A stretch of DNA of 45,711 nucleotides from Candidatus Parcubacteria bacterium. GTDB lineage: Bacteria > Patescibacteriota > Minisyncoccia > Phycocordibacterales > UBA12088. The DNA lies in contig RFKD01000016.1 of the NCBI GenBank assembly GCA_003694545.1, positions 1 through 45,711 of the forward strand, in the 5' to 3' direction. The translations under genes were made by a program, and so were the position numbers. This document shows, piece by piece, positions 1 through 45,711 of the stretch. The notes beneath the pieces are model-generated. The model had not been told where the DNA came from and searched no databases. It was given only the letters and a program-made list of their open reading frames with translations. Every line of letters starts with the position of its first letter. The first letter of the stretch is position 1.

Positions 1-8
1 CGCAACCC

Positions 9-752
9 GTGGCAGAACCCAAGGCAGAACCCATGGTACAAGGAGAGGCCCTACCTCCCGAACCTCCTCCTGCCGCTCAAGTGGAATCCGTGTCACCACT
101 ACCCGTGGCGGAATCCGCGACACAAGGAGGAGCGACACCTCCTGAGGCTCCCACGCTCTCTTATGACGCCGCCTTACCTCCCACAACACCTCCCGCAACT
201 GTGTCGGAAGGTATGTCTGCGATGGCCGCCGAATCGCTTACAGAGAATATTCAGCCCCCGGTGGTGCATACGCTTGCCGAGGCATTCAACGCACCACGTT
301 GGAATCCTTTGGCCAACTTTATGAAGGTGTGGCTTTCTTTTGGGGAAGCATCTCCCTTCCGTTGGAGTGAGGCGTCGCGGGCGTTTTGGTCTGATCACGC
401 GTATGTGCTACGGTTTATCCAGCTTAATGACATGCAGAAATGGGCGGATGTCCGATTAGTAGACGGGCAGTATGTGGCTGAATCATTTATTCCGGCGGAC
501 GCAGATATAAAGTTAGCGCAGAGACTCGGCGTGAGCCCGGAAGTGCTCGCTAGCGCTCGGCAAGATTTCCTTGTCAACCTTGCGCGCCTTGTTAATTCTG
601 TAGAACCTCAAGCTGTTGGCAAGCGTACCTTGAGCGAGGTGGTGGAACTGATCACAGCGAAACATACGGAAGTGAAAACCTTGGAACAGCTTTTGGGATT
701 CATCCTGAATCATCCCCAGGGAATACCCGACCTATCATCCATCCGATCATAA
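9..752 (+). CDS. hypothetical protein (Pro/Ala-rich N-terminal part; frame is open to the window edge, so the 5' end may be truncated)
   Basis: 247-aa ORF with protein-like composition in the C-terminal two thirds. No family motif recognised. The next ORF starts 9 nt downstream. Confidence 0.45.
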   Translation: MAEPKAEPMVQGEALPPEPPPAAQVESVSPLPVAESATQGGATPPEAPTLSYDAALPPTTPPATVSEGMSAMAAESLTENIQPPVVHTLAEAFNAPRWNPLANFMKVWLSFGEASPFRWSEASRAFWSDHAYVLRFIQLNDMQKWADVRLVDGQYVAESFIPADADIKLAQRLGVSPEVLASARQDFLVNLARLVNSVEPQAVGKRTLSEVVELITAKHTEVKTLEQLLGFILNHPQGIPDLSSIRS

Positions 753-761
753 ACCGTTTGG

Positions 762-1223
762 TTGTCTAAATCTTTATTGGTAAATTCGCATATGCAGCAC
801 ACCTACCACCTTCCTGAACCACCAAATCTCCCGCCCGAGTTTCAGCAGCTCCGCGACGAGCTTGTATGGGGCATTCAGTCGTTGATGGAGCACTGGGGTT
901 TGGACACGCTCACGCCCGATGAGTTTGAAGAAACAATCACCTCCATCGCGGAGGCGGTGTACGCGAGTGCAATGGCGGAGTTGTTTGGGCGTTACCCCGA
1001 ACGGATCGCTGCGTTTCTGCAAGAAAGCGAACAAGCCTTCGTGGAAAGGGACGAAACGGCGTTTGTGCGCGTGCTCGCGGAGCACTTCCCTGATTTTCCG
1101 GAGGTGTTCGCGCAAGTTGCCGCACGGCTGGTTGAGGAGACAGAGGCGATGCTCCGCGAACGCATTGCGCACGACCTCGCATACGCTGGGCTCGCCAGTG
1201 AAGAAAAGGAGAACACTACCTAG
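762..1223 (+). CDS. hypothetical acidic protein
   Basis: 153-aa ORF with a TTG start in the track (alternative ATG at 792). It is followed by the GC hairpin 1260-1289. No recognisable domain. Confidence 0.45.
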   Translation: MSKSLLVNSHMQHTYHLPEPPNLPPEFQQLRDELVWGIQSLMEHWGLDTLTPDEFEETITSIAEAVYASAMAELFGRYPERIAAFLQESEQAFVERDETAFVRVLAEHFPDFPEVFAQVAARLVEETEAMLRERIAHDLAYAGLASEEKENTT

Positions 1224-1331
1224 CGTCGGCGTGCTGTTGCGTCGTTAGGCGTTTATTCTCGCGCCATCGGACGATCGGGCGATGGCGCGGCGGCAAGTTA
1301 TTCTCTGAAGCAAAGCGATCGGCACCGCCTC

Positions 1332-1359
1332 TTGACAGATGCGGTGCCGTGCGTATACT
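1332..1359 (+). promoter_or_regulatory. sigma70-type promoter of the 23S-5S unit (TTGACA-16 nt-TATACT)
   Basis: TTGACA at 1332-1337 and TATACT at 1354-1359. It is nearly identical in context (cttgaca...gtgcgtatact) to the element upstream of the 16S. Confidence 0.6.
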
Positions 1360-1431
1360 TATGCGTACCTATGGGCATGGGAGTTCAGCAAGGAGGGTAA
1401 GCGGCGCCAGCGCATACCGCGCTCCTGTGGT

Positions 1432-1482
1432 GCCGCCCAAGAGGCGGTTTTTTCGTGCCCTTAGGTTTGGTTCCTTGAAAAC
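1432..1482 (+). promoter_or_regulatory. rRNA leader nut-like region: boxB-like hairpin plus boxA-like TTCCTTGAAAAC
   Basis: Hairpin CCGCC/GGCGG followed by a T-run (1433-1453), then ttccttgaaaac at 1471-1482, which resembles the boxA GCTCTTTAACAA/TTCTTTGAAAAC types. The 16S leader has the same architecture. Confidence 0.4.
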
Positions 1483-1654
1483 CCAAGAAACACGACATCA
1501 ACAACGGCAACAACGCCGCGGGCTTTGTCCTGTCTGCGCGCGCTGTTGCCGCACCAAGCACCAAGACCTGTTTTGTGTTTCCGCCGTGATTCAAGGCGTC
1601 AGCACAAACAGGACAACAAGAACACACCTATGCGGTGTTTGAGCCGCACATTTC

Positions 1655-4677
<3,023 letters not shown>

Positions 4678-4782
4678 CCGTGCGGCTTGAATGCCGCATA
4701 GGTGTGTTGTTGTCTTGGTGATACGAGGTTGGTGAAGTGTTTCTTGGGTGAGGAGAAAAAGTTTCGTGTCGTCTCGCGTAAG

Positions 4783-4889
4783 TTGGCGGCTTGGCGCGGT
4801 GGGTACACCCGATCCCATGCCGAACTCGGTCGTTAAGCACCGTCGCTGCGATGGTACTCCCGCAAGGGGGGAGAGTAGCAAGCCGCCAA
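4783..4889 (+). rRNA. rrf: 5S ribosomal RNA
   Basis: Contains the CCCGATCCCATGCCGAACTCGG core. The terminal helix extends into a perfect 19-bp stem (4772-4790 with 4882-4900). Confidence 0.85.
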
Positions 4890-4905
4890 CTTACGCGAGA
4901 AGAAC

Positions 4906-4944
4906 CCCCGCGCTCGCCAAAGGCGAGCGCGGGGTGGTTTTATT
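4906..4944 (+). terminator. intrinsic terminator after the 5S
   Basis: 13-bp GC stem ccccgcgctcgcc/ggcgagcgcgggg with loop aaa, followed by tggttttatt. Confidence 0.7.
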
Positions 4945-4977
4945 GCGCCACTGTCTGCGAGCGATTTCGCGGCGCTG

Positions 4978-4986
4978 TGGTATAGT
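4978..4986 (+). promoter_or_regulatory. extended -10 box (TGgTATAGT) 7 nt upstream of ATG 4994; leaderless-type start
   Basis: TG at 4978-4979 and TATAGT at 4981-4986, with only 7 nt before the start codon and no SD. Confidence 0.45.
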
Positions 4987-4993
4987 AGGCGCG

Positions 4994-5797
4994 ATGCTTT
5001 CTTGGTCTCGGCGTCACCAACTCGCGTACGCTTCGGGCGTAGCCGCCGTCATTGCGCTACCGTTTGTGTGGTGGGGTATTCTGTGGTATCTCACCATTCC
5101 CGAGACGTGCACCGACGGCAACCAAAATCAGGATGAGCAGGGTGTGGATTGTGGCGGCAGTTGTCCGTTGGCGTGTGCGTTTGAGGTCGCCCCGTATACT
5201 CTGCAATGGACGCGCGCCGTTCGGGTTGCCCCGGGCCGCTACCATGTTGTCGCGTATTTTGAAAATAGCAACCGCGCTCGTTATGCGCGCGACATTCCCT
5301 ATGAAATCACTCTCTACGACAAAGACAACCAAATCATCGCGAAGCGGCGGGGCAGTTTTGTCCTAACGCCCCAGCCAATAGTTGTCGTGCTCCACACGAA
5401 TATCGACACGGGAAAATCTGTCGCGGCGAGGGCGGTTTTCACCTATGTGCGTCCTGAGCGTTGGTACCAATATTTCAATGAGTACCTCTTGCCGGAAGTG
5501 AGCGGCGAGATCATTGCGACGAATTCGCTGCGTCCTCGAGCGGAAGCAATCCTCGAAAACCCGCATCCTGACCCGCTCACCTCAATCACGGCTGTTGGGT
5601 TGGTGTATGACGCCGGGGGTAACCTTGTGGGGGCGTCGCAAACGCAAGTAGATCGGCTTGAGCCCCGGGAACGCAAACGCATCGTCTTCACCTGGCCTAC
5701 GGCGTGGGAAGGGCAGGGGGTGAGGCTTGAGGTGGTGGTCTCAAGGCCATCGCTATTTATTCCCCTCGCGCACATTGCCCCAAGCGGCCGTCAGTAG
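4994..5797 (+). CDS. membrane-anchored hypothetical protein
   Basis: The track ORF 4748..5797 overlaps the 5S and its terminator, so I trimmed it to the internal ATG at 4994 (MLSWSRRHQ...). It has an N-terminal hydrophobic helix and a Cys-rich segment. Confidence 0.6.
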   Translation: MLSWSRRHQLAYASGVAAVIALPFVWWGILWYLTIPETCTDGNQNQDEQGVDCGGSCPLACAFEVAPYTLQWTRAVRVAPGRYHVVAYFENSNRARYARDIPYEITLYDKDNQIIAKRRGSFVLTPQPIVVVLHTNIDTGKSVAARAVFTYVRPERWYQYFNEYLLPEVSGEIIATNSLRPRAEAILENPHPDPLTSITAVGLVYDAGGNLVGASQTQVDRLEPRERKRIVFTWPTAWEGQGVRLEVVVSRPSLFIPLAHIAPSGRQ

Positions 5798-5803
5798 GAG
5801 TGT

Positions 5804-6889
5804 ATGGTGGCGGTCATTTCGCGCCCCTCTCTTGACGGCTGGGCGGTGGGAACGGCGCTGTTTTTGAGCCTGTGTGGTCTTTCGGTTCTTGCGCCGCTTG
5901 GCGATCGAGAAAGCGGCGAGTTGTTTGTTCGCCAGATTATCTGGGTGTTCATTGGCCTTGCCGCGATGATAGGTGTTTCGCTCGTGCCAATGCGATTTCT
6001 CGCACATCGCAGCGTTGTCCTTTCGGTATACGCTGCCGTGGTGTTCCTCTTGCTGATTACGGGAGTTGTTGGATCAGTGTTTCAAGGCGCGCAGAGCTGG
6101 CTGAATTTCGGGTTCGCGGCACTTCAACCGGCAGAGCTTGCAAAAATTGCCGTGGTGCTCATACTTGCCAAATATCTCGCGCGGCGCCATGTGGCAATTA
6201 GCCAGTGGCGCCATGTGGTTGTGAGCGCGGCGTATGTTGGGGTCATTGCGTTGCTGGTTTTGACACAGCCTGACTTGGGGTCCGCGGTTGTGTTGGGAAT
6301 TTTGTGGCTTGTTATGGTGCTTGCCGCCGGCATCCCTCTTCGGTCGCTGGTGATTGTGACGGCGGCGGGCGTGGTTGCCGCGGGAGCGCTATGGGTTTTT
6401 GCGCTTTCTCCTTACCAAAAAGAACGCGTGATTACCTTCCTTTCTCCTTCCGCGGATGTGCTTGGAGCCGGTTACAGCAGCCGTCAGGCCCTGATTGCCA
6501 TTGGTTCGGGCGGTATGTTTGGGAAGGGCGTCGGTTTTGGCACGCAATCGCGGCTTTCTTTTCTTCCCGAATACGAAACGGATTTCATTTTTGCCGCTTT
6601 TGCGGAAGAGTGGGGATTTGTTGGAGTGATCGTGATTTTGCTTGCGTTTGGTTTTCTCGTCGCGCGAGTAGTGCGGTGCGCGCTCGCGTCGCCAACGAAT
6701 TTTGGAACATTGGTTGCTCTTGGTGCCGCAGCGATTCTTGTCGTTCCATTCGCGCTCCACACGTTCATCAACATCGGGCTCCTGCCAGTCACTGGCCTTG
6801 CCTTGCCCTTTATGAGCTACGGCGGTTCGCACACCCTTGTGGAATGGATGGCGCTTGGGCTTGCGCTTGCCGCTGGGCGAGGGGTATGA
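5804..6889 (+). CDS. SEDS family peptidoglycan glycosyltransferase (FtsW/RodA/SpoVE)
   Basis: 361 aa and polytopic. Motifs QPAELAKIAVVLILAKYLA, FLPEYETDFIFAAFAEEWGF and LPFMSYGGSH are typical of FtsW/RodA. Confidence 0.85.
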   Translation: MVAVISRPSLDGWAVGTALFLSLCGLSVLAPLGDRESGELFVRQIIWVFIGLAAMIGVSLVPMRFLAHRSVVLSVYAAVVFLLLITGVVGSVFQGAQSWLNFGFAALQPAELAKIAVVLILAKYLARRHVAISQWRHVVVSAAYVGVIALLVLTQPDLGSAVVLGILWLVMVLAAGIPLRSLVIVTAAGVVAAGALWVFALSPYQKERVITFLSPSADVLGAGYSSRQALIAIGSGGMFGKGVGFGTQSRLSFLPEYETDFIFAAFAEEWGFVGVIVILLAFGFLVARVVRCALASPTNFGTLVALGAAAILVVPFALHTFINIGLLPVTGLALPFMSYGGSHTLVEWMALGLALAAGRGV

Positions 6890-7171
6890 TCTCTTCGAGA
6901 ATGCTTCGTTTTACGTCCACGACAAAAACGAATTCTCTGTGTTCTCTATGGAACAGCTACCGCAGAACACTTCGATGGCTTAGGGCTTAGGAAAAACAAG
7001 ACGGAGGAAACTCTCTCGGGGCCATACCACCTCCAAGCGAGAAGGGTAGTCCTCGACTTTTGCTTGCCGAGGCAGTCCCTGTTTTTTTACAGGGATGTGC
7101 TACCGCTACCGCTCCGAGTCCTGATAAGACGCTTCGAGAGTTACGAGAACGGGCCCGGGACCATTCCTTAA

Positions 7172-7844
7172 GGCGTTGCCGCGATGATAGAGCGGATGGG
7201 TCCGTCTTGTGCGGGATTAACATTTTCCGAACGTGTGACATACAACGGCGCCGAGGAGTCACGAGACCAGAATGTTGTGGTGGTGGATGTTCATTGGGTC
7301 CATACGCCCCCCGGCACGGAGTCCGAATGGGAGAACTTTCAAATAGTACGCGAATGCAAGACAGCCGCGTCGCCCTTGGTATTGCTCAAGCACAGCTTGG
7401 CATTGCCCCTCAAGAACCTGGTAATGCAGTGGTAGAAGATAACATACACATTAAACGCCTTCTGGAACAAGAGGCGCAGCAATTCTTATAGCTGTGGCAT
7501 CACGGGTGGGAAGTATTTTCGAAGGGGCTGGCTGCGCACATCAAGACGGCCGATATCTCACCAAATGATGTGCGAGAGCAGAAAATATTTGTTGCTGAGA
7601 TGTTAGCCCCTATCGTGGTTGTCCAAGAGCAAGCAACAGTTATAACACTGGCGCGCTGGAAGGAATTGCGCAGGCATGTTTGGGTTGTGCGCGACATTGT
7701 GCGCGAAATTATCGTCGGTAATGGTTGATACCCAACTCTTACGCAACTAGTTGAAGCATGGCAGGCTGTGACTGAGAAAACGCTCGCAATAGTCCCCGTG
7801 GCGACACGCGGACAGCGGAGCTCTACCAACAAGGCCTTACCTTT
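7172..7844 (+). pseudogene. fragmentary protein-like ORF pieces (decayed gene or several tiny ORFs)
   Basis: Protein-like translation moves from frame 2 (7184-7435) to frame 1 (about 7340-7728), then to frame 0 (from 7776). In-frame TAG at 7489-7491 and TGA at 7726-7728 interrupt it. The region is A/T-richer than its surroundings. Confidence 0.3.
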
Positions 7845-8486
7845 TTGCTTGCGAGGGAAATTCTTTACCCCCTTTTGACGAGCGCGCCGTACCAACAGTT
7901 GCGAAGAACTGCTCCCCAAGCCGTGATTCAAGAACTGGAACGATGGGCGGTGTTTTATCTCCCACAATATGAGGAAGTCATAGAGTTTGCTGAATATGCT
8001 ACACCCCCCTCACTGCTTCCCTACCTCCTTTACCCAATGCTTGATGTCCTACTTGGCGAGAAGTCAGAGATTCAGGCCGAACTACACCAGCTGACCGAAA
8101 CGAAAGACGCATTCCCTGAGTCCGCTGAGAAGAAACCACCTCCACCCAATTGTTTTCAACCCTTCCAAGAAGTGTTCACCGCAACAGGTGTAAGGGGGCT
8201 TCTTGCCGCTTATAACTCCATCATGGAGAAACGTGAGAACTATGTCGCTCACCTCATTGCGCGGCATGTAAAAGCCGAAGAGGAAAAGCAGCACAGTCTT
8301 CCAGAGGCGATTCAGGCGTTGTTGGAGCTATTCGAACCACAAGAGGCAGGGGAGCCTTCGGAACGTGGTGGAGGTGTGACGGTAGAACCCTCATTTGGAG
8401 AGGTTGTGTCGCTCATACGCAAAGGAGAAGCTGTTTTTGTTGTGTATGGATGGGTGCACAACTTTAATGCTAACCTTCGGCTTTAG
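7845..8486 (+). CDS. hypothetical protein (possibly the intact 3' part of the disrupted gene upstream)
   Basis: 213-aa ORF (TTG start in the track; frame open from 7776) with protein-like composition and no recognised domain. Confidence 0.45.
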   Translation: MLAREILYPLLTSAPYQQLRRTAPQAVIQELERWAVFYLPQYEEVIEFAEYATPPSLLPYLLYPMLDVLLGEKSEIQAELHQLTETKDAFPESAEKKPPPPNCFQPFQEVFTATGVRGLLAAYNSIMEKRENYVAHLIARHVKAEEEKQHSLPEAIQALLELFEPQEAGEPSERGGGVTVEPSFGEVVSLIRKGEAVFVVYGWVHNFNANLRL

Positions 8487-8769
8487 CTGTGAAGTCGGCG
8501 GAGTCTTCGCATAGGCTACCACAAGGTAAGTTTATCGATGTGTGGTACGCCGATTGCTATCCGAAATTACAAACACAGTGAAAGAGGTAAAAATCTTTCG
8601 CGCATCTCGGTTACGGATAGGCATACACCTCAGAACCTGAGGGATGTGTACCCCCCTTGGCGCTAGGAAGCACACATACAGCGATCTCTAGGAACTCTTT
8701 TCGCGGCCGAAGAGTTTTGGCAATTTCCGGTTTGGGCCATGTGAGCTCGTAGAGCAGGCAATCACGGTT

Positions 8770-9057
8770 TTACCGAGTCGCGGGCGCGCTTCCCGCATTT
8801 TCCTGTTGCATCATCATCATTTCCATTTCCTCGGGAGGAAGTTCCGCAGGAGTGGGGCCCCGTAGGGTTCGCCACAGGTTGAACCCCGAGAGCGCAAAAG
8901 CAAGTACTGCAACCCCAATCAGAATCGCATTTGCTTGCTGCGTTGTCTGCGCGATGCCCAAGTTTTTAAGAAGGCGCACAAAAAATGGGTCGTTGACAGA
9001 TTGCTGGAAGTTCGCGGTGGCAAACGAGTCGCCACCTTCATTGAATTCAACAGCCAT
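8770..9057 (-). CDS. small membrane protein (1 TM), hypothetical
   Basis: The track ORF 8770..9219 was trimmed to the internal ATG at 9057 (MAVEFNEGG...). The upstream part overlaps the promoter and leader and is Cys/Arg-rich junk. One clear hydrophobic helix. Confidence 0.5.
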   Translation of the reverse strand: MAVEFNEGGDSFATANFQQSVNDPFFVRLLKNLGIAQTTQQANAILIGVAVLAFALSGFNLWRTLRGPTPAELPPEEMEMMMMQQENAGSAPATR

Positions 9058-9144
9058 AGCTGTAAGGTTATCCGCTGGTAATAGGCAAGGATCAAAGATT
9101 AAGTGGCGAAACACCGCTCGACAAAGGCGAGTATTGCCAATGGA

Positions 9145-9173
9145 ATTATACAAACAATCAGGAGACGCGGCAA
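9145..9173 (-). promoter_or_regulatory. sigma70-type promoter (TTGCCG-17 nt-TATAAT) with an about 80-nt leader to ATG 9057
   Basis: On the minus strand, TTGCCG lies at 9173-9168 and TATAAT at 9150-9145. Confidence 0.45.
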
Positions 9174-9215
9174 GACGTCGTCCACAACAGCGTGCGCCTT
9201 GTTTTCTAAGTTTTA

Positions 9216-10346
9216 TCAACCCATATCTTGGGTATACACGCGTTCGACGGCGTCAACCATCGCGCTCCAAGCAGTGGTGTCGGAGGGGGAAGGAGAAACG
9301 TCTTGGGCGCTTGCGCTTCGCGTTTCCATACAAGACGCGAGCGATCGCGCGAGGGAGTCAACATCTCCCGGCGGCGCCAAGAACGCCTCGGAAACTATCT
9401 CCGGTATGCCTCCCACTTTTGTCGCTACAATCGAAACGCCAGCAGCTGCTGCTTCCAAAACGGCATACGGGAGGCCTTCTGATCGAGAAGGGAGGACAAG
9501 CGCGTCGGCGCCGCGCAAGAGAGTTGCCGATTCGGAGACTTGCCCAAGGAAATGAACTCGTTTTCTGATCCCAAGCGCGTTTGCGAGCGCTTCAAGTCGC
9601 GCGCGCTCTGGTCCCTCCCCGGCAAGGAGGTAGCGCCAATCAAGGTGTGGCTTCTCGCGCGCGAGCTTGGCAAACGCTTCAAGGGCGATGTCTAAACCTT
9701 TTACCGGAATCATCTCGCTCATAGAAAGCAACCAGAAAGCATCTTCTGTCATCGGAACATCGGCGAGCTCTGCAAGGCGCGCGCGCGCGTCTTTGCGGGG
9801 TAAGAGCGATTTGCCAAAAGAGGGAGGAAGCGCATTGTGGATAATTGACATTCGCCCACGCACCCCTGGGAAACGCAAAGCACGGGCGGTTGCTTGGGAG
9901 ACGGCTATCGTGCGGTGCGCCGTCCACACGGTGACGCCCTGCAGGAACCAATACACAAGGCGCCACAACGGGGACGCCGGCTGAACAAACGCCCAATTGT
10001 GCGCCGTGAACACGACGCGGGGAACGCCTGCCATACGCGCCGCCAATGCTCCAGAAAAACCGGCTTTGGAGCTGTGCAGATGGACCACATCGGGACTTTC
10101 CTGCCGCAACTGTCGGGTGAGCAATACGAACGAACGTATGTCGGACCCAAACCGAACTTCACGCTGGAGGTGGGGAATGTGCCGCACCTGTATGCCCGCG
10201 CGCACGAGGCGTTCGGCAAGCTCGCCGTGCTCTCCATACCACACGGCCACATCGTGCCCGCGCTCGCGCAACCCCACCGCGAGGTCGTGCACATGCCGTT
10301 GGGCCCCTCCCCAGCGTGCTTTTGTTATGATAAGCACGATACGCAT
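9216..10346 (-). CDS. glycosyltransferase family 4
   Basis: 376 aa. The N-terminus MRIVLIITKARWGGAQRHV and the C-terminal segment LPSRSEGLPYAVLEAAAAGVSIVATKVGGIPE are typical of GT4 (GT-B fold). Confidence 0.85.
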   Translation of the reverse strand: MRIVLIITKARWGGAQRHVHDLAVGLRERGHDVAVWYGEHGELAERLVRAGIQVRHIPHLQREVRFGSDIRSFVLLTRQLRQESPDVVHLHSSKAGFSGALAARMAGVPRVVFTAHNWAFVQPASPLWRLVYWFLQGVTVWTAHRTIAVSQATARALRFPGVRGRMSIIHNALPPSFGKSLLPRKDARARLAELADVPMTEDAFWLLSMSEMIPVKGLDIALEAFAKLAREKPHLDWRYLLAGEGPERARLEALANALGIRKRVHFLGQVSESATLLRGADALVLPSRSEGLPYAVLEAAAAGVSIVATKVGGIPEIVSEAFLAPPGDVDSLARSLASCMETRSASAQDVSPSPSDTTAWSAMVDAVERVYTQDMG

Positions 10347-10453
10347 ACCACACAGGAGTATACCCTCTTGCCGTCCACGCGGCTATGATGCTAGGGTGTT
10401 TCTTGTACTGCCGCGCGAAAACGAGGCGTTTTTGTGTTAGAGTGCTTTCATCT

Positions 10454-11845
10454 ATGGGCATTCGTGCTCGAGAGCTTCTGTTGCTCCTGGTAAGCGATGT
10501 TGTGGTGCTGGGTGCCGCCCTTTGGCTTTCGCTTGCCGCGCGCCACCTAGCGCTCCCTTCGGGGGAGATGTATCTCGCGCACGCGCAGCTGTTTGCAGTT
10601 GTGGCGCTTGTGTGGTTGAGCATTTTTTGGCTCTTTGGTTTGTACGATAAGCATACCACAGCGTTTCTTCAAGAAGTGTTTCGGCGTCTTGTGGGCGCGC
10701 TTGTGGTGGGCGCAGCGGCGGCGGTGGTGCTTTTTTTTCTCCTACCTACAGACCTGGCGCCTAAAACCATTCTTGCGCTCTACACGCTCTTTGTGGGCGC
10801 CGGGGTGGCGGTTTCTCGGTTTGCGCTGTTGCGGCTGACAACTCGCCGCAAAAAGGCGCGTGCTGTCGTTGTGGGGGAAGGGCAAGCCGTAGAAGCGCTT
10901 GCCGAGGAGGTGCGCGCGAATCCGTTTCGATATCCGTTTATGGTTGTTGCTGTGGTGTCGCCGAAAGAGGCACGACGAGAGCTCCCCGCGTTATCCCACG
11001 AAGGCGCCATAGAGTGGCTTATCGTTCAAACAGACCATCCGAGCGCCGCGCAAGAAATTGGGCCTCTTTTGGTGTGGGCAACGGAGCATGGGGCGCGCCC
11101 CGTGTCGCTTCTTGCTATGTACGAGCACATATTTGACCGCGTGCCTCTCACGACAGCATACCCCATTCTGCTTGACCATTTACTCCGCTCATCGGCTCGC
11201 TGGTATGAGCCTATCAAGCGGGCTTTCGACATTGTGTTTGCGCTGGTAGCACTTGCGGTAGTGGTGTTGTTGATCCCGCTTGTGTGGCTCGCGTACCGCC
11301 TCGAAGGCGTGCAAGGGGGTGTGTGGTATATCCATGGTCGGGTAGGAAAGGGGATGCGCCCCTTTCGCGCGGTGAAATTTCGCACGCTCACGCGTTTAGA
11401 CCCAGAAGGGCAATTATTAGACGAGGCTCCTAATCCGCCCACCAGGGTTGGAAAGGTGCTGCGCGCCCTTTCGCTTGATGAACTGCCGCAGGCCATTAAT
11501 GTGCTCAAAGGGGAAATGTCGTTCATTGGGCCGCGCGCCGACGCGCTGGGCGTTGCTAAGCGACTGGTTGCTGAACTGCCGCTTTATCCGTTGCGCTACT
11601 TGGTGCAGCCGGGCATCACCGGTTGGGCACAGACGCACCAGCGGTATCCGGAAGGAAAAATAAGCCCGCAAAATGTTGAGGAAAGCGCTGAGCGTCTCGC
11701 CTACGATCTCCACTACATCGCGCACTATGGCTGGTGGGTTGACGGGGTGGTGCTGTTTCGGACCGTGCGCACGCTTCTTGAGCGAGTGATCACCTTTCTC
11801 TTGCTTGTGGGAAAGGGAGTGCCTCGCCCAAAGAAAAATGTGTGA
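10454..11845 (+). CDS. polyprenyl-phosphate sugar-1-phosphate transferase (bacterial sugar transferase, WbaP/EpsL-like)
   Basis: The C-terminal domain carries KRAFDIVFALVAL...FRAVKFRTL...DELPQAINVLKGEMSFIGPRA. Multiple N-terminal TM helices. Start trimmed to ATG 10454. Confidence 0.85.
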   Translation: MGIRARELLLLLVSDVVVLGAALWLSLAARHLALPSGEMYLAHAQLFAVVALVWLSIFWLFGLYDKHTTAFLQEVFRRLVGALVVGAAAAVVLFFLLPTDLAPKTILALYTLFVGAGVAVSRFALLRLTTRRKKARAVVVGEGQAVEALAEEVRANPFRYPFMVVAVVSPKEARRELPALSHEGAIEWLIVQTDHPSAAQEIGPLLVWATEHGARPVSLLAMYEHIFDRVPLTTAYPILLDHLLRSSARWYEPIKRAFDIVFALVALAVVVLLIPLVWLAYRLEGVQGGVWYIHGRVGKGMRPFRAVKFRTLTRLDPEGQLLDEAPNPPTRVGKVLRALSLDELPQAINVLKGEMSFIGPRADALGVAKRLVAELPLYPLRYLVQPGITGWAQTHQRYPEGKISPQNVEESAERLAYDLHYIAHYGWWVDGVVLFRTVRTLLERVITFLLLVGKGVPRPKKNV

Positions 11846-11855
11846 GAGGTGATGT

Positions 11856-12971
11856 ATGGCCACGACAACAACACAGCACGCGCGTTCTTCCGGCACTTCC
11901 GCGAAGCAAACCGTTGTAATAACGGGGGCGGCGGGTTATCTTGGCTCCCGCATCCTCGCGGCCGCGCAAGCAGACGCGCGTGTCGGGCGCATTATCGCTA
12001 TCGATTGCGCGCCGTCTCCAAACTTAGAGGGAGTGAATACTGAGCGCGTTCGGTGGATACGCGCATCACTTGACGATCGTGTGCAATGGGAAGAAGCGCT
12101 CCGCCGCGAGGAACCCCACGCGGTAATACACGCGGCGTGGCGGGTTCGCATTCCTTACCAAAAGGAAGCAGAAGTGCGCGCTGAAAACTTGTTGGCAACC
12201 CGTTCGCTTGCCCAATTTGCGCTGTCTGCGCCCAGTGTGCGTGCTTTTGTGTTCGTCTCAAGCGCAGCGGTGTTTGGGGCGTTTGCGTCCAATCATCCCG
12301 ACTACACATTGTGTGAGGCGGATGTGCCGCGCGAAGAAGAATATCCCTATGCGGCGCAAAAGCGCGAAGCCGAGGAAATGCTGTGCAATCTTTGGCGGGA
12401 GCGCAATACAAAAACCCCGGCGTTGCGCATCGCGCGGCCAGTGTCTATCGTTGGCGCGGCTGCGCGCAAGCGCAAAGAAGCGTTCGCGCTGACCGCGTTA
12501 TTGGCAGGACTAGCAGAACCTTCCTCGAACCCTTTTGGGAGAGCGGCGCAGCGCGTGGCTCGCATGTTTCCAGCGCCAACGACATGGCGCCGCCAGTATG
12601 TGCACGAAGATGATGTTGCGCGCGCCCTCCTTGCGCTTGCGCTTGAGGTAGGCCGTGGCGCGGCTGCTCAGCCAATGTTGGTGTATCACCTTGCGCCGCC
12701 GGGGGGCGCGCTTTCTCCGCAAGAGTTTGCCCGTCTCACCGGAAGGGCGTGGCTGCGCGTGGCGCCCTCCTTGGTGCGTCTTGCGTTTTGGGGCGCGTGG
12801 CACCTGTCTCGAGGGGCTGTGCCAACTTGCCGCGGTGTTTGGCGATTTTATTCCTACCCGATCGTGCTTGACGGCGGGCGCATTACCCGCGACTTTTCTT
12901 TCACGTATCAGTGGTCTTCTTCGGATGCGCTCAGGGCTATGCTCGCGGGCGGCGAGGCGAAGGAGGCGTAG
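11856..12971 (+). CDS. NAD-dependent epimerase/dehydratase family protein
   Basis: Rossmann motif VVITGAAGYLGSRIL. 371 aa. Confidence 0.75.
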   Translation: MATTTTQHARSSGTSAKQTVVITGAAGYLGSRILAAAQADARVGRIIAIDCAPSPNLEGVNTERVRWIRASLDDRVQWEEALRREEPHAVIHAAWRVRIPYQKEAEVRAENLLATRSLAQFALSAPSVRAFVFVSSAAVFGAFASNHPDYTLCEADVPREEEYPYAAQKREAEEMLCNLWRERNTKTPALRIARPVSIVGAAARKRKEAFALTALLAGLAEPSSNPFGRAAQRVARMFPAPTTWRRQYVHEDDVARALLALALEVGRGAAAQPMLVYHLAPPGGALSPQEFARLTGRAWLRVAPSLVRLAFWGAWHLSRGAVPTCRGVWRFYSYPIVLDGGRITRDFSFTYQWSSSDALRAMLAGGEAKEA

Positions 12972-13005
12972 CGTCCTCTCCGGAGTCTTCGGCGCTTTAT
13001 TTGGT

Positions 13006-13851
13006 ATGGAGATGGACGAGCAATCTTCCCGCACAAAACACATAATTGTCGACGGAAACGCGCTTGCGCGCGAGATCGTAACAAGCGTGCGGCATGCGGT
13101 AGCTGGGTTTACGCAACAGCCACGGGTTGTCATCGTGCAAGACACGCGAGCTGAAAGCTCAGTGGGAGCGCGTTATGTGCGCAAAAAGCTTGCGGCGGCG
13201 CGGGAAGCAGGCATCGAAGCCGTAACGGTGCATGTTCCGCAGGAAGCGCCAAGTGTCCCCGAGGCGGTGCGGCGAGCTCTCCAAACAGGGGGGCAGGTCG
13301 TTGTGCAACTGCCGGTTGCGGATCCGCGTGAGCGGGAGGAGGCGCTCGCGCTCCTGCCGCCTGAGCGCGATCCGGATGTGATTGGCACTCGGGCGCGGGA
13401 GTTATTTGCGCAGGGAAAAGCGTTGGCGCTTCCTCCTGTTGTGAGCGCGATTGGGCATATTGCGCGCCGCTACGACATTCCGCTTTTCGGCGCGCGGGTT
13501 GTGATTGTGGGAAAGGGATATTTGGTTGGGGCGCCGGCGGCGCTATGGTTTGCGCAACAGGGGGCTCAGGTTACCGTTCTCAGCAAAGACGACGCGCTCA
13601 TTCCTACCCTGCGGGAGGGGGACATCGTGCTGGCGGGCGCAGGATCTCCGAGGCTTATTTCGGCGGATATGGTAAAAGAAGGAGTGGTGTTTCTTGACGC
13701 GGCAACAAGCGAAATAGGGGGCGCACTGGTGGGGGACGCACACGAAGAGATAAGCAAAAAAGCAAGCGTTTGGACGCCCGTGCCGGGTGGCATCGGGCCT
13801 GTGGCTGTCGCAGGGCTTTTGGAAAATGTTGCGCGCTTGACACGAATGTAA
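13006..13851 (+). CDS. folD: bifunctional methylenetetrahydrofolate dehydrogenase/cyclohydrolase
   Basis: Layout and motifs are FolD-like (IIVDGNALAREI...; VVIVGKGYLVGAPAA; TPVPGGIGPVAVAGLLEN). Start trimmed to ATG 13006, downstream of the preceding gene's stop. Confidence 0.8.
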   Translation: MEMDEQSSRTKHIIVDGNALAREIVTSVRHAVAGFTQQPRVVIVQDTRAESSVGARYVRKKLAAAREAGIEAVTVHVPQEAPSVPEAVRRALQTGGQVVVQLPVADPREREEALALLPPERDPDVIGTRARELFAQGKALALPPVVSAIGHIARRYDIPLFGARVVIVGKGYLVGAPAALWFAQQGAQVTVLSKDDALIPTLREGDIVLAGAGSPRLISADMVKEGVVFLDAATSEIGGALVGDAHEEISKKASVWTPVPGGIGPVAVAGLLENVARLTRM

Positions 13852-13885
13852 GAAGGAAGGTACCTTTGGTTCCCAAGCGCAATCT

Positions 13886-14461
13886 ATGGGGAGGCAACAC
13901 AAAAGAGAGTTGGCAAAGACAAGGTGCCCCATTGCGGTGTCCCGTTCAGCGTTCACCTTGATTGAACTTCTCGTGGTCATCGCGATTATCGGACTACTTT
14001 CTTCAATTGTGTTTGCCTCGTTGAGCTCCGCGCGCGCCAAGGCGCGTGATGCCCAGCGATTTGCCACAATTCGGCAAATCCAGCAAGCCTTGGAGCTCTA
14101 TTACGACGCGTACGGCTCGTACCCTCCTTGTCTTCAGGGCACGCATTCGTCTGATCAGTGGTGCGGGCGCTGTGATGCAGGAGGGCACACAGAATTTGCA
14201 GCTGCCCTCCAGCCGCTTGTCAACGAGGGGTACCTGCCTTTCGTGCCGCGCGACCCATTGAATGGTCCGCCCTGCTATACCTACGAGTACTACACGAGCA
14301 ACAATCCCAATACCTACGGAAACAACTGTAATAACATCCCCTTGGAACGATACGCTTATGTCATCCGTTTTGGAACGGAAGTGAGTACGCAAGCAACACT
14401 CGGCCTCTTTAGTGGGCAGCGGGTTGCGGGGAGGGAGTATTGCGTGGGAGTTTTGAGGTAG
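13886..14461 (+). CDS. type IV pilin / pseudopilin-like protein (prepilin-type N-terminal domain)
   Basis: FTLIELLVVIAIIGLLSSIV follows a 20-aa leader, and ARDAQR lies downstream. The C-terminal half is Cys-containing and variable. Confidence 0.75.
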   Translation: MGRQHKRELAKTRCPIAVSRSAFTLIELLVVIAIIGLLSSIVFASLSSARAKARDAQRFATIRQIQQALELYYDAYGSYPPCLQGTHSSDQWCGRCDAGGHTEFAAALQPLVNEGYLPFVPRDPLNGPPCYTYEYYTSNNPNTYGNNCNNIPLERYAYVIRFGTEVSTQATLGLFSGQRVAGREYCVGVLR

Positions 14462-14472
14462 CCAAGCCGCTT

Positions 14473-14501
14473 TTGCAAAGCGGAGGTTGCTGCGCTATAG
14501 T
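14473..14501 (+). promoter_or_regulatory. promoter TTGCAA-17 nt-TATAGT, 8 nt upstream of the secD ATG
   Basis: TTGCAA at 14473-14478 and TATAGT at 14496-14501, with the ATG at 14510 and no SD. Confidence 0.5.
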
Positions 14502-14509
14502 GCACGCGT

Positions 14510-15820
14510 ATGTGGCGAACGCTTTCGGCGGTGGCACTCCTTGGGTTTGTGGGAGCGCTGGGATGGCTTGTCTGGTGGAATGCCTCGGGCAAAGGATCCT
14601 TTCCTTTTCGCCTCGGGCTTGATCTTGCCGGCGGGGTGGAGCTGAGCTACGCCGCGGACATCTCAGAGGTGCCCCCGGGCGAAATTCGCGACGCAATGCG
14701 CTCATTGCGCGATGTTCTCGAACGGCGCGTGAACCTCTTTGGGGTTGCCGAACCGGTCGTGCGCGTGGAGCGCGCTTCCGTGGTTGCAGAGGATAGCGAT
14801 GTGTGGCGGGTGCGCGTTGAACTACCGGGCGTTACGGATGTGGAAGAAGCGATCCGACGTATTGGCCAGACGCCGCTTTTGGAGTTCAAACTCGTGGGGG
14901 GAGCGGCAGCAACTTCCGCCACGGGAACCCCGCAGGTTGTGTACGAGCCTACCGGGCTAACGGGTCGTTTTCTCGAGCAAGCGCAGCTTGGCTTTAGCGG
15001 CGGCAACGCTGGCCCTTCTGAGCCGGTTATTTTCCTCACTTTCAACAGTGAAGGCGCGGAATTGTTTTACGAGATTACGAAGAACAATGTCGGTCGCCAG
15101 CTTGCCGTGTTTCTCGATGGGGAACTCATTACAGATCCGATCATTCGCGAGCCTATTGCCGGAGGGAAAGCGCAAATAAGCGGCAGTTTCGCCGTGCAAG
15201 AAGCCCGAGAAATCGCGCGTAATCTCAATTTTGGGGCTCTACCGGTGCCGATTACGCTTATTGGCACCCAACAGGTAGGTCCTACTCTAGGAAAAGAAGC
15301 GCTTGCGGCGGGCGTGCGGGCGTTGGCTGTCGCGCTCGCGCTTGTTGTCTTCTTTATGGTTGCGTGGTATCGCCTGCCGGGAATGGTCGCGGTTGTCGGC
15401 TTGCTGGGGTACGGCGTTGTGATGCTCGTGCTCTTTCAGTTCATTCCCGTTGTGCTTACTGCCGCTGGCATTGCTGGCTTTATTCTCTCCCTTGGAATGG
15501 CTGTTGACGCGAACGTGCTAGTGTTTGAGCGCCTCAAAGAAGAGCTCGCCCATGGCAAACCGCTTTCCGAGGCTGTTGAGAACGCCTTTGCGCGGGCGTG
15601 GAGCGCCGTGCGTGACGGCAACGTCACAACGCTGTTCACCGCAGGGGTGCTGTACTGGCTGGGAACTTCGTTCGTGGAAGGATTTGCCCTCGTGCTTGCA
15701 CTTGGCGTGTTGGTGTCAATGGCTTCCGCCATGATAGGGGGGCGTGTCTTCCTGCGCGCTCTGGCGGCGATTCCTGCATTGGGTGAACGGCGCGCGTTAT
15801 GGACTTCTCCTGGCATATGA
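14510..15820 (+). CDS. secD: protein translocase subunit SecD
   Basis: 436 aa with a periplasmic domain and six C-terminal TM helices. Contains FGALPVPI and VLTAAGIAGFILSLGMAVDANVLVFERLKEE. Confidence 0.85.
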   Translation: MWRTLSAVALLGFVGALGWLVWWNASGKGSFPFRLGLDLAGGVELSYAADISEVPPGEIRDAMRSLRDVLERRVNLFGVAEPVVRVERASVVAEDSDVWRVRVELPGVTDVEEAIRRIGQTPLLEFKLVGGAAATSATGTPQVVYEPTGLTGRFLEQAQLGFSGGNAGPSEPVIFLTFNSEGAELFYEITKNNVGRQLAVFLDGELITDPIIREPIAGGKAQISGSFAVQEAREIARNLNFGALPVPITLIGTQQVGPTLGKEALAAGVRALAVALALVVFFMVAWYRLPGMVAVVGLLGYGVVMLVLFQFIPVVLTAAGIAGFILSLGMAVDANVLVFERLKEELAHGKPLSEAVENAFARAWSAVRDGNVTTLFTAGVLYWLGTSFVEGFALVLALGVLVSMASAMIGGRVFLRALAAIPALGERRALWTSPGI

Positions 15821-16758
15821 TGGCGCGATACCACCGCACATTGCTCGGCTTGCTGTTGTTACTGCTCGGCAGTAGCGCGGCGGTGCTTATGGTAAAGGGA
15901 ATCCCTCTTGGTATTGACTTTACGGGCGGCACCTCCCTTACTGTGCGCATCGAAGCAAACGCTCCATCCCAAAAAATCACTCAGGATATTGCGCAATACC
16001 TCACGGGGGAAGGGTTCGTTGCGGTGGAAGTCCGCCCTCACGGTGACGGGCGTTTTGAAATTCTCTGGCGTTCAGCTCCTCAGTTAGCAGAAGGCGAATC
16101 CGCGGGCGCGAATGTTCGCTCTCGCCTTGAGCAACATTTGGGCACGGCGGTGGACATCGAGCGATTGGCGGAAGTTGGCCCCATGTTGGGGACCGAACTG
16201 CGCGCGAAAGCGCTCTGGGCAGTCGCGGCGGTATTTCTCATTATCTTAGGTTACCTTGCGTTTGCCTTTCGGGCGATTGCTGACCCTGTTTCGTCGTGGT
16301 GGTATGGCATTGCCGCGTTAGTTGCATTGGTGCACGATGTTGCCATTCCTGTTGCGGTGGTGGCGCTTGCCGCGCATGCTTTTGGCACGGCAATGGACTT
16401 GTTGTTCGTGACCGCCATGCTTGCGATTGTTGGCTATTCGGTGAACGACACGATTGTGGTGTTTGATCGCCTGCGGGAGCTTCTCCTTGAACTTGGCGAC
16501 AAAGCAGCAAAGGTTCCGTTTGCGGAAGTGGTGGATCAAGCGTTGCGCGCATCATTGATGCGATCTATCAACACATCGCTCACCACAGCGGTCGCGTTGG
16601 CTGCGCTTGTTGGATGGGGGGCAGAAAGCACGCGTTGGTTTGCCGTGACGCTTTTTGTTGGTGTTGTCGCGGGAACTATTTCTTCGTTGTTGTTCGCCCC
16701 CGCAATTCTCGTGGAGGTTGCGCAAAGAAAACAAGCCACAGCCCCTCACAAGGCGTAG
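15799..16758 (+). CDS. secF: protein translocase subunit SecF
   Basis: Contains GIDFTGGT near the N-terminus and YSVNDTIVVFDRLRE. It overlaps the secD end by 22 nt. Confidence 0.85.
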   Translation: MDFSWHMMARYHRTLLGLLLLLLGSSAAVLMVKGIPLGIDFTGGTSLTVRIEANAPSQKITQDIAQYLTGEGFVAVEVRPHGDGRFEILWRSAPQLAEGESAGANVRSRLEQHLGTAVDIERLAEVGPMLGTELRAKALWAVAAVFLIILGYLAFAFRAIADPVSSWWYGIAALVALVHDVAIPVAVVALAAHAFGTAMDLLFVTAMLAIVGYSVNDTIVVFDRLRELLLELGDKAAKVPFAEVVDQALRASLMRSINTSLTTAVALAALVGWGAESTRWFAVTLFVGVVAGTISSLLFAPAILVEVAQRKQATAPHKA

Positions 16759-16778
16759 CCAACGCTATTGTCAACGCT

Positions 16779-17381
16779 ATGACTTCGCGCGCGCTACACG
16801 ACTCCCCTTTTGTTGTGGGTATCACAGGCATGATAGGGGCAGGGAAGGGGGAAACCTCGCGGTATCTTGCTGAGCGGTACGGCTTTGTGCCGCTTTTTGT
16901 TCGTTCGGTGGTGCGGGAAGAGCTAGAAAGGCGCGGCTTGCCGGTGGACCGCGACCATATGCGCGAGCTGGCCAATCAAATCCGCTCGGAGCGCGGCGCG
17001 GACTGGTTTGTGCGGGAATTGATTCGCAAGGCACAGAACGAGCGCCTGCCTCGAGTGATTATCGACTCCATACGCGTTCCCGCGGAAGCGGAAGCGGTGC
17101 GCGACGCGGGGGGCATCATTATTGCTGTTGATGCGGATCGAAAGATCCGCTACAAACGCGTCGTGGAGCGCGCTTCGGAAACAGATCGCGTTTCGTATGA
17201 AGATTTCGTGCGCCAGGAAGAAGCGGAAATGACGGGGGGCGGTGGGGCGGCCTCGCAAAACCTCTCCGCGGTTGTGGAGGGGGCGGATGTGTTCTTTGAG
17301 AACAACGGCGCTCTTGAGGAGCTCCATCAAAAAATCGACGCGCTGATGGCGCAACTACGCGTTCCGCCACACGAGGCGTGA
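16779..17381 (+). CDS. P-loop nucleotide kinase (dephospho-CoA kinase / dNMP kinase-like)
   Basis: Walker A VVGITGMIGAGKGE. About 200 aa. Start trimmed to ATG 16779, with a TATTGT box 7 nt upstream. Confidence 0.55.
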   Translation: MTSRALHDSPFVVGITGMIGAGKGETSRYLAERYGFVPLFVRSVVREELERRGLPVDRDHMRELANQIRSERGADWFVRELIRKAQNERLPRVIIDSIRVPAEAEAVRDAGGIIIAVDADRKIRYKRVVERASETDRVSYEDFVRQEEAEMTGGGGAASQNLSAVVEGADVFFENNGALEELHQKIDALMAQLRVPPHEA

Positions 17382-17409
17382 GGCGCGTCGGGAAGGAAAA
17401 GGATCTCTT

Positions 17410-18153
17410 TTGCGTTGTATGCGGCTGTTGCGAATTGCGATTCTCGGGCGCGGCTCATTCGGGCGCTTTCTTACGAGCGCGCTTCCGAAACATTTTCCCC
17501 AAGTAACGACGCGTCTTATTGGTGGCAGGACAACGGGGGTAGCCTTGCGCAAAGCGCTTGCGGACGCGGATGCGGTGGTGCTCGCGGTGCCCATTCGAGC
17601 CTACGAAGAAGTCGCCCAGCGCGTGGCCGCGAGTGCTCCGGAAAGCGCGGTAATCGTTGATGTGGCAACGGTTAAGGAGGCGACGCAAAAAATAATGCGC
17701 CGCTGGTTCGGCAAGCGCCAGTGGATTTCTCTGCACCCTATGTTTGGCCCCTATTCGTATCACACGAAAGGCGGCAGTCTCTCAGGATTTACTCTTGTGG
17801 TCACAGGCTACGGGTTGCCGCCGCGAGCGGCAGACGCGTTGCGTCAAGCGGCGTCGCGCGTTGGGCTTGCGCTCAAAGAGATGCCGGCGAAAACCCACGA
17901 CCGTTTGCTCGCGCGCACGCTGTTTCTCACCCACTACATTGGCCAAATCATCACAACGGCCGGCTTTTCGCGCACACCGATTGACACGGTTTCTTTCGGC
18001 GCGCTTATGCAAGCTGTGGAGAGCGTGCGGCACGATGTGGAATTATTTGCTGATGTGTATCGCCACAACCCGTATTGCGAGGAAACCATTGCGGCGTTTG
18101 AGCGCGCGGAAAACAAAATCCACTACCTCCTGCGCAAACGTTTGCGCCAATAG
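17410..18153 (+). CDS. prephenate/arogenate dehydrogenase-like NAD(P)-binding protein
   Basis: IAILGRGSFGRF dinucleotide fold and the SLHPMFGP motif. The start may instead be ATG 17419. Confidence 0.55.
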   Translation: MRCMRLLRIAILGRGSFGRFLTSALPKHFPQVTTRLIGGRTTGVALRKALADADAVVLAVPIRAYEEVAQRVAASAPESAVIVDVATVKEATQKIMRRWFGKRQWISLHPMFGPYSYHTKGGSLSGFTLVVTGYGLPPRAADALRQAASRVGLALKEMPAKTHDRLLARTLFLTHYIGQIITTAGFSRTPIDTVSFGALMQAVESVRHDVELFADVYRHNPYCEETIAAFERAENKIHYLLRKRLRQ

Positions 18154-18159
18154 TGCTTC

Positions 18160-18808
18160 GCGGGAGCGCCTCTGAGAGGCCGATTCGCGCGCAGGAAAAG
18201 TCCTTCGGCAGAGGAGTTTGAAGGAAAAAGTTCCTCCAGCTGAGCATACACCACTTCTGGCGCTTTGTTTACAACAGCTTGCAGGAAACGATACACCTCA
18301 GCGTTTTAGTCGGCTTGGTTCGGATAAGAAGCGCGCACATTATTTTTCAACACCGAGATACAACTTGCCAGGTGCGCGAGATTCATTTAAGAACTGTTGG
18401 AGGAACGATTGGTAATACAAAAGGCGCTCTTCTGGCTTGGGTTCATACAACGAGAACAGTTCCCTAAGCGTCGTGCGCAGGACAACGACCCATACCTTGC
18501 GATCTGTTCCAGAGGTTTGACGCCAACGGCGTAGGAGTGTGAGGAACGCGACTTCTCCCTGTATACGGGCGGTCTCGAGCGGCAAGGTGTTCTCGGCAAG
18601 CGGCGGATTCCGAAAAAGGAAAAGGCTTTTCCGTAATAGGCGGAGCGAATGCTTCCGGTGCTAATTTTGTTGACATTTTTGCTAACGAAAGAGCTTGCGG
18701 AAGCGTCCCCACCATCAATTCCAACGAATCGCGTACTGCTACGGGAGGGTCAAGATAGGGAGAGAAAGAAAGAGACTCGCGCCGCGGAGGTATTTCCTCT
18801 TCAATCAT
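18160..18808 (-). pseudogene. fragmentary protein-like ORF pieces on the minus strand (decayed gene or tiny ORFs)
   Basis: Track ORFs 18464..18808 and 18340..18585 overlap in different frames. A third protein-like piece (AEVYRFLQAVVNKAPEVVYAQLEELF..., from 18302 downward) lies in another frame after TAA 18340-18342. The region is A/T-richer. Confidence 0.3.
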
Positions 18809-19151
18809 GCGCAGAACTGGAGAAGAATCAATTTTTTCGGGAGGGAGTGCGCCTCAGGATGGGGCTCCCCTTTCACTGACTCCCCCGTGACAGCAAACGA
18901 CGCAGCCGGATTTACTTGTTGGGGCCGTGTTGTATTGCTTGTGGGTTGATTATATCGCCAATGGGAAGGCAACGGCGCGGGCTCGGAGAAACCTGTGGAC
19001 AGCTTATCTTGCATAATTATAACGAGCGGAGCTGCTCTCTGAGCCAGAAGGGTTTGGTTGCGGCTCGGCAGGTGCGTATTCTGGCCGCGGCTTCATAGCG
19101 TAAACGCTTGGGTGGAGAACAAACCCACATAGATATGATAGTATACCGCTG

Positions 19152-19772
19152 ATGGATTTCAGTGTGCGTTCCGCGTTGTTTTTGCGGGGGGAGGTTATCA
19201 GCCTCCATCCGTTGATAAGCGCCGATATTCCCTACTATGTGCGGTGGCTGAACGATCCGGAGGTGCGGCGGTACTTCCCGTTCCATATCGCTCCTGTTTC
19301 AGAGGCGCAAGCTGCTCATTGGGTGGAAGCAGGGGCGCTCGTGGGCATCCACCAGCAGACCTTCACCATCACATCGCCTGCCGCGGAGCCGGTTGGAGCG
19401 ATTGGGTTTCGCGAGATTTCGTATCGCGATCGTCGCGCCTTGGTTGATATCGTGTTTGCGGTGGAATATCTTCACCAGACTTCATACTATACCGACGCGC
19501 TCCACCTTATTGCTTCCTACGCGTTTGACAACGAGTCGCTCAATAAGCTGGTGTTTGAGGTTCCGGACGACGGTGCGCCAGCTTTGGTTGAGGCGCTACG
19601 GGCAGTCGGGGGCTACCAAGAGGCGCACCTAGCGTCCCATATCTTTTTGCGCGGCGTTCTGCGCGATATGCATCTTTGGGCGTTGTTTGCCGACGCGTGG
19701 CGAAGCCAACGCGACAGGGGAGGCCCACAGAAAACAACAGCGCCGCCAGCCCCGCCGCGGCCTTCTTCTTAG
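19152..19772 (+). CDS. GNAT family N-acetyltransferase (RimJ/RimL-like)
   Basis: LRGEVISLHPLISADIPYYVRWLNDPEVRRY is typical of Acetyltransf_3. TGaTAGTAT lies 7 nt upstream of the ATG. Confidence 0.7.
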   Translation: MDFSVRSALFLRGEVISLHPLISADIPYYVRWLNDPEVRRYFPFHIAPVSEAQAAHWVEAGALVGIHQQTFTITSPAAEPVGAIGFREISYRDRRALVDIVFAVEYLHQTSYYTDALHLIASYAFDNESLNKLVFEVPDDGAPALVEALRAVGGYQEAHLASHIFLRGVLRDMHLWALFADAWRSQRDRGGPQKTTAPPAPPRPSS

Positions 19773-19787
19773 CGCGAGCTTAATCGG

Positions 19788-20525
19788 CTAGCGGAGCGCC
19801 GTGTGCTCTGCGCCCAAGAGCGTTCCTTCAAAAGGCATTCCGCGCACAGCGGCTTCCAGTGAACGAAGATTTTTCCCGTTGAGGATAGCAACTCGCATCC
19901 CAGCCTTCTGTGCTTCGCGCGAAGCAGTTGGATCAAATGGGGTGGAAAGTCCCGGATTCCACTGAGGGGGAATGAGAGCAAGATAATCGTTCCAACGCAA
20001 GGACGCAAACGCTCGCGCGGTGTCGTGTGTGTTGGGATCGTGTTCATACACATACGGGATGTTGCTCGCGTTGACGACGATGTCCGCCCCCGCAAGCCGC
20101 GCGAGGCGCACCGCAACGGCGTCGGACGATTGCCCTGGCTGTTGTCCGCCGGCAACCAACAGGCGGTGCTCTCGGATGTCTTTTACGGTGACGCGGGTTT
20201 TTCCTATAAGAGATCCGGCGTTTTCTCCCAAAAGCGCGACGAGGAACGCGGCGTTGAGGTGGGTGGCGTAAATGCCGATCCAATCGAGTGCGTCAGCATT
20301 TTGGACCCCGAGGGCTCGGGCCTCTTCTTGATACCAGCGGGCGGCGTAACCCCCACCTGCCACGATGATACAGCGGAATCCCTGATCCGAAAGGCGCAGG
20401 AAAAACTTCGCGATCCGCTCAAGGTAGTCTTGGTCAAGTTTGGAGGTAGGAGCAAGAAGCGACCCCCCGAGAGAAACAACGGCCCACGAACCACTCATCT
20501 TATAGAGGCTTCGTGAGCCAGCCAT
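19788..20525 (-). CDS. pyrH: amino-acid kinase family protein, archaeal-type UMP kinase-like
   Basis: VVSLGGSLL, IIVAGGGYAARWY and GGQQPGQSSDAVAVRLA motifs. About 245 aa. TGcTATGAT lies 8 nt upstream of the ATG. Confidence 0.65.
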   Translation of the reverse strand: MAGSRSLYKMSGSWAVVSLGGSLLAPTSKLDQDYLERIAKFFLRLSDQGFRCIIVAGGGYAARWYQEEARALGVQNADALDWIGIYATHLNAAFLVALLGENAGSLIGKTRVTVKDIREHRLLVAGGQQPGQSSDAVAVRLARLAGADIVVNASNIPYVYEHDPNTHDTARAFASLRWNDYLALIPPQWNPGLSTPFDPTASREAQKAGMRVAILNGKNLRSLEAAVRGMPFEGTLLGAEHTALR

Positions 20526-20553
20526 TAGTGAGCATCATAGCATCTTGCGGCTC

Positions 20554-20582
20554 TTGACACAACACCTAGGCGTGCGTATACT
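20554..20582 (+). promoter_or_regulatory. sigma70-type promoter of the 16S unit (TTGACA-17 nt-TATACT)
   Basis: TTGACA at 20554-20559 and TATACT at 20577-20582. Confidence 0.6.
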
Positions 20583-20590
20583 GGCCCCTG

Positions 20591-20635
20591 CTTTCCTGCT
20601 AGAAAGCAGGAAAGTTTGGTTTGCTCTTTGAAATC
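20591..20635 (+). promoter_or_regulatory. 16S leader boxB-like hairpin plus boxA-like TGCTCTTTGAAATC
   Basis: Hairpin ctttcctgct/agcaggaaag (20591-20614) followed by tttggtt, then tgctctttgaaatc at 20622-20635. Confidence 0.45.
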
Positions 20636-20723
20636 CGCATACCACTCAACAAGCGAGAACCCCCTTTGGTTTTCCAAAGGAAAGTCGCCCTGAAAAGGGC
20701 GCGCGCACGATGAGAAAAGGATC

Positions 20724-22210
<1,487 letters not shown>

Positions 22211-22413
22211 CATTGGAGGTGCTGCGGGCAACCGCGGTGCGATGTGGTCGATTATGTGTGCCTCGATCGAGCACGCATAAGGGGAAGTGTGCACCCCCCT
22301 AAACACACTCGGCCGATGCGGGAGATGCCGACACCCGCTTCATCGATGGCGTAGGGAAAGCTCGCTCGAGTGGTATGCGGATTTGAAGGAGGAAGCCACA
22401 ACCAAACACGCCA

Positions 22414-22458
22414 CCAAACACATCAGCGCACCCCAATGGGGCGCGCTGATGTGTTTGG
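22414..22458 (+). terminator. very stable hairpin between the 16S trailer and tRNA-Ile (terminator or processing element)
   Basis: ccaaacacatcagcgc(a)cccc-aat-gggg(c)gcgctgatgtgtttgg forms about 20 bp. The downstream T content is only modest. Confidence 0.45.
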
Positions 22459-22470
22459 TTGTGGACTGGT

Positions 22471-22499
22471 TTGGCGAACAAGCGCGTATGTGCTACACT
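22471..22499 (+). promoter_or_regulatory. promoter TTGGCG-17 nt-(TGc)TACACT just upstream of tRNA-Ile
   Basis: TTGGCG at 22471-22476 and TACACT at 22494-22499. The tRNA starts at 22510. Confidence 0.45.
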
Positions 22500-22509
22500 T
22501 TGCCGTGGC

Positions 22510-22581
22510 GCGGGCGTAGTTCAGTGGTAGAACGCCGCTCTGATAAAGCGGAGGTTGATGGTTCGATTCCATCCGCCCGCA
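22510..22581 (+). tRNA. tRNA-Ile (anticodon GAU)
   Basis: Cloverleaf: acceptor GCGGGCG/CGCCCGC, D arm GTTC-AGTGGTA-GAAC, anticodon arm CCGCT-CTGATAA-AGCGG, T arm GATGG-TTCGATT-CCATC. CCA is not encoded. Confidence 0.9.
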
Positions 22582-22827
22582 CAGCAGGTGAGTAGCTCTT
22601 GGTGGTGTCGGTACACCTTTGGTGCGTTAATCGACGCGTATGAAGCGGGGTTCACCTTCCACCTCAGGCTTACCACGTGCTTGGGAAAGCCAAACTGATC
22701 GAGAAGGGAAGCAAGGCCCCGGCACCTTCCTCCTTGCGGTTGCAACAGAGGGAAGCGATCTTCGTCTGAATCGGCGTAACGCCGAAATCGCCAAGGCTCG
22801 TTAGGTGCCGAAAAAGAGGTTTTTCAG

Positions 22828-23691
22828 CTATCGCGGGTTTCTCTTGGGGTGTCGTTGGCGTTGAGATTGTGGAGCCAGCAGGGCGAGCGTGCCCCTCAGG
22901 AGCAGCAGTGTCTCGCGGGGTGAGGAGACCCACACACTTGTGGCGCGCGTGCGAAGCACCGGCGCGTCGTTGCCTTGCGGGTAAAGCGCATCGCCCACAT
23001 ACACCATACGGCTTACCGGCACCCCCGTGACTTTTGAGAGACGATGCAACGCATACGCCTTATCGATGCCGCGCACGGTAATGTCGATGGAGGTGAGGCC
23101 TCCCATACGGATTTCGTAGCGACGCTTCAACAGCGTCCTTAAGGCTTGCACGAGGCAGGGTCGCAGATCGTTGCGTTCGTTCCAGCGGCGTTTGGCGGCA
23201 AGGGGCGCGTCTTGCCCTAGCGCGGAGAAGGTAACTTGTGAGCCGCGATTCTCAATGAGAGGCCCCCATACTTGCTGAGGGGTGTGGCCGCACACCTCCA
23301 TTGTTTTGTGGAACGCGCGCTGGATAGTGCGCACCTCTGCTCGCGTCAAGGTGTGCCGGTACATGGCGTGGGGGTGATTCCCTCGAAACACATACAATTC
23401 AGCCCCAGAAAGCGGGCAAAGCACGAGGTGTTCTAAATGACGACAGGGCAGGTGTTGCACCACTTGCGCTTGAATGCGCGACAAAGATCCACCGCCTACG
23501 ATAGCTAACCACTTGCCGCCCGAAAGGAGCGCGCACAAGCTTTTTGCGATTGAGCGCGATACCGGCTTGCGGGAGACGGCGAGTGTTCCGTCAACATCAA
23601 ATACCACCACGGGCGCCTCCGTGACTTTGCGCGACAGCGCGGTCGCGTCGGAAGTGTTCCAACGGTGAAGCCGAGATTGCATAGGGAGCAC
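22828..23691 (-). CDS. HAD-IIB hydrolase, eukaryotic-type phosphomannomutase (PMM)-like
   Basis: FDVDGTLAVSRKP followed by LAIVGGGSLSRIQAQV resembles the PMM pattern DVDGTL...VGGSD..KI.EQ. C-terminal GDALYPQGND motif. Confidence 0.6.
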   Translation of the reverse strand: MLPMQSRLHRWNTSDATALSRKVTEAPVVVFDVDGTLAVSRKPVSRSIAKSLCALLSGGKWLAIVGGGSLSRIQAQVVQHLPCRHLEHLVLCPLSGAELYVFRGNHPHAMYRHTLTRAEVRTIQRAFHKTMEVCGHTPQQVWGPLIENRGSQVTFSALGQDAPLAAKRRWNERNDLRPCLVQALRTLLKRRYEIRMGGLTSIDITVRGIDKAYALHRLSKVTGVPVSRMVYVGDALYPQGNDAPVLRTRATSVWVSSPRETLLLLRGTLALLAPQSQRQRHPKRNPR

Positions 23692-23693
23692 CC

Positions 23694-25619
23694 TTATCGC
23701 ACAGGCTGAAGCGCGACGAGCAAGTCGTGCAGGGCTATGGTCGCGACGCCGACGACGCGATCGCCCCCGCCATAGTAAATAAACAGGGTGTCGTTAACGA
23801 GCACGTTCCCGCAGGGGAATACCACATTGCGGACGACACCCTCTTTTTCATAGGGAGCTTCAGGCTCAAAGAGGGGAAAAACAGTGCGGGCAAGTATCCG
23901 CGTGGGGTCGCGCTTATCAAGGAGTACCGCGCCGACCCGATACACCCCGTCATCAGACACTCCGTGGTACAACATAATCCACCCTTTCTTGGTTTTGACG
24001 GGAGGCGATGCCCCTCCCACTTTTTTCCCGTCCCACCAACCAACGCGGTTTGCGATCCACCGTGTTTCTTCCAACCAGCCTCCCTTCGGCGGGAGCGCGT
24101 CGGTAAACCCATAGTCAATGTCAATGCCACGGCGATGGACGATGAGGAACTTGCCGCGCACCTTTTGCGGCCACAAAAAGGCGTCCTTATCGTCGCACTC
24201 GGGAGCGGTGAGGAGAGTGGGGGGCGCCCAACGCCACCTTCGGTTGAGAAAATCTTTGACGGAAATTGAAGTGAACGCGACGCGCGGAGGATTTTGTCCG
24301 TCAAACGCGGTATAGAATATATAGAGCGTGTTGCCGAAACGAGTGAGGCGGGGATCTTCCACGCCGGAATTCGCGTTGGGCACCCGTTTTTGCTCAAAGG
24401 GGGCTCGCGGCACATACACGGGCTCGGGGTGGCGGTAGTTGATGGTAAAGCCGTCGCGCGTGGTGGCATAGCCAAAAGTAGAGGTGTTGTCTTCCGACAA
24501 TGCCCGGTAGAGGAGATGCGTGGTGTCGCCGAGTCGGATGGCGGCGGGGTTGAACACAGCCTTAGCTTCCCATTGGTGCGTCGGATTTGGTTCAAGGATC
24601 GGGTTGTTTGGCGCCCGTTGAAATCGCGGCAAAACGCGGCGCGATGGCGTCAAAAGCGCCCGCAGCGTGGGCAGATCAAAATCAGCTGCCGCGCAGGTGG
24701 TATCGGCCGCGCCATAGTAGAGCCGAACGGAGTTTTGATTGAGGAGGAGTGCGCCCGAAGGGAAGACGACCTTTGGTACGAGCCCATACAATTCATACCA
24801 CATTTCCGGAACAAGAAGGGGCGCACGGGTCTGTCCAATAATGCGAGTTGGATCTTCCCGATCCAAGAGAACCGCCTCAACGGTAAACAAGCGGCGCGCG
24901 GGATCGTGGTAATCGTGAATGTATGCATAAAACAGCAACCAGCCCTCTGGTAAAGGAACAGGTGGCGCGCCAACCTCAATATGGTCGCGGTTTGAGCGGA
25001 GGAGGGAGAGGGTGCGTGGTGAGGCTTGCGCCTGCCATTTTTCCCAATAGGCAGGATCCCACAAGTCTTCTAAGCGTTCGAGCTCAGCAAACGCAAGGGA
25101 AGGGGGAGGTTTGTCGGGGTTGAGGGTGAACAGAACCCACCATTTCCCCTGCATTTGTTGGGGAAACAACACCATGGCTTTCGCGTTGAAGGGAGTTACG
25201 AGGTATTTGGCGCGTACCCGCAAAAGGCGCCGGTCGGTTACGGCAACCCCAACGCGTATGCCTTCGGCTTGGAACGGATAGCGGGAAAGCGCCGTGTAGA
25301 ACACAAAGCAGCGATTTCCAACGCATGTTACATGCGGATCTTCACAACCGTACCGTTCCCACGGTTCTTCCGGAACGACAAAGCGCTCACTTTTGATGAA
25401 GGTGGTGCCGTCGCGGCTTTCTGCTCTTCCGATGTCGGAGACCATGAGCTCTGTTTGAGCCGAGGCATGGTAGTGAGGGACGGAAAGTGCTCGGTAGAGC
25501 AGCACGATCTTTTGCCCCACCCGCACAGGGCAGCCATTGAATGTGGCCATCGCTTCCCACGGATGCAGCGGGTTGGGAGTCAGGAAAGGGTTCTCGAGGG
25601 AACGACGAGCAAATGTCAT
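23694..25619 (-). CDS. tandem double GH130-like (DUF377/pfam04041-type) glycoside phosphorylase/hydrolase
   Basis: Two repeats of the pattern NP(F/I)L.PNP.H.WEA.A.FN....(I/L)LLYRA... Start trimmed to ATG 25619 to remove overlap with the upstream gene. Confidence 0.65.
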   Translation of the reverse strand: MTFARRSLENPFLTPNPLHPWEAMATFNGCPVRVGQKIVLLYRALSVPHYHASAQTELMVSDIGRAESRDGTTFIKSERFVVPEEPWERYGCEDPHVTCVGNRCFVFYTALSRYPFQAEGIRVGVAVTDRRLLRVRAKYLVTPFNAKAMVLFPQQMQGKWWVLFTLNPDKPPPSLAFAELERLEDLWDPAYWEKWQAQASPRTLSLLRSNRDHIEVGAPPVPLPEGWLLFYAYIHDYHDPARRLFTVEAVLLDREDPTRIIGQTRAPLLVPEMWYELYGLVPKVVFPSGALLLNQNSVRLYYGAADTTCAAADFDLPTLRALLTPSRRVLPRFQRAPNNPILEPNPTHQWEAKAVFNPAAIRLGDTTHLLYRALSEDNTSTFGYATTRDGFTINYRHPEPVYVPRAPFEQKRVPNANSGVEDPRLTRFGNTLYIFYTAFDGQNPPRVAFTSISVKDFLNRRWRWAPPTLLTAPECDDKDAFLWPQKVRGKFLIVHRRGIDIDYGFTDALPPKGGWLEETRWIANRVGWWDGKKVGGASPPVKTKKGWIMLYHGVSDDGVYRVGAVLLDKRDPTRILARTVFPLFEPEAPYEKEGVVRNVVFPCGNVLVNDTLFIYYGGGDRVVGVATIALHDLLVALQPVR

Positions 25620-25650
25620 ACGCGAGCACGATGCGCAAAGCGCAAGCGAA

Positions 25651-26922
25651 TCATTGCGCCGCGCGCCGTTGTTGCACCCGACGATACGCCAAGCGCGGAG
25701 CACCGCCTTGGATAAGACTCTCGAGGAAGGAAGCAGCCGGCGCGTATGCAACCCCCACATAGGTATCCGCGGCGCCGTAGTACAGAAGGAGTGTTGAACC
25801 GAGGATCACGGCCCCTGTGGCATACACCACCCCCGGCTTGTGGCCGTTCCATTCATATACTTCTTGCGGTTCAAGGATGGGCTGGGGCGCGCGTCGGAGG
25901 ATGACGGTCGGGTTTGCGTAATCAAGCAACAACGCGCCCAACTTATAAATACCGGGGGCGTTGCGTGCGACCGCGTGGTAGAACAGCAACCAGCCATACG
26001 GAGTGGGAAGAGGGGGTGGTCCGGCTCCACGAATGTACGCTTCCCACCCTTCCGTAAGCGGTTGGGGGGTATACACACTTTCAATCCATTCGTCCTGAGC
26101 AAAGGTCATCGACGGGCGATAGTGGACGAGGACACGGGGGCTCAAGCTCGTGAGAATAGCATACTGCCCGCGAATACGCTGAGGGAAAATAACCCAATTT
26201 TTGTGGGTTTCGTGGGGTGGGGAAATAACACGTGGGGGCTGCCATCGCCACTGTTTGGCAAGAAGGTCGGCACGGGAAATGGTTGTTAATCCAACACCAA
26301 GGCTTTCGCCGCAGGCGGTGTAGGTGAGATAAATGGTGTCGTCTTCAGCTATGTAAATCGCTCGAGGATCCTCTGCTCCACTCCAACTTCCTCCCGACGA
26401 GCCTGATACCCGCACTACTGCCGCTGAGCCGCGCGTTGGGTGGGCAAACACCGGGCTAGTGAGGCGCTCAGCGAGGGTAAAACCATCGTAGGAGGATGCG
26501 TATCCGATGCGCGAGACACCATCGTACCCAATGGCGCGGTAGAAGAAGTGAATCCGATCCTCCACCAACATGGCTGCTGGGTTAAATGTTTGCCACGATT
26601 CCCAGGCGTAATGCGGCTGAGGCGCGATGAGGGGATTTGAAGAGCTACGCGTCAGCGCAGAAACGCGTTCTCGTCTGCTTGGCTGTGTTGGTGCACGCGG
26701 CGGGCGCCTGGCGAGGGAGGTTTGCCGTTTGCGCGAGCGTGGCACGGCGGCTGTTTTGCGGGAGGCTGCACGCCTCAATTTTTGCTGTTGACGAGTTGTC
26801 GCGCGAGCCCCTTTGCTTTTCTGCTCTTTTTTCTTTTTTGATATGTTTGCCGTTTTGGGCGGAGAGGTTTTTCTCTGCGCCGAGTGCCGCTTTCCTTCAG
26901 GCGATCGAGCCGAGGCAGTCAT
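25651..26922 (-). CDS. GH130-like module with an about 95-aa Lys/Arg-rich N-terminal extension
   Basis: SSNPLIAPQPHYAWESWQTFNPAAMLVEDRIHFFYRAIGYDGVSRIGYASSYDGFTL, preceded by MTASARSPEGKRHSAQRKTSPPKTANISKKKKEQKSKGARATTRQQQKLRRAASRK... Confidence 0.65.
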   Translation of the reverse strand: MTASARSPEGKRHSAQRKTSPPKTANISKKKKEQKSKGARATTRQQQKLRRAASRKTAAVPRSRKRQTSLARRPPRAPTQPSRRERVSALTRSSSNPLIAPQPHYAWESWQTFNPAAMLVEDRIHFFYRAIGYDGVSRIGYASSYDGFTLAERLTSPVFAHPTRGSAAVVRVSGSSGGSWSGAEDPRAIYIAEDDTIYLTYTACGESLGVGLTTISRADLLAKQWRWQPPRVISPPHETHKNWVIFPQRIRGQYAILTSLSPRVLVHYRPSMTFAQDEWIESVYTPQPLTEGWEAYIRGAGPPPLPTPYGWLLFYHAVARNAPGIYKLGALLLDYANPTVILRRAPQPILEPQEVYEWNGHKPGVVYATGAVILGSTLLLYYGAADTYVGVAYAPAASFLESLIQGGAPRLAYRRVQQRRAAQ

Positions 26923-27081
26923 AGAGGATGGCGCAAGCTATTGTACGAGTTATTGTACTAGAAAACCGTGTGCCGATTATCCACACTTTCAGCTTTGCGT
27001 CTTTGTGGGTGTTCACTCACGGAGCGCCGTGTGTCATAATCACTCGCAAATGAAGACATTTTTTGACTTGTCCCTCTTATT

Positions 27082-28830
27082 TTGTGTATGCCGCGCGAAA
27101 ATTTGCCAACACACTCCAGTAGAGCTCCCTCAGACGAAGATTTGCATACCGAGTCTCGCGAGGGGTCCCGTCTTACTCGTCGTTGGGTGCTCGGCGGGTT
27201 GGCTGCGGGGGCGGTAAGCGCGCTGGCGGGCGGCACGCTTGCCCTCCACCGCGCGGCTGACAAAAGAACACGAGAGGCGGAAGAGTTTGCCCAGCGTTTG
27301 GCGAAGGGGGAGGACCTTGAAGGATTAAGCTGGCAAGCGTTTGTGGATGCCGTTTATAGGGAGGGAGAAAGATGGTGGCACAACGCCGTGCAGCAAGCAC
27401 AAGGCGCGCAAGGTCGGTGGAAAAACTCTCTTTCCCGCGCGGATGTGGAGCGCCTTTTGAAGGAGGGTTTTTCCGTCATGGTGCGGGTGGAAGGAAACAT
27501 GGGCGATATTGTTGAGCGTGGGGTGGAAGAAGGGGGTGAGGTTGTGGCGCAAACTACCGGGTACAATGTCTTGGAGTTGAAAACCTTTGGGCCAGCAGAA
27601 ATTAACGCTCGCACGGCACTCCAGCTTGCGCGTGAACACCCCAACCTCACCCGCCTTTTGGAGGAGAGGGGAGTGTATGAAAGGGGCACGTTAGCATTTC
27701 TCCAACAAAACGGCGCGCGAGCGGATGAGGGGGAAATCGCGCGGCGTTTGAGGCTGTTTGATGTGGGATCGGTTGTGTGGGGCGCTGTGCATTTTACCTG
27801 TCTTGCTTCCCTCTACAGCCGTAATCGTGAGGGGGTCGCACAGTTATACAATGCGCGGAGCCTTTTTCTTTCGTGGGCAGCATACAGCGGCACGCCCACC
27901 ACGCCCGCCGTGAGCGCGCTGCAGAATTTACTTAATGAGTTTGAAGGATTGTTGGGTATTCGCCGACAATCGCTCGTTGTTGACGGAAGCTGGGGGCCGC
28001 AGACCAGCAAGGCGCTGGAGGAACTGATAACCCACCTTGAAAAAGGCGCCATGAAGGAAGAAACATCGGAGCGCGCTGAAGATAACCCGCGCGCTCGGGA
28101 AGCGCGGGAGGTGTTGCACAAAAGCGCGATTCCGCTCTTACGCTCTTTGTGCGAGTGTAAGGATATTTTAGAAGGAAGAGGACGGCACAATCCGGCGCGG
28201 CTTGTGCGTCTTGCGCGCCAGGTGCTGGAAGTACAGCATCAATCCTCACTCTTGCGTGAAGCCCTCTGGAAGGGGTTGTGGGAAACAGAGAAAAAAGGCA
28301 CAACCGAGAAAGCGCGAGTGGCGGCGAACCTTATTGTCCAGCGCTACAGCGCCTTGATGGAAAGCTACGAGCGCTTGCAAGACATCATAGAGGATTCGCA
28401 AGATGTGCGCGAGTTACTTGAAAGTTCTTTAAACCCGGCACAACGAGCATCCTTCGCGCCACTGGCGCAGGATAAACGCGACAAGGCGCGCAACACGATT
28501 CGCGATTGGTTTGTGGGGTATCTCAAAGGAAGTGACCAAGACGGCTGGAGGCGCCTTTTGGAAAATGCGTCCCACTTTGAAGAGAAAATGGTGGCGCATA
28601 TTGGCGGCAGGGCTGCGTACTGGCAGGCGGTGTGGCAGGCGTGGTGGCTGGTTCTCAAAGAACGTGTGCCTCTGCGATGGCAGAGCGACGGATTATTCCC
28701 GGGAGCTATCCCCACGCTTCGCCAAGGGGGCTTGTCAGTTGTTGATGTGAGCATTCCGTATCGCCTCGCATTAGCATGGAATTTGCGCGAAAGCGGCGAC
28801 GCGATAGGAATAAGAGATGACGATAACTAA
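27082..28830 (+). CDS. hypothetical exported/membrane protein with a peptidoglycan-binding-like motif
   Basis: The N-terminal SRLTRRWVLGGLAAGAVSALAGG looks like a twin-arginine signal or an anchor. LVVDGSWGPQTSKALEELI resembles PG_binding_1. The start codon is uncertain. Confidence 0.5.
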   Translation: MCMPRENLPTHSSRAPSDEDLHTESREGSRLTRRWVLGGLAAGAVSALAGGTLALHRAADKRTREAEEFAQRLAKGEDLEGLSWQAFVDAVYREGERWWHNAVQQAQGAQGRWKNSLSRADVERLLKEGFSVMVRVEGNMGDIVERGVEEGGEVVAQTTGYNVLELKTFGPAEINARTALQLAREHPNLTRLLEERGVYERGTLAFLQQNGARADEGEIARRLRLFDVGSVVWGAVHFTCLASLYSRNREGVAQLYNARSLFLSWAAYSGTPTTPAVSALQNLLNEFEGLLGIRRQSLVVDGSWGPQTSKALEELITHLEKGAMKEETSERAEDNPRAREAREVLHKSAIPLLRSLCECKDILEGRGRHNPARLVRLARQVLEVQHQSSLLREALWKGLWETEKKGTTEKARVAANLIVQRYSALMESYERLQDIIEDSQDVRELLESSLNPAQRASFAPLAQDKRDKARNTIRDWFVGYLKGSDQDGWRRLLENASHFEEKMVAHIGGRAAYWQAVWQAWWLVLKERVPLRWQSDGLFPGAIPTLRQGGLSVVDVSIPYRLALAWNLRESGDAIGIRDDDN

Positions 28831-29515
28831 AAGCAGTGTGCGCGCGCTAATAACAACGCGAGGAGTGGCGGAAGAGGCCCAACTCAGTAAACGGTGGCAG
28901 CGCAGCGGCGCGGTTGTCGCGCTCGCATGGGGAGCAATGACCCTTCTGGGCGTGGTGACGCTTGGGGCGAGTGTGGGGGCCCACGGAATCCTCCAACAGC
29001 TGATGCAAAACATATCGCCCCATTGGCGGGTGGTGTTGGGAGAATTTTTCTCCGCCTACGGAAGCTGGTGGGGAATAGGAGCCGCGTGGGGAACCCTCTT
29101 GGTGCTTACCCGCGGACGGCTCATGCGCACCGTTGTGGCTTCAGGTTTGGTTGTGGTGGGCGTGGTGGTGAGTGGTTGGATCATGAAAGAGTTTTTCGGA
29201 GTCCCCCGCCCGAGCGATATGCTCGTGGGAGAAGACGGCTTTCGCTACCCCAGCCTTCACGCTGCCGCCGCGGCGGGGCTGTGGGGGAGTGTGGCTTTTG
29301 CGGTGTGGAGGCAAGGGTATAAGAGTTCGCGCGCACTTGCGCTGGTGCTTTTTGTCATCATTGCGGTTGTTGGTATTGGGCGCATGCTGCTTGGCGTGCA
29401 CTATCCCGTGGATGTCGTGGGAGGTATTCTCCTTGCGGCAGGTTGGATCACGCTCGTGTTTAGATACCTAGACAGTACATCGTGCTCAAGGCGAGGAGGT
29501 AGGGTTAGCCAGTGA
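28817..29515 (+). CDS. PAP2 family phosphatase (undecaprenyl-diphosphatase-like)
   Basis: KEFFGVPRP, PSLHAAAA and GRMLLGVHYPVDVVGG motifs. Polytopic. Confidence 0.75.
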   Translation: MTITKSSVRALITTRGVAEEAQLSKRWQRSGAVVALAWGAMTLLGVVTLGASVGAHGILQQLMQNISPHWRVVLGEFFSAYGSWWGIGAAWGTLLVLTRGRLMRTVVASGLVVVGVVVSGWIMKEFFGVPRPSDMLVGEDGFRYPSLHAAAAAGLWGSVAFAVWRQGYKSSRALALVLFVIIAVVGIGRMLLGVHYPVDVVGGILLAAGWITLVFRYLDSTSCSRRGGRVSQ

Positions 29516-29577
29516 AAGAAGCCTCCTGCCGCAAGACGCAGCCCTCGCCAACGCTTCGCGTTGCCTTCGGTGCGCTG

Positions 29578-29661
<84 letters not shown>

Positions 29662-29732
29662 ACTGCCGTGTATGCTATCACAAGGCGACCTATCACAAAA
29701 GAGCTTGGTTGGCGTGGTATACTCAGCAGTAT

Positions 29733-30365
29733 ATGGCGCAGGGAAGCGTTCCTCTTCTTCTTGGAGCTGCGGTGGTTGTGGTGGCGCTGGGGTTTGCCGG
29801 CGGGGTATTGTGGGCAACATCCAAAAACACGCCCCCTTCAGACAACGAGCGCATTGCCGAGTTTTACGCAACGGAAGTTGCCGTGCACAAAAGCGCGCAC
29901 TCCGTGCGCAAGGCGATTATGCAAGGGGACGACTCTTTTGTGCTGGTGGATCTGCGCTCTCCGCAAGAGTACGAGCGGGAACACATTGTCGGCGCGGTAA
30001 ACATTCCCGCCTATCGCGACCCGGATACTTCCGCCTATGGGGAAGTGGAGCGTATCGTGCGCGAGTTCCGGAAGTTGCAAGCCGAACACCCCGGCAAGGA
30101 CATTATCGTGTACTGCTACAGCGCCGCGTGTATGACGGGGAGAAAAATCGGCGCGATGCTCGCGCAACACGGCATTTTCGTGAAGCACCTCACCGTCGGT
30201 TGGCAAGAGTGGCGCTATTTCTGGAACTTATGGAATCACGACGGGGAAACACCGGTTGATCTCACTTGGTTTGTCGCCTCCGGCAAGGAACCAGGCCGCT
30301 ACGAAGGGCCGCGGTTGCCGATGGTGGGCGGCTGCAGCGCGGAGGGTAACGATTTTGGCTGCTAG
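29733..30365 (+). CDS. rhodanese-like domain protein with an N-terminal TM anchor
   Basis: FVLVDLRSPQEYEREHIVGAVNIP and IIVYCYSAACMTGRK active-site-like loop. Trimmed to ATG 29733 because the upstream part of the track ORF overlaps tRNA-Leu. Confidence 0.65.
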   Translation: MAQGSVPLLLGAAVVVVALGFAGGVLWATSKNTPPSDNERIAEFYATEVAVHKSAHSVRKAIMQGDDSFVLVDLRSPQEYEREHIVGAVNIPAYRDPDTSAYGEVERIVREFRKLQAEHPGKDIIVYCYSAACMTGRKIGAMLAQHGIFVKHLTVGWQEWRYFWNLWNHDGETPVDLTWFVASGKEPGRYEGPRLPMVGGCSAEGNDFGC

Positions 30366-30398
30366 ATCGTTTGTCTTACGCGACATCGATCCTGCCCT

Positions 30399-31310
30399 AT
30401 GCCTCGCCGCACCTTTTTGTCTTATCCCAAGCGTCACTCTCCAAAGGCTCCGCCCAAGAAGAGTGAGCTATTTGTTGGGGTGGTGGGGTACGGGTATGTG
30501 GGAAAGGCGGTAGCGCGGTTTTTTGCGGAGCGATTTGTCGTTGCAGTGTATGACCCGTATGTGCGGAAATTGCCCCCGGATACGCCACAAGGGGTGCGGA
30601 AGGTCGCTTCGCTCAAAGCATTGAAAGAAGCCTTGGTGAGCGTGGTGTGCGTGCCGACGCCGCAAAGGGAGGACGGTGCTGCGGAAGTGAGCATTGTTGA
30701 GGAGGTGGTGCGCACGCTTCCGACGGACCTCATTGTCATCAAAAGCACGGTGCCGCCTGGCACCACACAGCGCCTGCGCGAGGAAACAGGCAAGCGCATC
30801 GTGTTTTCTCCCGAGTATATTGGAGAAGGGAAGTACCCCGTGTTTTCCGAAGGCGAGCGGGCGTATCCACACCACACGGATATGCGCCAGCACCGCTTTC
30901 ATATTTTTGGTGGGCCGCGAGAAGACACGCGGCGCGCGGCTGAGATTTGGCAGAAGGTCGCGGGCCCCCAAGTGCGCTATTTACAAACCGACAGCACGAC
31001 GGCAGAGCTGGTGAAGTACGCCGAAAACAGCTACCTTGCCCTCAAGGTTACTTTTTGCAACCAACTGTATGACCTCGCGCAAGCGCTTGGCGTGGATTAC
31101 CACGAATTGCGCGAGCTCTGGCTTGAGGACGGACGCGTTGAACCTTCTCATACCTTAGTGTACCCGGACAGCCGCGGCTTTGGCGGAAAGTGTCTTCCCA
31201 AAGACACTGCCGCGATTCTCGCGGTCGCGCGTAAGGTTGGGGTGGACTTTTCGGTGATGAAGGCCGCAGTTGATTACAATCGTTGGTTGCGAAAAACACT
31301 CGAGGACTGA
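30399..31310 (+). CDS. nucleotide-sugar dehydrogenase (UDP-glucose/GDP-mannose dehydrogenase family), short form
   Basis: VGVVGYGYVGKAVA NAD fold and the GGKCLPKD catalytic motif. At 303 aa it appears to lack the usual C-terminal domain. Confidence 0.65.
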   Translation: MPRRTFLSYPKRHSPKAPPKKSELFVGVVGYGYVGKAVARFFAERFVVAVYDPYVRKLPPDTPQGVRKVASLKALKEALVSVVCVPTPQREDGAAEVSIVEEVVRTLPTDLIVIKSTVPPGTTQRLREETGKRIVFSPEYIGEGKYPVFSEGERAYPHHTDMRQHRFHIFGGPREDTRRAAEIWQKVAGPQVRYLQTDSTTAELVKYAENSYLALKVTFCNQLYDLAQALGVDYHELRELWLEDGRVEPSHTLVYPDSRGFGGKCLPKDTAAILAVARKVGVDFSVMKAAVDYNRWLRKTLED

Positions 31311-31356
31311 CGGAAGAGAAATAAACTATATTAAGAGAAATCGTCAGCAGCCCTCT

Positions 31357-31941
31357 TTATTTGTCACTCGTTCTCCCTTCGAGTTCTTTACGAGCGAGCC
31401 GCTCTAGCGCTAGTAAGATTAAGTACAGCGCTTTTAATTCTTCGGTTCTTTCTTGTACCCTTACAGAGCTTCCGATAAGCCTTTCTTCCTCCAATCTTTT
31501 TTTCTGCCCTTTACTCTTTGCTCGTGATAATGACTCGAGTTGGAGGAGAGCATCTTCGACTTTTTCTTTCACTCCTTCAATAAGCCAGAGAGGGAGAACG
31601 ACGCCCCTGTCTCTTTCGCTTTCAGCGGGCGGAAGAAAGGCTTGAAGGAGGTGTACGGGAGTGTAGCGATACGTGGCTAGCGGCTCAGACACTATGCCTT
31701 CTGCGCTGTATTTTTGAAACTCCCCGTATAATCGGTGAAAGTATCGGATGAACTCACTCATTAAAAACTCTTTCACTTTCGGATCAACCGGTTCAGGTTT
31801 ATGAGCCCCTAAGCGGAGAGATTCTGGCAAAGCTGTGCCTCGGAATAGTTTTGGGTCGGGCAGTCCCTCTTCTGGTGAAGAAAGCCAAACGGGAGTGTCT
31901 TGCTGAGGGAATAGTCGTTCTTCGTCTCCGGGGCCATTCAT
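31357..31941 (-). CDS. hypothetical protein (A/T-richer orphan)
   Basis: 194-aa ORF with protein-like, charged composition and no recognised domain. Confidence 0.45.
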   Translation of the reverse strand: MNGPGDEERLFPQQDTPVWLSSPEEGLPDPKLFRGTALPESLRLGAHKPEPVDPKVKEFLMSEFIRYFHRLYGEFQKYSAEGIVSEPLATYRYTPVHLLQAFLPPAESERDRGVVLPLWLIEGVKEKVEDALLQLESLSRAKSKGQKKRLEEERLIGSSVRVQERTEELKALYLILLALERLARKELEGRTSDK

Positions 31942-32344
31942 AAAGAATAGTGTTATTCAAGGATAGCAGAATACACCATCGTCGAGAAGATAGGAATAGA
32001 AAAGGTGGAGAACGCGCGTCTTCTCTTCACGAGTACCCTTGCTTTGCTGGAGGTATCTTTGAGCGTTTGCGCAAACTTTTCGAGGGAGGAAAACGGACTT
32101 CTTCTCCAGGTTCGCGAAGCGTGGTCTCAATCATCACTTCGTCTTTTGCAATTTTGGCGAGGACCCCTGTGCAATGCGCGCCGCAATTGTTGCCCAACTA
32201 CCTTTCAGGAGATTTTCTCACATTGTCACTTCCTTGTTTTCCACCATGCTTTCCCGCCCAAAGGGAGGATGAGGGGGGTAAAAAGGATTCAGGGGGAGGG
32301 TGGAATGTCACGCGCCTCGCTAAGGGCATGGTAGAATGGTCGCG

Positions 32345-33685
32345 ATGAGTTGGCAAGCGTTCTTTACCGGCAAGCGCGTTACGGTGATGGGGTTGGGTTT
32401 GCTGGGGCGCGCGGTGGGAGACGCCGAATTTTTAGCGCTACACTGCGCGGAGGTTACCATCACGGATCTCAAAGACAAAGAAGCACTCGCGACTTCCGTT
32501 GCGCGCCTCACCCGCTATCCCAACATTCGCTTTGTGCTGGGGCGGCACGAGCTCTCGGATTTTGAAGGGCGCGATTTTATCTTGAAAGCCGCCGGGGTTC
32601 CACTCGAGAGTCCCCACATCGCACACGCGCGCCAACACGGTATTCCCGTTGAGATGAGCACGGCGCTGTTTGCCGCGTTTGCCGGCATTCCTATCATCGG
32701 CGTGACGGGAACGCGCGGCAAAAGCACCACCACGCACCTTATTCACCACACACTCTTGCAGGCGGGCGTTCGCGCACTCTTGGGGGGCAATGTGGCGGGG
32801 GTTTCTACGCTCGCGCACCTACCAAGAGCAGGAGAGTACGAAGTCGCGGCACTTGAGCTTGATTCGTGGCAGTTGCAGGGATTTGGCGAGCGGCGCCTTT
32901 CTCCCCAACTTGCGGTGTTTACATCGTTTATGGAGGATCACCAAAACTACTATCCTTCCATGGAGCGCTATTTTGCTGACAAGGCGCACATTTTTGCTCA
33001 CCAAAACAAAGACGAGGGCGTTTTGGTCGCATCTCCGCAAGTGATTGCCGCGATTGGCGCTTACGGCTACGCGCGGCAGGTGCCAAAACGGGTCGTGATT
33101 GCGCAACCAACGGAGGAAGTGCCCCCCACGCCCCAGTTGTTGGGCGCGTACAACCGATGGAACGCGGCTGTAGCGTATCACGCCCTGCGCGTATGGGGTT
33201 TATCATATGAGGATATACAGCACGGCTTTGCTTCGTTTCGGGGCGTGCCGGGGCGGCTGTCGTTGGTGCGGGAATGGGAAGGGGTTGCGTTTTATAACGA
33301 CACCACAGCAACGACGCCGCAGGCGGCGCGCGCGGGCATTCAAGCGCTCGTCGAGCGACACAAAAGGGTGGTTGCCATTATGGGGGGATCCGACAAGCGA
33401 ATTTCTGAGGAGGAATACGCGGCACTTGCTGATTTGATAGCACGAGAAGAGGTGCAGGTTGTGTTGTTGGAAGGAAGCGGCACGCCACGGCTCGCGCGCC
33501 TTCTTGAGGAGCGCGGGGCTGCCGCCGAGGGGCCTTATGGGAGTATGGATGAAGCCGTCTCCCGCGCGCGCGAGCTCGCGCGCGCGGGAGACGCCGTCGT
33601 TCTTTCCCCCGCTTTTGCCTCCTTCGGCTTGTTTCAAAATGAGTTTGATCGCGGGGAGCAGTTTGAGCGGGAGGTTAGGGGTTAA
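32345..33685 (+). CDS. murD: UDP-N-acetylmuramoylalanine--D-glutamate ligase
   Basis: VTVMGLGLLGRAVG, GVTGTRGKSTT and the overall Mur ligase layout. I prefer ATG 32345 because TGgTAGAAT (32329-32337) overlaps the alternative ATG at 32336. Confidence 0.85.
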   Translation: MSWQAFFTGKRVTVMGLGLLGRAVGDAEFLALHCAEVTITDLKDKEALATSVARLTRYPNIRFVLGRHELSDFEGRDFILKAAGVPLESPHIAHARQHGIPVEMSTALFAAFAGIPIIGVTGTRGKSTTTHLIHHTLLQAGVRALLGGNVAGVSTLAHLPRAGEYEVAALELDSWQLQGFGERRLSPQLAVFTSFMEDHQNYYPSMERYFADKAHIFAHQNKDEGVLVASPQVIAAIGAYGYARQVPKRVVIAQPTEEVPPTPQLLGAYNRWNAAVAYHALRVWGLSYEDIQHGFASFRGVPGRLSLVREWEGVAFYNDTTATTPQAARAGIQALVERHKRVVAIMGGSDKRISEEEYAALADLIAREEVQVVLLEGSGTPRLARLLEERGAAAEGPYGSMDEAVSRARELARAGDAVVLSPAFASFGLFQNEFDRGEQFEREVRG

Positions 33686-33732
33686 GCGGACGCATTTCCC
33701 GATGAGGCTCTCTGCGCTGGAGGGAATTTTGA

Positions 33733-34608
33733 CTAACTGAGGTGCTGCACGATGGCGCTGTGCCATTCTTGCAACCTCTGTGTTGCCGCCTGCGGGTCAA
33801 GAAGCGGTGCAGGTGCCTCCAAATAGCCGAGGAGGAGTTGTCGCACAACATCTCCTTGCCACTCATCAAGAAAATCGGCAACCCTTCGCAACTCCTTCAC
33901 GGTGTAGTGAGGAGGAATGAGGCGGCGCGTTTGTTCCCAGTGGTTGAAGAAAGTCTTGGTAAGCAGGAGGTTATGAGATTTTGCTTCCAATATCGCCTTT
34001 CCTTGCGGTTGTGTGAGGAGGGTGGGGAAAGCGACGAGCGCGGTAAGAAGGGCATACAACTGAGCTGTCTGCCGTGCTGGTCCACCTTGTATTTCAAACA
34101 CGACGTCCCCGGTATTTTCCCCAACACCGAAATGAGCGGCGCGAGAAGAAAGACAGATTCGCAGCAAAAAAGTATTGTCTTCTTCTGTCTGCTCTTCCTT
34201 TTCCTCTTCTCGCGCTCTATCTGAAATCTCCTTGTCCTCTACTTTAACCTCAAAAAATGTGGGATTAATGATGCCCCACGCGAGAAGGCGCCGACACATC
34301 TCTGGCTTTTGGGCGCAGATATTGAATAGAGTTTGAGTGAGGGGAAGGGGCTGGTTACTCTCTTGGATTTGGTCGATGAGGTGCGCAAAGAGTGTTTGCC
34401 CGCGATCCCAGGTGCACTCTTCTAGCTCGAATTCATCAATTGACGAGGAGTCACCAGTGGACGGGTTGTTTTGGCGCATAAGTGGTTCGCAGATGGCAAC
34501 CCACTGCTCCAACAAAAACACGGCCTGCTCAACGGGTTCTTCTGGGATACCCGCGATTTGCAGCCCGGAAGGTTTCGGCTTGCGCCCTCCTTCACCGAAA
34601 TGCGGCAT
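33733..34608 (-). CDS. hypothetical protein (A/T-richer orphan between murD and murC)
   Basis: 291-aa ORF with a central acidic stretch and no recognised domain. TGaTAGTATAAT lies just upstream of its ATG. Confidence 0.45.
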   Translation of the reverse strand: MPHFGEGGRKPKPSGLQIAGIPEEPVEQAVFLLEQWVAICEPLMRQNNPSTGDSSSIDEFELEECTWDRGQTLFAHLIDQIQESNQPLPLTQTLFNICAQKPEMCRRLLAWGIINPTFFEVKVEDKEISDRAREEEKEEQTEEDNTFLLRICLSSRAAHFGVGENTGDVVFEIQGGPARQTAQLYALLTALVAFPTLLTQPQGKAILEAKSHNLLLTKTFFNHWEQTRRLIPPHYTVKELRRVADFLDEWQGDVVRQLLLGYLEAPAPLLDPQAATQRLQEWHSAIVQHLS

Positions 34609-34753
34609 TGCAGATTATACTATCATAAAACCGGCAAGATGCTGAGCTGGGAGCGTATCATCGCGGTTTGTTGTTGGCCTCCGGTTGGAATTATGCACGG
34701 CGAGTAGCACGCGCTCCTTCCCTCGCGGTGAGGAAAAGAGTAAAGTGGTAGGT

Positions 34754-36091
34754 ATGAAAACGCAGTTTGTGGTGCCGCGTGTTGTGTATTTTGTGGGGAT
34801 TGGGGGGATCGGGATGTCGGCCCTTGCGCAATGGTATGCGGCGCGCGGGGCGCGGGTGAGCGGGTCGGATCGGGATACCGATTCTCCTGTCGTCGCGCAG
34901 TTGCGCCGCAAGGGTATTGAGGTACGCGAAGGGCACAGCGCGCGGTTCGTGCCGACCGACGCACAACTCGTGGTGTATTCCGACGCGGTTCCGCCGGATA
35001 ACCCCGAGCGCGAGGAGGCGCGAAGGCGCGAAGTGCGGACCCTCTCGTATTTTCAAGCGTTGGGCGAGGTGAGCCGCGCCTTTCCCCGCGTGGTTGCCGT
35101 TGCGGGCAGCCACGGGAAGACCACGACAAGCGCGATGCTTGCGCTTGCGCTTGTGGCTGCCGGACGAAAGCCGACGGCGTTTGTCGGTTCCCTCGTGCCG
35201 CAGTTTCCCGAGGGGAGCAACCTTCTTTTTGGGGGGCAAGATGTGTTGGTCGTGGAAGCGTGCGAGTATCGGGCGCACATTCGCGAGTTCGCAATCACGC
35301 ATCTTGTCCTTACCAACCTCGAGTGGGATCACACAGACTATTTTGCCTCGGAGGATGCGGTGATCGCCCTCTTTCGGGAGGTGATAGCACGGCTGCCGGA
35401 AGGAGGGGTGGTGGTTGCCAATCCAACGCTCCCCCTGGTTGCCCGCGCGCTCGCGGCGCTTTCCAACGGAGCGCGCATTGTTGATTATACGCGCGAGGAA
35501 GCGCCTTTACTTCTTGTTCCCGGGGTGCACAACCGCGCCAACGCGCAGGCGGCGCTTGCGGCGGCGCGCGAAGTGCTAGGGGATGATGCCGAAGCGCTCC
35601 GCGCAGCGCGCGAAGCGGTTGCCAACTTTCGCGGCGTGTGGCGGCGATTTGAGCGCTATGGGCAAAGCGCAGCGGGAGCCGAAATTGTTGACGATTACGC
35701 CCACCATCCAACGGAAATTGCCGCGACCTTGCACGCGGCGCGCGAGGTGTTCCCAGGGCGCCAGATTGTCGTGCTATTTCATCCACACCTCTATTCCCGC
35801 ACGCGCGATTTGTTTGACGATTTCGCGCGCGAGTTGTCGCGGGCGGATGAGGTGTATCTCTTGCCCATTTACCCCGCGCGCGAGCGCGCGGAGGATTACC
35901 CCGGCGTTTCCAGCGACACCCTCGCGCGCGCCATTAACACCATGAGCGGTAACGCGCGCCTGGCGCGCACGCTGGAGGATGCCGCAAACAAACTCTCTGC
36001 ATACGGCCCCGACAATGTCATCATCACAATGGGAGCAGGCGAAGGCTACAAGGTTGCCCGTGCCCTGCGGGAAGGCAAGATGCAAGGTTGA
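34754..36091 (+). CDS. murC: UDP-N-acetylmuramate--L-alanine ligase
   Basis: VYFVGIGGIGMSALAQWY, VAVAGSHGKTTT and DDYAHHPTEI motifs. Start trimmed to ATG 34754. Confidence 0.85.
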   Translation: MKTQFVVPRVVYFVGIGGIGMSALAQWYAARGARVSGSDRDTDSPVVAQLRRKGIEVREGHSARFVPTDAQLVVYSDAVPPDNPEREEARRREVRTLSYFQALGEVSRAFPRVVAVAGSHGKTTTSAMLALALVAAGRKPTAFVGSLVPQFPEGSNLLFGGQDVLVVEACEYRAHIREFAITHLVLTNLEWDHTDYFASEDAVIALFREVIARLPEGGVVVANPTLPLVARALAALSNGARIVDYTREEAPLLLVPGVHNRANAQAALAAAREVLGDDAEALRAAREAVANFRGVWRRFERYGQSAAGAEIVDDYAHHPTEIAATLHAAREVFPGRQIVVLFHPHLYSRTRDLFDDFARELSRADEVYLLPIYPARERAEDYPGVSSDTLARAINTMSGNARLARTLEDAANKLSAYGPDNVIITMGAGEGYKVARALREGKMQG

Positions 36092-36112
36092 TGCGTATTG
36101 TTTGATGGGATG

Positions 36113-36207
36113 GCAAAAAGAGCCGCCGGGGGGACCGGCGGCTTATGTCGGACCTCGAGAGGCTCTACCCTCGGAGTGCCCCCATGGCGTGGGATCAGGG
36201 AGGCGTC
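36113..36207 (-). ncRNA. candidate small RNA Y1 (promoter TTGACT-17-TATCTT at 36239-36211; terminator 36142-36113)
   Basis: Minus-strand -35 and -10 boxes with 17-nt spacing. The predicted 5' end carries GCCUCCCU (36204-36197). Hairpin GCCGCCGG/CCGGCGGC is followed by a T-run on the minus strand. Confidence 0.3.
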
Positions 36208-36313
36208 TTTAAGATAATTCTTTTCTCAGAAGTAGTCAAATGTGGGCTGTGGACAGCGGAGGATTCTTTCTCTTGATTGATTGCAATCTACTTACCCAAA
36301 CCCAACCAATCAC

Positions 36314-36415
36314 AAAAAAGCCGCGGGCAAGGCCCGCGGCAAGCAAGTATAGGGAGGAAACGCCTCAAGTGTGGGAAGCACCCTGCCCTTACGAAGGGGA
36401 GGAGATGCGTCCCAA
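36314..36415 (-). ncRNA. candidate small RNA X1 (promoter TTGACG-15/17-TATAAGT at 36448-36420; terminator 36340-36314)
   Basis: Minus-strand promoter-like boxes. The 21-mer ACTTGAGGCGTTTCCTCCCTA (36370-36350) is identical to copy X2. Hairpin GCCGCGGG/CCCGCGGC is followed by TTTTTT. Confidence 0.3.
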
Positions 36416-36589
36416 ACTTAACTTATACCGTCTTAACGACTTCGTCAAGAGCCACTTTTTGTGTGGTTATTCTGTTTTGCAAAGTGTCTCTCTGTCTCTT
36501 TCTTCTAACTCGGATGCACGAATTTTTATGCTGTTCGCAAGCGAGATACGGCTGCTTCTCCTTGCATTGTTTAACGGCATTATTGCGCT

Positions 36590-36877
36590 ATGGGAACGCT
36601 TGCTGTTGTTGCAACACCACTTGGCAACTTGGAGGACATCACCTTACGCGCCCTGCGGATACTGCGCGAGGCGGACTTGGTTCTCGCGGAAGACACGCGC
36701 CGTGCGCGATCACTCCTCTCGGCGCTGGAGATACCCGCGCCGCGCCTGGCGCGCACGCTGGAGGATGCCGCAAAAAAACTCTCTGCGTATGGCCCCGACA
36801 GCGTCGTCATCACAATGGGAGCGGGCGAAGGCTACAAGGTTGCCCGCGCCCTGCGGGAAGGTAAGACGCAAAGCTGA
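36590..36877 (+). CDS. chimeric ORF: RsmI N-terminal 52-55 aa fused to MurC C-terminal about 43 aa
   Basis: An intact 95-codon ORF created by the duplication. It keeps the rsmI-type upstream region (CATTAT box 6 nt before the ATG). No frameshift or stop despite about 10% divergence. Confidence 0.4.
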
Positions 36878-36889
36878 CGCGTCTTATTT
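36862..36889 (+). terminator. hairpin overlapping the chimeric ORF stop (TAAGACGC/GCGTCTTA + TTT)
   Basis: 8-bp stem, 9-nt loop, then tttg. No equivalent hairpin follows the murC stop in unit A. Confidence 0.35.
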
Positions 36890-36906
36890 GCGACGAAGCG
36901 GCAAAC

Positions 36907-36990
36907 AAAAAAAGGACCGGCGGTGCGCAGGCATGCCGCCGGTCAAACTCCCGCCCCCGCGAGGGGGGCGGTGGGAGGGAGGCACCTTCA
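36907..36990 (-). ncRNA. candidate small RNA Y2 (promoter TTGACA-17-TATTAC at 37023-36995; terminator 36944-36907)
   Basis: Consensus -35 with 17-nt spacing. GCCUCCCUCCCA sits near the predicted 5' end (36983-36976 for GCCUCCCU). An internal 8-bp GC hairpin is followed by the terminator GACCGGCGG/CCGCCGGTC plus TTTTTTT. Confidence 0.3.
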
Positions 36991-37135
36991 TCTAGTAATA
37001 ATTCTTCTCTCAGGGCTTGTCAAGCACGGGTTGTGGACAACGCGGAGGAATTTTGCGGGCGCTTCCGCCGAATGTTGCGCGAGAGGCGGCGCGTAAATAA
37101 GATCAAGTACAACACCACTCTTTGACTCAATCATG

Positions 37136-37200
37136 AAAAAAGCCGCGGGCAGAGCCCGCGGCTAGTGGTAGGGAGGAAACGCCTCAAGTCGGGTGTTTCG
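37136..37200 (-). ncRNA. candidate small RNA X2 (promoter TTGACA-17-TATCAT at 37234-37206; terminator 37162-37136)
   Basis: Consensus -35 with 17-nt spacing. Carries the same 21-mer ACTTGAGGCGTTTCCTCCCTA (37089-37069) and the same GCCGCGGG/CCCGCGGC + TTTTTT terminator as X1. Confidence 0.3.
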
Positions 37201-37344
37201 ACACGATGATATACCTTTGTGATAACCTTGTCAAGAGGATCTCGTTTGCCAATATTGACGCTCCAAATCGCGCTCTGTACAGAAACTTTTTGTTGAAAAT
37301 ACGGACTGCTTGCTCCTTGCTTCGTTTAACGGCATTATTGCGCT

Positions 37345-38046
37345 ATGGGGACGCTTGCCCTTGTCGCAACGCCGATAGGCAACTTGGAGGACATCACCTT
37401 GCGCGCCGTGCGGGTATTGCGCGAGGCGGACTTGGTTCTCGCGGAAGACACGCGCCGCGCGCGTGCGCTCCTTTCGGCGCTCAAGATCCCCGCGCCGCGC
37501 CTTGCGCGCGCCGATGAAGCGGCGCTCGCGCGCGGGAGCGCGCAGCGTGAAGCGCTACGCGTGTTACGCGAAGGCGGGTTGGTCGCGTTTTTGACCGACG
37601 CGGGAACCCCGGGCGTTGCCGACCCCGGATGGCGCCTTGTTACAAGCGTTCTCGAAGCGGAACCTGAGGCGCGGCTTGAGGTTGTTCCGGGACCTTCCGC
37701 TTTGACGGCAGCGCTTGTGGCGGCGGATTTTCCCGTTGAGCGGTTTGTCTTTTTTGGCTACCCGCCGCGCAAAAAGGGGAGGGCAGGCTTTCTCGCGGAC
37801 ATCGCGCGCGAAACGAAGCCCGCCGTTTTCTTTGAAAGTTCACACCGCATCGCGCGCACGCTTGCCGAGCTCGCGCGCCTTGCCCCAGAGCGCCACGCCC
37901 TCTGGGCGCGGGAAATAACCAAGGCGCACGAACAATACCTGCGCGGGCCTTTGTGCGCGCTTGCCGAAGCGGTTGAGCGCGATGCTCAGCTCGCGCGCGG
38001 CGAACACACGCTCGTGCTTGCGGCCGCGCCCCCTCGCGCTCGTTAG
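37345..38046 (+). CDS. rsmI: 16S rRNA (cytidine1402-2'-O)-methyltransferase
   Basis: [50 protein letters not shown] and FYESSHR-like FFESSHRI motifs. 233 aa. Confidence 0.85.
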   Translation: MGTLALVATPIGNLEDITLRAVRVLREADLVLAEDTRRARALLSALKIPAPRLARADEAALARGSAQREALRVLREGGLVAFLTDAGTPGVADPGWRLVTSVLEAEPEARLEVVPGPSALTAALVAADFPVERFVFFGYPPRKKGRAGFLADIARETKPAVFFESSHRIARTLAELARLAPERHALWAREITKAHEQYLRGPLCALAEAVERDAQLARGEHTLVLAAAPPRAR

Positions 38047-38070
38047 GCCGCTGTGGCATACTAAAGCGGT

Positions 38071-38424
38071 ATGCCACTACGAAAATTCAGCACGCTTCTT
38101 TTGCTGTTGGGTTTTGCGGGCATGTTCCTTGCCATTGCGGGCATTCCGCGCGATTGGAAGGACATTGGCTTTCTCCTTGTTGGCGCGAAGACGCTCGCGC
38201 TCGGCATTTGGATTCGCACGCATCTGCCCTCGCGGTCTTCTCGTGAAGCTCGCGCGTCCGCCGGACGACGCGTCCCGCGCAGAGGGCCTTCGCGCGGGCC
38301 ATTTGAGCGAGAGGAAGAATTCCAATCACATCGGAAAGAGGCGGGCTCAGTTGAATCCGCGCCGGAGTCACATAATTCTCGTGAGGCATTTGAGGGTGAC
38401 CACGCGCGCTTACCAAGAGAATGA
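38071..38424 (+). CDS. small membrane protein (2 TM) with a charged C-terminal tail, hypothetical
   Basis: 117-aa ORF. TGgCATACT lies 8 nt upstream of the ATG. Two clear hydrophobic helices. Longer overlapping track ORFs in other frames look like artefacts. Confidence 0.5.
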   Translation: MPLRKFSTLLLLLGFAGMFLAIAGIPRDWKDIGFLLVGAKTLALGIWIRTHLPSRSSREARASAGRRVPRRGPSRGPFEREEEFQSHRKEAGSVESAPESHNSREAFEGDHARLPRE

Positions 38425-38430
38425 GGAAGT

Positions 38431-39834
38431 ATGGCGCGCCCCCACAAACCGCACGCCGCGCGAAGGAGAGCCGTACGCGCCGCGACGCTTTCAGCATTAA
38501 CCGTTGCCGTGGCGGGAGGGTTGTTGTGGGCGGCAACGGTGTTTTCCGGGGTAACCTACCGCGCCGCGCCGCCAAGCGCTGCGCAAACAGCTGTAGCCAC
38601 TGAAGCGGCGGCAAGCACACAAACGGCAAGGGCCGATGGGGAGCAGGAAGCCGCGCAATCCGCCGACTCTCAAGAAAAAGCCGCAGCACCGCCCGCGCTG
38701 TATCTGCCCACCCCCGAGCCGGTGCGCGCGGTTTATATGAGTCAGTGCGTCGTAGGAACGCCGTCGTTGCGCGAGAAGCTTGTGCGCCTCATTGAGGAGA
38801 CCGAGCTCAACGCTGTGGTGATTGATGTGAAGGACTACACAGGAACGATTGGCTTTCCCACCAGTCACCCTCTCTTGCGCGACGCGGCAATGCAGCACTG
38901 CGGCGCGCGCGATATGCGCGAGTTCGTGCGCCGCCTCAACGAAAAGGGTATTTATACCATTGCGCGCATTACCGTCTTTCAAGATCCGTGGTACGCCCTG
39001 CGCCACCCCGACGAGGCGATTCAGCACAAAAGCTTGCCCGGAGAGGTGTGGCGCGACAAGAAGGGTTTGTCGTTTGTTGATGTTTCCGCGCGGCCGTTTT
39101 GGGATTACATCCTCGCGCTCGCGCGGGAAGCGCGCGCCGTTGGGTTTGACGAGCTGAATTTTGATTACATTCGCTTTCCGTCTGACGGCGATATGGAAAG
39201 CGTTGCGTTTCCTTGGACAAAAGACACACCCAAACCGGAAGCCCTTGAGCGCTTTTTTGCCTTTTTGCACCAAGAACTACGCGAACGCGACCATATCCCC
39301 ATTTCTGCCGACTTGTTTGGTATGACCACGACAGTGCATCACGACCTCAACATCGGGCAGGTTTTGGAGCGCGCCGCGCCGTACTTTGATTTTATCGCGC
39401 CAATGGTCTATCCTTCGCACTATCCCCCCGGCTATCTCGGCCTTGCCAACTCCAACAGCGATCCGTACCGCGTTGTCTTTAATGATCTTTCCGAGGCAGC
39501 GCGCCGCCTTGAGGCAACCACAACACCCATCCGCACCTTGCGCAACGAGTCGCCCAAGATGCGCCTTGAAGTCATCCCTGCCTCGTCCTCCACGCCAACC
39601 ACGACGCGCGAAGTCTTCACGGGCCTCTATCAAAAGTCTGCCTATCCCCGCACCCTGCTGCGGCCGTGGCTGCAGGATTTTGATTACGGGGGCAACTACG
39701 GACCTAAGGAGGTGCGTGCGCAAATACAAGCGGTGTATGACGTGGGGCTGACCTCTTGGATGCTCTGGTCGCCGTCGAATCGTTACACGAGTGAAGCGCT
39801 TGAGCATTCTGGTGCGCAAGCGCCGGGAGGGTAG
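38431..39834 (+). CDS. membrane-anchored putative glycoside-hydrolase-like TIM-barrel protein (DUF4015-like)
   Basis: N-terminal anchor, then VRAVYMSQCVVGTPSLREKLVRLIEETELNAVVIDVKDYTGTIGF and FDELNFDYIRFPSDG, which resemble the DUF4015/GHL pattern as I remember it. Confidence 0.5.
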   Translation: MARPHKPHAARRRAVRAATLSALTVAVAGGLLWAATVFSGVTYRAAPPSAAQTAVATEAAASTQTARADGEQEAAQSADSQEKAAAPPALYLPTPEPVRAVYMSQCVVGTPSLREKLVRLIEETELNAVVIDVKDYTGTIGFPTSHPLLRDAAMQHCGARDMREFVRRLNEKGIYTIARITVFQDPWYALRHPDEAIQHKSLPGEVWRDKKGLSFVDVSARPFWDYILALAREARAVGFDELNFDYIRFPSDGDMESVAFPWTKDTPKPEALERFFAFLHQELRERDHIPISADLFGMTTTVHHDLNIGQVLERAAPYFDFIAPMVYPSHYPPGYLGLANSNSDPYRVVFNDLSEAARRLEATTTPIRTLRNESPKMRLEVIPASSSTPTTTREVFTGLYQKSAYPRTLLRPWLQDFDYGGNYGPKEVRAQIQAVYDVGLTSWMLWSPSNRYTSEALEHSGAQAPGG

Positions 39835-39836
39835 CG

Positions 39837-39873
39837 GCCACCTTGCGCCGCGCGAAGCACGGCGCAAGGTGGC
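39837..39873 (+). terminator. perfect 14-bp GC hairpin after the stop codon (weak U-tract)
   Basis: GCCACCTTGCGCCG-cgcgaagca-CGGCGCAAGGTGGC. It is immediately followed by the TGcTACACT box of the next gene. Confidence 0.5.
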
Positions 39874-39893
39874 TGTGCTACACTATCTGATGT

Positions 39894-41804
39894 ATGCCCC
39901 ACGAGCCGCGCTGGGAGGAAAACCCCGATTCGGTGGTGCTCATTGGCGAAACAACCGCCCGCGCGGCAGCGACACTCTTCGGGATCAAAGCCAAAGACCG
40001 CTTGCGCCACCTTTACGCCATTGGAAAAACCGGCATGGGTAAGTCAACCCTGTTGGAGAACCTTGCCATTCAAGACATTCGGCGAGGGGCGGGAATTACC
40101 TTTGTTGATCCGCATGGATCCTCCGCTGAGCACTTGTTGGATTTCATTCCCAAGGAGCGCGTGCGCGATGTTATCTACTTTGCGCCGTTTGACCTCGCCC
40201 ATCCCATCGCGTTCAATGTGCTGGAAAAGGTGGATCCCGACAAGCGGCACCTCATTGTTTCAAGCCTAATGGCGACCTTTGAAAAAATTTGGGTGGACGC
40301 GTGGTCTGCCCGTATGGCGTACATCCTCCAAAATACCCTGAGCGCCCTGTTAGAGTATCCGGGCGCGACGCTCTTGGGAGTCAATCGAATGTATGTCGAC
40401 AGTGAGTTTCGCAAGCATGTGGTGGAGCATATTACCGACCCCGCCGTCAAATCGTTTTGGAAAGACGAATACACGAAATACACCGACCGCTACGCTGCTG
40501 AAGCAACGCCGGCCATTCAAAACAAAATCGGCCAATTTGCTTCTAACGCGATGATCCGCAACATCGTCGGGCAGGAGCACACCTCCTTTGACTTGCGGCG
40601 CGTGATGGATGAGCGCAAAATTCTCATTGTCAACCTTTCCAAAGGGAGAATTGGAGAAGACAACGCGCGCCTTTTGGGCGCGATGTTGGTGACGAAGCTC
40701 TATCTGGCGGCAATGTCGCGCGCGGACACTTCGCCTCAGGAACTCGCGGCGCTTCCGCCGCACTATTTGTATGTTGACGAATTTCAATCGTTCGCCAACC
40801 GAACCTTTGCCGACATTCTCTCGGAAGCTCGCAAGTTTAAGCTCGCGCTCACGATAGCCCACCAATACATTGAACAAATGGAAGAAGAAATCCGCGCCGG
40901 CGTTTTTGGTAATGTCGGGACGATGATAACCTTCCGCGTCGGCGCGTACGACGCGGAAGTGCTTGAGCGCGAGTTTGGCCCCAAAATCACCGCCCAAGAC
41001 CTCGTCAACCTCGGCTTCGCGGAAATTTACATTCGCCTCATGGTGGACGGCATTACCTTACAACCTTTTTCCGCGCGGACGCTCCCGCCCTTCCCGCGGC
41101 CGCAAGAGAGCTACCGCGCGATGGCGCTTGCCGCGTCGCGCGCGCAGTGGTCGCGCGACCGCAAAGCTGTGGAAGAAGAAGTCTTGCGCTGGCACGTGCC
41201 GGTCGTGTCGGAAGCGACACAACTCAAGCGCGAACGCAAAGAGCTGCGCCGCCAACAGCGATTAAGCGACAATCAACAAAATGGTGCAACGCAAGGAAAA
41301 GGTGCGCGAACTGCCACGCAAAAAGAGAGCGCTTCTCAACCAAACGCCGAGGGCAAGCAGGAGGCGCAACCGTTTGATGACCTTGGCAGCGCGAATGCTT
41401 CTGGAGCCCAAGCACGGGCTGGCGCCTCACGCGATGCGCAATTCGCTTCCTCGTGGCAGTTGGGCGATATTCTTGCCGCCGTGCTTGCGCAAGAAGCGCA
41501 AAAAGGAAAAGAATCGCACGATCGTGCGGCCAGCGTGGACGAGAGGCACAAGCAGGAGGCTAAGGTAGAGAATGAAACACTGCGCGAGCTTCTCCTGCGT
41601 CTGCACCGTATAGAAACAAAGCTTGGGCAAGCGATCCCTTCGCGCAAGCAAGGAGGGAAGCAAGGCGGTGGGAAAGGGGAGCAGGGCGAGCAGGCCCCAC
41701 CGCAGGATCTTCAGCGCCTCCTTGCCGTGGAAGAAGACGCGGCGTCTGAACGCGATGCCAAATCTTATGCAGAGAATAAGCGTAGCGAGAAAGAGGCTTC
41801 CTAG
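39894..41804 (+). CDS. TraD/VirD4/HerA-like P-loop NTPase (type IV coupling-protein-like) with a low-complexity C-terminal tail
   Basis: Walker A IGKTGMGKSTLL, VDPHGS, Walker B HYLYVDEFQSF and ARKFKLALTIAHQYIEQM. The last about 200 aa are K/E/Q/A-rich. Confidence 0.6.
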   Translation: MPHEPRWEENPDSVVLIGETTARAAATLFGIKAKDRLRHLYAIGKTGMGKSTLLENLAIQDIRRGAGITFVDPHGSSAEHLLDFIPKERVRDVIYFAPFDLAHPIAFNVLEKVDPDKRHLIVSSLMATFEKIWVDAWSARMAYILQNTLSALLEYPGATLLGVNRMYVDSEFRKHVVEHITDPAVKSFWKDEYTKYTDRYAAEATPAIQNKIGQFASNAMIRNIVGQEHTSFDLRRVMDERKILIVNLSKGRIGEDNARLLGAMLVTKLYLAAMSRADTSPQELAALPPHYLYVDEFQSFANRTFADILSEARKFKLALTIAHQYIEQMEEEIRAGVFGNVGTMITFRVGAYDAEVLEREFGPKITAQDLVNLGFAEIYIRLMVDGITLQPFSARTLPPFPRPQESYRAMALAASRAQWSRDRKAVEEEVLRWHVPVVSEATQLKRERKELRRQQRLSDNQQNGATQGKGARTATQKESASQPNAEGKQEAQPFDDLGSANASGAQARAGASRDAQFASSWQLGDILAAVLAQEAQKGKESHDRAASVDERHKQEAKVENETLRELLLRLHRIETKLGQAIPSRKQGGKQGGGKGEQGEQAPPQDLQRLLAVEEDAASERDAKSYAENKRSEKEAS

Positions 41805-43467
41805 CGTTGGCGGTTTGTCGGCTCTCGTGCTTGTTGGGTTGGTTGTTCCATCATTGGCGCGGTCGGCCGTGTGGATAAGCGAAGTCGCGTGGATGGGGGA
41901 TGCCGAGTCGCCCAACCATGAGTGGATTGAAATCACCAATGACGCCGACGCGCCCGTGGATCTCACTGGCTGGACGCTGTCCGCGCGCGATGGCTCTCCG
42001 TCTCTTTCGCTTGCCGGGTCGCTCGCACCAAAAGAAGTTGTTGTTTTCGAGCGTACTTCCGACGCTTCCGCCCCCCAAGCCGCGGCGTTTGCGATTTACA
42101 CGGGCGCGCTTTCCAACCAAGGGGAAGTTCTCGAACTGCGCGATGCATCGGAGGTGGTGGTTGATGTGGTTGACGGATCAGACGGCTGGGCGATAGGCGG
42201 CAACAACGAAACGAAAGAAACACTCCAGCGTTCGGCGAAAGGCAGCGCGTGGTTTACCGCCGCGGCAACACCCGGCCATCTTTCCTCTGCTTCTTCCGGC
42301 GAAACATCCACAAACCAGAACACAAACCAGAACGAGGGAGCACTTCAACACGCTTCTCAAACTTCCAATGGCGCCGCGAACTTGTCTTCCCGCCCGGGAA
42401 GCTACGCGCCGCAAGACGCACCTTTGGAAGATCCTCTGCCGTGGATCGTGCGTATTGAGCGCGATCCCGTCGCTCCGGTTGCCGGCGCGCCCGTGCGGTT
42501 TTTCTCGCGGTTGTGGGTAAAAGACAGGGGAAAACTGCTTGAGGAGGGCTATTGGGCGCTTTGGAACTTTGGCGACGGAATCAGCGAGCGGGCGCTCCAC
42601 GCCACCCATACCTACCACTACCCAGGCACCTACATGATCACGCTCACCGTGGGCCGCGACGGGTCTTCCGCGACCATCACGGCGCGCAGTACCCTGCGTG
42701 TGCAAGAGGCGCGCGTTGTTGTGGCGGAAGCAAATCCACAATGGATCACGCTTGCTAACGAAGGCGGTGACGATGTTGATATTGGAGGCTGGCAGATTGT
42801 CGGCAAGGGCGCGCGTTTTGTTTTTCCCCAAGGATCGATGCTAGCCGCCCGATCGAGCGTGCGCTTTGCGAGCGATGTGATGCAAATCGCTCCGCGCGGG
42901 CGCGAGGAAATCGCCCTGCTTTATCCCAACGGAAAACCCGTCACGGTTGAAAATGCCGAGGTTTCGCAAGAAGCGGGGAAAGAAACATCGCCTCCTTCCG
43001 CCTCCTTCGGCGGCGCCGCTACAGCAGGAAGTGCAATCCCCAGCGCGGCAAGCGGCCCTTCCCAACAATCAACCTCGCCAACACAAACATCGCGCAACGC
43101 AAGCGCGCGTCCCTCTGGGATAATCAAGCAAGACACGGCTTCCGCGCAGTCAGTGCCAAAAGAAGTGGAAGCCGCACAGCACGATCCAGCTTCCACAACC
43201 GTCAGCCGTGTCCAACTTACCGCCTCCGCGGAAGGGGCGCTCCTGCCGGCCGGCTACGCGACGCTCGCCCTGCTTGCGGTGGGTGGTGCGGCGCTCGCGT
43301 GGTTTTTTGGAGGCCTGCTTTCTTATGAACACGGCACAGAAGACGCGGGCGCCGCTTCTCCTCATCCTTTCGCAAGTGCGCCGCCCAATAACGACAATGG
43401 AAAGAGTAACAATATTGGGTCCACTTCAGCGCGCGAAATAGCAAGCCGCTACACGCTTTTTCCGTAA
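41755..43467 (+). CDS. secreted/anchored protein with two lamin-tail-like domains and a PKD-like domain
   Basis: Signal-like N-terminus. The LTD pattern ISEVAWMG...NHEWIEITNDADAPVDLTGW occurs first, and a second copy is NPQWITLANEGGDDVDIGGW. PKD-like WNFGDG...HTYHYPGTYMITLTV. C-terminal TM helix. Start is ATG 41755 or 41767, and it overlaps the previous gene. Confidence 0.6.
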   Translation: MPNLMQRISVARKRLPSVGGLSALVLVGLVVPSLARSAVWISEVAWMGDAESPNHEWIEITNDADAPVDLTGWTLSARDGSPSLSLAGSLAPKEVVVFERTSDASAPQAAAFAIYTGALSNQGEVLELRDASEVVVDVVDGSDGWAIGGNNETKETLQRSAKGSAWFTAAATPGHLSSASSGETSTNQNTNQNEGALQHASQTSNGAANLSSRPGSYAPQDAPLEDPLPWIVRIERDPVAPVAGAPVRFFSRLWVKDRGKLLEEGYWALWNFGDGISERALHATHTYHYPGTYMITLTVGRDGSSATITARSTLRVQEARVVVAEANPQWITLANEGGDDVDIGGWQIVGKGARFVFPQGSMLAARSSVRFASDVMQIAPRGREEIALLYPNGKPVTVENAEVSQEAGKETSPPSASFGGAATAGSAIPSAASGPSQQSTSPTQTSRNASARPSGIIKQDTASAQSVPKEVEAAQHDPASTTVSRVQLTASAEGALLPAGYATLALLAVGGAALAWFFGGLLSYEHGTEDAGAASPHPFASAPPNNDNGKSNNIGSTSAREIASRYTLFP

Positions 43468-43486
43468 CCTGTGCTAGGATCGCCGT

Positions 43487-44431
43487 ATGACGCACCAATC
43501 GGCCGACGCCTTCCAACCTTCCTCTCCGGAAAGAGACGAGCCGCAACTGGCGGTTGTCACGGGCGGCGCGGGCTTTATTGGTTCGCACCTCATCAAGCGT
43601 CTGCTTGCCGAAGGTTGGCGCGTTATTTCGCTCGATAACTATTTCACCGGATCCGAAGAAAATCATCAACCGGGCGCCGAATACCGCCGCGGTCACACGA
43701 AAGACATCGCCAAACACATTCCCGAAATACCTCATATTATTTTTCATTTAGGTGAGTACGCGCGGGTCACGCCCTCCCTTGAGGAACCGTATCTCGTGTG
43801 GGAACACAACCTTACGGGGAGCGCGGCGGTTTTGGAGTGGGCACGCACGCGTTCACCGGCGCCTTTTGTGGTGTACGCCGCGTCTTCCACGAAATTTGCG
43901 CAGGGGGAGGAGGGGCGCTTTCTCACACCCTACACTTTTGCTAAAACAACGGTTGCCGACCTCGTTCAGGCGTATCAAAAATGGTTCAACCTTTCGGTTG
44001 CTGTTGTGTATTTCTACAATGTCTACGGGCCGGGCGAACCGGCAGACGAGCGTGGGACGCTGATCGCGCGATTGCTTGCGGCTCGGCGTGCTGGTAAACC
44101 ACTGCCGCTGCGCAAACCGGGGACGCAGCGGCGCCACTTTACCCATGTTGAAGACATCGTAGTCGGTCTTCTTACTATTGCTCACCAAAAGGCGGAAGGA
44201 GAATTTTCGCTTGGCGCTCCTTACGATGAGTACTCCATAGAAGAAATAGCTCGGATGATAGGAGGTCCTATTGTGTGGCTGGATCCTCTCCCTGGGGATC
44301 GTTCTTCCTCGCACCTTGACATATCGGCCGCGCAAGCACTCGGGTGGCAACCGCGGCAACATCTTGCTGACTATATCGCGCAAGAACTTCGCGCGATGGA
44401 ACAAGAAGCCCAACTATGCGTTGGTGGATGA
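43487..44431 (+). CDS. NAD-dependent epimerase/dehydratase (UDP-glucuronate decarboxylase-like)
   Basis: VVTGGAGFIGSHLIKRLLAEGWRVISLDNYFTGS. 314 aa. Confidence 0.8.
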   Translation: MTHQSADAFQPSSPERDEPQLAVVTGGAGFIGSHLIKRLLAEGWRVISLDNYFTGSEENHQPGAEYRRGHTKDIAKHIPEIPHIIFHLGEYARVTPSLEEPYLVWEHNLTGSAAVLEWARTRSPAPFVVYAASSTKFAQGEEGRFLTPYTFAKTTVADLVQAYQKWFNLSVAVVYFYNVYGPGEPADERGTLIARLLAARRAGKPLPLRKPGTQRRHFTHVEDIVVGLLTIAHQKAEGEFSLGAPYDEYSIEEIARMIGGPIVWLDPLPGDRSSSHLDISAAQALGWQPRQHLADYIAQELRAMEQEAQLCVGG

Positions 44432-45654
44432 CAGGACAACTTTCTGCTTCTGGCGCAACGGGGGAATTACCGCACATTCTCGTGTTTTCGCTCGCGTATC
44501 GTCCTGTGGCTAGTGGAGCGGAAATAGCGCTTGAGGAGACAACATCGCGCATCCCTGACATACGCTTTACTATCATCACCCGCCTTTTTGAACCCAACGC
44601 GCCGCGTGAGGAGACGATCGGGAATGTGCGCGTGGTGCGCGTGGGCTTTGGTAACGCGTACATTTCTAAAATGTTGTTTGTCCTGTTGGCGGCTTTGAAG
44701 GCGCGCGCTCTCGCGCGGCGCGAGCGAGTTGATGGAATGTGGGCGCTGATGACCTATATGCTGTGGCCAACGGTGCTTGCATATTGGCTGGGGGTGCGCG
44801 TGCCGTGGGTGGTGTCGCTGCAGGATGGAGATCCGTATGAAAAAGTGTTTGAGCGGTGGTTTGTGCGTCCTTTCGTGTGGATCTTGGATTACGGTTTTCG
44901 CCGGGCATGCGTGGCACACGCGATTTCCCGCGCGCTTGCCGAATGGCCGAGCAAACGAGGTTCGCATGTGTCGGTTGTGGTGATTCCGAACGCGGTAGAT
45001 GAAGCGCAGTGGCGTCACGAGCCCACTCAAGACGACGCGCGCGCACTGCGCCGCAAACTCGGGTTGGCAGAAGACGATTGCGTCCTCTTTAACGCCGCGC
45101 GCCTTGTGTACCAGAAAGGGCACGACACGGTGATTCGCGCGCTCACGCGTCTGCCAGAAAGGGTAAAGTATGTCATTGCCGGGGAAGGGGCGGATCGCGA
45201 AAAGTTGGAGGCCCTCGCTAAAGAATTTGGCGTCGCGCATCGTGTTATTTTTCTCGGCGTCTTGCCGCGCGAAGAAGTGCCCCGCTATCGCAACCCCCAC
45301 TTCGCGCAAGTGTTCATCGGACTTTCTCGTTCGGAAGGGTTGGGTAATTCCTTCCTCTCGGCAATGGCCGGGAGGGTGCCGGTCGTAGCGACGCATGTGG
45401 GAGGTCTTGCGGATTTCGTGTTTGACGAAAAGCGCAACCCCGACCAAAAACCAACCGCGTGGGTTGTTGATCCGGACGACTCTGAAGGGGCCGCCGCGGC
45501 CGTGCGCGCCATTATGGAAAACCCCGAGAAAGCCCGCGCCGTTGCCGAAAACGCGCGGAAGTTCGTGGAAGAGAACTTCCGTTGGGACGTGGTTGCCAAG
45601 CGGGTGCGCGCACAAGTGCTCGAACCGGTGGTGGCGGGCAAGTGTGAAGTGTGA
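44416..45654 (+). CDS. glycosyltransferase family 4
   Basis: GLSRSEGLGNSFLSAMAGRVPVVATHVGGLADFV (E-x7-E region). 412 aa. It overlaps the previous gene by 16 nt. Confidence 0.8.
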   Translation: MRWWMTGQLSASGATGELPHILVFSLAYRPVASGAEIALEETTSRIPDIRFTIITRLFEPNAPREETIGNVRVVRVGFGNAYISKMLFVLLAALKARALARRERVDGMWALMTYMLWPTVLAYWLGVRVPWVVSLQDGDPYEKVFERWFVRPFVWILDYGFRRACVAHAISRALAEWPSKRGSHVSVVVIPNAVDEAQWRHEPTQDDARALRRKLGLAEDDCVLFNAARLVYQKGHDTVIRALTRLPERVKYVIAGEGADREKLEALAKEFGVAHRVIFLGVLPREEVPRYRNPHFAQVFIGLSRSEGLGNSFLSAMAGRVPVVATHVGGLADFVFDEKRNPDQKPTAWVVDPDDSEGAAAAVRAIMENPEKARAVAENARKFVEENFRWDVVAKRVRAQVLEPVVAGKCEV

Positions 45655-45711
45655 AGTGCTTTAACCAAAGACTTTGAGGAAAGAGCGCTACGGCAACAAG
45701 AAGGCGCATAG

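Follow-up and report, generated by a model that had tools for sequence, protein, structure and literature searches.

[quoted passage not shown]

The 16S rRNA gene of the window, which is the whole 45,711-nucleotide stretch of DNA that was analyzed, ends in a 3′ tail without CCUCC, the core of the anti-Shine-Dalgarno (anti-SD) sequence. It is very likely a single-copy-type gene of a GC-rich member of the class Paceibacteria (Parcubacteria/OD1, CPR) in which the anti-SD has been lost and translation appears to begin at leaderless starts. SD:anti-SD pairing is commonly held to be a defining trait of bacterial translation, and the anti-SD is, to our knowledge, only rarely lost except in organelles and a small number of endosymbionts; the Parcubacteria are a large environmental group with this loss. 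The loss in Parcubacteria is already published, and the window adds a new case that is both clean and divergent. What is added here is the decayed form of the tail, its tie to the trailer, the lack of a replacement SD-like motif in 38 upstream regions, and a predicted gene-start architecture of the leaderless type.

The gene was delimited with the Rfam bacterial small subunit model (RF00177), which it matched over the whole length of the model (positions 1 to 1533) with a score of 1401 bits against a gathering threshold of 50. Helix 45 (h45) was aligned by this model as CACGGCUAGG-GGAA-CCUGGUCGUG, bearing out the original prediction that it is intact and ends at 22199. Beyond h45, the model set AAAUGGUUCCACA opposite the consensus GGAUCACCUCCUUu with hardly any identities, and the 3′ end of the gene as annotated through the model alignment is nominal only. 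No single-stranded GAUCACCUCCUUA tail was found 3′ of h45 in the window's 16S rRNA. The predicted absence of CCTCC past h45 also held: a scan of the plus strand from 21723 to 22729, a span that takes in the complete 3′ trailer as well as the tail, the spacer, and tRNA-Ile, returned no copy, and the alternative that a CCUCC might lie farther downstream thus found no match on that strand through 22729. Two degenerate candidates deeper in the trailer, CACCCCCCUAA (22293 to 22303) and GAUCGAGCAC (around 22265), were rejected, as they lie inside hairpins, are not conserved as such, and do not have the GAUCA-CCUCC arrangement. The 16S gene lies 16 kb beyond the 23S and 5S genes on the same strand and is followed by tRNA-Ile (Table 1).

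The tail was recovered from independent assemblies of two species. The JGI metagenome contig Ga0181962_1038061 was identical to the window base for base across the compared stretches. Close relatives with a readable tail were found through homologues of the downstream HAD-hydrolase gene and comprised two NCBI MAGs of another project, both with the same gene order at the locus as the window. In BPJK01000001 (L203), the 16S gene was 99.9% identical and the tail and trailer were identical; in BPJJ01000004 (L201), a different species with a neighboring protein 82% identical, the 16S gene was 98.7% identical and the tail was the same except for G in place of A at position 1. The relatives found through SecD homologues (L001 to L003) yielded no tail sequence, since their contigs stop just before the 16S gene. 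Together with the lack of CCUCC in the surrounding clade (below), these assemblies upheld the central claim that the 16S rRNA has no anti-SD.

The window's lineage is, from its sequence affinities, a divergent and unusually GC-rich branch of the Paceibacteria/Parcubacteria. The best named relatives of SecD were Paceibacteria, Paceibacterota, Wolfebacteria, and similar groups, the best named hits of the downstream HAD-family hydrolase were Paceibacteria/Parcubacteria, and a neighboring protein was 99% identical to a protein of a "Candidatus Parcubacteria bacterium" MAG. The h45 type is common to named MAGs of Paceibacterota, Nomurabacteria, Taylorbacteria, and Zambryskibacteria. The GC content of the contig is about 58%, unusually high for Parcubacteria, and beyond the two MAGs, 16S identity to any compared locus did not exceed about 83%.

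Table 1. Coordinates of rRNA, trailer, promoter, and gene-start features in the window; for gene starts, the −10 box, its distance to the ATG, and the ATG are given.
Feature	Position	Strand	Basis or remark
23S rRNA gene	1656–4678	+	
5S rRNA gene	4782–4891	+	
Sugar transferase gene: TGTTAGAGT, 10 nt, ATG	10435–10456	+	Motif scan
secD: TATAGT, 8 nt, ATG	14496–14512	+	Same box at 7–8 nt spacing in L201 and L001; spacer sequence differs
Acetyltransferase gene: TGATAGTAT, 7 nt, ATG	19136–19154	+	Motif scan, orthologue comparison
Amino-acid kinase family gene (Pfam AA_kinase, annotation only): TGCTATGAT, 8 nt, ATG 20525	20523–20542	−	Motif scan
16S promoter, TTGACA / 17 nt / TATACT	20554–20582	+	Consensus scan, 11/12 matches
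Pre-16S processing stem, 5′ arm	20617–20661	+	Inverted repeat with 22361–22398; 100% conserved in L201
16S rRNA gene	20724–22212	+	Rfam RF00177, 1401 bits; 3′ end nominal, model-derived
Helix 45, intact, 10 bp and GGAA loop	22176–22199	+	cmscan alignment, fold
3′ tail AAAUGGUUCCACAU, no anti-SD, in place of GAUCACCUCCUUA	22200–22213	+	Model alignment, CCTCC scan
First trailer hairpin, outer CCACAUU/GAUGUGG, inner GUGCUGCGG/CCGCGGUGC, with UGGAGG	22208–22247	+	Fold, shuffles
GUCGAU motif	22247–22252	+	After first trailer hairpin in most compared CPR loci, with or without anti-SD
Second trailer hairpin	22252–22280	+	−13.9 kcal/mol, z = −4.15, 0/200 shuffles as stable
Pre-16S processing stem, 3′ arm	22361–22398	+	Inverted repeat; 22361–22384 100% conserved in L201
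tRNA-Ile (22510–22582) and its own extended −10 box TGCTACACT (22491–22499)	22491–22582	+	ARAGORN, Rfam, motif scan
Rhodanese gene: TGGTATACT, 9 nt, ATG	29715–29735	+	Motif scan, orthologue comparison
Hypothetical gene: TGATAGTAT, 8 nt, ATG	34606–34625	−	Motif scan
TrwB-like gene: TGCTACACT, 9 nt, ATG	39876–39896	+	Motif scan
Hypothetical gene: TGCTAGGAT, 6 nt, ATG	43472–43489	+	Motif scan

To place the tail in its clade, GTDB species genomes were scanned with a signature of the 16S 3′ end that is blind to the tail itself (A1396U, CTTGTACTCACCGCCCGTCA). Loci with the CAC-type h45 (C1506), the type of the window, belonged to named Paceibacterota, Nomura-, Taylor-, Zambryski-, and Ryanbacteria and others, and CCUCC was absent from all 46 of them. 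It was present in 22 of 24 loci with the CAT-type h45 (Magasanik-, Falkow-, Uhr-, and Moranbacteria) and in 20/20 with the TAA type (Campylobacterota). A scan of JGI metagenomes with the exact h45 of the window gave 75 loci, about 72 of them with a readable tail, among which CCUCC occurred once (L177) and UCUCC twice. The comparison of 16S 3′ ends in related genomes that had been proposed therefore came out in favor of the original prediction, with 46/46 CAC-type genomic loci and about 71/72 metagenomic loci of identical h45 lacking the core.

Among the non-redundant tails without an anti-SD (n = 83), the consensus was GAWYAWUUCMAWUU, which looks like the canonical GAUCACCUCCUU after erosion of cytosines. 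The window's tail, AAAUGGUUCCACAU, shares positions 2 to 4 and 7 to 11 with this consensus (including U7, U8, C9, C10, and A11) and departs from it at positions 1, 5, and 6 (A, G, and G). It thus resembles the decayed anti-SD common to the surrounding clade, and the loss is therefore ancient and lineage-wide rather than the result of local damage. In the accessible text of Tsurumaki et al. 2022 (RNA 28:1041; PMC9297842), the anti-SD motif was detected in only 48% of Parcubacteria, and its loss was otherwise rare and tied to lineages lacking uL1. The window agrees with those Parcubacteria in its phylum-level group and in missing CCUCCU at the 16S 3′ end; that text gives the uL1 link and whether the motif is present or absent, but not the replacement tail, the pairing of tail and trailer, or the initiation of genes. 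The window contains no rplK-rplA region, and the L1 stalk of its 23S rRNA (H76 to H78) is intact, offering no support for a loss of uL1. These CPR classes also mostly lack Era, an assembly GTPase whose recognition sequence is GAUCACCUCC.

The trailer downstream of the tail carries a regular set of elements. The existence of the pre-16S processing stem was confirmed, while its extent proved longer than predicted (Table 1) and includes a 31-nt arm pair with 87% complementarity; a presumed boxA-like element, GCUCUUUGAAA, lies inside the 5′ arm. The claim that the distance of about 160 nt from h45 to the 3′ arm is unusually long did not survive comparison with CPR relatives, in which it ranged from 55 to 186 nt with medians of about 113 to 128 nt; it is long relative to E. 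coli. The predicted hairpin was found as described, CCACAU (22208 to 22213) pairing with AUGUGG (22242 to 22247) and GGAGGUG occupying 22215 to 22221. Including an inner GC-rich stem of 9 bp, this first trailer hairpin had a folding energy of −22.9 kcal/mol, which only 3 of 200 shuffles equaled (z = −2.8), and U22238C, one of two substitutions in L201 within the first 86 nt past h45, converts a G·U pair of the hairpin to G-C. An analogous hairpin was present in relatives, and the order of hairpin, GUCGAU, second hairpin, and processing-stem arm recurred across CPR loci.

Complementarity between the tail and the first nucleotides of the trailer was then compared with shuffled sequences. In loci with a canonical tail, a GGAG stands in the trailer a few nucleotides 3′ of CCUCC (e.g., CACCUCCUUUCUGGAG), and the tail-trailer stem averaged 5.0 bp, against 3.5 ± 0.23 in shuffles. 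In loci without an anti-SD, the Watson-Crick stem formed by the 3′ half of the tail averaged 4.04 bp against 3.25 ± 0.10, a comparison whose independence is overstated since the loci are related. With G·U pairs permitted and the loop kept to 3 nt or more, the AT-rich loci without an anti-SD gave 4.23 against 4.04 ± 0.11, not clearly above shuffles. The trailer was seen to shift with the tail in the loci without an anti-SD, giving the combinations UUCAA/UUGAA, UCCAA/UUGGA, CUCAA/UUGAG, and GUCA/UGAC. In the window, UUCCA (22206 to 22210) can pair with UGGAG (22214 to 22218) over 5 bp including one G·U, and this short hairpin is weak when taken alone (−3.5 kcal/mol, z = −0.5). Overall, these comparisons provide moderate evidence for tail-trailer complementarity beyond that of shuffles. 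The GGAGG of the trailer is probably the usual precursor pairing partner of the tail rather than an inverted anti-SD, and its place just 3′ of the tail would follow from continued complementarity between the tail and the opening trailer nucleotides.

Use of SD motifs was examined for the 38 genes called on the identical JGI contig, that is, for one 45.7-kb window, with about 45 kb more from close relatives. An SD-like 4-mer lay 3 to 12 nt before 8 of the 38 starts (21%), against 10% of control ATGs (p = 0.05), an excess that could stem from the bias of the gene caller toward SD motifs. Duplex energies within the 20 nt upstream of these starts did not differ from those at control ATGs, either with the canonical anti-SD (−4.49 versus −4.49 kcal/mol, p = 0.40) or with the organism's own tail (−5.21 versus −4.98 kcal/mol, p = 0.20), and the extended own tail bound the upstream regions no better than it bound control ATGs (p = 0.84). 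The same scripts applied to 45 kb of E. coli K-12 as a positive control found SD-like 4-mers at 70% versus 4.5% and duplex energies of −7.3 versus −3.8 kcal/mol (p = 3e-20). Therefore, about 40 genes suffice to detect SD use where it is present. The 38 called genes bind the canonical anti-SD as control ATGs do, in agreement with the prediction that gene starts in the window mostly lack SD motifs. The few SD-like strings that had been pointed out occur at roughly chance-level frequency, but not all are too close to the ATG, since the GAGG of GAGGTGATgtATG before 11856 is 6 nt away, a canonical spacing. GGAGG was not depleted within genes (81 sense-strand copies versus 62.7 ± 7.8 in codon-order shuffles). 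Two cruder scans were uninformative: the spacing from GGAG/GAGG to any ATG showed no peak across loci, those with a canonical tail included, the method being too noisy, and the SD frequency before the first ATG of long ORFs in 118 loci, with crudely placed starts, was at background even in the canonical-tail positive control (6%).

What recurs before the gene starts is the −10 promoter box. TANNNT was found 4 to 13 nt before 10 of the 38 starts, compared with 6.2% of controls (p = 8e-5), and reading of the upstream regions showed −10 boxes directly before ATGs, among them gcgcTATAGTgcacgcgtATG (secD), tgaTAGTATaccgctgATG, gtggTATACTcagcagtatATG, tgcTACACTatctgatgtATG, and tgcTAGGATcgccgtATG. 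In a test independent of gene calls, the distance was taken from each extended −10 motif TGNTANNNT outside rRNA genes to the nearest downstream ATG that begins an ORF of 100 codons or more (Table 2). In the window, as in its close relatives, the ATGs were concentrated at 5 to 10 nt, and the other loci without an anti-SD peaked at 6 to 7 nt. Four genes (those for SecD, the amino-acid kinase family protein, the acetyltransferase, and the rhodanese) kept both the box and a spacing of 7 to 8 nt across two or three species despite changes in the spacer sequence. ATG was the start codon of 33 of the 38 called genes.

Table 2. Number of TGNTANNNT motifs followed, at the distance indicated, by the first ATG of an ORF of 100 or more codons.
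Set	Motifs	0–4 nt	5–10 nt	11–20 nt	21–40 nt
Window	39	0	10	2	3
Close relatives L201, L001, L002	36	0	7	2	1
93 other loci without anti-SD	1157	7	63 (peak 6–7 nt)	13	49
25 loci with CCUCC	302	3	9	4	14
E. coli	67	1	1	1	5

Bacterial transcription typically begins about 7 nt past the −10 hexamer. A box ending 5 to 10 nt before the ATG would therefore give leaders of 0 to 4 nt, and we infer that the promoter-abutting ATGs belong to mRNAs that are effectively leaderless. The same predicted architecture appears to extend to other Paceibacteria loci without an anti-SD. A literature search of incomplete coverage found nothing on whether Parcubacteria, Patescibacteria, or CPR translate leaderless mRNAs, and the link between anti-SD loss and leaderless architecture is the fresher part relative to the published loss. 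The GC-rich window is a clean and well-assembled example in which the promoter boxes stand out from the background, so that the likely replacement mechanism, leaderless mRNAs, is visible from sequence.

Ribosomes of this organism probably choose start codons without SD:anti-SD pairing, in the following way. Most first genes of transcription units would have sigma-70-type promoters with a −10 box (often TGNTANNNT) ending 5 to 10 nt before the ATG, the resulting mRNAs would carry leaders of 0 to 4 nt, and initiation would occur through direct binding of the 5′-terminal AUG, with downstream genes reached via stop/start overlap or close coupling. With SD pairing dispensable, the tail would be free to drift. 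The constraint remaining on it would be that of the pre-rRNA, namely complementarity to the first 3′-trailer nucleotides (here UUCCA with UGGAG), and the tail would be followed by the conserved trailer set of hairpin, GUCGAU, second hairpin, and an RNase III-type stem whose other arm lies in the 5′ leader. A wider reading is put forward tentatively: a major clade of Paceibacteria may do without SD:anti-SD pairing and be leaderless by default, its tail held by pre-rRNA constraint only and co-varying with the trailer, with leaderless initiation having preceded and permitted the loss. That order is suggested because a weaker −10-to-ATG peak was also present in CPR loci that keep CCUCC. These proposals offer a concrete hypothesis for metatranscriptomic mapping of transcription start sites and 3′ ends.

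It is scarcely credible that the tail reflects an assembly artefact, a local inversion, or a copy without function, with a normal CCUCC tail on the real 16S gene or on a further one. The reverse complement of the hairpin at 22208 to 22247 does contain CACCUCC, so that an inverted segment would read ...GCACCUCCAAUG..., and assemblies often break at rRNA regions, the contigs of L001 and L003 ending just 5′ of the 16S gene. However, such an inversion would place CCUCC about 30 nt from h45, not in the position of a canonical tail, and no assembly shows the inverted form. The JGI contig and the two MAGs from another project have the window's form of the tail, one of them in a distinct species with structure-consistent substitutions, leaving misassembly and inversion contradicted or unsupported. 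CCUCC is likewise missing from more than 90 related loci, whose tails are similar, and the window's gene scores 1401 bits across the full model.

Two further readings accept the loss of CCUCC and give the 3′ end another role. One holds that the anti-SD was replaced, a new tail (e.g., UUCC or GGUUCCAC) pairing with some other purine-rich upstream motif. U7, U8, and C9 are conserved in 61 to 69 of the 83 non-redundant relatives, and the leftover UUCC could pair with GGAA; however, the own tail binds upstream of called starts no better than at control ATGs (p = 0.20; extended tail, p = 0.84), inspection of the 38 upstream regions showed −10 boxes as the sole recurrent motif, and at many starts the predicted leader is too short for such a site, making replacement highly improbable. 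The other reading, unlikely but somewhat less so, is that the mature 16S rRNA, instead of ending about 13 nt past h45, retains one or both conserved trailer hairpins as a structured 3′ extension in place of the anti-SD; in a bolder variant of the wider reading above, a conserved trailer hairpin may persist after maturation and form a new 3′ helix of the rRNA. The two hairpins fold stably (z = −2.8 and −4.15), and the layout of hairpin, GUCGAU, and hairpin is found repeatedly in the clade. Directly past h45, the two species differ at 2 of 86 nt (2.3%), compared with 1.3% in the 16S gene, 9% in the remaining trailer, and 25% in the spacer, but this argument comes from two close sequences only, and the contrast (2/86 versus 7/75 differences) is weak. 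Across the 83 relatives, sequence conservation wanes past about 14 nt of tail, and CPR loci with a canonical tail have similar trailer elements, including GUCGA, which fits processing signals. Loss of the anti-SD with leaderless initiation is thus the preferred reading.

Leaderless mRNAs are known to be translated in Mycobacterium, Streptomyces, and Deinococcus. The window, judged by its motifs, resembles these bacteria in having a −10 box a few nucleotides before the AUG, a preference for AUG, and no need of an SD. They retain a canonical anti-SD and use SD motifs for many genes, whereas in the organism of the window the anti-SD itself is missing. Genes generally without SD motifs are also shared with the SD-independent initiation of the Bacteroidota type; Bacteroidota 16S rRNA retains a CCUCC that is functionally sequestered, while in the window's 16S rRNA CCUCC is absent. 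Mammalian mitochondrial mRNAs are leaderless. Mitochondria, however, are organelles that have some 13 mRNAs and a much-reduced rRNA, in contrast to the full-length bacterial 16S rRNA and the ordinary sigma-70-type promoter motifs of the contig. Mitochondrial Era (ERAL1) must recognize h45 without an anti-SD. The mammalian mitochondrial 12S small subunit rRNA lacks an anti-SD (PMC10582724), as does the window's 16S rRNA.

In these genomes, start codons will be wrongly placed by gene finders that give credit for SD motifs, and at least three called starts in the window look wrong. The positions of −10 boxes and in-frame ATGs suggest that three database starts are misplaced and that the ATGs at 4994, 20525 (minus strand), and 32345 are better choices. 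Among the calls with other start codons than ATG, at least the GTG at 5066 has an in-frame ATG upstream with a −10 box before it. The amino-acid kinase family gene, for which the JGI start is 20498, was called as a 245-aa version in both L201 and L203, and its true start is probably the ATG at 20525.

The 530-loop pseudoknot of the window's 16S rRNA was found to be altered on both strands with the pairing kept: UCC at 505 to 507 pairs with GGA at 524 to 526 in place of the usual GGC/GCC, and the loop itself reads GGUCAGAC instead of the nearly universal GGUAAUAC. Among the fetched loci, the pairing and loop changes occurred together only in L201, a metagenome-assembled genome of a different species, while locus L099 had the pairing change in common with the window and not the loop change. 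Because of these changes, primers of the 515F type would fail on this 16S rRNA. The substitution A1396U (GUACUCACCGCCCGUCA), which adjoins the decoding center, was also shared by numerous CPR lineages and by Campylobacterota (at least 120 matches).

In the trailer, a GUCGA(U/C) motif lies 3′ of the first hairpin and was observed in nearly all CPR 16S trailers (L007 to L200), whether or not the tail carried CCUCC. AUCGAC, the complement of GUCGAU, was not found on reading the window's 5′ leader. In Peribacteria/Peregrinibacteria loci (L008, L021, L025, L035, L072, L073, L090, and others), altered anti-Shine-Dalgarno cores, GAACAUCUCCUU or GAACACUUCCUU, were each followed by ACCAGGGAG/ACCAGGGAA; judged from these sequences, this looks like another CPR lineage in which tail and trailer covary. 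In the window, a long, nearly perfect hairpin with 14-bp outer arms and 23-bp inner arms, and with no U-tract on its 3′ side, separates the processing stem from the tRNA-Ile promoter. Within the spacer, this stretch showed the lowest conservation between the two species, at 74%, and L201 carries a deletion of 12 nt there.

The 23S-5S and 16S regions are unlinked on the same strand, with 16S located 16 kb downstream beyond ordinary protein genes, and 16S has a near-consensus promoter of its own. The L1-stalk rRNA (23S H76 to H78) was intact and near consensus; loss of the anti-Shine-Dalgarno sequence in Parcubacteria has been linked with loss of uL1 in the literature (PMC9297842). In the relative L001, whose SecD is 74% identical, a LAGLIDADG homing-endonuclease ORF (L001 1487 to 2047) occupies the position of the window's 23S gene and hints at an rRNA intron in L001; no such ORF was present in the window's 23S.

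Three database gene starts in the window are probably wrong, since in each case an alternative in-frame ATG lies 7 to 8 nt past an extended −10 box. A tandem duplication of ∼755 nt includes the promoter and 5′ part of a TP_methylase gene, which are 88% identical between 36558-36754 and 37313-37509. As a result of the duplication, the 233-aa gene is preceded by a fragment ORF of 95 aa.

Coordinates of features in the window
Feature	Position	Remark
23S-5S	1656-4891	
23S H76-78	3860-3990	
16S region	20554-22582	
16S 500-536 region	~21196-21240	
A1396U	22073-22092	
GUCGA(U/C) copy	22247-22252	
Long hairpin	22396-22464	
tRNA-Ile extended -10 box	22491-22499	TGCTACACT; separate promoter box
Alternative ATG	4994	database start 5066 (GTG)
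Alternative ATG	20525 (-)	database start 20498
Alternative ATG	32345	database start 32336
Tandem duplication	36116-37509	
Copies of TP_methylase promoter and 5′ part	36558-36754, 37313-37509	

No depletion of GGAGG was detected in the coding sequences of all called genes of the window, which held 81 sense-strand copies, the majority in codon phase 2, versus 62.7 ± 7.8 in codon-order shuffles. Over the whole window, GGAGG/CCTCC numbered 185 copies against 92 expected.

Follow-up and report, generated by a model that had tools for sequence, protein, structure and literature searches.

Small RNAs of the suhB/MmgR family (RF00519, alpha-r8; MmgR of S. meliloti, SuhB of Sphingopyxis) carry an anti-SD targeting motif (PMC7143759, PMC3346310), and their described biology also includes Hfq dependence and a modular, 'Lego' organization in which 5' domains are set on a suhB module (PMC7143759, PMC8401924, PMC3346310, bioRxiv 10.64898/2025.12.09.693200). 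They are expressed from nutrient-regulated promoters (an NtrC/AniA dyad in S. meliloti, a LysR-type regulator in Sphingopyxis), and the hosts known so far are alphaproteobacterial. A variant, referred to here as Geminicoccaceae-type suhB, is present in uncultured Alphaproteobacteria and Geminicoccaceae MAGs (loci L011, L020, L029, L030, L075, L080, L090, L096 and L098). Other sRNAs, i.e. AbcR1/2 (alpha-r15), NfeR1 (alpha-r14), SorX (RF02784) and Burkholderia anti-hemB (RF02837), likewise combine a CCUCCC-type motif with a terminator.

The locus analyzed here is a murC-rsmI cassette of a Parcubacterium with four minus-strand units, designated X1, X2, Y1 and Y2. We consider it probable that the X units are RF00519-family genes acquired from an alphaproteobacterium, accompanied by Y1 and Y2 as candidate sRNAs, with a predicted action in trans. 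To our knowledge, no trans-acting sRNA family has been assigned to CPR bacteria, and the assignment of X would therefore be the first, as far as we know. Literature searches found no paper that connects Hfq to CPR/Patescibacteria, and none that connects leaderless mRNAs to Parcubacteria.

Organization of the murC-rsmI locus

The window (the whole analyzed stretch of 45,711 nt, from contig RFKD01000016.1) bears its own 16S and 23S rRNA genes, and the homologs of its RsmI and MurC are named Parcubacteria, Paceibacterota or Kaiserbacteria, which identifies the host as a CPR bacterium. The murC and rsmI flanks are common to three independent assemblies: the window, its sister MAG KatS3mg100 (L002) and MAG KatS3mg099 (L003). 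A previous sequence-only reading proposed that the murC-rsmI spacer is duplicated, with two minus-strand promoter-to-terminator units per copy. This was confirmed by the identity of the duplicated blocks (88% for 36558-36754 versus 37313-37509, and 90% for 35955-36104 versus 36741-36890), and the same arrangement is seen in L002. A tandem duplication of ∼770 bp doubled the predicted small-RNA cassette to four genes. The copy in L002 of the chimeric ORF that it left (Table 1) has a TAG at codon 15, which indicates a decaying remnant. An assembly artefact was rejected, since the junction and flanks recur in L002, an independent NCBI MAG. Y1 is convergent with murC, and the X2 promoter is divergent from rsmI, whose promoter block is kept in L002 and L003. 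A gene for a VirD4/TrwB-like coupling protein lies 2.5 kb downstream.

Table 1. Features of the murC-rsmI locus (window coordinates; those of minus-strand elements run from high to low, whole units excepted)
Feature	Position	Strand	Basis or remark
murC (UDP-N-acetylmuramate--L-alanine ligase)	34754..36091	+	gene call, Pfam Mur_ligase domains
Y1 unit (candidate)	36113..36239	-	promoter, stem, T-run in sequence
Y1 promoter	TTGACT 36239-36234, 17 nt, TATCTT 36216-36211	-
Y1 predicted RNA	~36204-36113	-	5' start GCCUCCCU
Y1 terminator stem	36143-36121, T-run to 36113	-
X1 unit, predicted suhB/MmgR-family sRNA gene	36314..36448	-	RF00519 and R1 scores, fold z-score
X1 promoter	-35 TTGACG 36448-36443; -10 TAAGTT 36425-36420	-	spacing 17 nt
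X1 RNA (predicted)	~36413-36314	-	C-rich 5' hairpin
X1 core ACUUGAGGCGUUUCCUCCCUA	36370-36350	-
X1 terminator	36340-36320, T-run to 36314	-
Chimeric in-frame ORF, rsmI 5' end joined to murC 3' end at ~36741-36754	36590..36877	+	left by tandem duplication
Y2 unit (candidate)	36907..37023	-	promoter boxes, stem, T-run in sequence
Y2 promoter	TTGACA 37023-37018, 17 nt, weak -10 TATTAC 37000-36995	-
Y2 predicted RNA	~36988-36907	-	CCUCCCUCCCACCGC paired with GCGGGGGCGGGAG
Y2 terminator, interrupted stem	36944-36915, T-run to 36907	-
X2 unit, predicted suhB/MmgR-family sRNA gene	37136..37234	-	11/12 promoter, RF00519 and R1 scores, 87% identity to L030
X2 promoter	TTGACA 37234-37229, 17 nt, TATCAT 37211-37206	-	11/12, equal to rRNA promoters
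X2 RNA (predicted)	~37199-37136	-	shortened 5' hairpin
X2 core	37189-37169	-
X2 terminator	37163-37141, T-run to 37136	-
rsmI	37310..38046 (span including promoter)	+	gene call, TP_methylase domain
rsmI leaderless-type promoter	TTGCTC 37310-37315, 17 nt, CATTAT 37333-37338, 6 nt, ATG 37345	+	read from sequence

Promoters and terminators of the four units

The promoters, stems and T-runs of all four units were located in the sequence at the positions first proposed. Two of the promoters were read differently on closer definition: in X1, the boxes given as TTGACG-15/17-TATAAGT are present, but the best register is 17 nt followed by TAAGTT, as in the diverged X2 copy of L002, while in Y2 the TTGACA-17-TATTAC arrangement is present, but its -10 box lacks the final T and TATTAC is not called by a consensus scan. 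Only three promoters with 11/12 consensus positions were found in positions 1-40000, those of the 23S rRNA, the 16S rRNA and X2, and the best three terminator-like sites in 20001-40000 are those of X1, X2 and Y1. The composite pattern of TTGAC, then C[CT]TCCC, then a T-run had no other occurrence, either in the window or across six related loci, and CCTCCCT is found 15 times in the window, compared to 4.75 expected. Together, these features exceed chance, and the four units are, from sequence, best explained as minus-strand small-RNA genes.

The sequence-only reading had itself raised the alternative that the conserved blocks belong to a plus-strand coding or regulatory element. Examples would be a small ORF preceded by the plus-strand GGGAGG, or a leader or terminator of murC or rsmI. 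On the plus strand the core indeed reads UAGGGAGGAAAC, which is SD-like, and two long ORFs (36240-36995 and 36277-36864) span the spacer. However, these ORFs were rejected as out-of-frame read-through of the rsmI' and murC' fragments, SD sequences are unused by this lineage, and comparison with L003 shows indels (1, 2, 6 and 20 nt) that disrupt any frame. Moreover, only the minus strand has T-runs after the stems, and the matches to RF00519 and to the R1 model described below are likewise confined to it, which leaves a plus-strand role highly unlikely. Small proteins encoded on the minus strand (ORFs 36988-37134, 36236-36346 and others) were also rejected, since their frames are broken by the same indels.

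Assignment of X1 and X2 to the suhB/MmgR family

An Rfam scan had been suggested as a means of excluding known families. It did so for Y1 and Y2, but not for X, which gave the only significant match, RF00519. It should be noted that X1 (40.1 bits, E 1.8e-6) and X2 (31.1 bits) both lie below the gathering score of 41, which the X1 ortholog of L002 exceeds (43.6 bits); the Geminicoccaceae-type alphaproteobacterial copies themselves reach only 41.2-43.9 bits. A covariance model (R1) was built from 10 alphaproteobacterial sequences only, with the query lineage excluded. Over 97.7 kb of Parcubacteria DNA it matched exactly five X copies, with E values from 2e-16 to 9e-5 (72.8, 56.0, 41.8, 32.5 and 26.3 bits), and found nothing else below E 0.1. 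The score was 41.8 bits (E 1e-8) for X1 and 56.0 bits (E 3e-12) for X2. Judged by these sequence models, X1 and X2 are members of the known suhB/MmgR family and not a new RNA class. The view that the four units form a single new class was abandoned, since X falls into a known family, and Y has no family match and a motif that is predicted to be paired.

The X core, CUUG(A)GGCGUUUCCUCCCUA(N)ACUU, is near-identical to the family consensus and, as there, is followed by a GC-rich intrinsic terminator, with a predicted short stem on its 5' side. The RNAs are also alike in size (64-100 nt for X), and in both cases paralogous copies have variable 5' domains (for suhB-like genes, PMC3346310). The differences are that (i) the host of X is a Parcubacterium, (ii) its promoters follow a plain sigma-70 consensus and have neither the upstream motif of the alphaproteobacterial copies nor the nutrient-regulated type known from S. 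meliloti and Sphingopyxis, (iii) X1 has a novel C-rich 5' hairpin, and (iv) the host is without a 16S anti-SD and SD-led genes, so that there is no obvious substrate for the SD-occluding mode.

The 3' part of the X module consists of a predicted short stem, the single-stranded core and the terminator, whereas the 5' hairpins vary among copies. The 21-mer described as common to X1 and X2 is indeed identical, but its position in X2 is that given in Table 1 and not 37089-37069. The sequence GGCGUUUCCUCCCUA is identical in X1, X2, L003 X and L002 X1, and reads GACGUUUGCCCUCCCUU in L002 X2. The terminator stems, directly 3' of the core, have 9-10 bp, 9 of them G-C, and lead into a T-run of 6. The stem-loop 5' of the core (GCCC-UUCUU-GGGC type) forms two of four pairs in X1 and X2 of the window and is similarly weak in the Geminicoccaceae-type copies; a CCC/GGG pairing appears possible in L002 X1, as read from the sequence. 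In the predicted fold (z-score -5.0 for X1) the core is partly able to pair, in line with the GAGG/CCUC mini-hairpin proposed earlier, but this element is without covariation support; GAGG is changed to AGGG in the L002 X1 ortholog.

Between the window and L003, the -35, -10, core and terminator of X are kept, while the promoter spacer and flanks have drifted, and a 20-nt indel in the 5' hairpin preserves its GUGU/ACAC stem base. The drift between the -35 and -10 boxes, originally described for all units, applies to X but not to Y, where CTGAGARAAGAAT is kept between copies. This pattern bears on the possibility that X and Y are transferred or duplicated DNA that is now non-functional, i.e. 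passenger relics decaying in the Parcubacterium with no regulatory role. Such decay would be in keeping with a host without SD sequences for the seed, with the eroding gene fragments (including the stop codon in the L002 chimera), with the disappearance of a recognisable Y from spacer 2 of L002, and with the loss of most of the 5' hairpin from X2 of the window. It would not, however, account for boxes, core and terminators being kept while the intervening sequence drifts, for an X2 promoter on par with the rRNA promoters, or for the retention of promoter and terminator in all five X copies of three lineages. We therefore regard passenger relics as improbable.

Origin of the X module

The X copy of L003 and the alphaproteobacterial L030 sRNA agree at 76/86 positions (88% identity), the 5' hairpin included, and X2 is 87% identical to L030. 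For comparison, the alphaproteobacterial copies within this subtype are 87% identical to one another and the CPR X paralogs 73%, and identity to Azospirillum-type copies is 65-69%. Whole-RNA similarity of L003 X to the Geminicoccaceae-type set is 82-88%, with a GUGUUC...GACAC 5' hairpin and the ACCCGACUUGAGG junction in common, and tandem paralogs are found there too (L080, L096). The two groups differ in their promoter regions, which are unrelated, in the genomic context (rnj/nuoN in L011 and L080 versus murC-rsmI), and in the absence of most of the 5' hairpin from X2 of the window. The alphaproteobacterial contigs are genuine, as shown by NuoN and RNase J on L011.

The search pattern behind this comparison set demanded GCCGCGG in the terminator, so that the terminator likeness is selection-biased; this does not apply to the 5' hairpin and core. 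The pre-selection of similar terminators, together with the shortness of the family and the part of the score contributed by a generic terminator, would be compatible with convergence, in which a short C-rich seed and a terminator arose without shared ancestry. Against this stand the identity of 88% over 86 nt, with a 5' hairpin under no obvious constraint, the fact that the CPR copy is as near to the alphaproteobacterial copies as these are to each other, and the match of the alpha-only R1 model at E 2e-16. Convergence is thus hardly credible.

In relatives with 54-64% MurC identity, the murC-rsmI spacers are 81 to ∼140 nt long and were found to contain no X. These short spacers without X make horizontal acquisition from Alphaproteobacteria the best reading, and X has apparently entered this ultrasmall Parcubacteria genome by that route. 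The donor of the module would most likely have been, through horizontal transfer, an alphaproteobacterium with a Geminicoccaceae-type variant, and the module would have been inserted beside an older resident unit, Y, under consensus sigma-70-type promoters. If this reading holds, X represents a rare well-documented crossing of an sRNA gene between phyla, and its close match to one alphaproteobacterial subgroup is a clue to the host or neighbours of this hot-spring Parcubacterium.

Alphaproteobacterial mmgR genes dominate among the listed matches of a genome-wide pattern scan, which gives no taxonomic census, so that the phyletic distribution seen here is incomplete. Among these listed matches, those with the full sRNA architecture in MAGs of other phyla are on contigs of short length (L043, L089), for which a binning error may be the cause. 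The core was also found in more than 120 IMG/VR viral contigs, and 10 of the 14 sampled reach the RF00519 gathering score. This frequency on viral contigs suggests that the sRNA module is mobile. A viral scan with CTTRRGGCGTTTCCTCCCTA for the CPR/Geminicoccaceae subtype gave four classical-type matches and none of the subtype, and identified no direct vector.

Translation signals of the host and possible action of X

The 3' end of the 16S rRNA, GGUCGUGAAAUGGUUCCACA, is without CCUCC, as previously stated. SD sequences are not enriched upstream of genes (5/30, compared to a 12% background), while -10-like boxes 5-10 nt before ATG were found in 11/30 cases (3% background), and the host genes look leaderless on this evidence. 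A subgroup of the Parcubacteria is known to have lost the anti-SD (PMC9297842).

The speculative suggestion that the units supply an anti-SD in trans to ribosomes whose 16S rRNA is without CCUCC drew on this absence and on the presence of CCUCCC in all units. It did not stand up, because in a host whose genes are without SD sequences and whose start sites appear leaderless a trans anti-SD has nothing to act on. In addition, such anti-SD loss is known for a Parcubacteria subgroup, and the resemblance of the units to the 16S 3' domain ends with CCUCC. The Alphaproteobacteria, in which the suhB/MmgR family was described and operates, have ordinary 16S rRNA, and we know of no report of 16S anti-SD loss in them. 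We give the trans anti-SD idea almost no credence.

The more conventional proposal, regulatory pairing with GGGAGG sites, remains plausible for X, where the motif corresponds to the single-stranded core conserved in a base-pairing sRNA family, and less so for Y, where the predicted fold pairs it. If they work as MmgR and SuhB do, the X RNAs would act in trans: the exposed C/U-rich core would pair with purine-rich (GGGAGG-like) mRNA sites and alter the translation or stability of the mRNA. Since the host has no SD/anti-SD system, the classical target, the SD region, is missing. This poses the question of what an anti-SD-type seed regulates in an organism without a 16S anti-SD and SD-led initiation; possible answers are endogenous G-rich targets, a leftover of transfer, or action on a host. 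A duplex scan of the window for targets of X and Y gave no convincing candidate, in a 45-kb sample of little power; the best non-self duplex site (18839-18855) lies in an ORF-free region.

The last of these answers would mean that anti-SD-seeded sRNA genes, taken from an alphaproteobacterium that was possibly the Parcubacterium's own host, are expressed from rRNA-strength promoters, although the Parcubacterium's own translation uses no SD, and act on SD regions of host mRNAs, instead of on its own mRNAs, as inter-bacterial RNA effectors. We consider this very unlikely; were it true, the 88% match would suggest that the host is Geminicoccaceae-like.

Candidate units Y1 and Y2

Y1 and Y2 resemble each other more closely than all of 300/300 shuffles, and Y2 is 100% identical to the L003 copy. 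In the L002 Y1 ortholog, a U->C change replaces a predicted U-G pair by C-G, and the terminator loop has one extra C. Y is carried by three close genomes only, and a recognisable copy has been lost from spacer 2 of L002. All four units contain CCUCCC, as the sequence-only reading had it, but the predicted folds of Y1 and Y2 enclose the motif in a 5' hairpin, so that it offers no exposed seed.

No significant Rfam match was obtained for Y1 and Y2. The best scores were 22.9 bits for anti-hemB (a weak alignment of Y2; gathering score 49.5) and 20.1 bits for suhB (E 0.23), and those for ar14 (15 bits, gathering score 58.8) and SorX (17.7, gathering score 46.6) were likewise far below the thresholds. 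Homology to these C-rich or anti-SD-seed sRNAs is not supported by the scores, and the predicted pairing of the Y motif is a further difference. When Y1, Y2 and the 5' hairpin of X1 were compared by BLAST with 120 loci, alphaproteobacterial and other, nothing was returned from outside the clade. The Y promoter block TTGACNNNNNCTGAGARAAGAATTAT, used in a metagenome scan, had five matches, all chance hits in unrelated DNA, and revealed no further Y copies.

Given the lack of a known family, the paired motif and the weak -10 box of Y2, both units remain candidate companion sRNAs. They may be lineage-specific sRNAs in which the C-rich 5' arm would be mostly locked in a hairpin. The same three features, and the position of the hairpins 22-50 nt past the stop codon of murC (or murC'), as well as the absence of any homolog found outside the clade, would also fit 3'-end or terminator structures serving convergent murC transcripts and X read-through, with incidental promoter-like boxes and no independent sRNA genes. 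The T-runs on the minus strand only and the promoter block and 5' end shared by Y1 and Y2, beyond 300/300 shuffles, argue against this, as does a minus-strand TTGACA/C-rich/terminator unit at the same place in a distant relative. We hold such 3'-end structures to be unlikely, though worth keeping in mind.

The unit of the distant relative (L253/L254) comprises a TTGACA box, a C-rich segment and a terminator. Its homology with Y was rejected: with 49 and 145 of 300 shuffles as good, the sequence likeness falls short of significance, and the two share position and architecture only. The similarity of the X1 5' hairpin to this Y-like unit is borderline (5/300 shuffles).

Anatomy of the duplicated murC-rsmI spacers

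As the sequence-only reading had proposed, each of the two murC-rsmI spacers contains two minus-strand promoter-to-terminator units (Y1 and X1 in spacer 1, Y2 and X2 in spacer 2), composed of a -35/-10 pair followed by a stem and a T-run. The top three terminator-like sites within 20001-40000 are those of X1, X2 and Y1, and the X2 promoter (TTGACA-17-TATCAT) matches the consensus at 11 of 12 positions, a value equalled within 1-40000 only by the 23S and 16S promoters. Neither the rest of the window nor six related loci contain another instance of the composite pattern of promoter, C-rich motif and T-run. Beside this minus-strand architecture, the alternative that the conserved blocks are plus-strand elements appears highly improbable. 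The C-rich 21-mer shared by X1 and X2 (the core) does exist, but its X2 copy had been placed 100 nt from its true site.

The tandem duplication spans the 3' end of murC, the spacer and the 5' end of rsmI, with an in-frame chimeric ORF as its remnant. An independent assembly, KatS3mg100, has the identical junction, and its chimera stops at codon 15; KatS3mg099 has one spacer only, 87.6% like window spacer 2. RsmI and MurC of the window share 92-98% identity with those of KatS3mg100 ('Candidatus Parcubacteria bacterium' MAG, GCA_026004575.1) and 88-91% with those of KatS3mg099 (GCA_026004555.1), while remoter homologs carry the names Paceibacterota, Kaiserbacteria or Patescibacteria. A JGI metagenome contig (sample 3300014796) also matches the window. 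Because the contig bears its own 23S-5S and 16S-tRNA-Ile genes, its assignment to the CPR (the group including Parcubacteria) is independent of binning. These rRNA genes are unlinked, with 16 kb between the two regions (1332-4891 and 20554-22582). Downstream of the sRNA cassette, at a distance of 2.5 kb, is a TrwB/VirD4-like coupling-protein gene (faint Pfam matches); it bears solely on a speculative export to a host.

Coordinates of features in the window and in related Parcubacteria loci
Feature	Locus	Position	Strand	Remark
Promoter before 23S-5S	window	1332-1359		11/12 consensus
23S-5S genes	window	1656-4891
Region holding GGGAGGGAGUGCGCCUC	window	18153-19152		~1 kb
GGGAGGGAGUGCGCCUC	window	18839-18855
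Promoter before 16S-tRNA-Ile	window	20554-20582		11/12 consensus
16S-tRNA-Ile genes	window	20724-22582
16S 3' end	window	22190-22235		CCUGGUCGUGAAAUGGUUCCACAUUGGAGG
CACCUUCCUCCUU	window	22723-22735
Divergent intergenic region before murD	window	31941-32336	minus
CGTTTTCCTCCCTCG	window	32095-32081	minus
Duplicated segment	window	35955-36104 vs 36741-36890		90% identity
Duplicated segment	window	36558-36754 vs 37313-37509		88% identity
Chimeric ORF	window	36590-36877
X2 21-mer	window	37189-37169	minus
rsmI start	window	37310-37347
TrwB/VirD4-like gene	window	39894-41804
Second spacer	KatS3mg100 (L002)	9527-9715
Y-like single unit in murC-rsmI spacer	L254	2817-2910	minus
Y-like single unit in murC-rsmI spacer	L253	7320-7411	minus

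Family membership of the X units

An Rfam scan, suggested earlier as a means of excluding known families, instead identified one. RF00519 (suhB/MmgR) was the sole significant family by E-value, with X1 scoring 40.1 bits, below the gathering score of 41 (E = 1.8e-6 over a 1.25-kb scan and 8.1e-6 over 5.7 kb), and X2 scoring 31.1 bits. In the alignment, CUUGaGGCGUUUCCUCCCUAuACUU faces the consensus CUUGGGCGUUUCCUCCCUAgACUU, and the terminator comes next. KatS3mg100 has an X1 ortholog with AGGG in place of GAGG, which lies above the threshold at 43.6 bits.

A genome-collection scan with the core and the start of the terminator returned, among the matches listed, mostly alphaproteobacterial mmgR genes. 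A subgroup of these, from Geminicoccaceae and uncultured Alphaproteobacteria MAGs, bears GUGUUCAUGGGUUUCUCCUGUGACACCCGACUUGAGGCGUUUCCUCCCUA, nearly the KatS3mg099 X sequence across its full length. The KatS3mg099 X is 88% identical (76/86) to one alphaproteobacterial copy (L030). Terminator similarity to this alphaproteobacterial set is biased, since the retrieval pattern demanded GCCGCGG; the 5' hairpin and junction are unbiased. Copies inside the Geminicoccaceae-type subtype share 87% identity, this subtype and the Azospirillum-type 65-69%, and the two CPR paralog types 73%. One of these contigs (L011) is genuinely alphaproteobacterial, because NuoN and RNase J are encoded beside its sRNA gene. 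A covariance model (R1) trained on ten alphaproteobacterial sequences and nothing else was run over 97.7 kb of CPR DNA; its matches with E < 0.1 were the five X copies and nothing more, at 72.8, 56.0, 41.8, 32.5 and 26.3 bits (E from 2e-16 to 9e-5). Set beside these results, convergence of X upon the alphaproteobacterial sRNAs seems very improbable.

Most likely, X1 and X2 are expressed, trans-acting suhB/MmgR sRNAs from Alphaproteobacteria, whose transcription and mode of action we infer. They would have been gained and then duplicated together with the spacer, the C/U-rich core would pair with purine-rich mRNA sites, and Y1 and Y2 would be resident companion candidates beside X. What the analysis shows is the anatomy of the units, the family membership of X, and the conservation and phyletic pattern. 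A known sRNA family is placed in an unexpected phylum, with a functional paradox in its host.

The Geminicoccaceae-type sRNA genes are frequently tandem paralogs near rnj (RNase J) and nuoN. Those at L011, L075, L080, L096 and L098 have AATTCGAAACGATA in common ~100 nt upstream of the sRNA, a motif that may be a regulator site.

Conservation and phyletic pattern of X

Between window spacer 2 and KatS3mg099, the X -35, -10, core and terminator are preserved with one substitution; drift affects the promoter spacer and the flanks, and a 20-nt indel in the 5' hairpin leaves the GUGU/ACAC stem base. The second-spacer X of KatS3mg100 is intact and diverged (core GACGUUUGCCCUCCCUU). The three X types (X1, X2/KatS3mg099 and KatS3mg100 X2) combine a common 3' module with differing 5' domains, like the published suhB module, described as accommodating variable 5' domains (PMC3346310). 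The second spacer of KatS3mg100 has no recognisable Y, whose terminator is missing and of which just a CCUCCUUGCC remnant is left; with X preserved as described, decaying relics are an improbable reading of the units.

Among more distant Parcubacteria relatives, L255 (MurC identity 54%) has an 81-nt murC-rsmI spacer without X, and L253 and L254 (64%) have a ~140-nt spacer without an R1 match. X, leaving no trace in these outer relatives, was therefore gained within the clade of KatS3mg099, KatS3mg100 and the window. We infer the direction: as the family is so common in Alphaproteobacteria, a move from there into CPR is the economical explanation. The core 15-mer of suhB/MmgR occurs on more than 120 (a lower bound) IMG/VR viral or proviral contigs (L125-L244), and in a sample of 14 the RF00519 gathering score was exceeded by 10; none of the IMG/VR viral matches examined is of the CPR subtype. 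The family looks mobile, and the module may be phage-borne or located at prophage borders.

The Y units

Y1 and Y2 are homologs of each other: their similarity beats 300 of 300 shuffles, and both carry CTGAGARAAGAATTAT, a promoter block, together with GCCUCCCU. The window and KatS3mg099 have 100% identical Y2 copies, which lie within a ~190-nt perfectly identical block that may reflect recent recombination. Y1 shows two differences from KatS3mg100, a U-G to C-G change in the predicted stem and an extra C in the terminator loop. In L253 and L254 the unit has a TTGACA-17-TTTAAG promoter and a strong terminator of 14 bp, and it includes the C-rich stretch GUUCCUCCCCACC. This unit may represent an older equivalent of Y; its sequence similarity to Y was not significant in a shuffle comparison.

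Y is a plausible sRNA candidate, weaker than X as an independent gene because it matched no Rfam family, searches for homologs elsewhere found none, folding predicts pairing of its C-rich motif, the Y2 -10 box lacks the final T, and the L253/L254 unit is alike in position and architecture only. That Y is mere 3' structure is unlikely.

Gene starts, the anti-SD idea and targets

The window 16S ends ...GGUCGUGAAAUGGUUCCACA and lacks CCUCC; Tsurumaki et al. described loss of this anti-Shine-Dalgarno (anti-SD) sequence in a Parcubacteria subgroup (PMC9297842). Among called genes of KatS3mg100 and KatS3mg099, SD-like tetramers lie upstream of 5/30 (background 12%) and TANNNT boxes 5-10 nt ahead of ATG in 11/30 (background 3.3%). 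Gene starts in L253 and L255 resemble this pattern, and in many genes of all four loci an extended -10-like box, TGnTAnnnT, ends 5-10 nt before ATG; the rsmI start of the window reads TTGCTC-17-CATTAT-6-ATG. Since SD enrichment is absent and -10-like boxes lie near ATG, the lineage apparently initiates on leaderless mRNAs, which suggests that these are widespread in this Parcubacteria clade. No publication connecting leaderless mRNAs to Parcubacteria turned up in a literature search. The speculation that the units supply ribosomes with an anti-SD in trans agrees with the lack of CCUCC, yet such an RNA would find nothing to recognise, because initiation appears leaderless; this role is extremely improbable.

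A duplex scan of the window for partners of the X core gave no compelling start-region target. The best non-self complement was GGGAGGGAGUGCGCCUC, and the region holding it contains no convincing ORF and no Rfam match at E <= 1. Two further CCTCCCT motifs on the minus strand, one within CGTTTTCCTCCCTCG, which resembles the core, lie in the intergenic region before murD, where neither promoter nor terminator was seen. CACCUUCCUCCUU, which lies 140 nt past tRNA-Ile and is not part of the 16S gene, resembles a 16S 3' tail, probably by chance.
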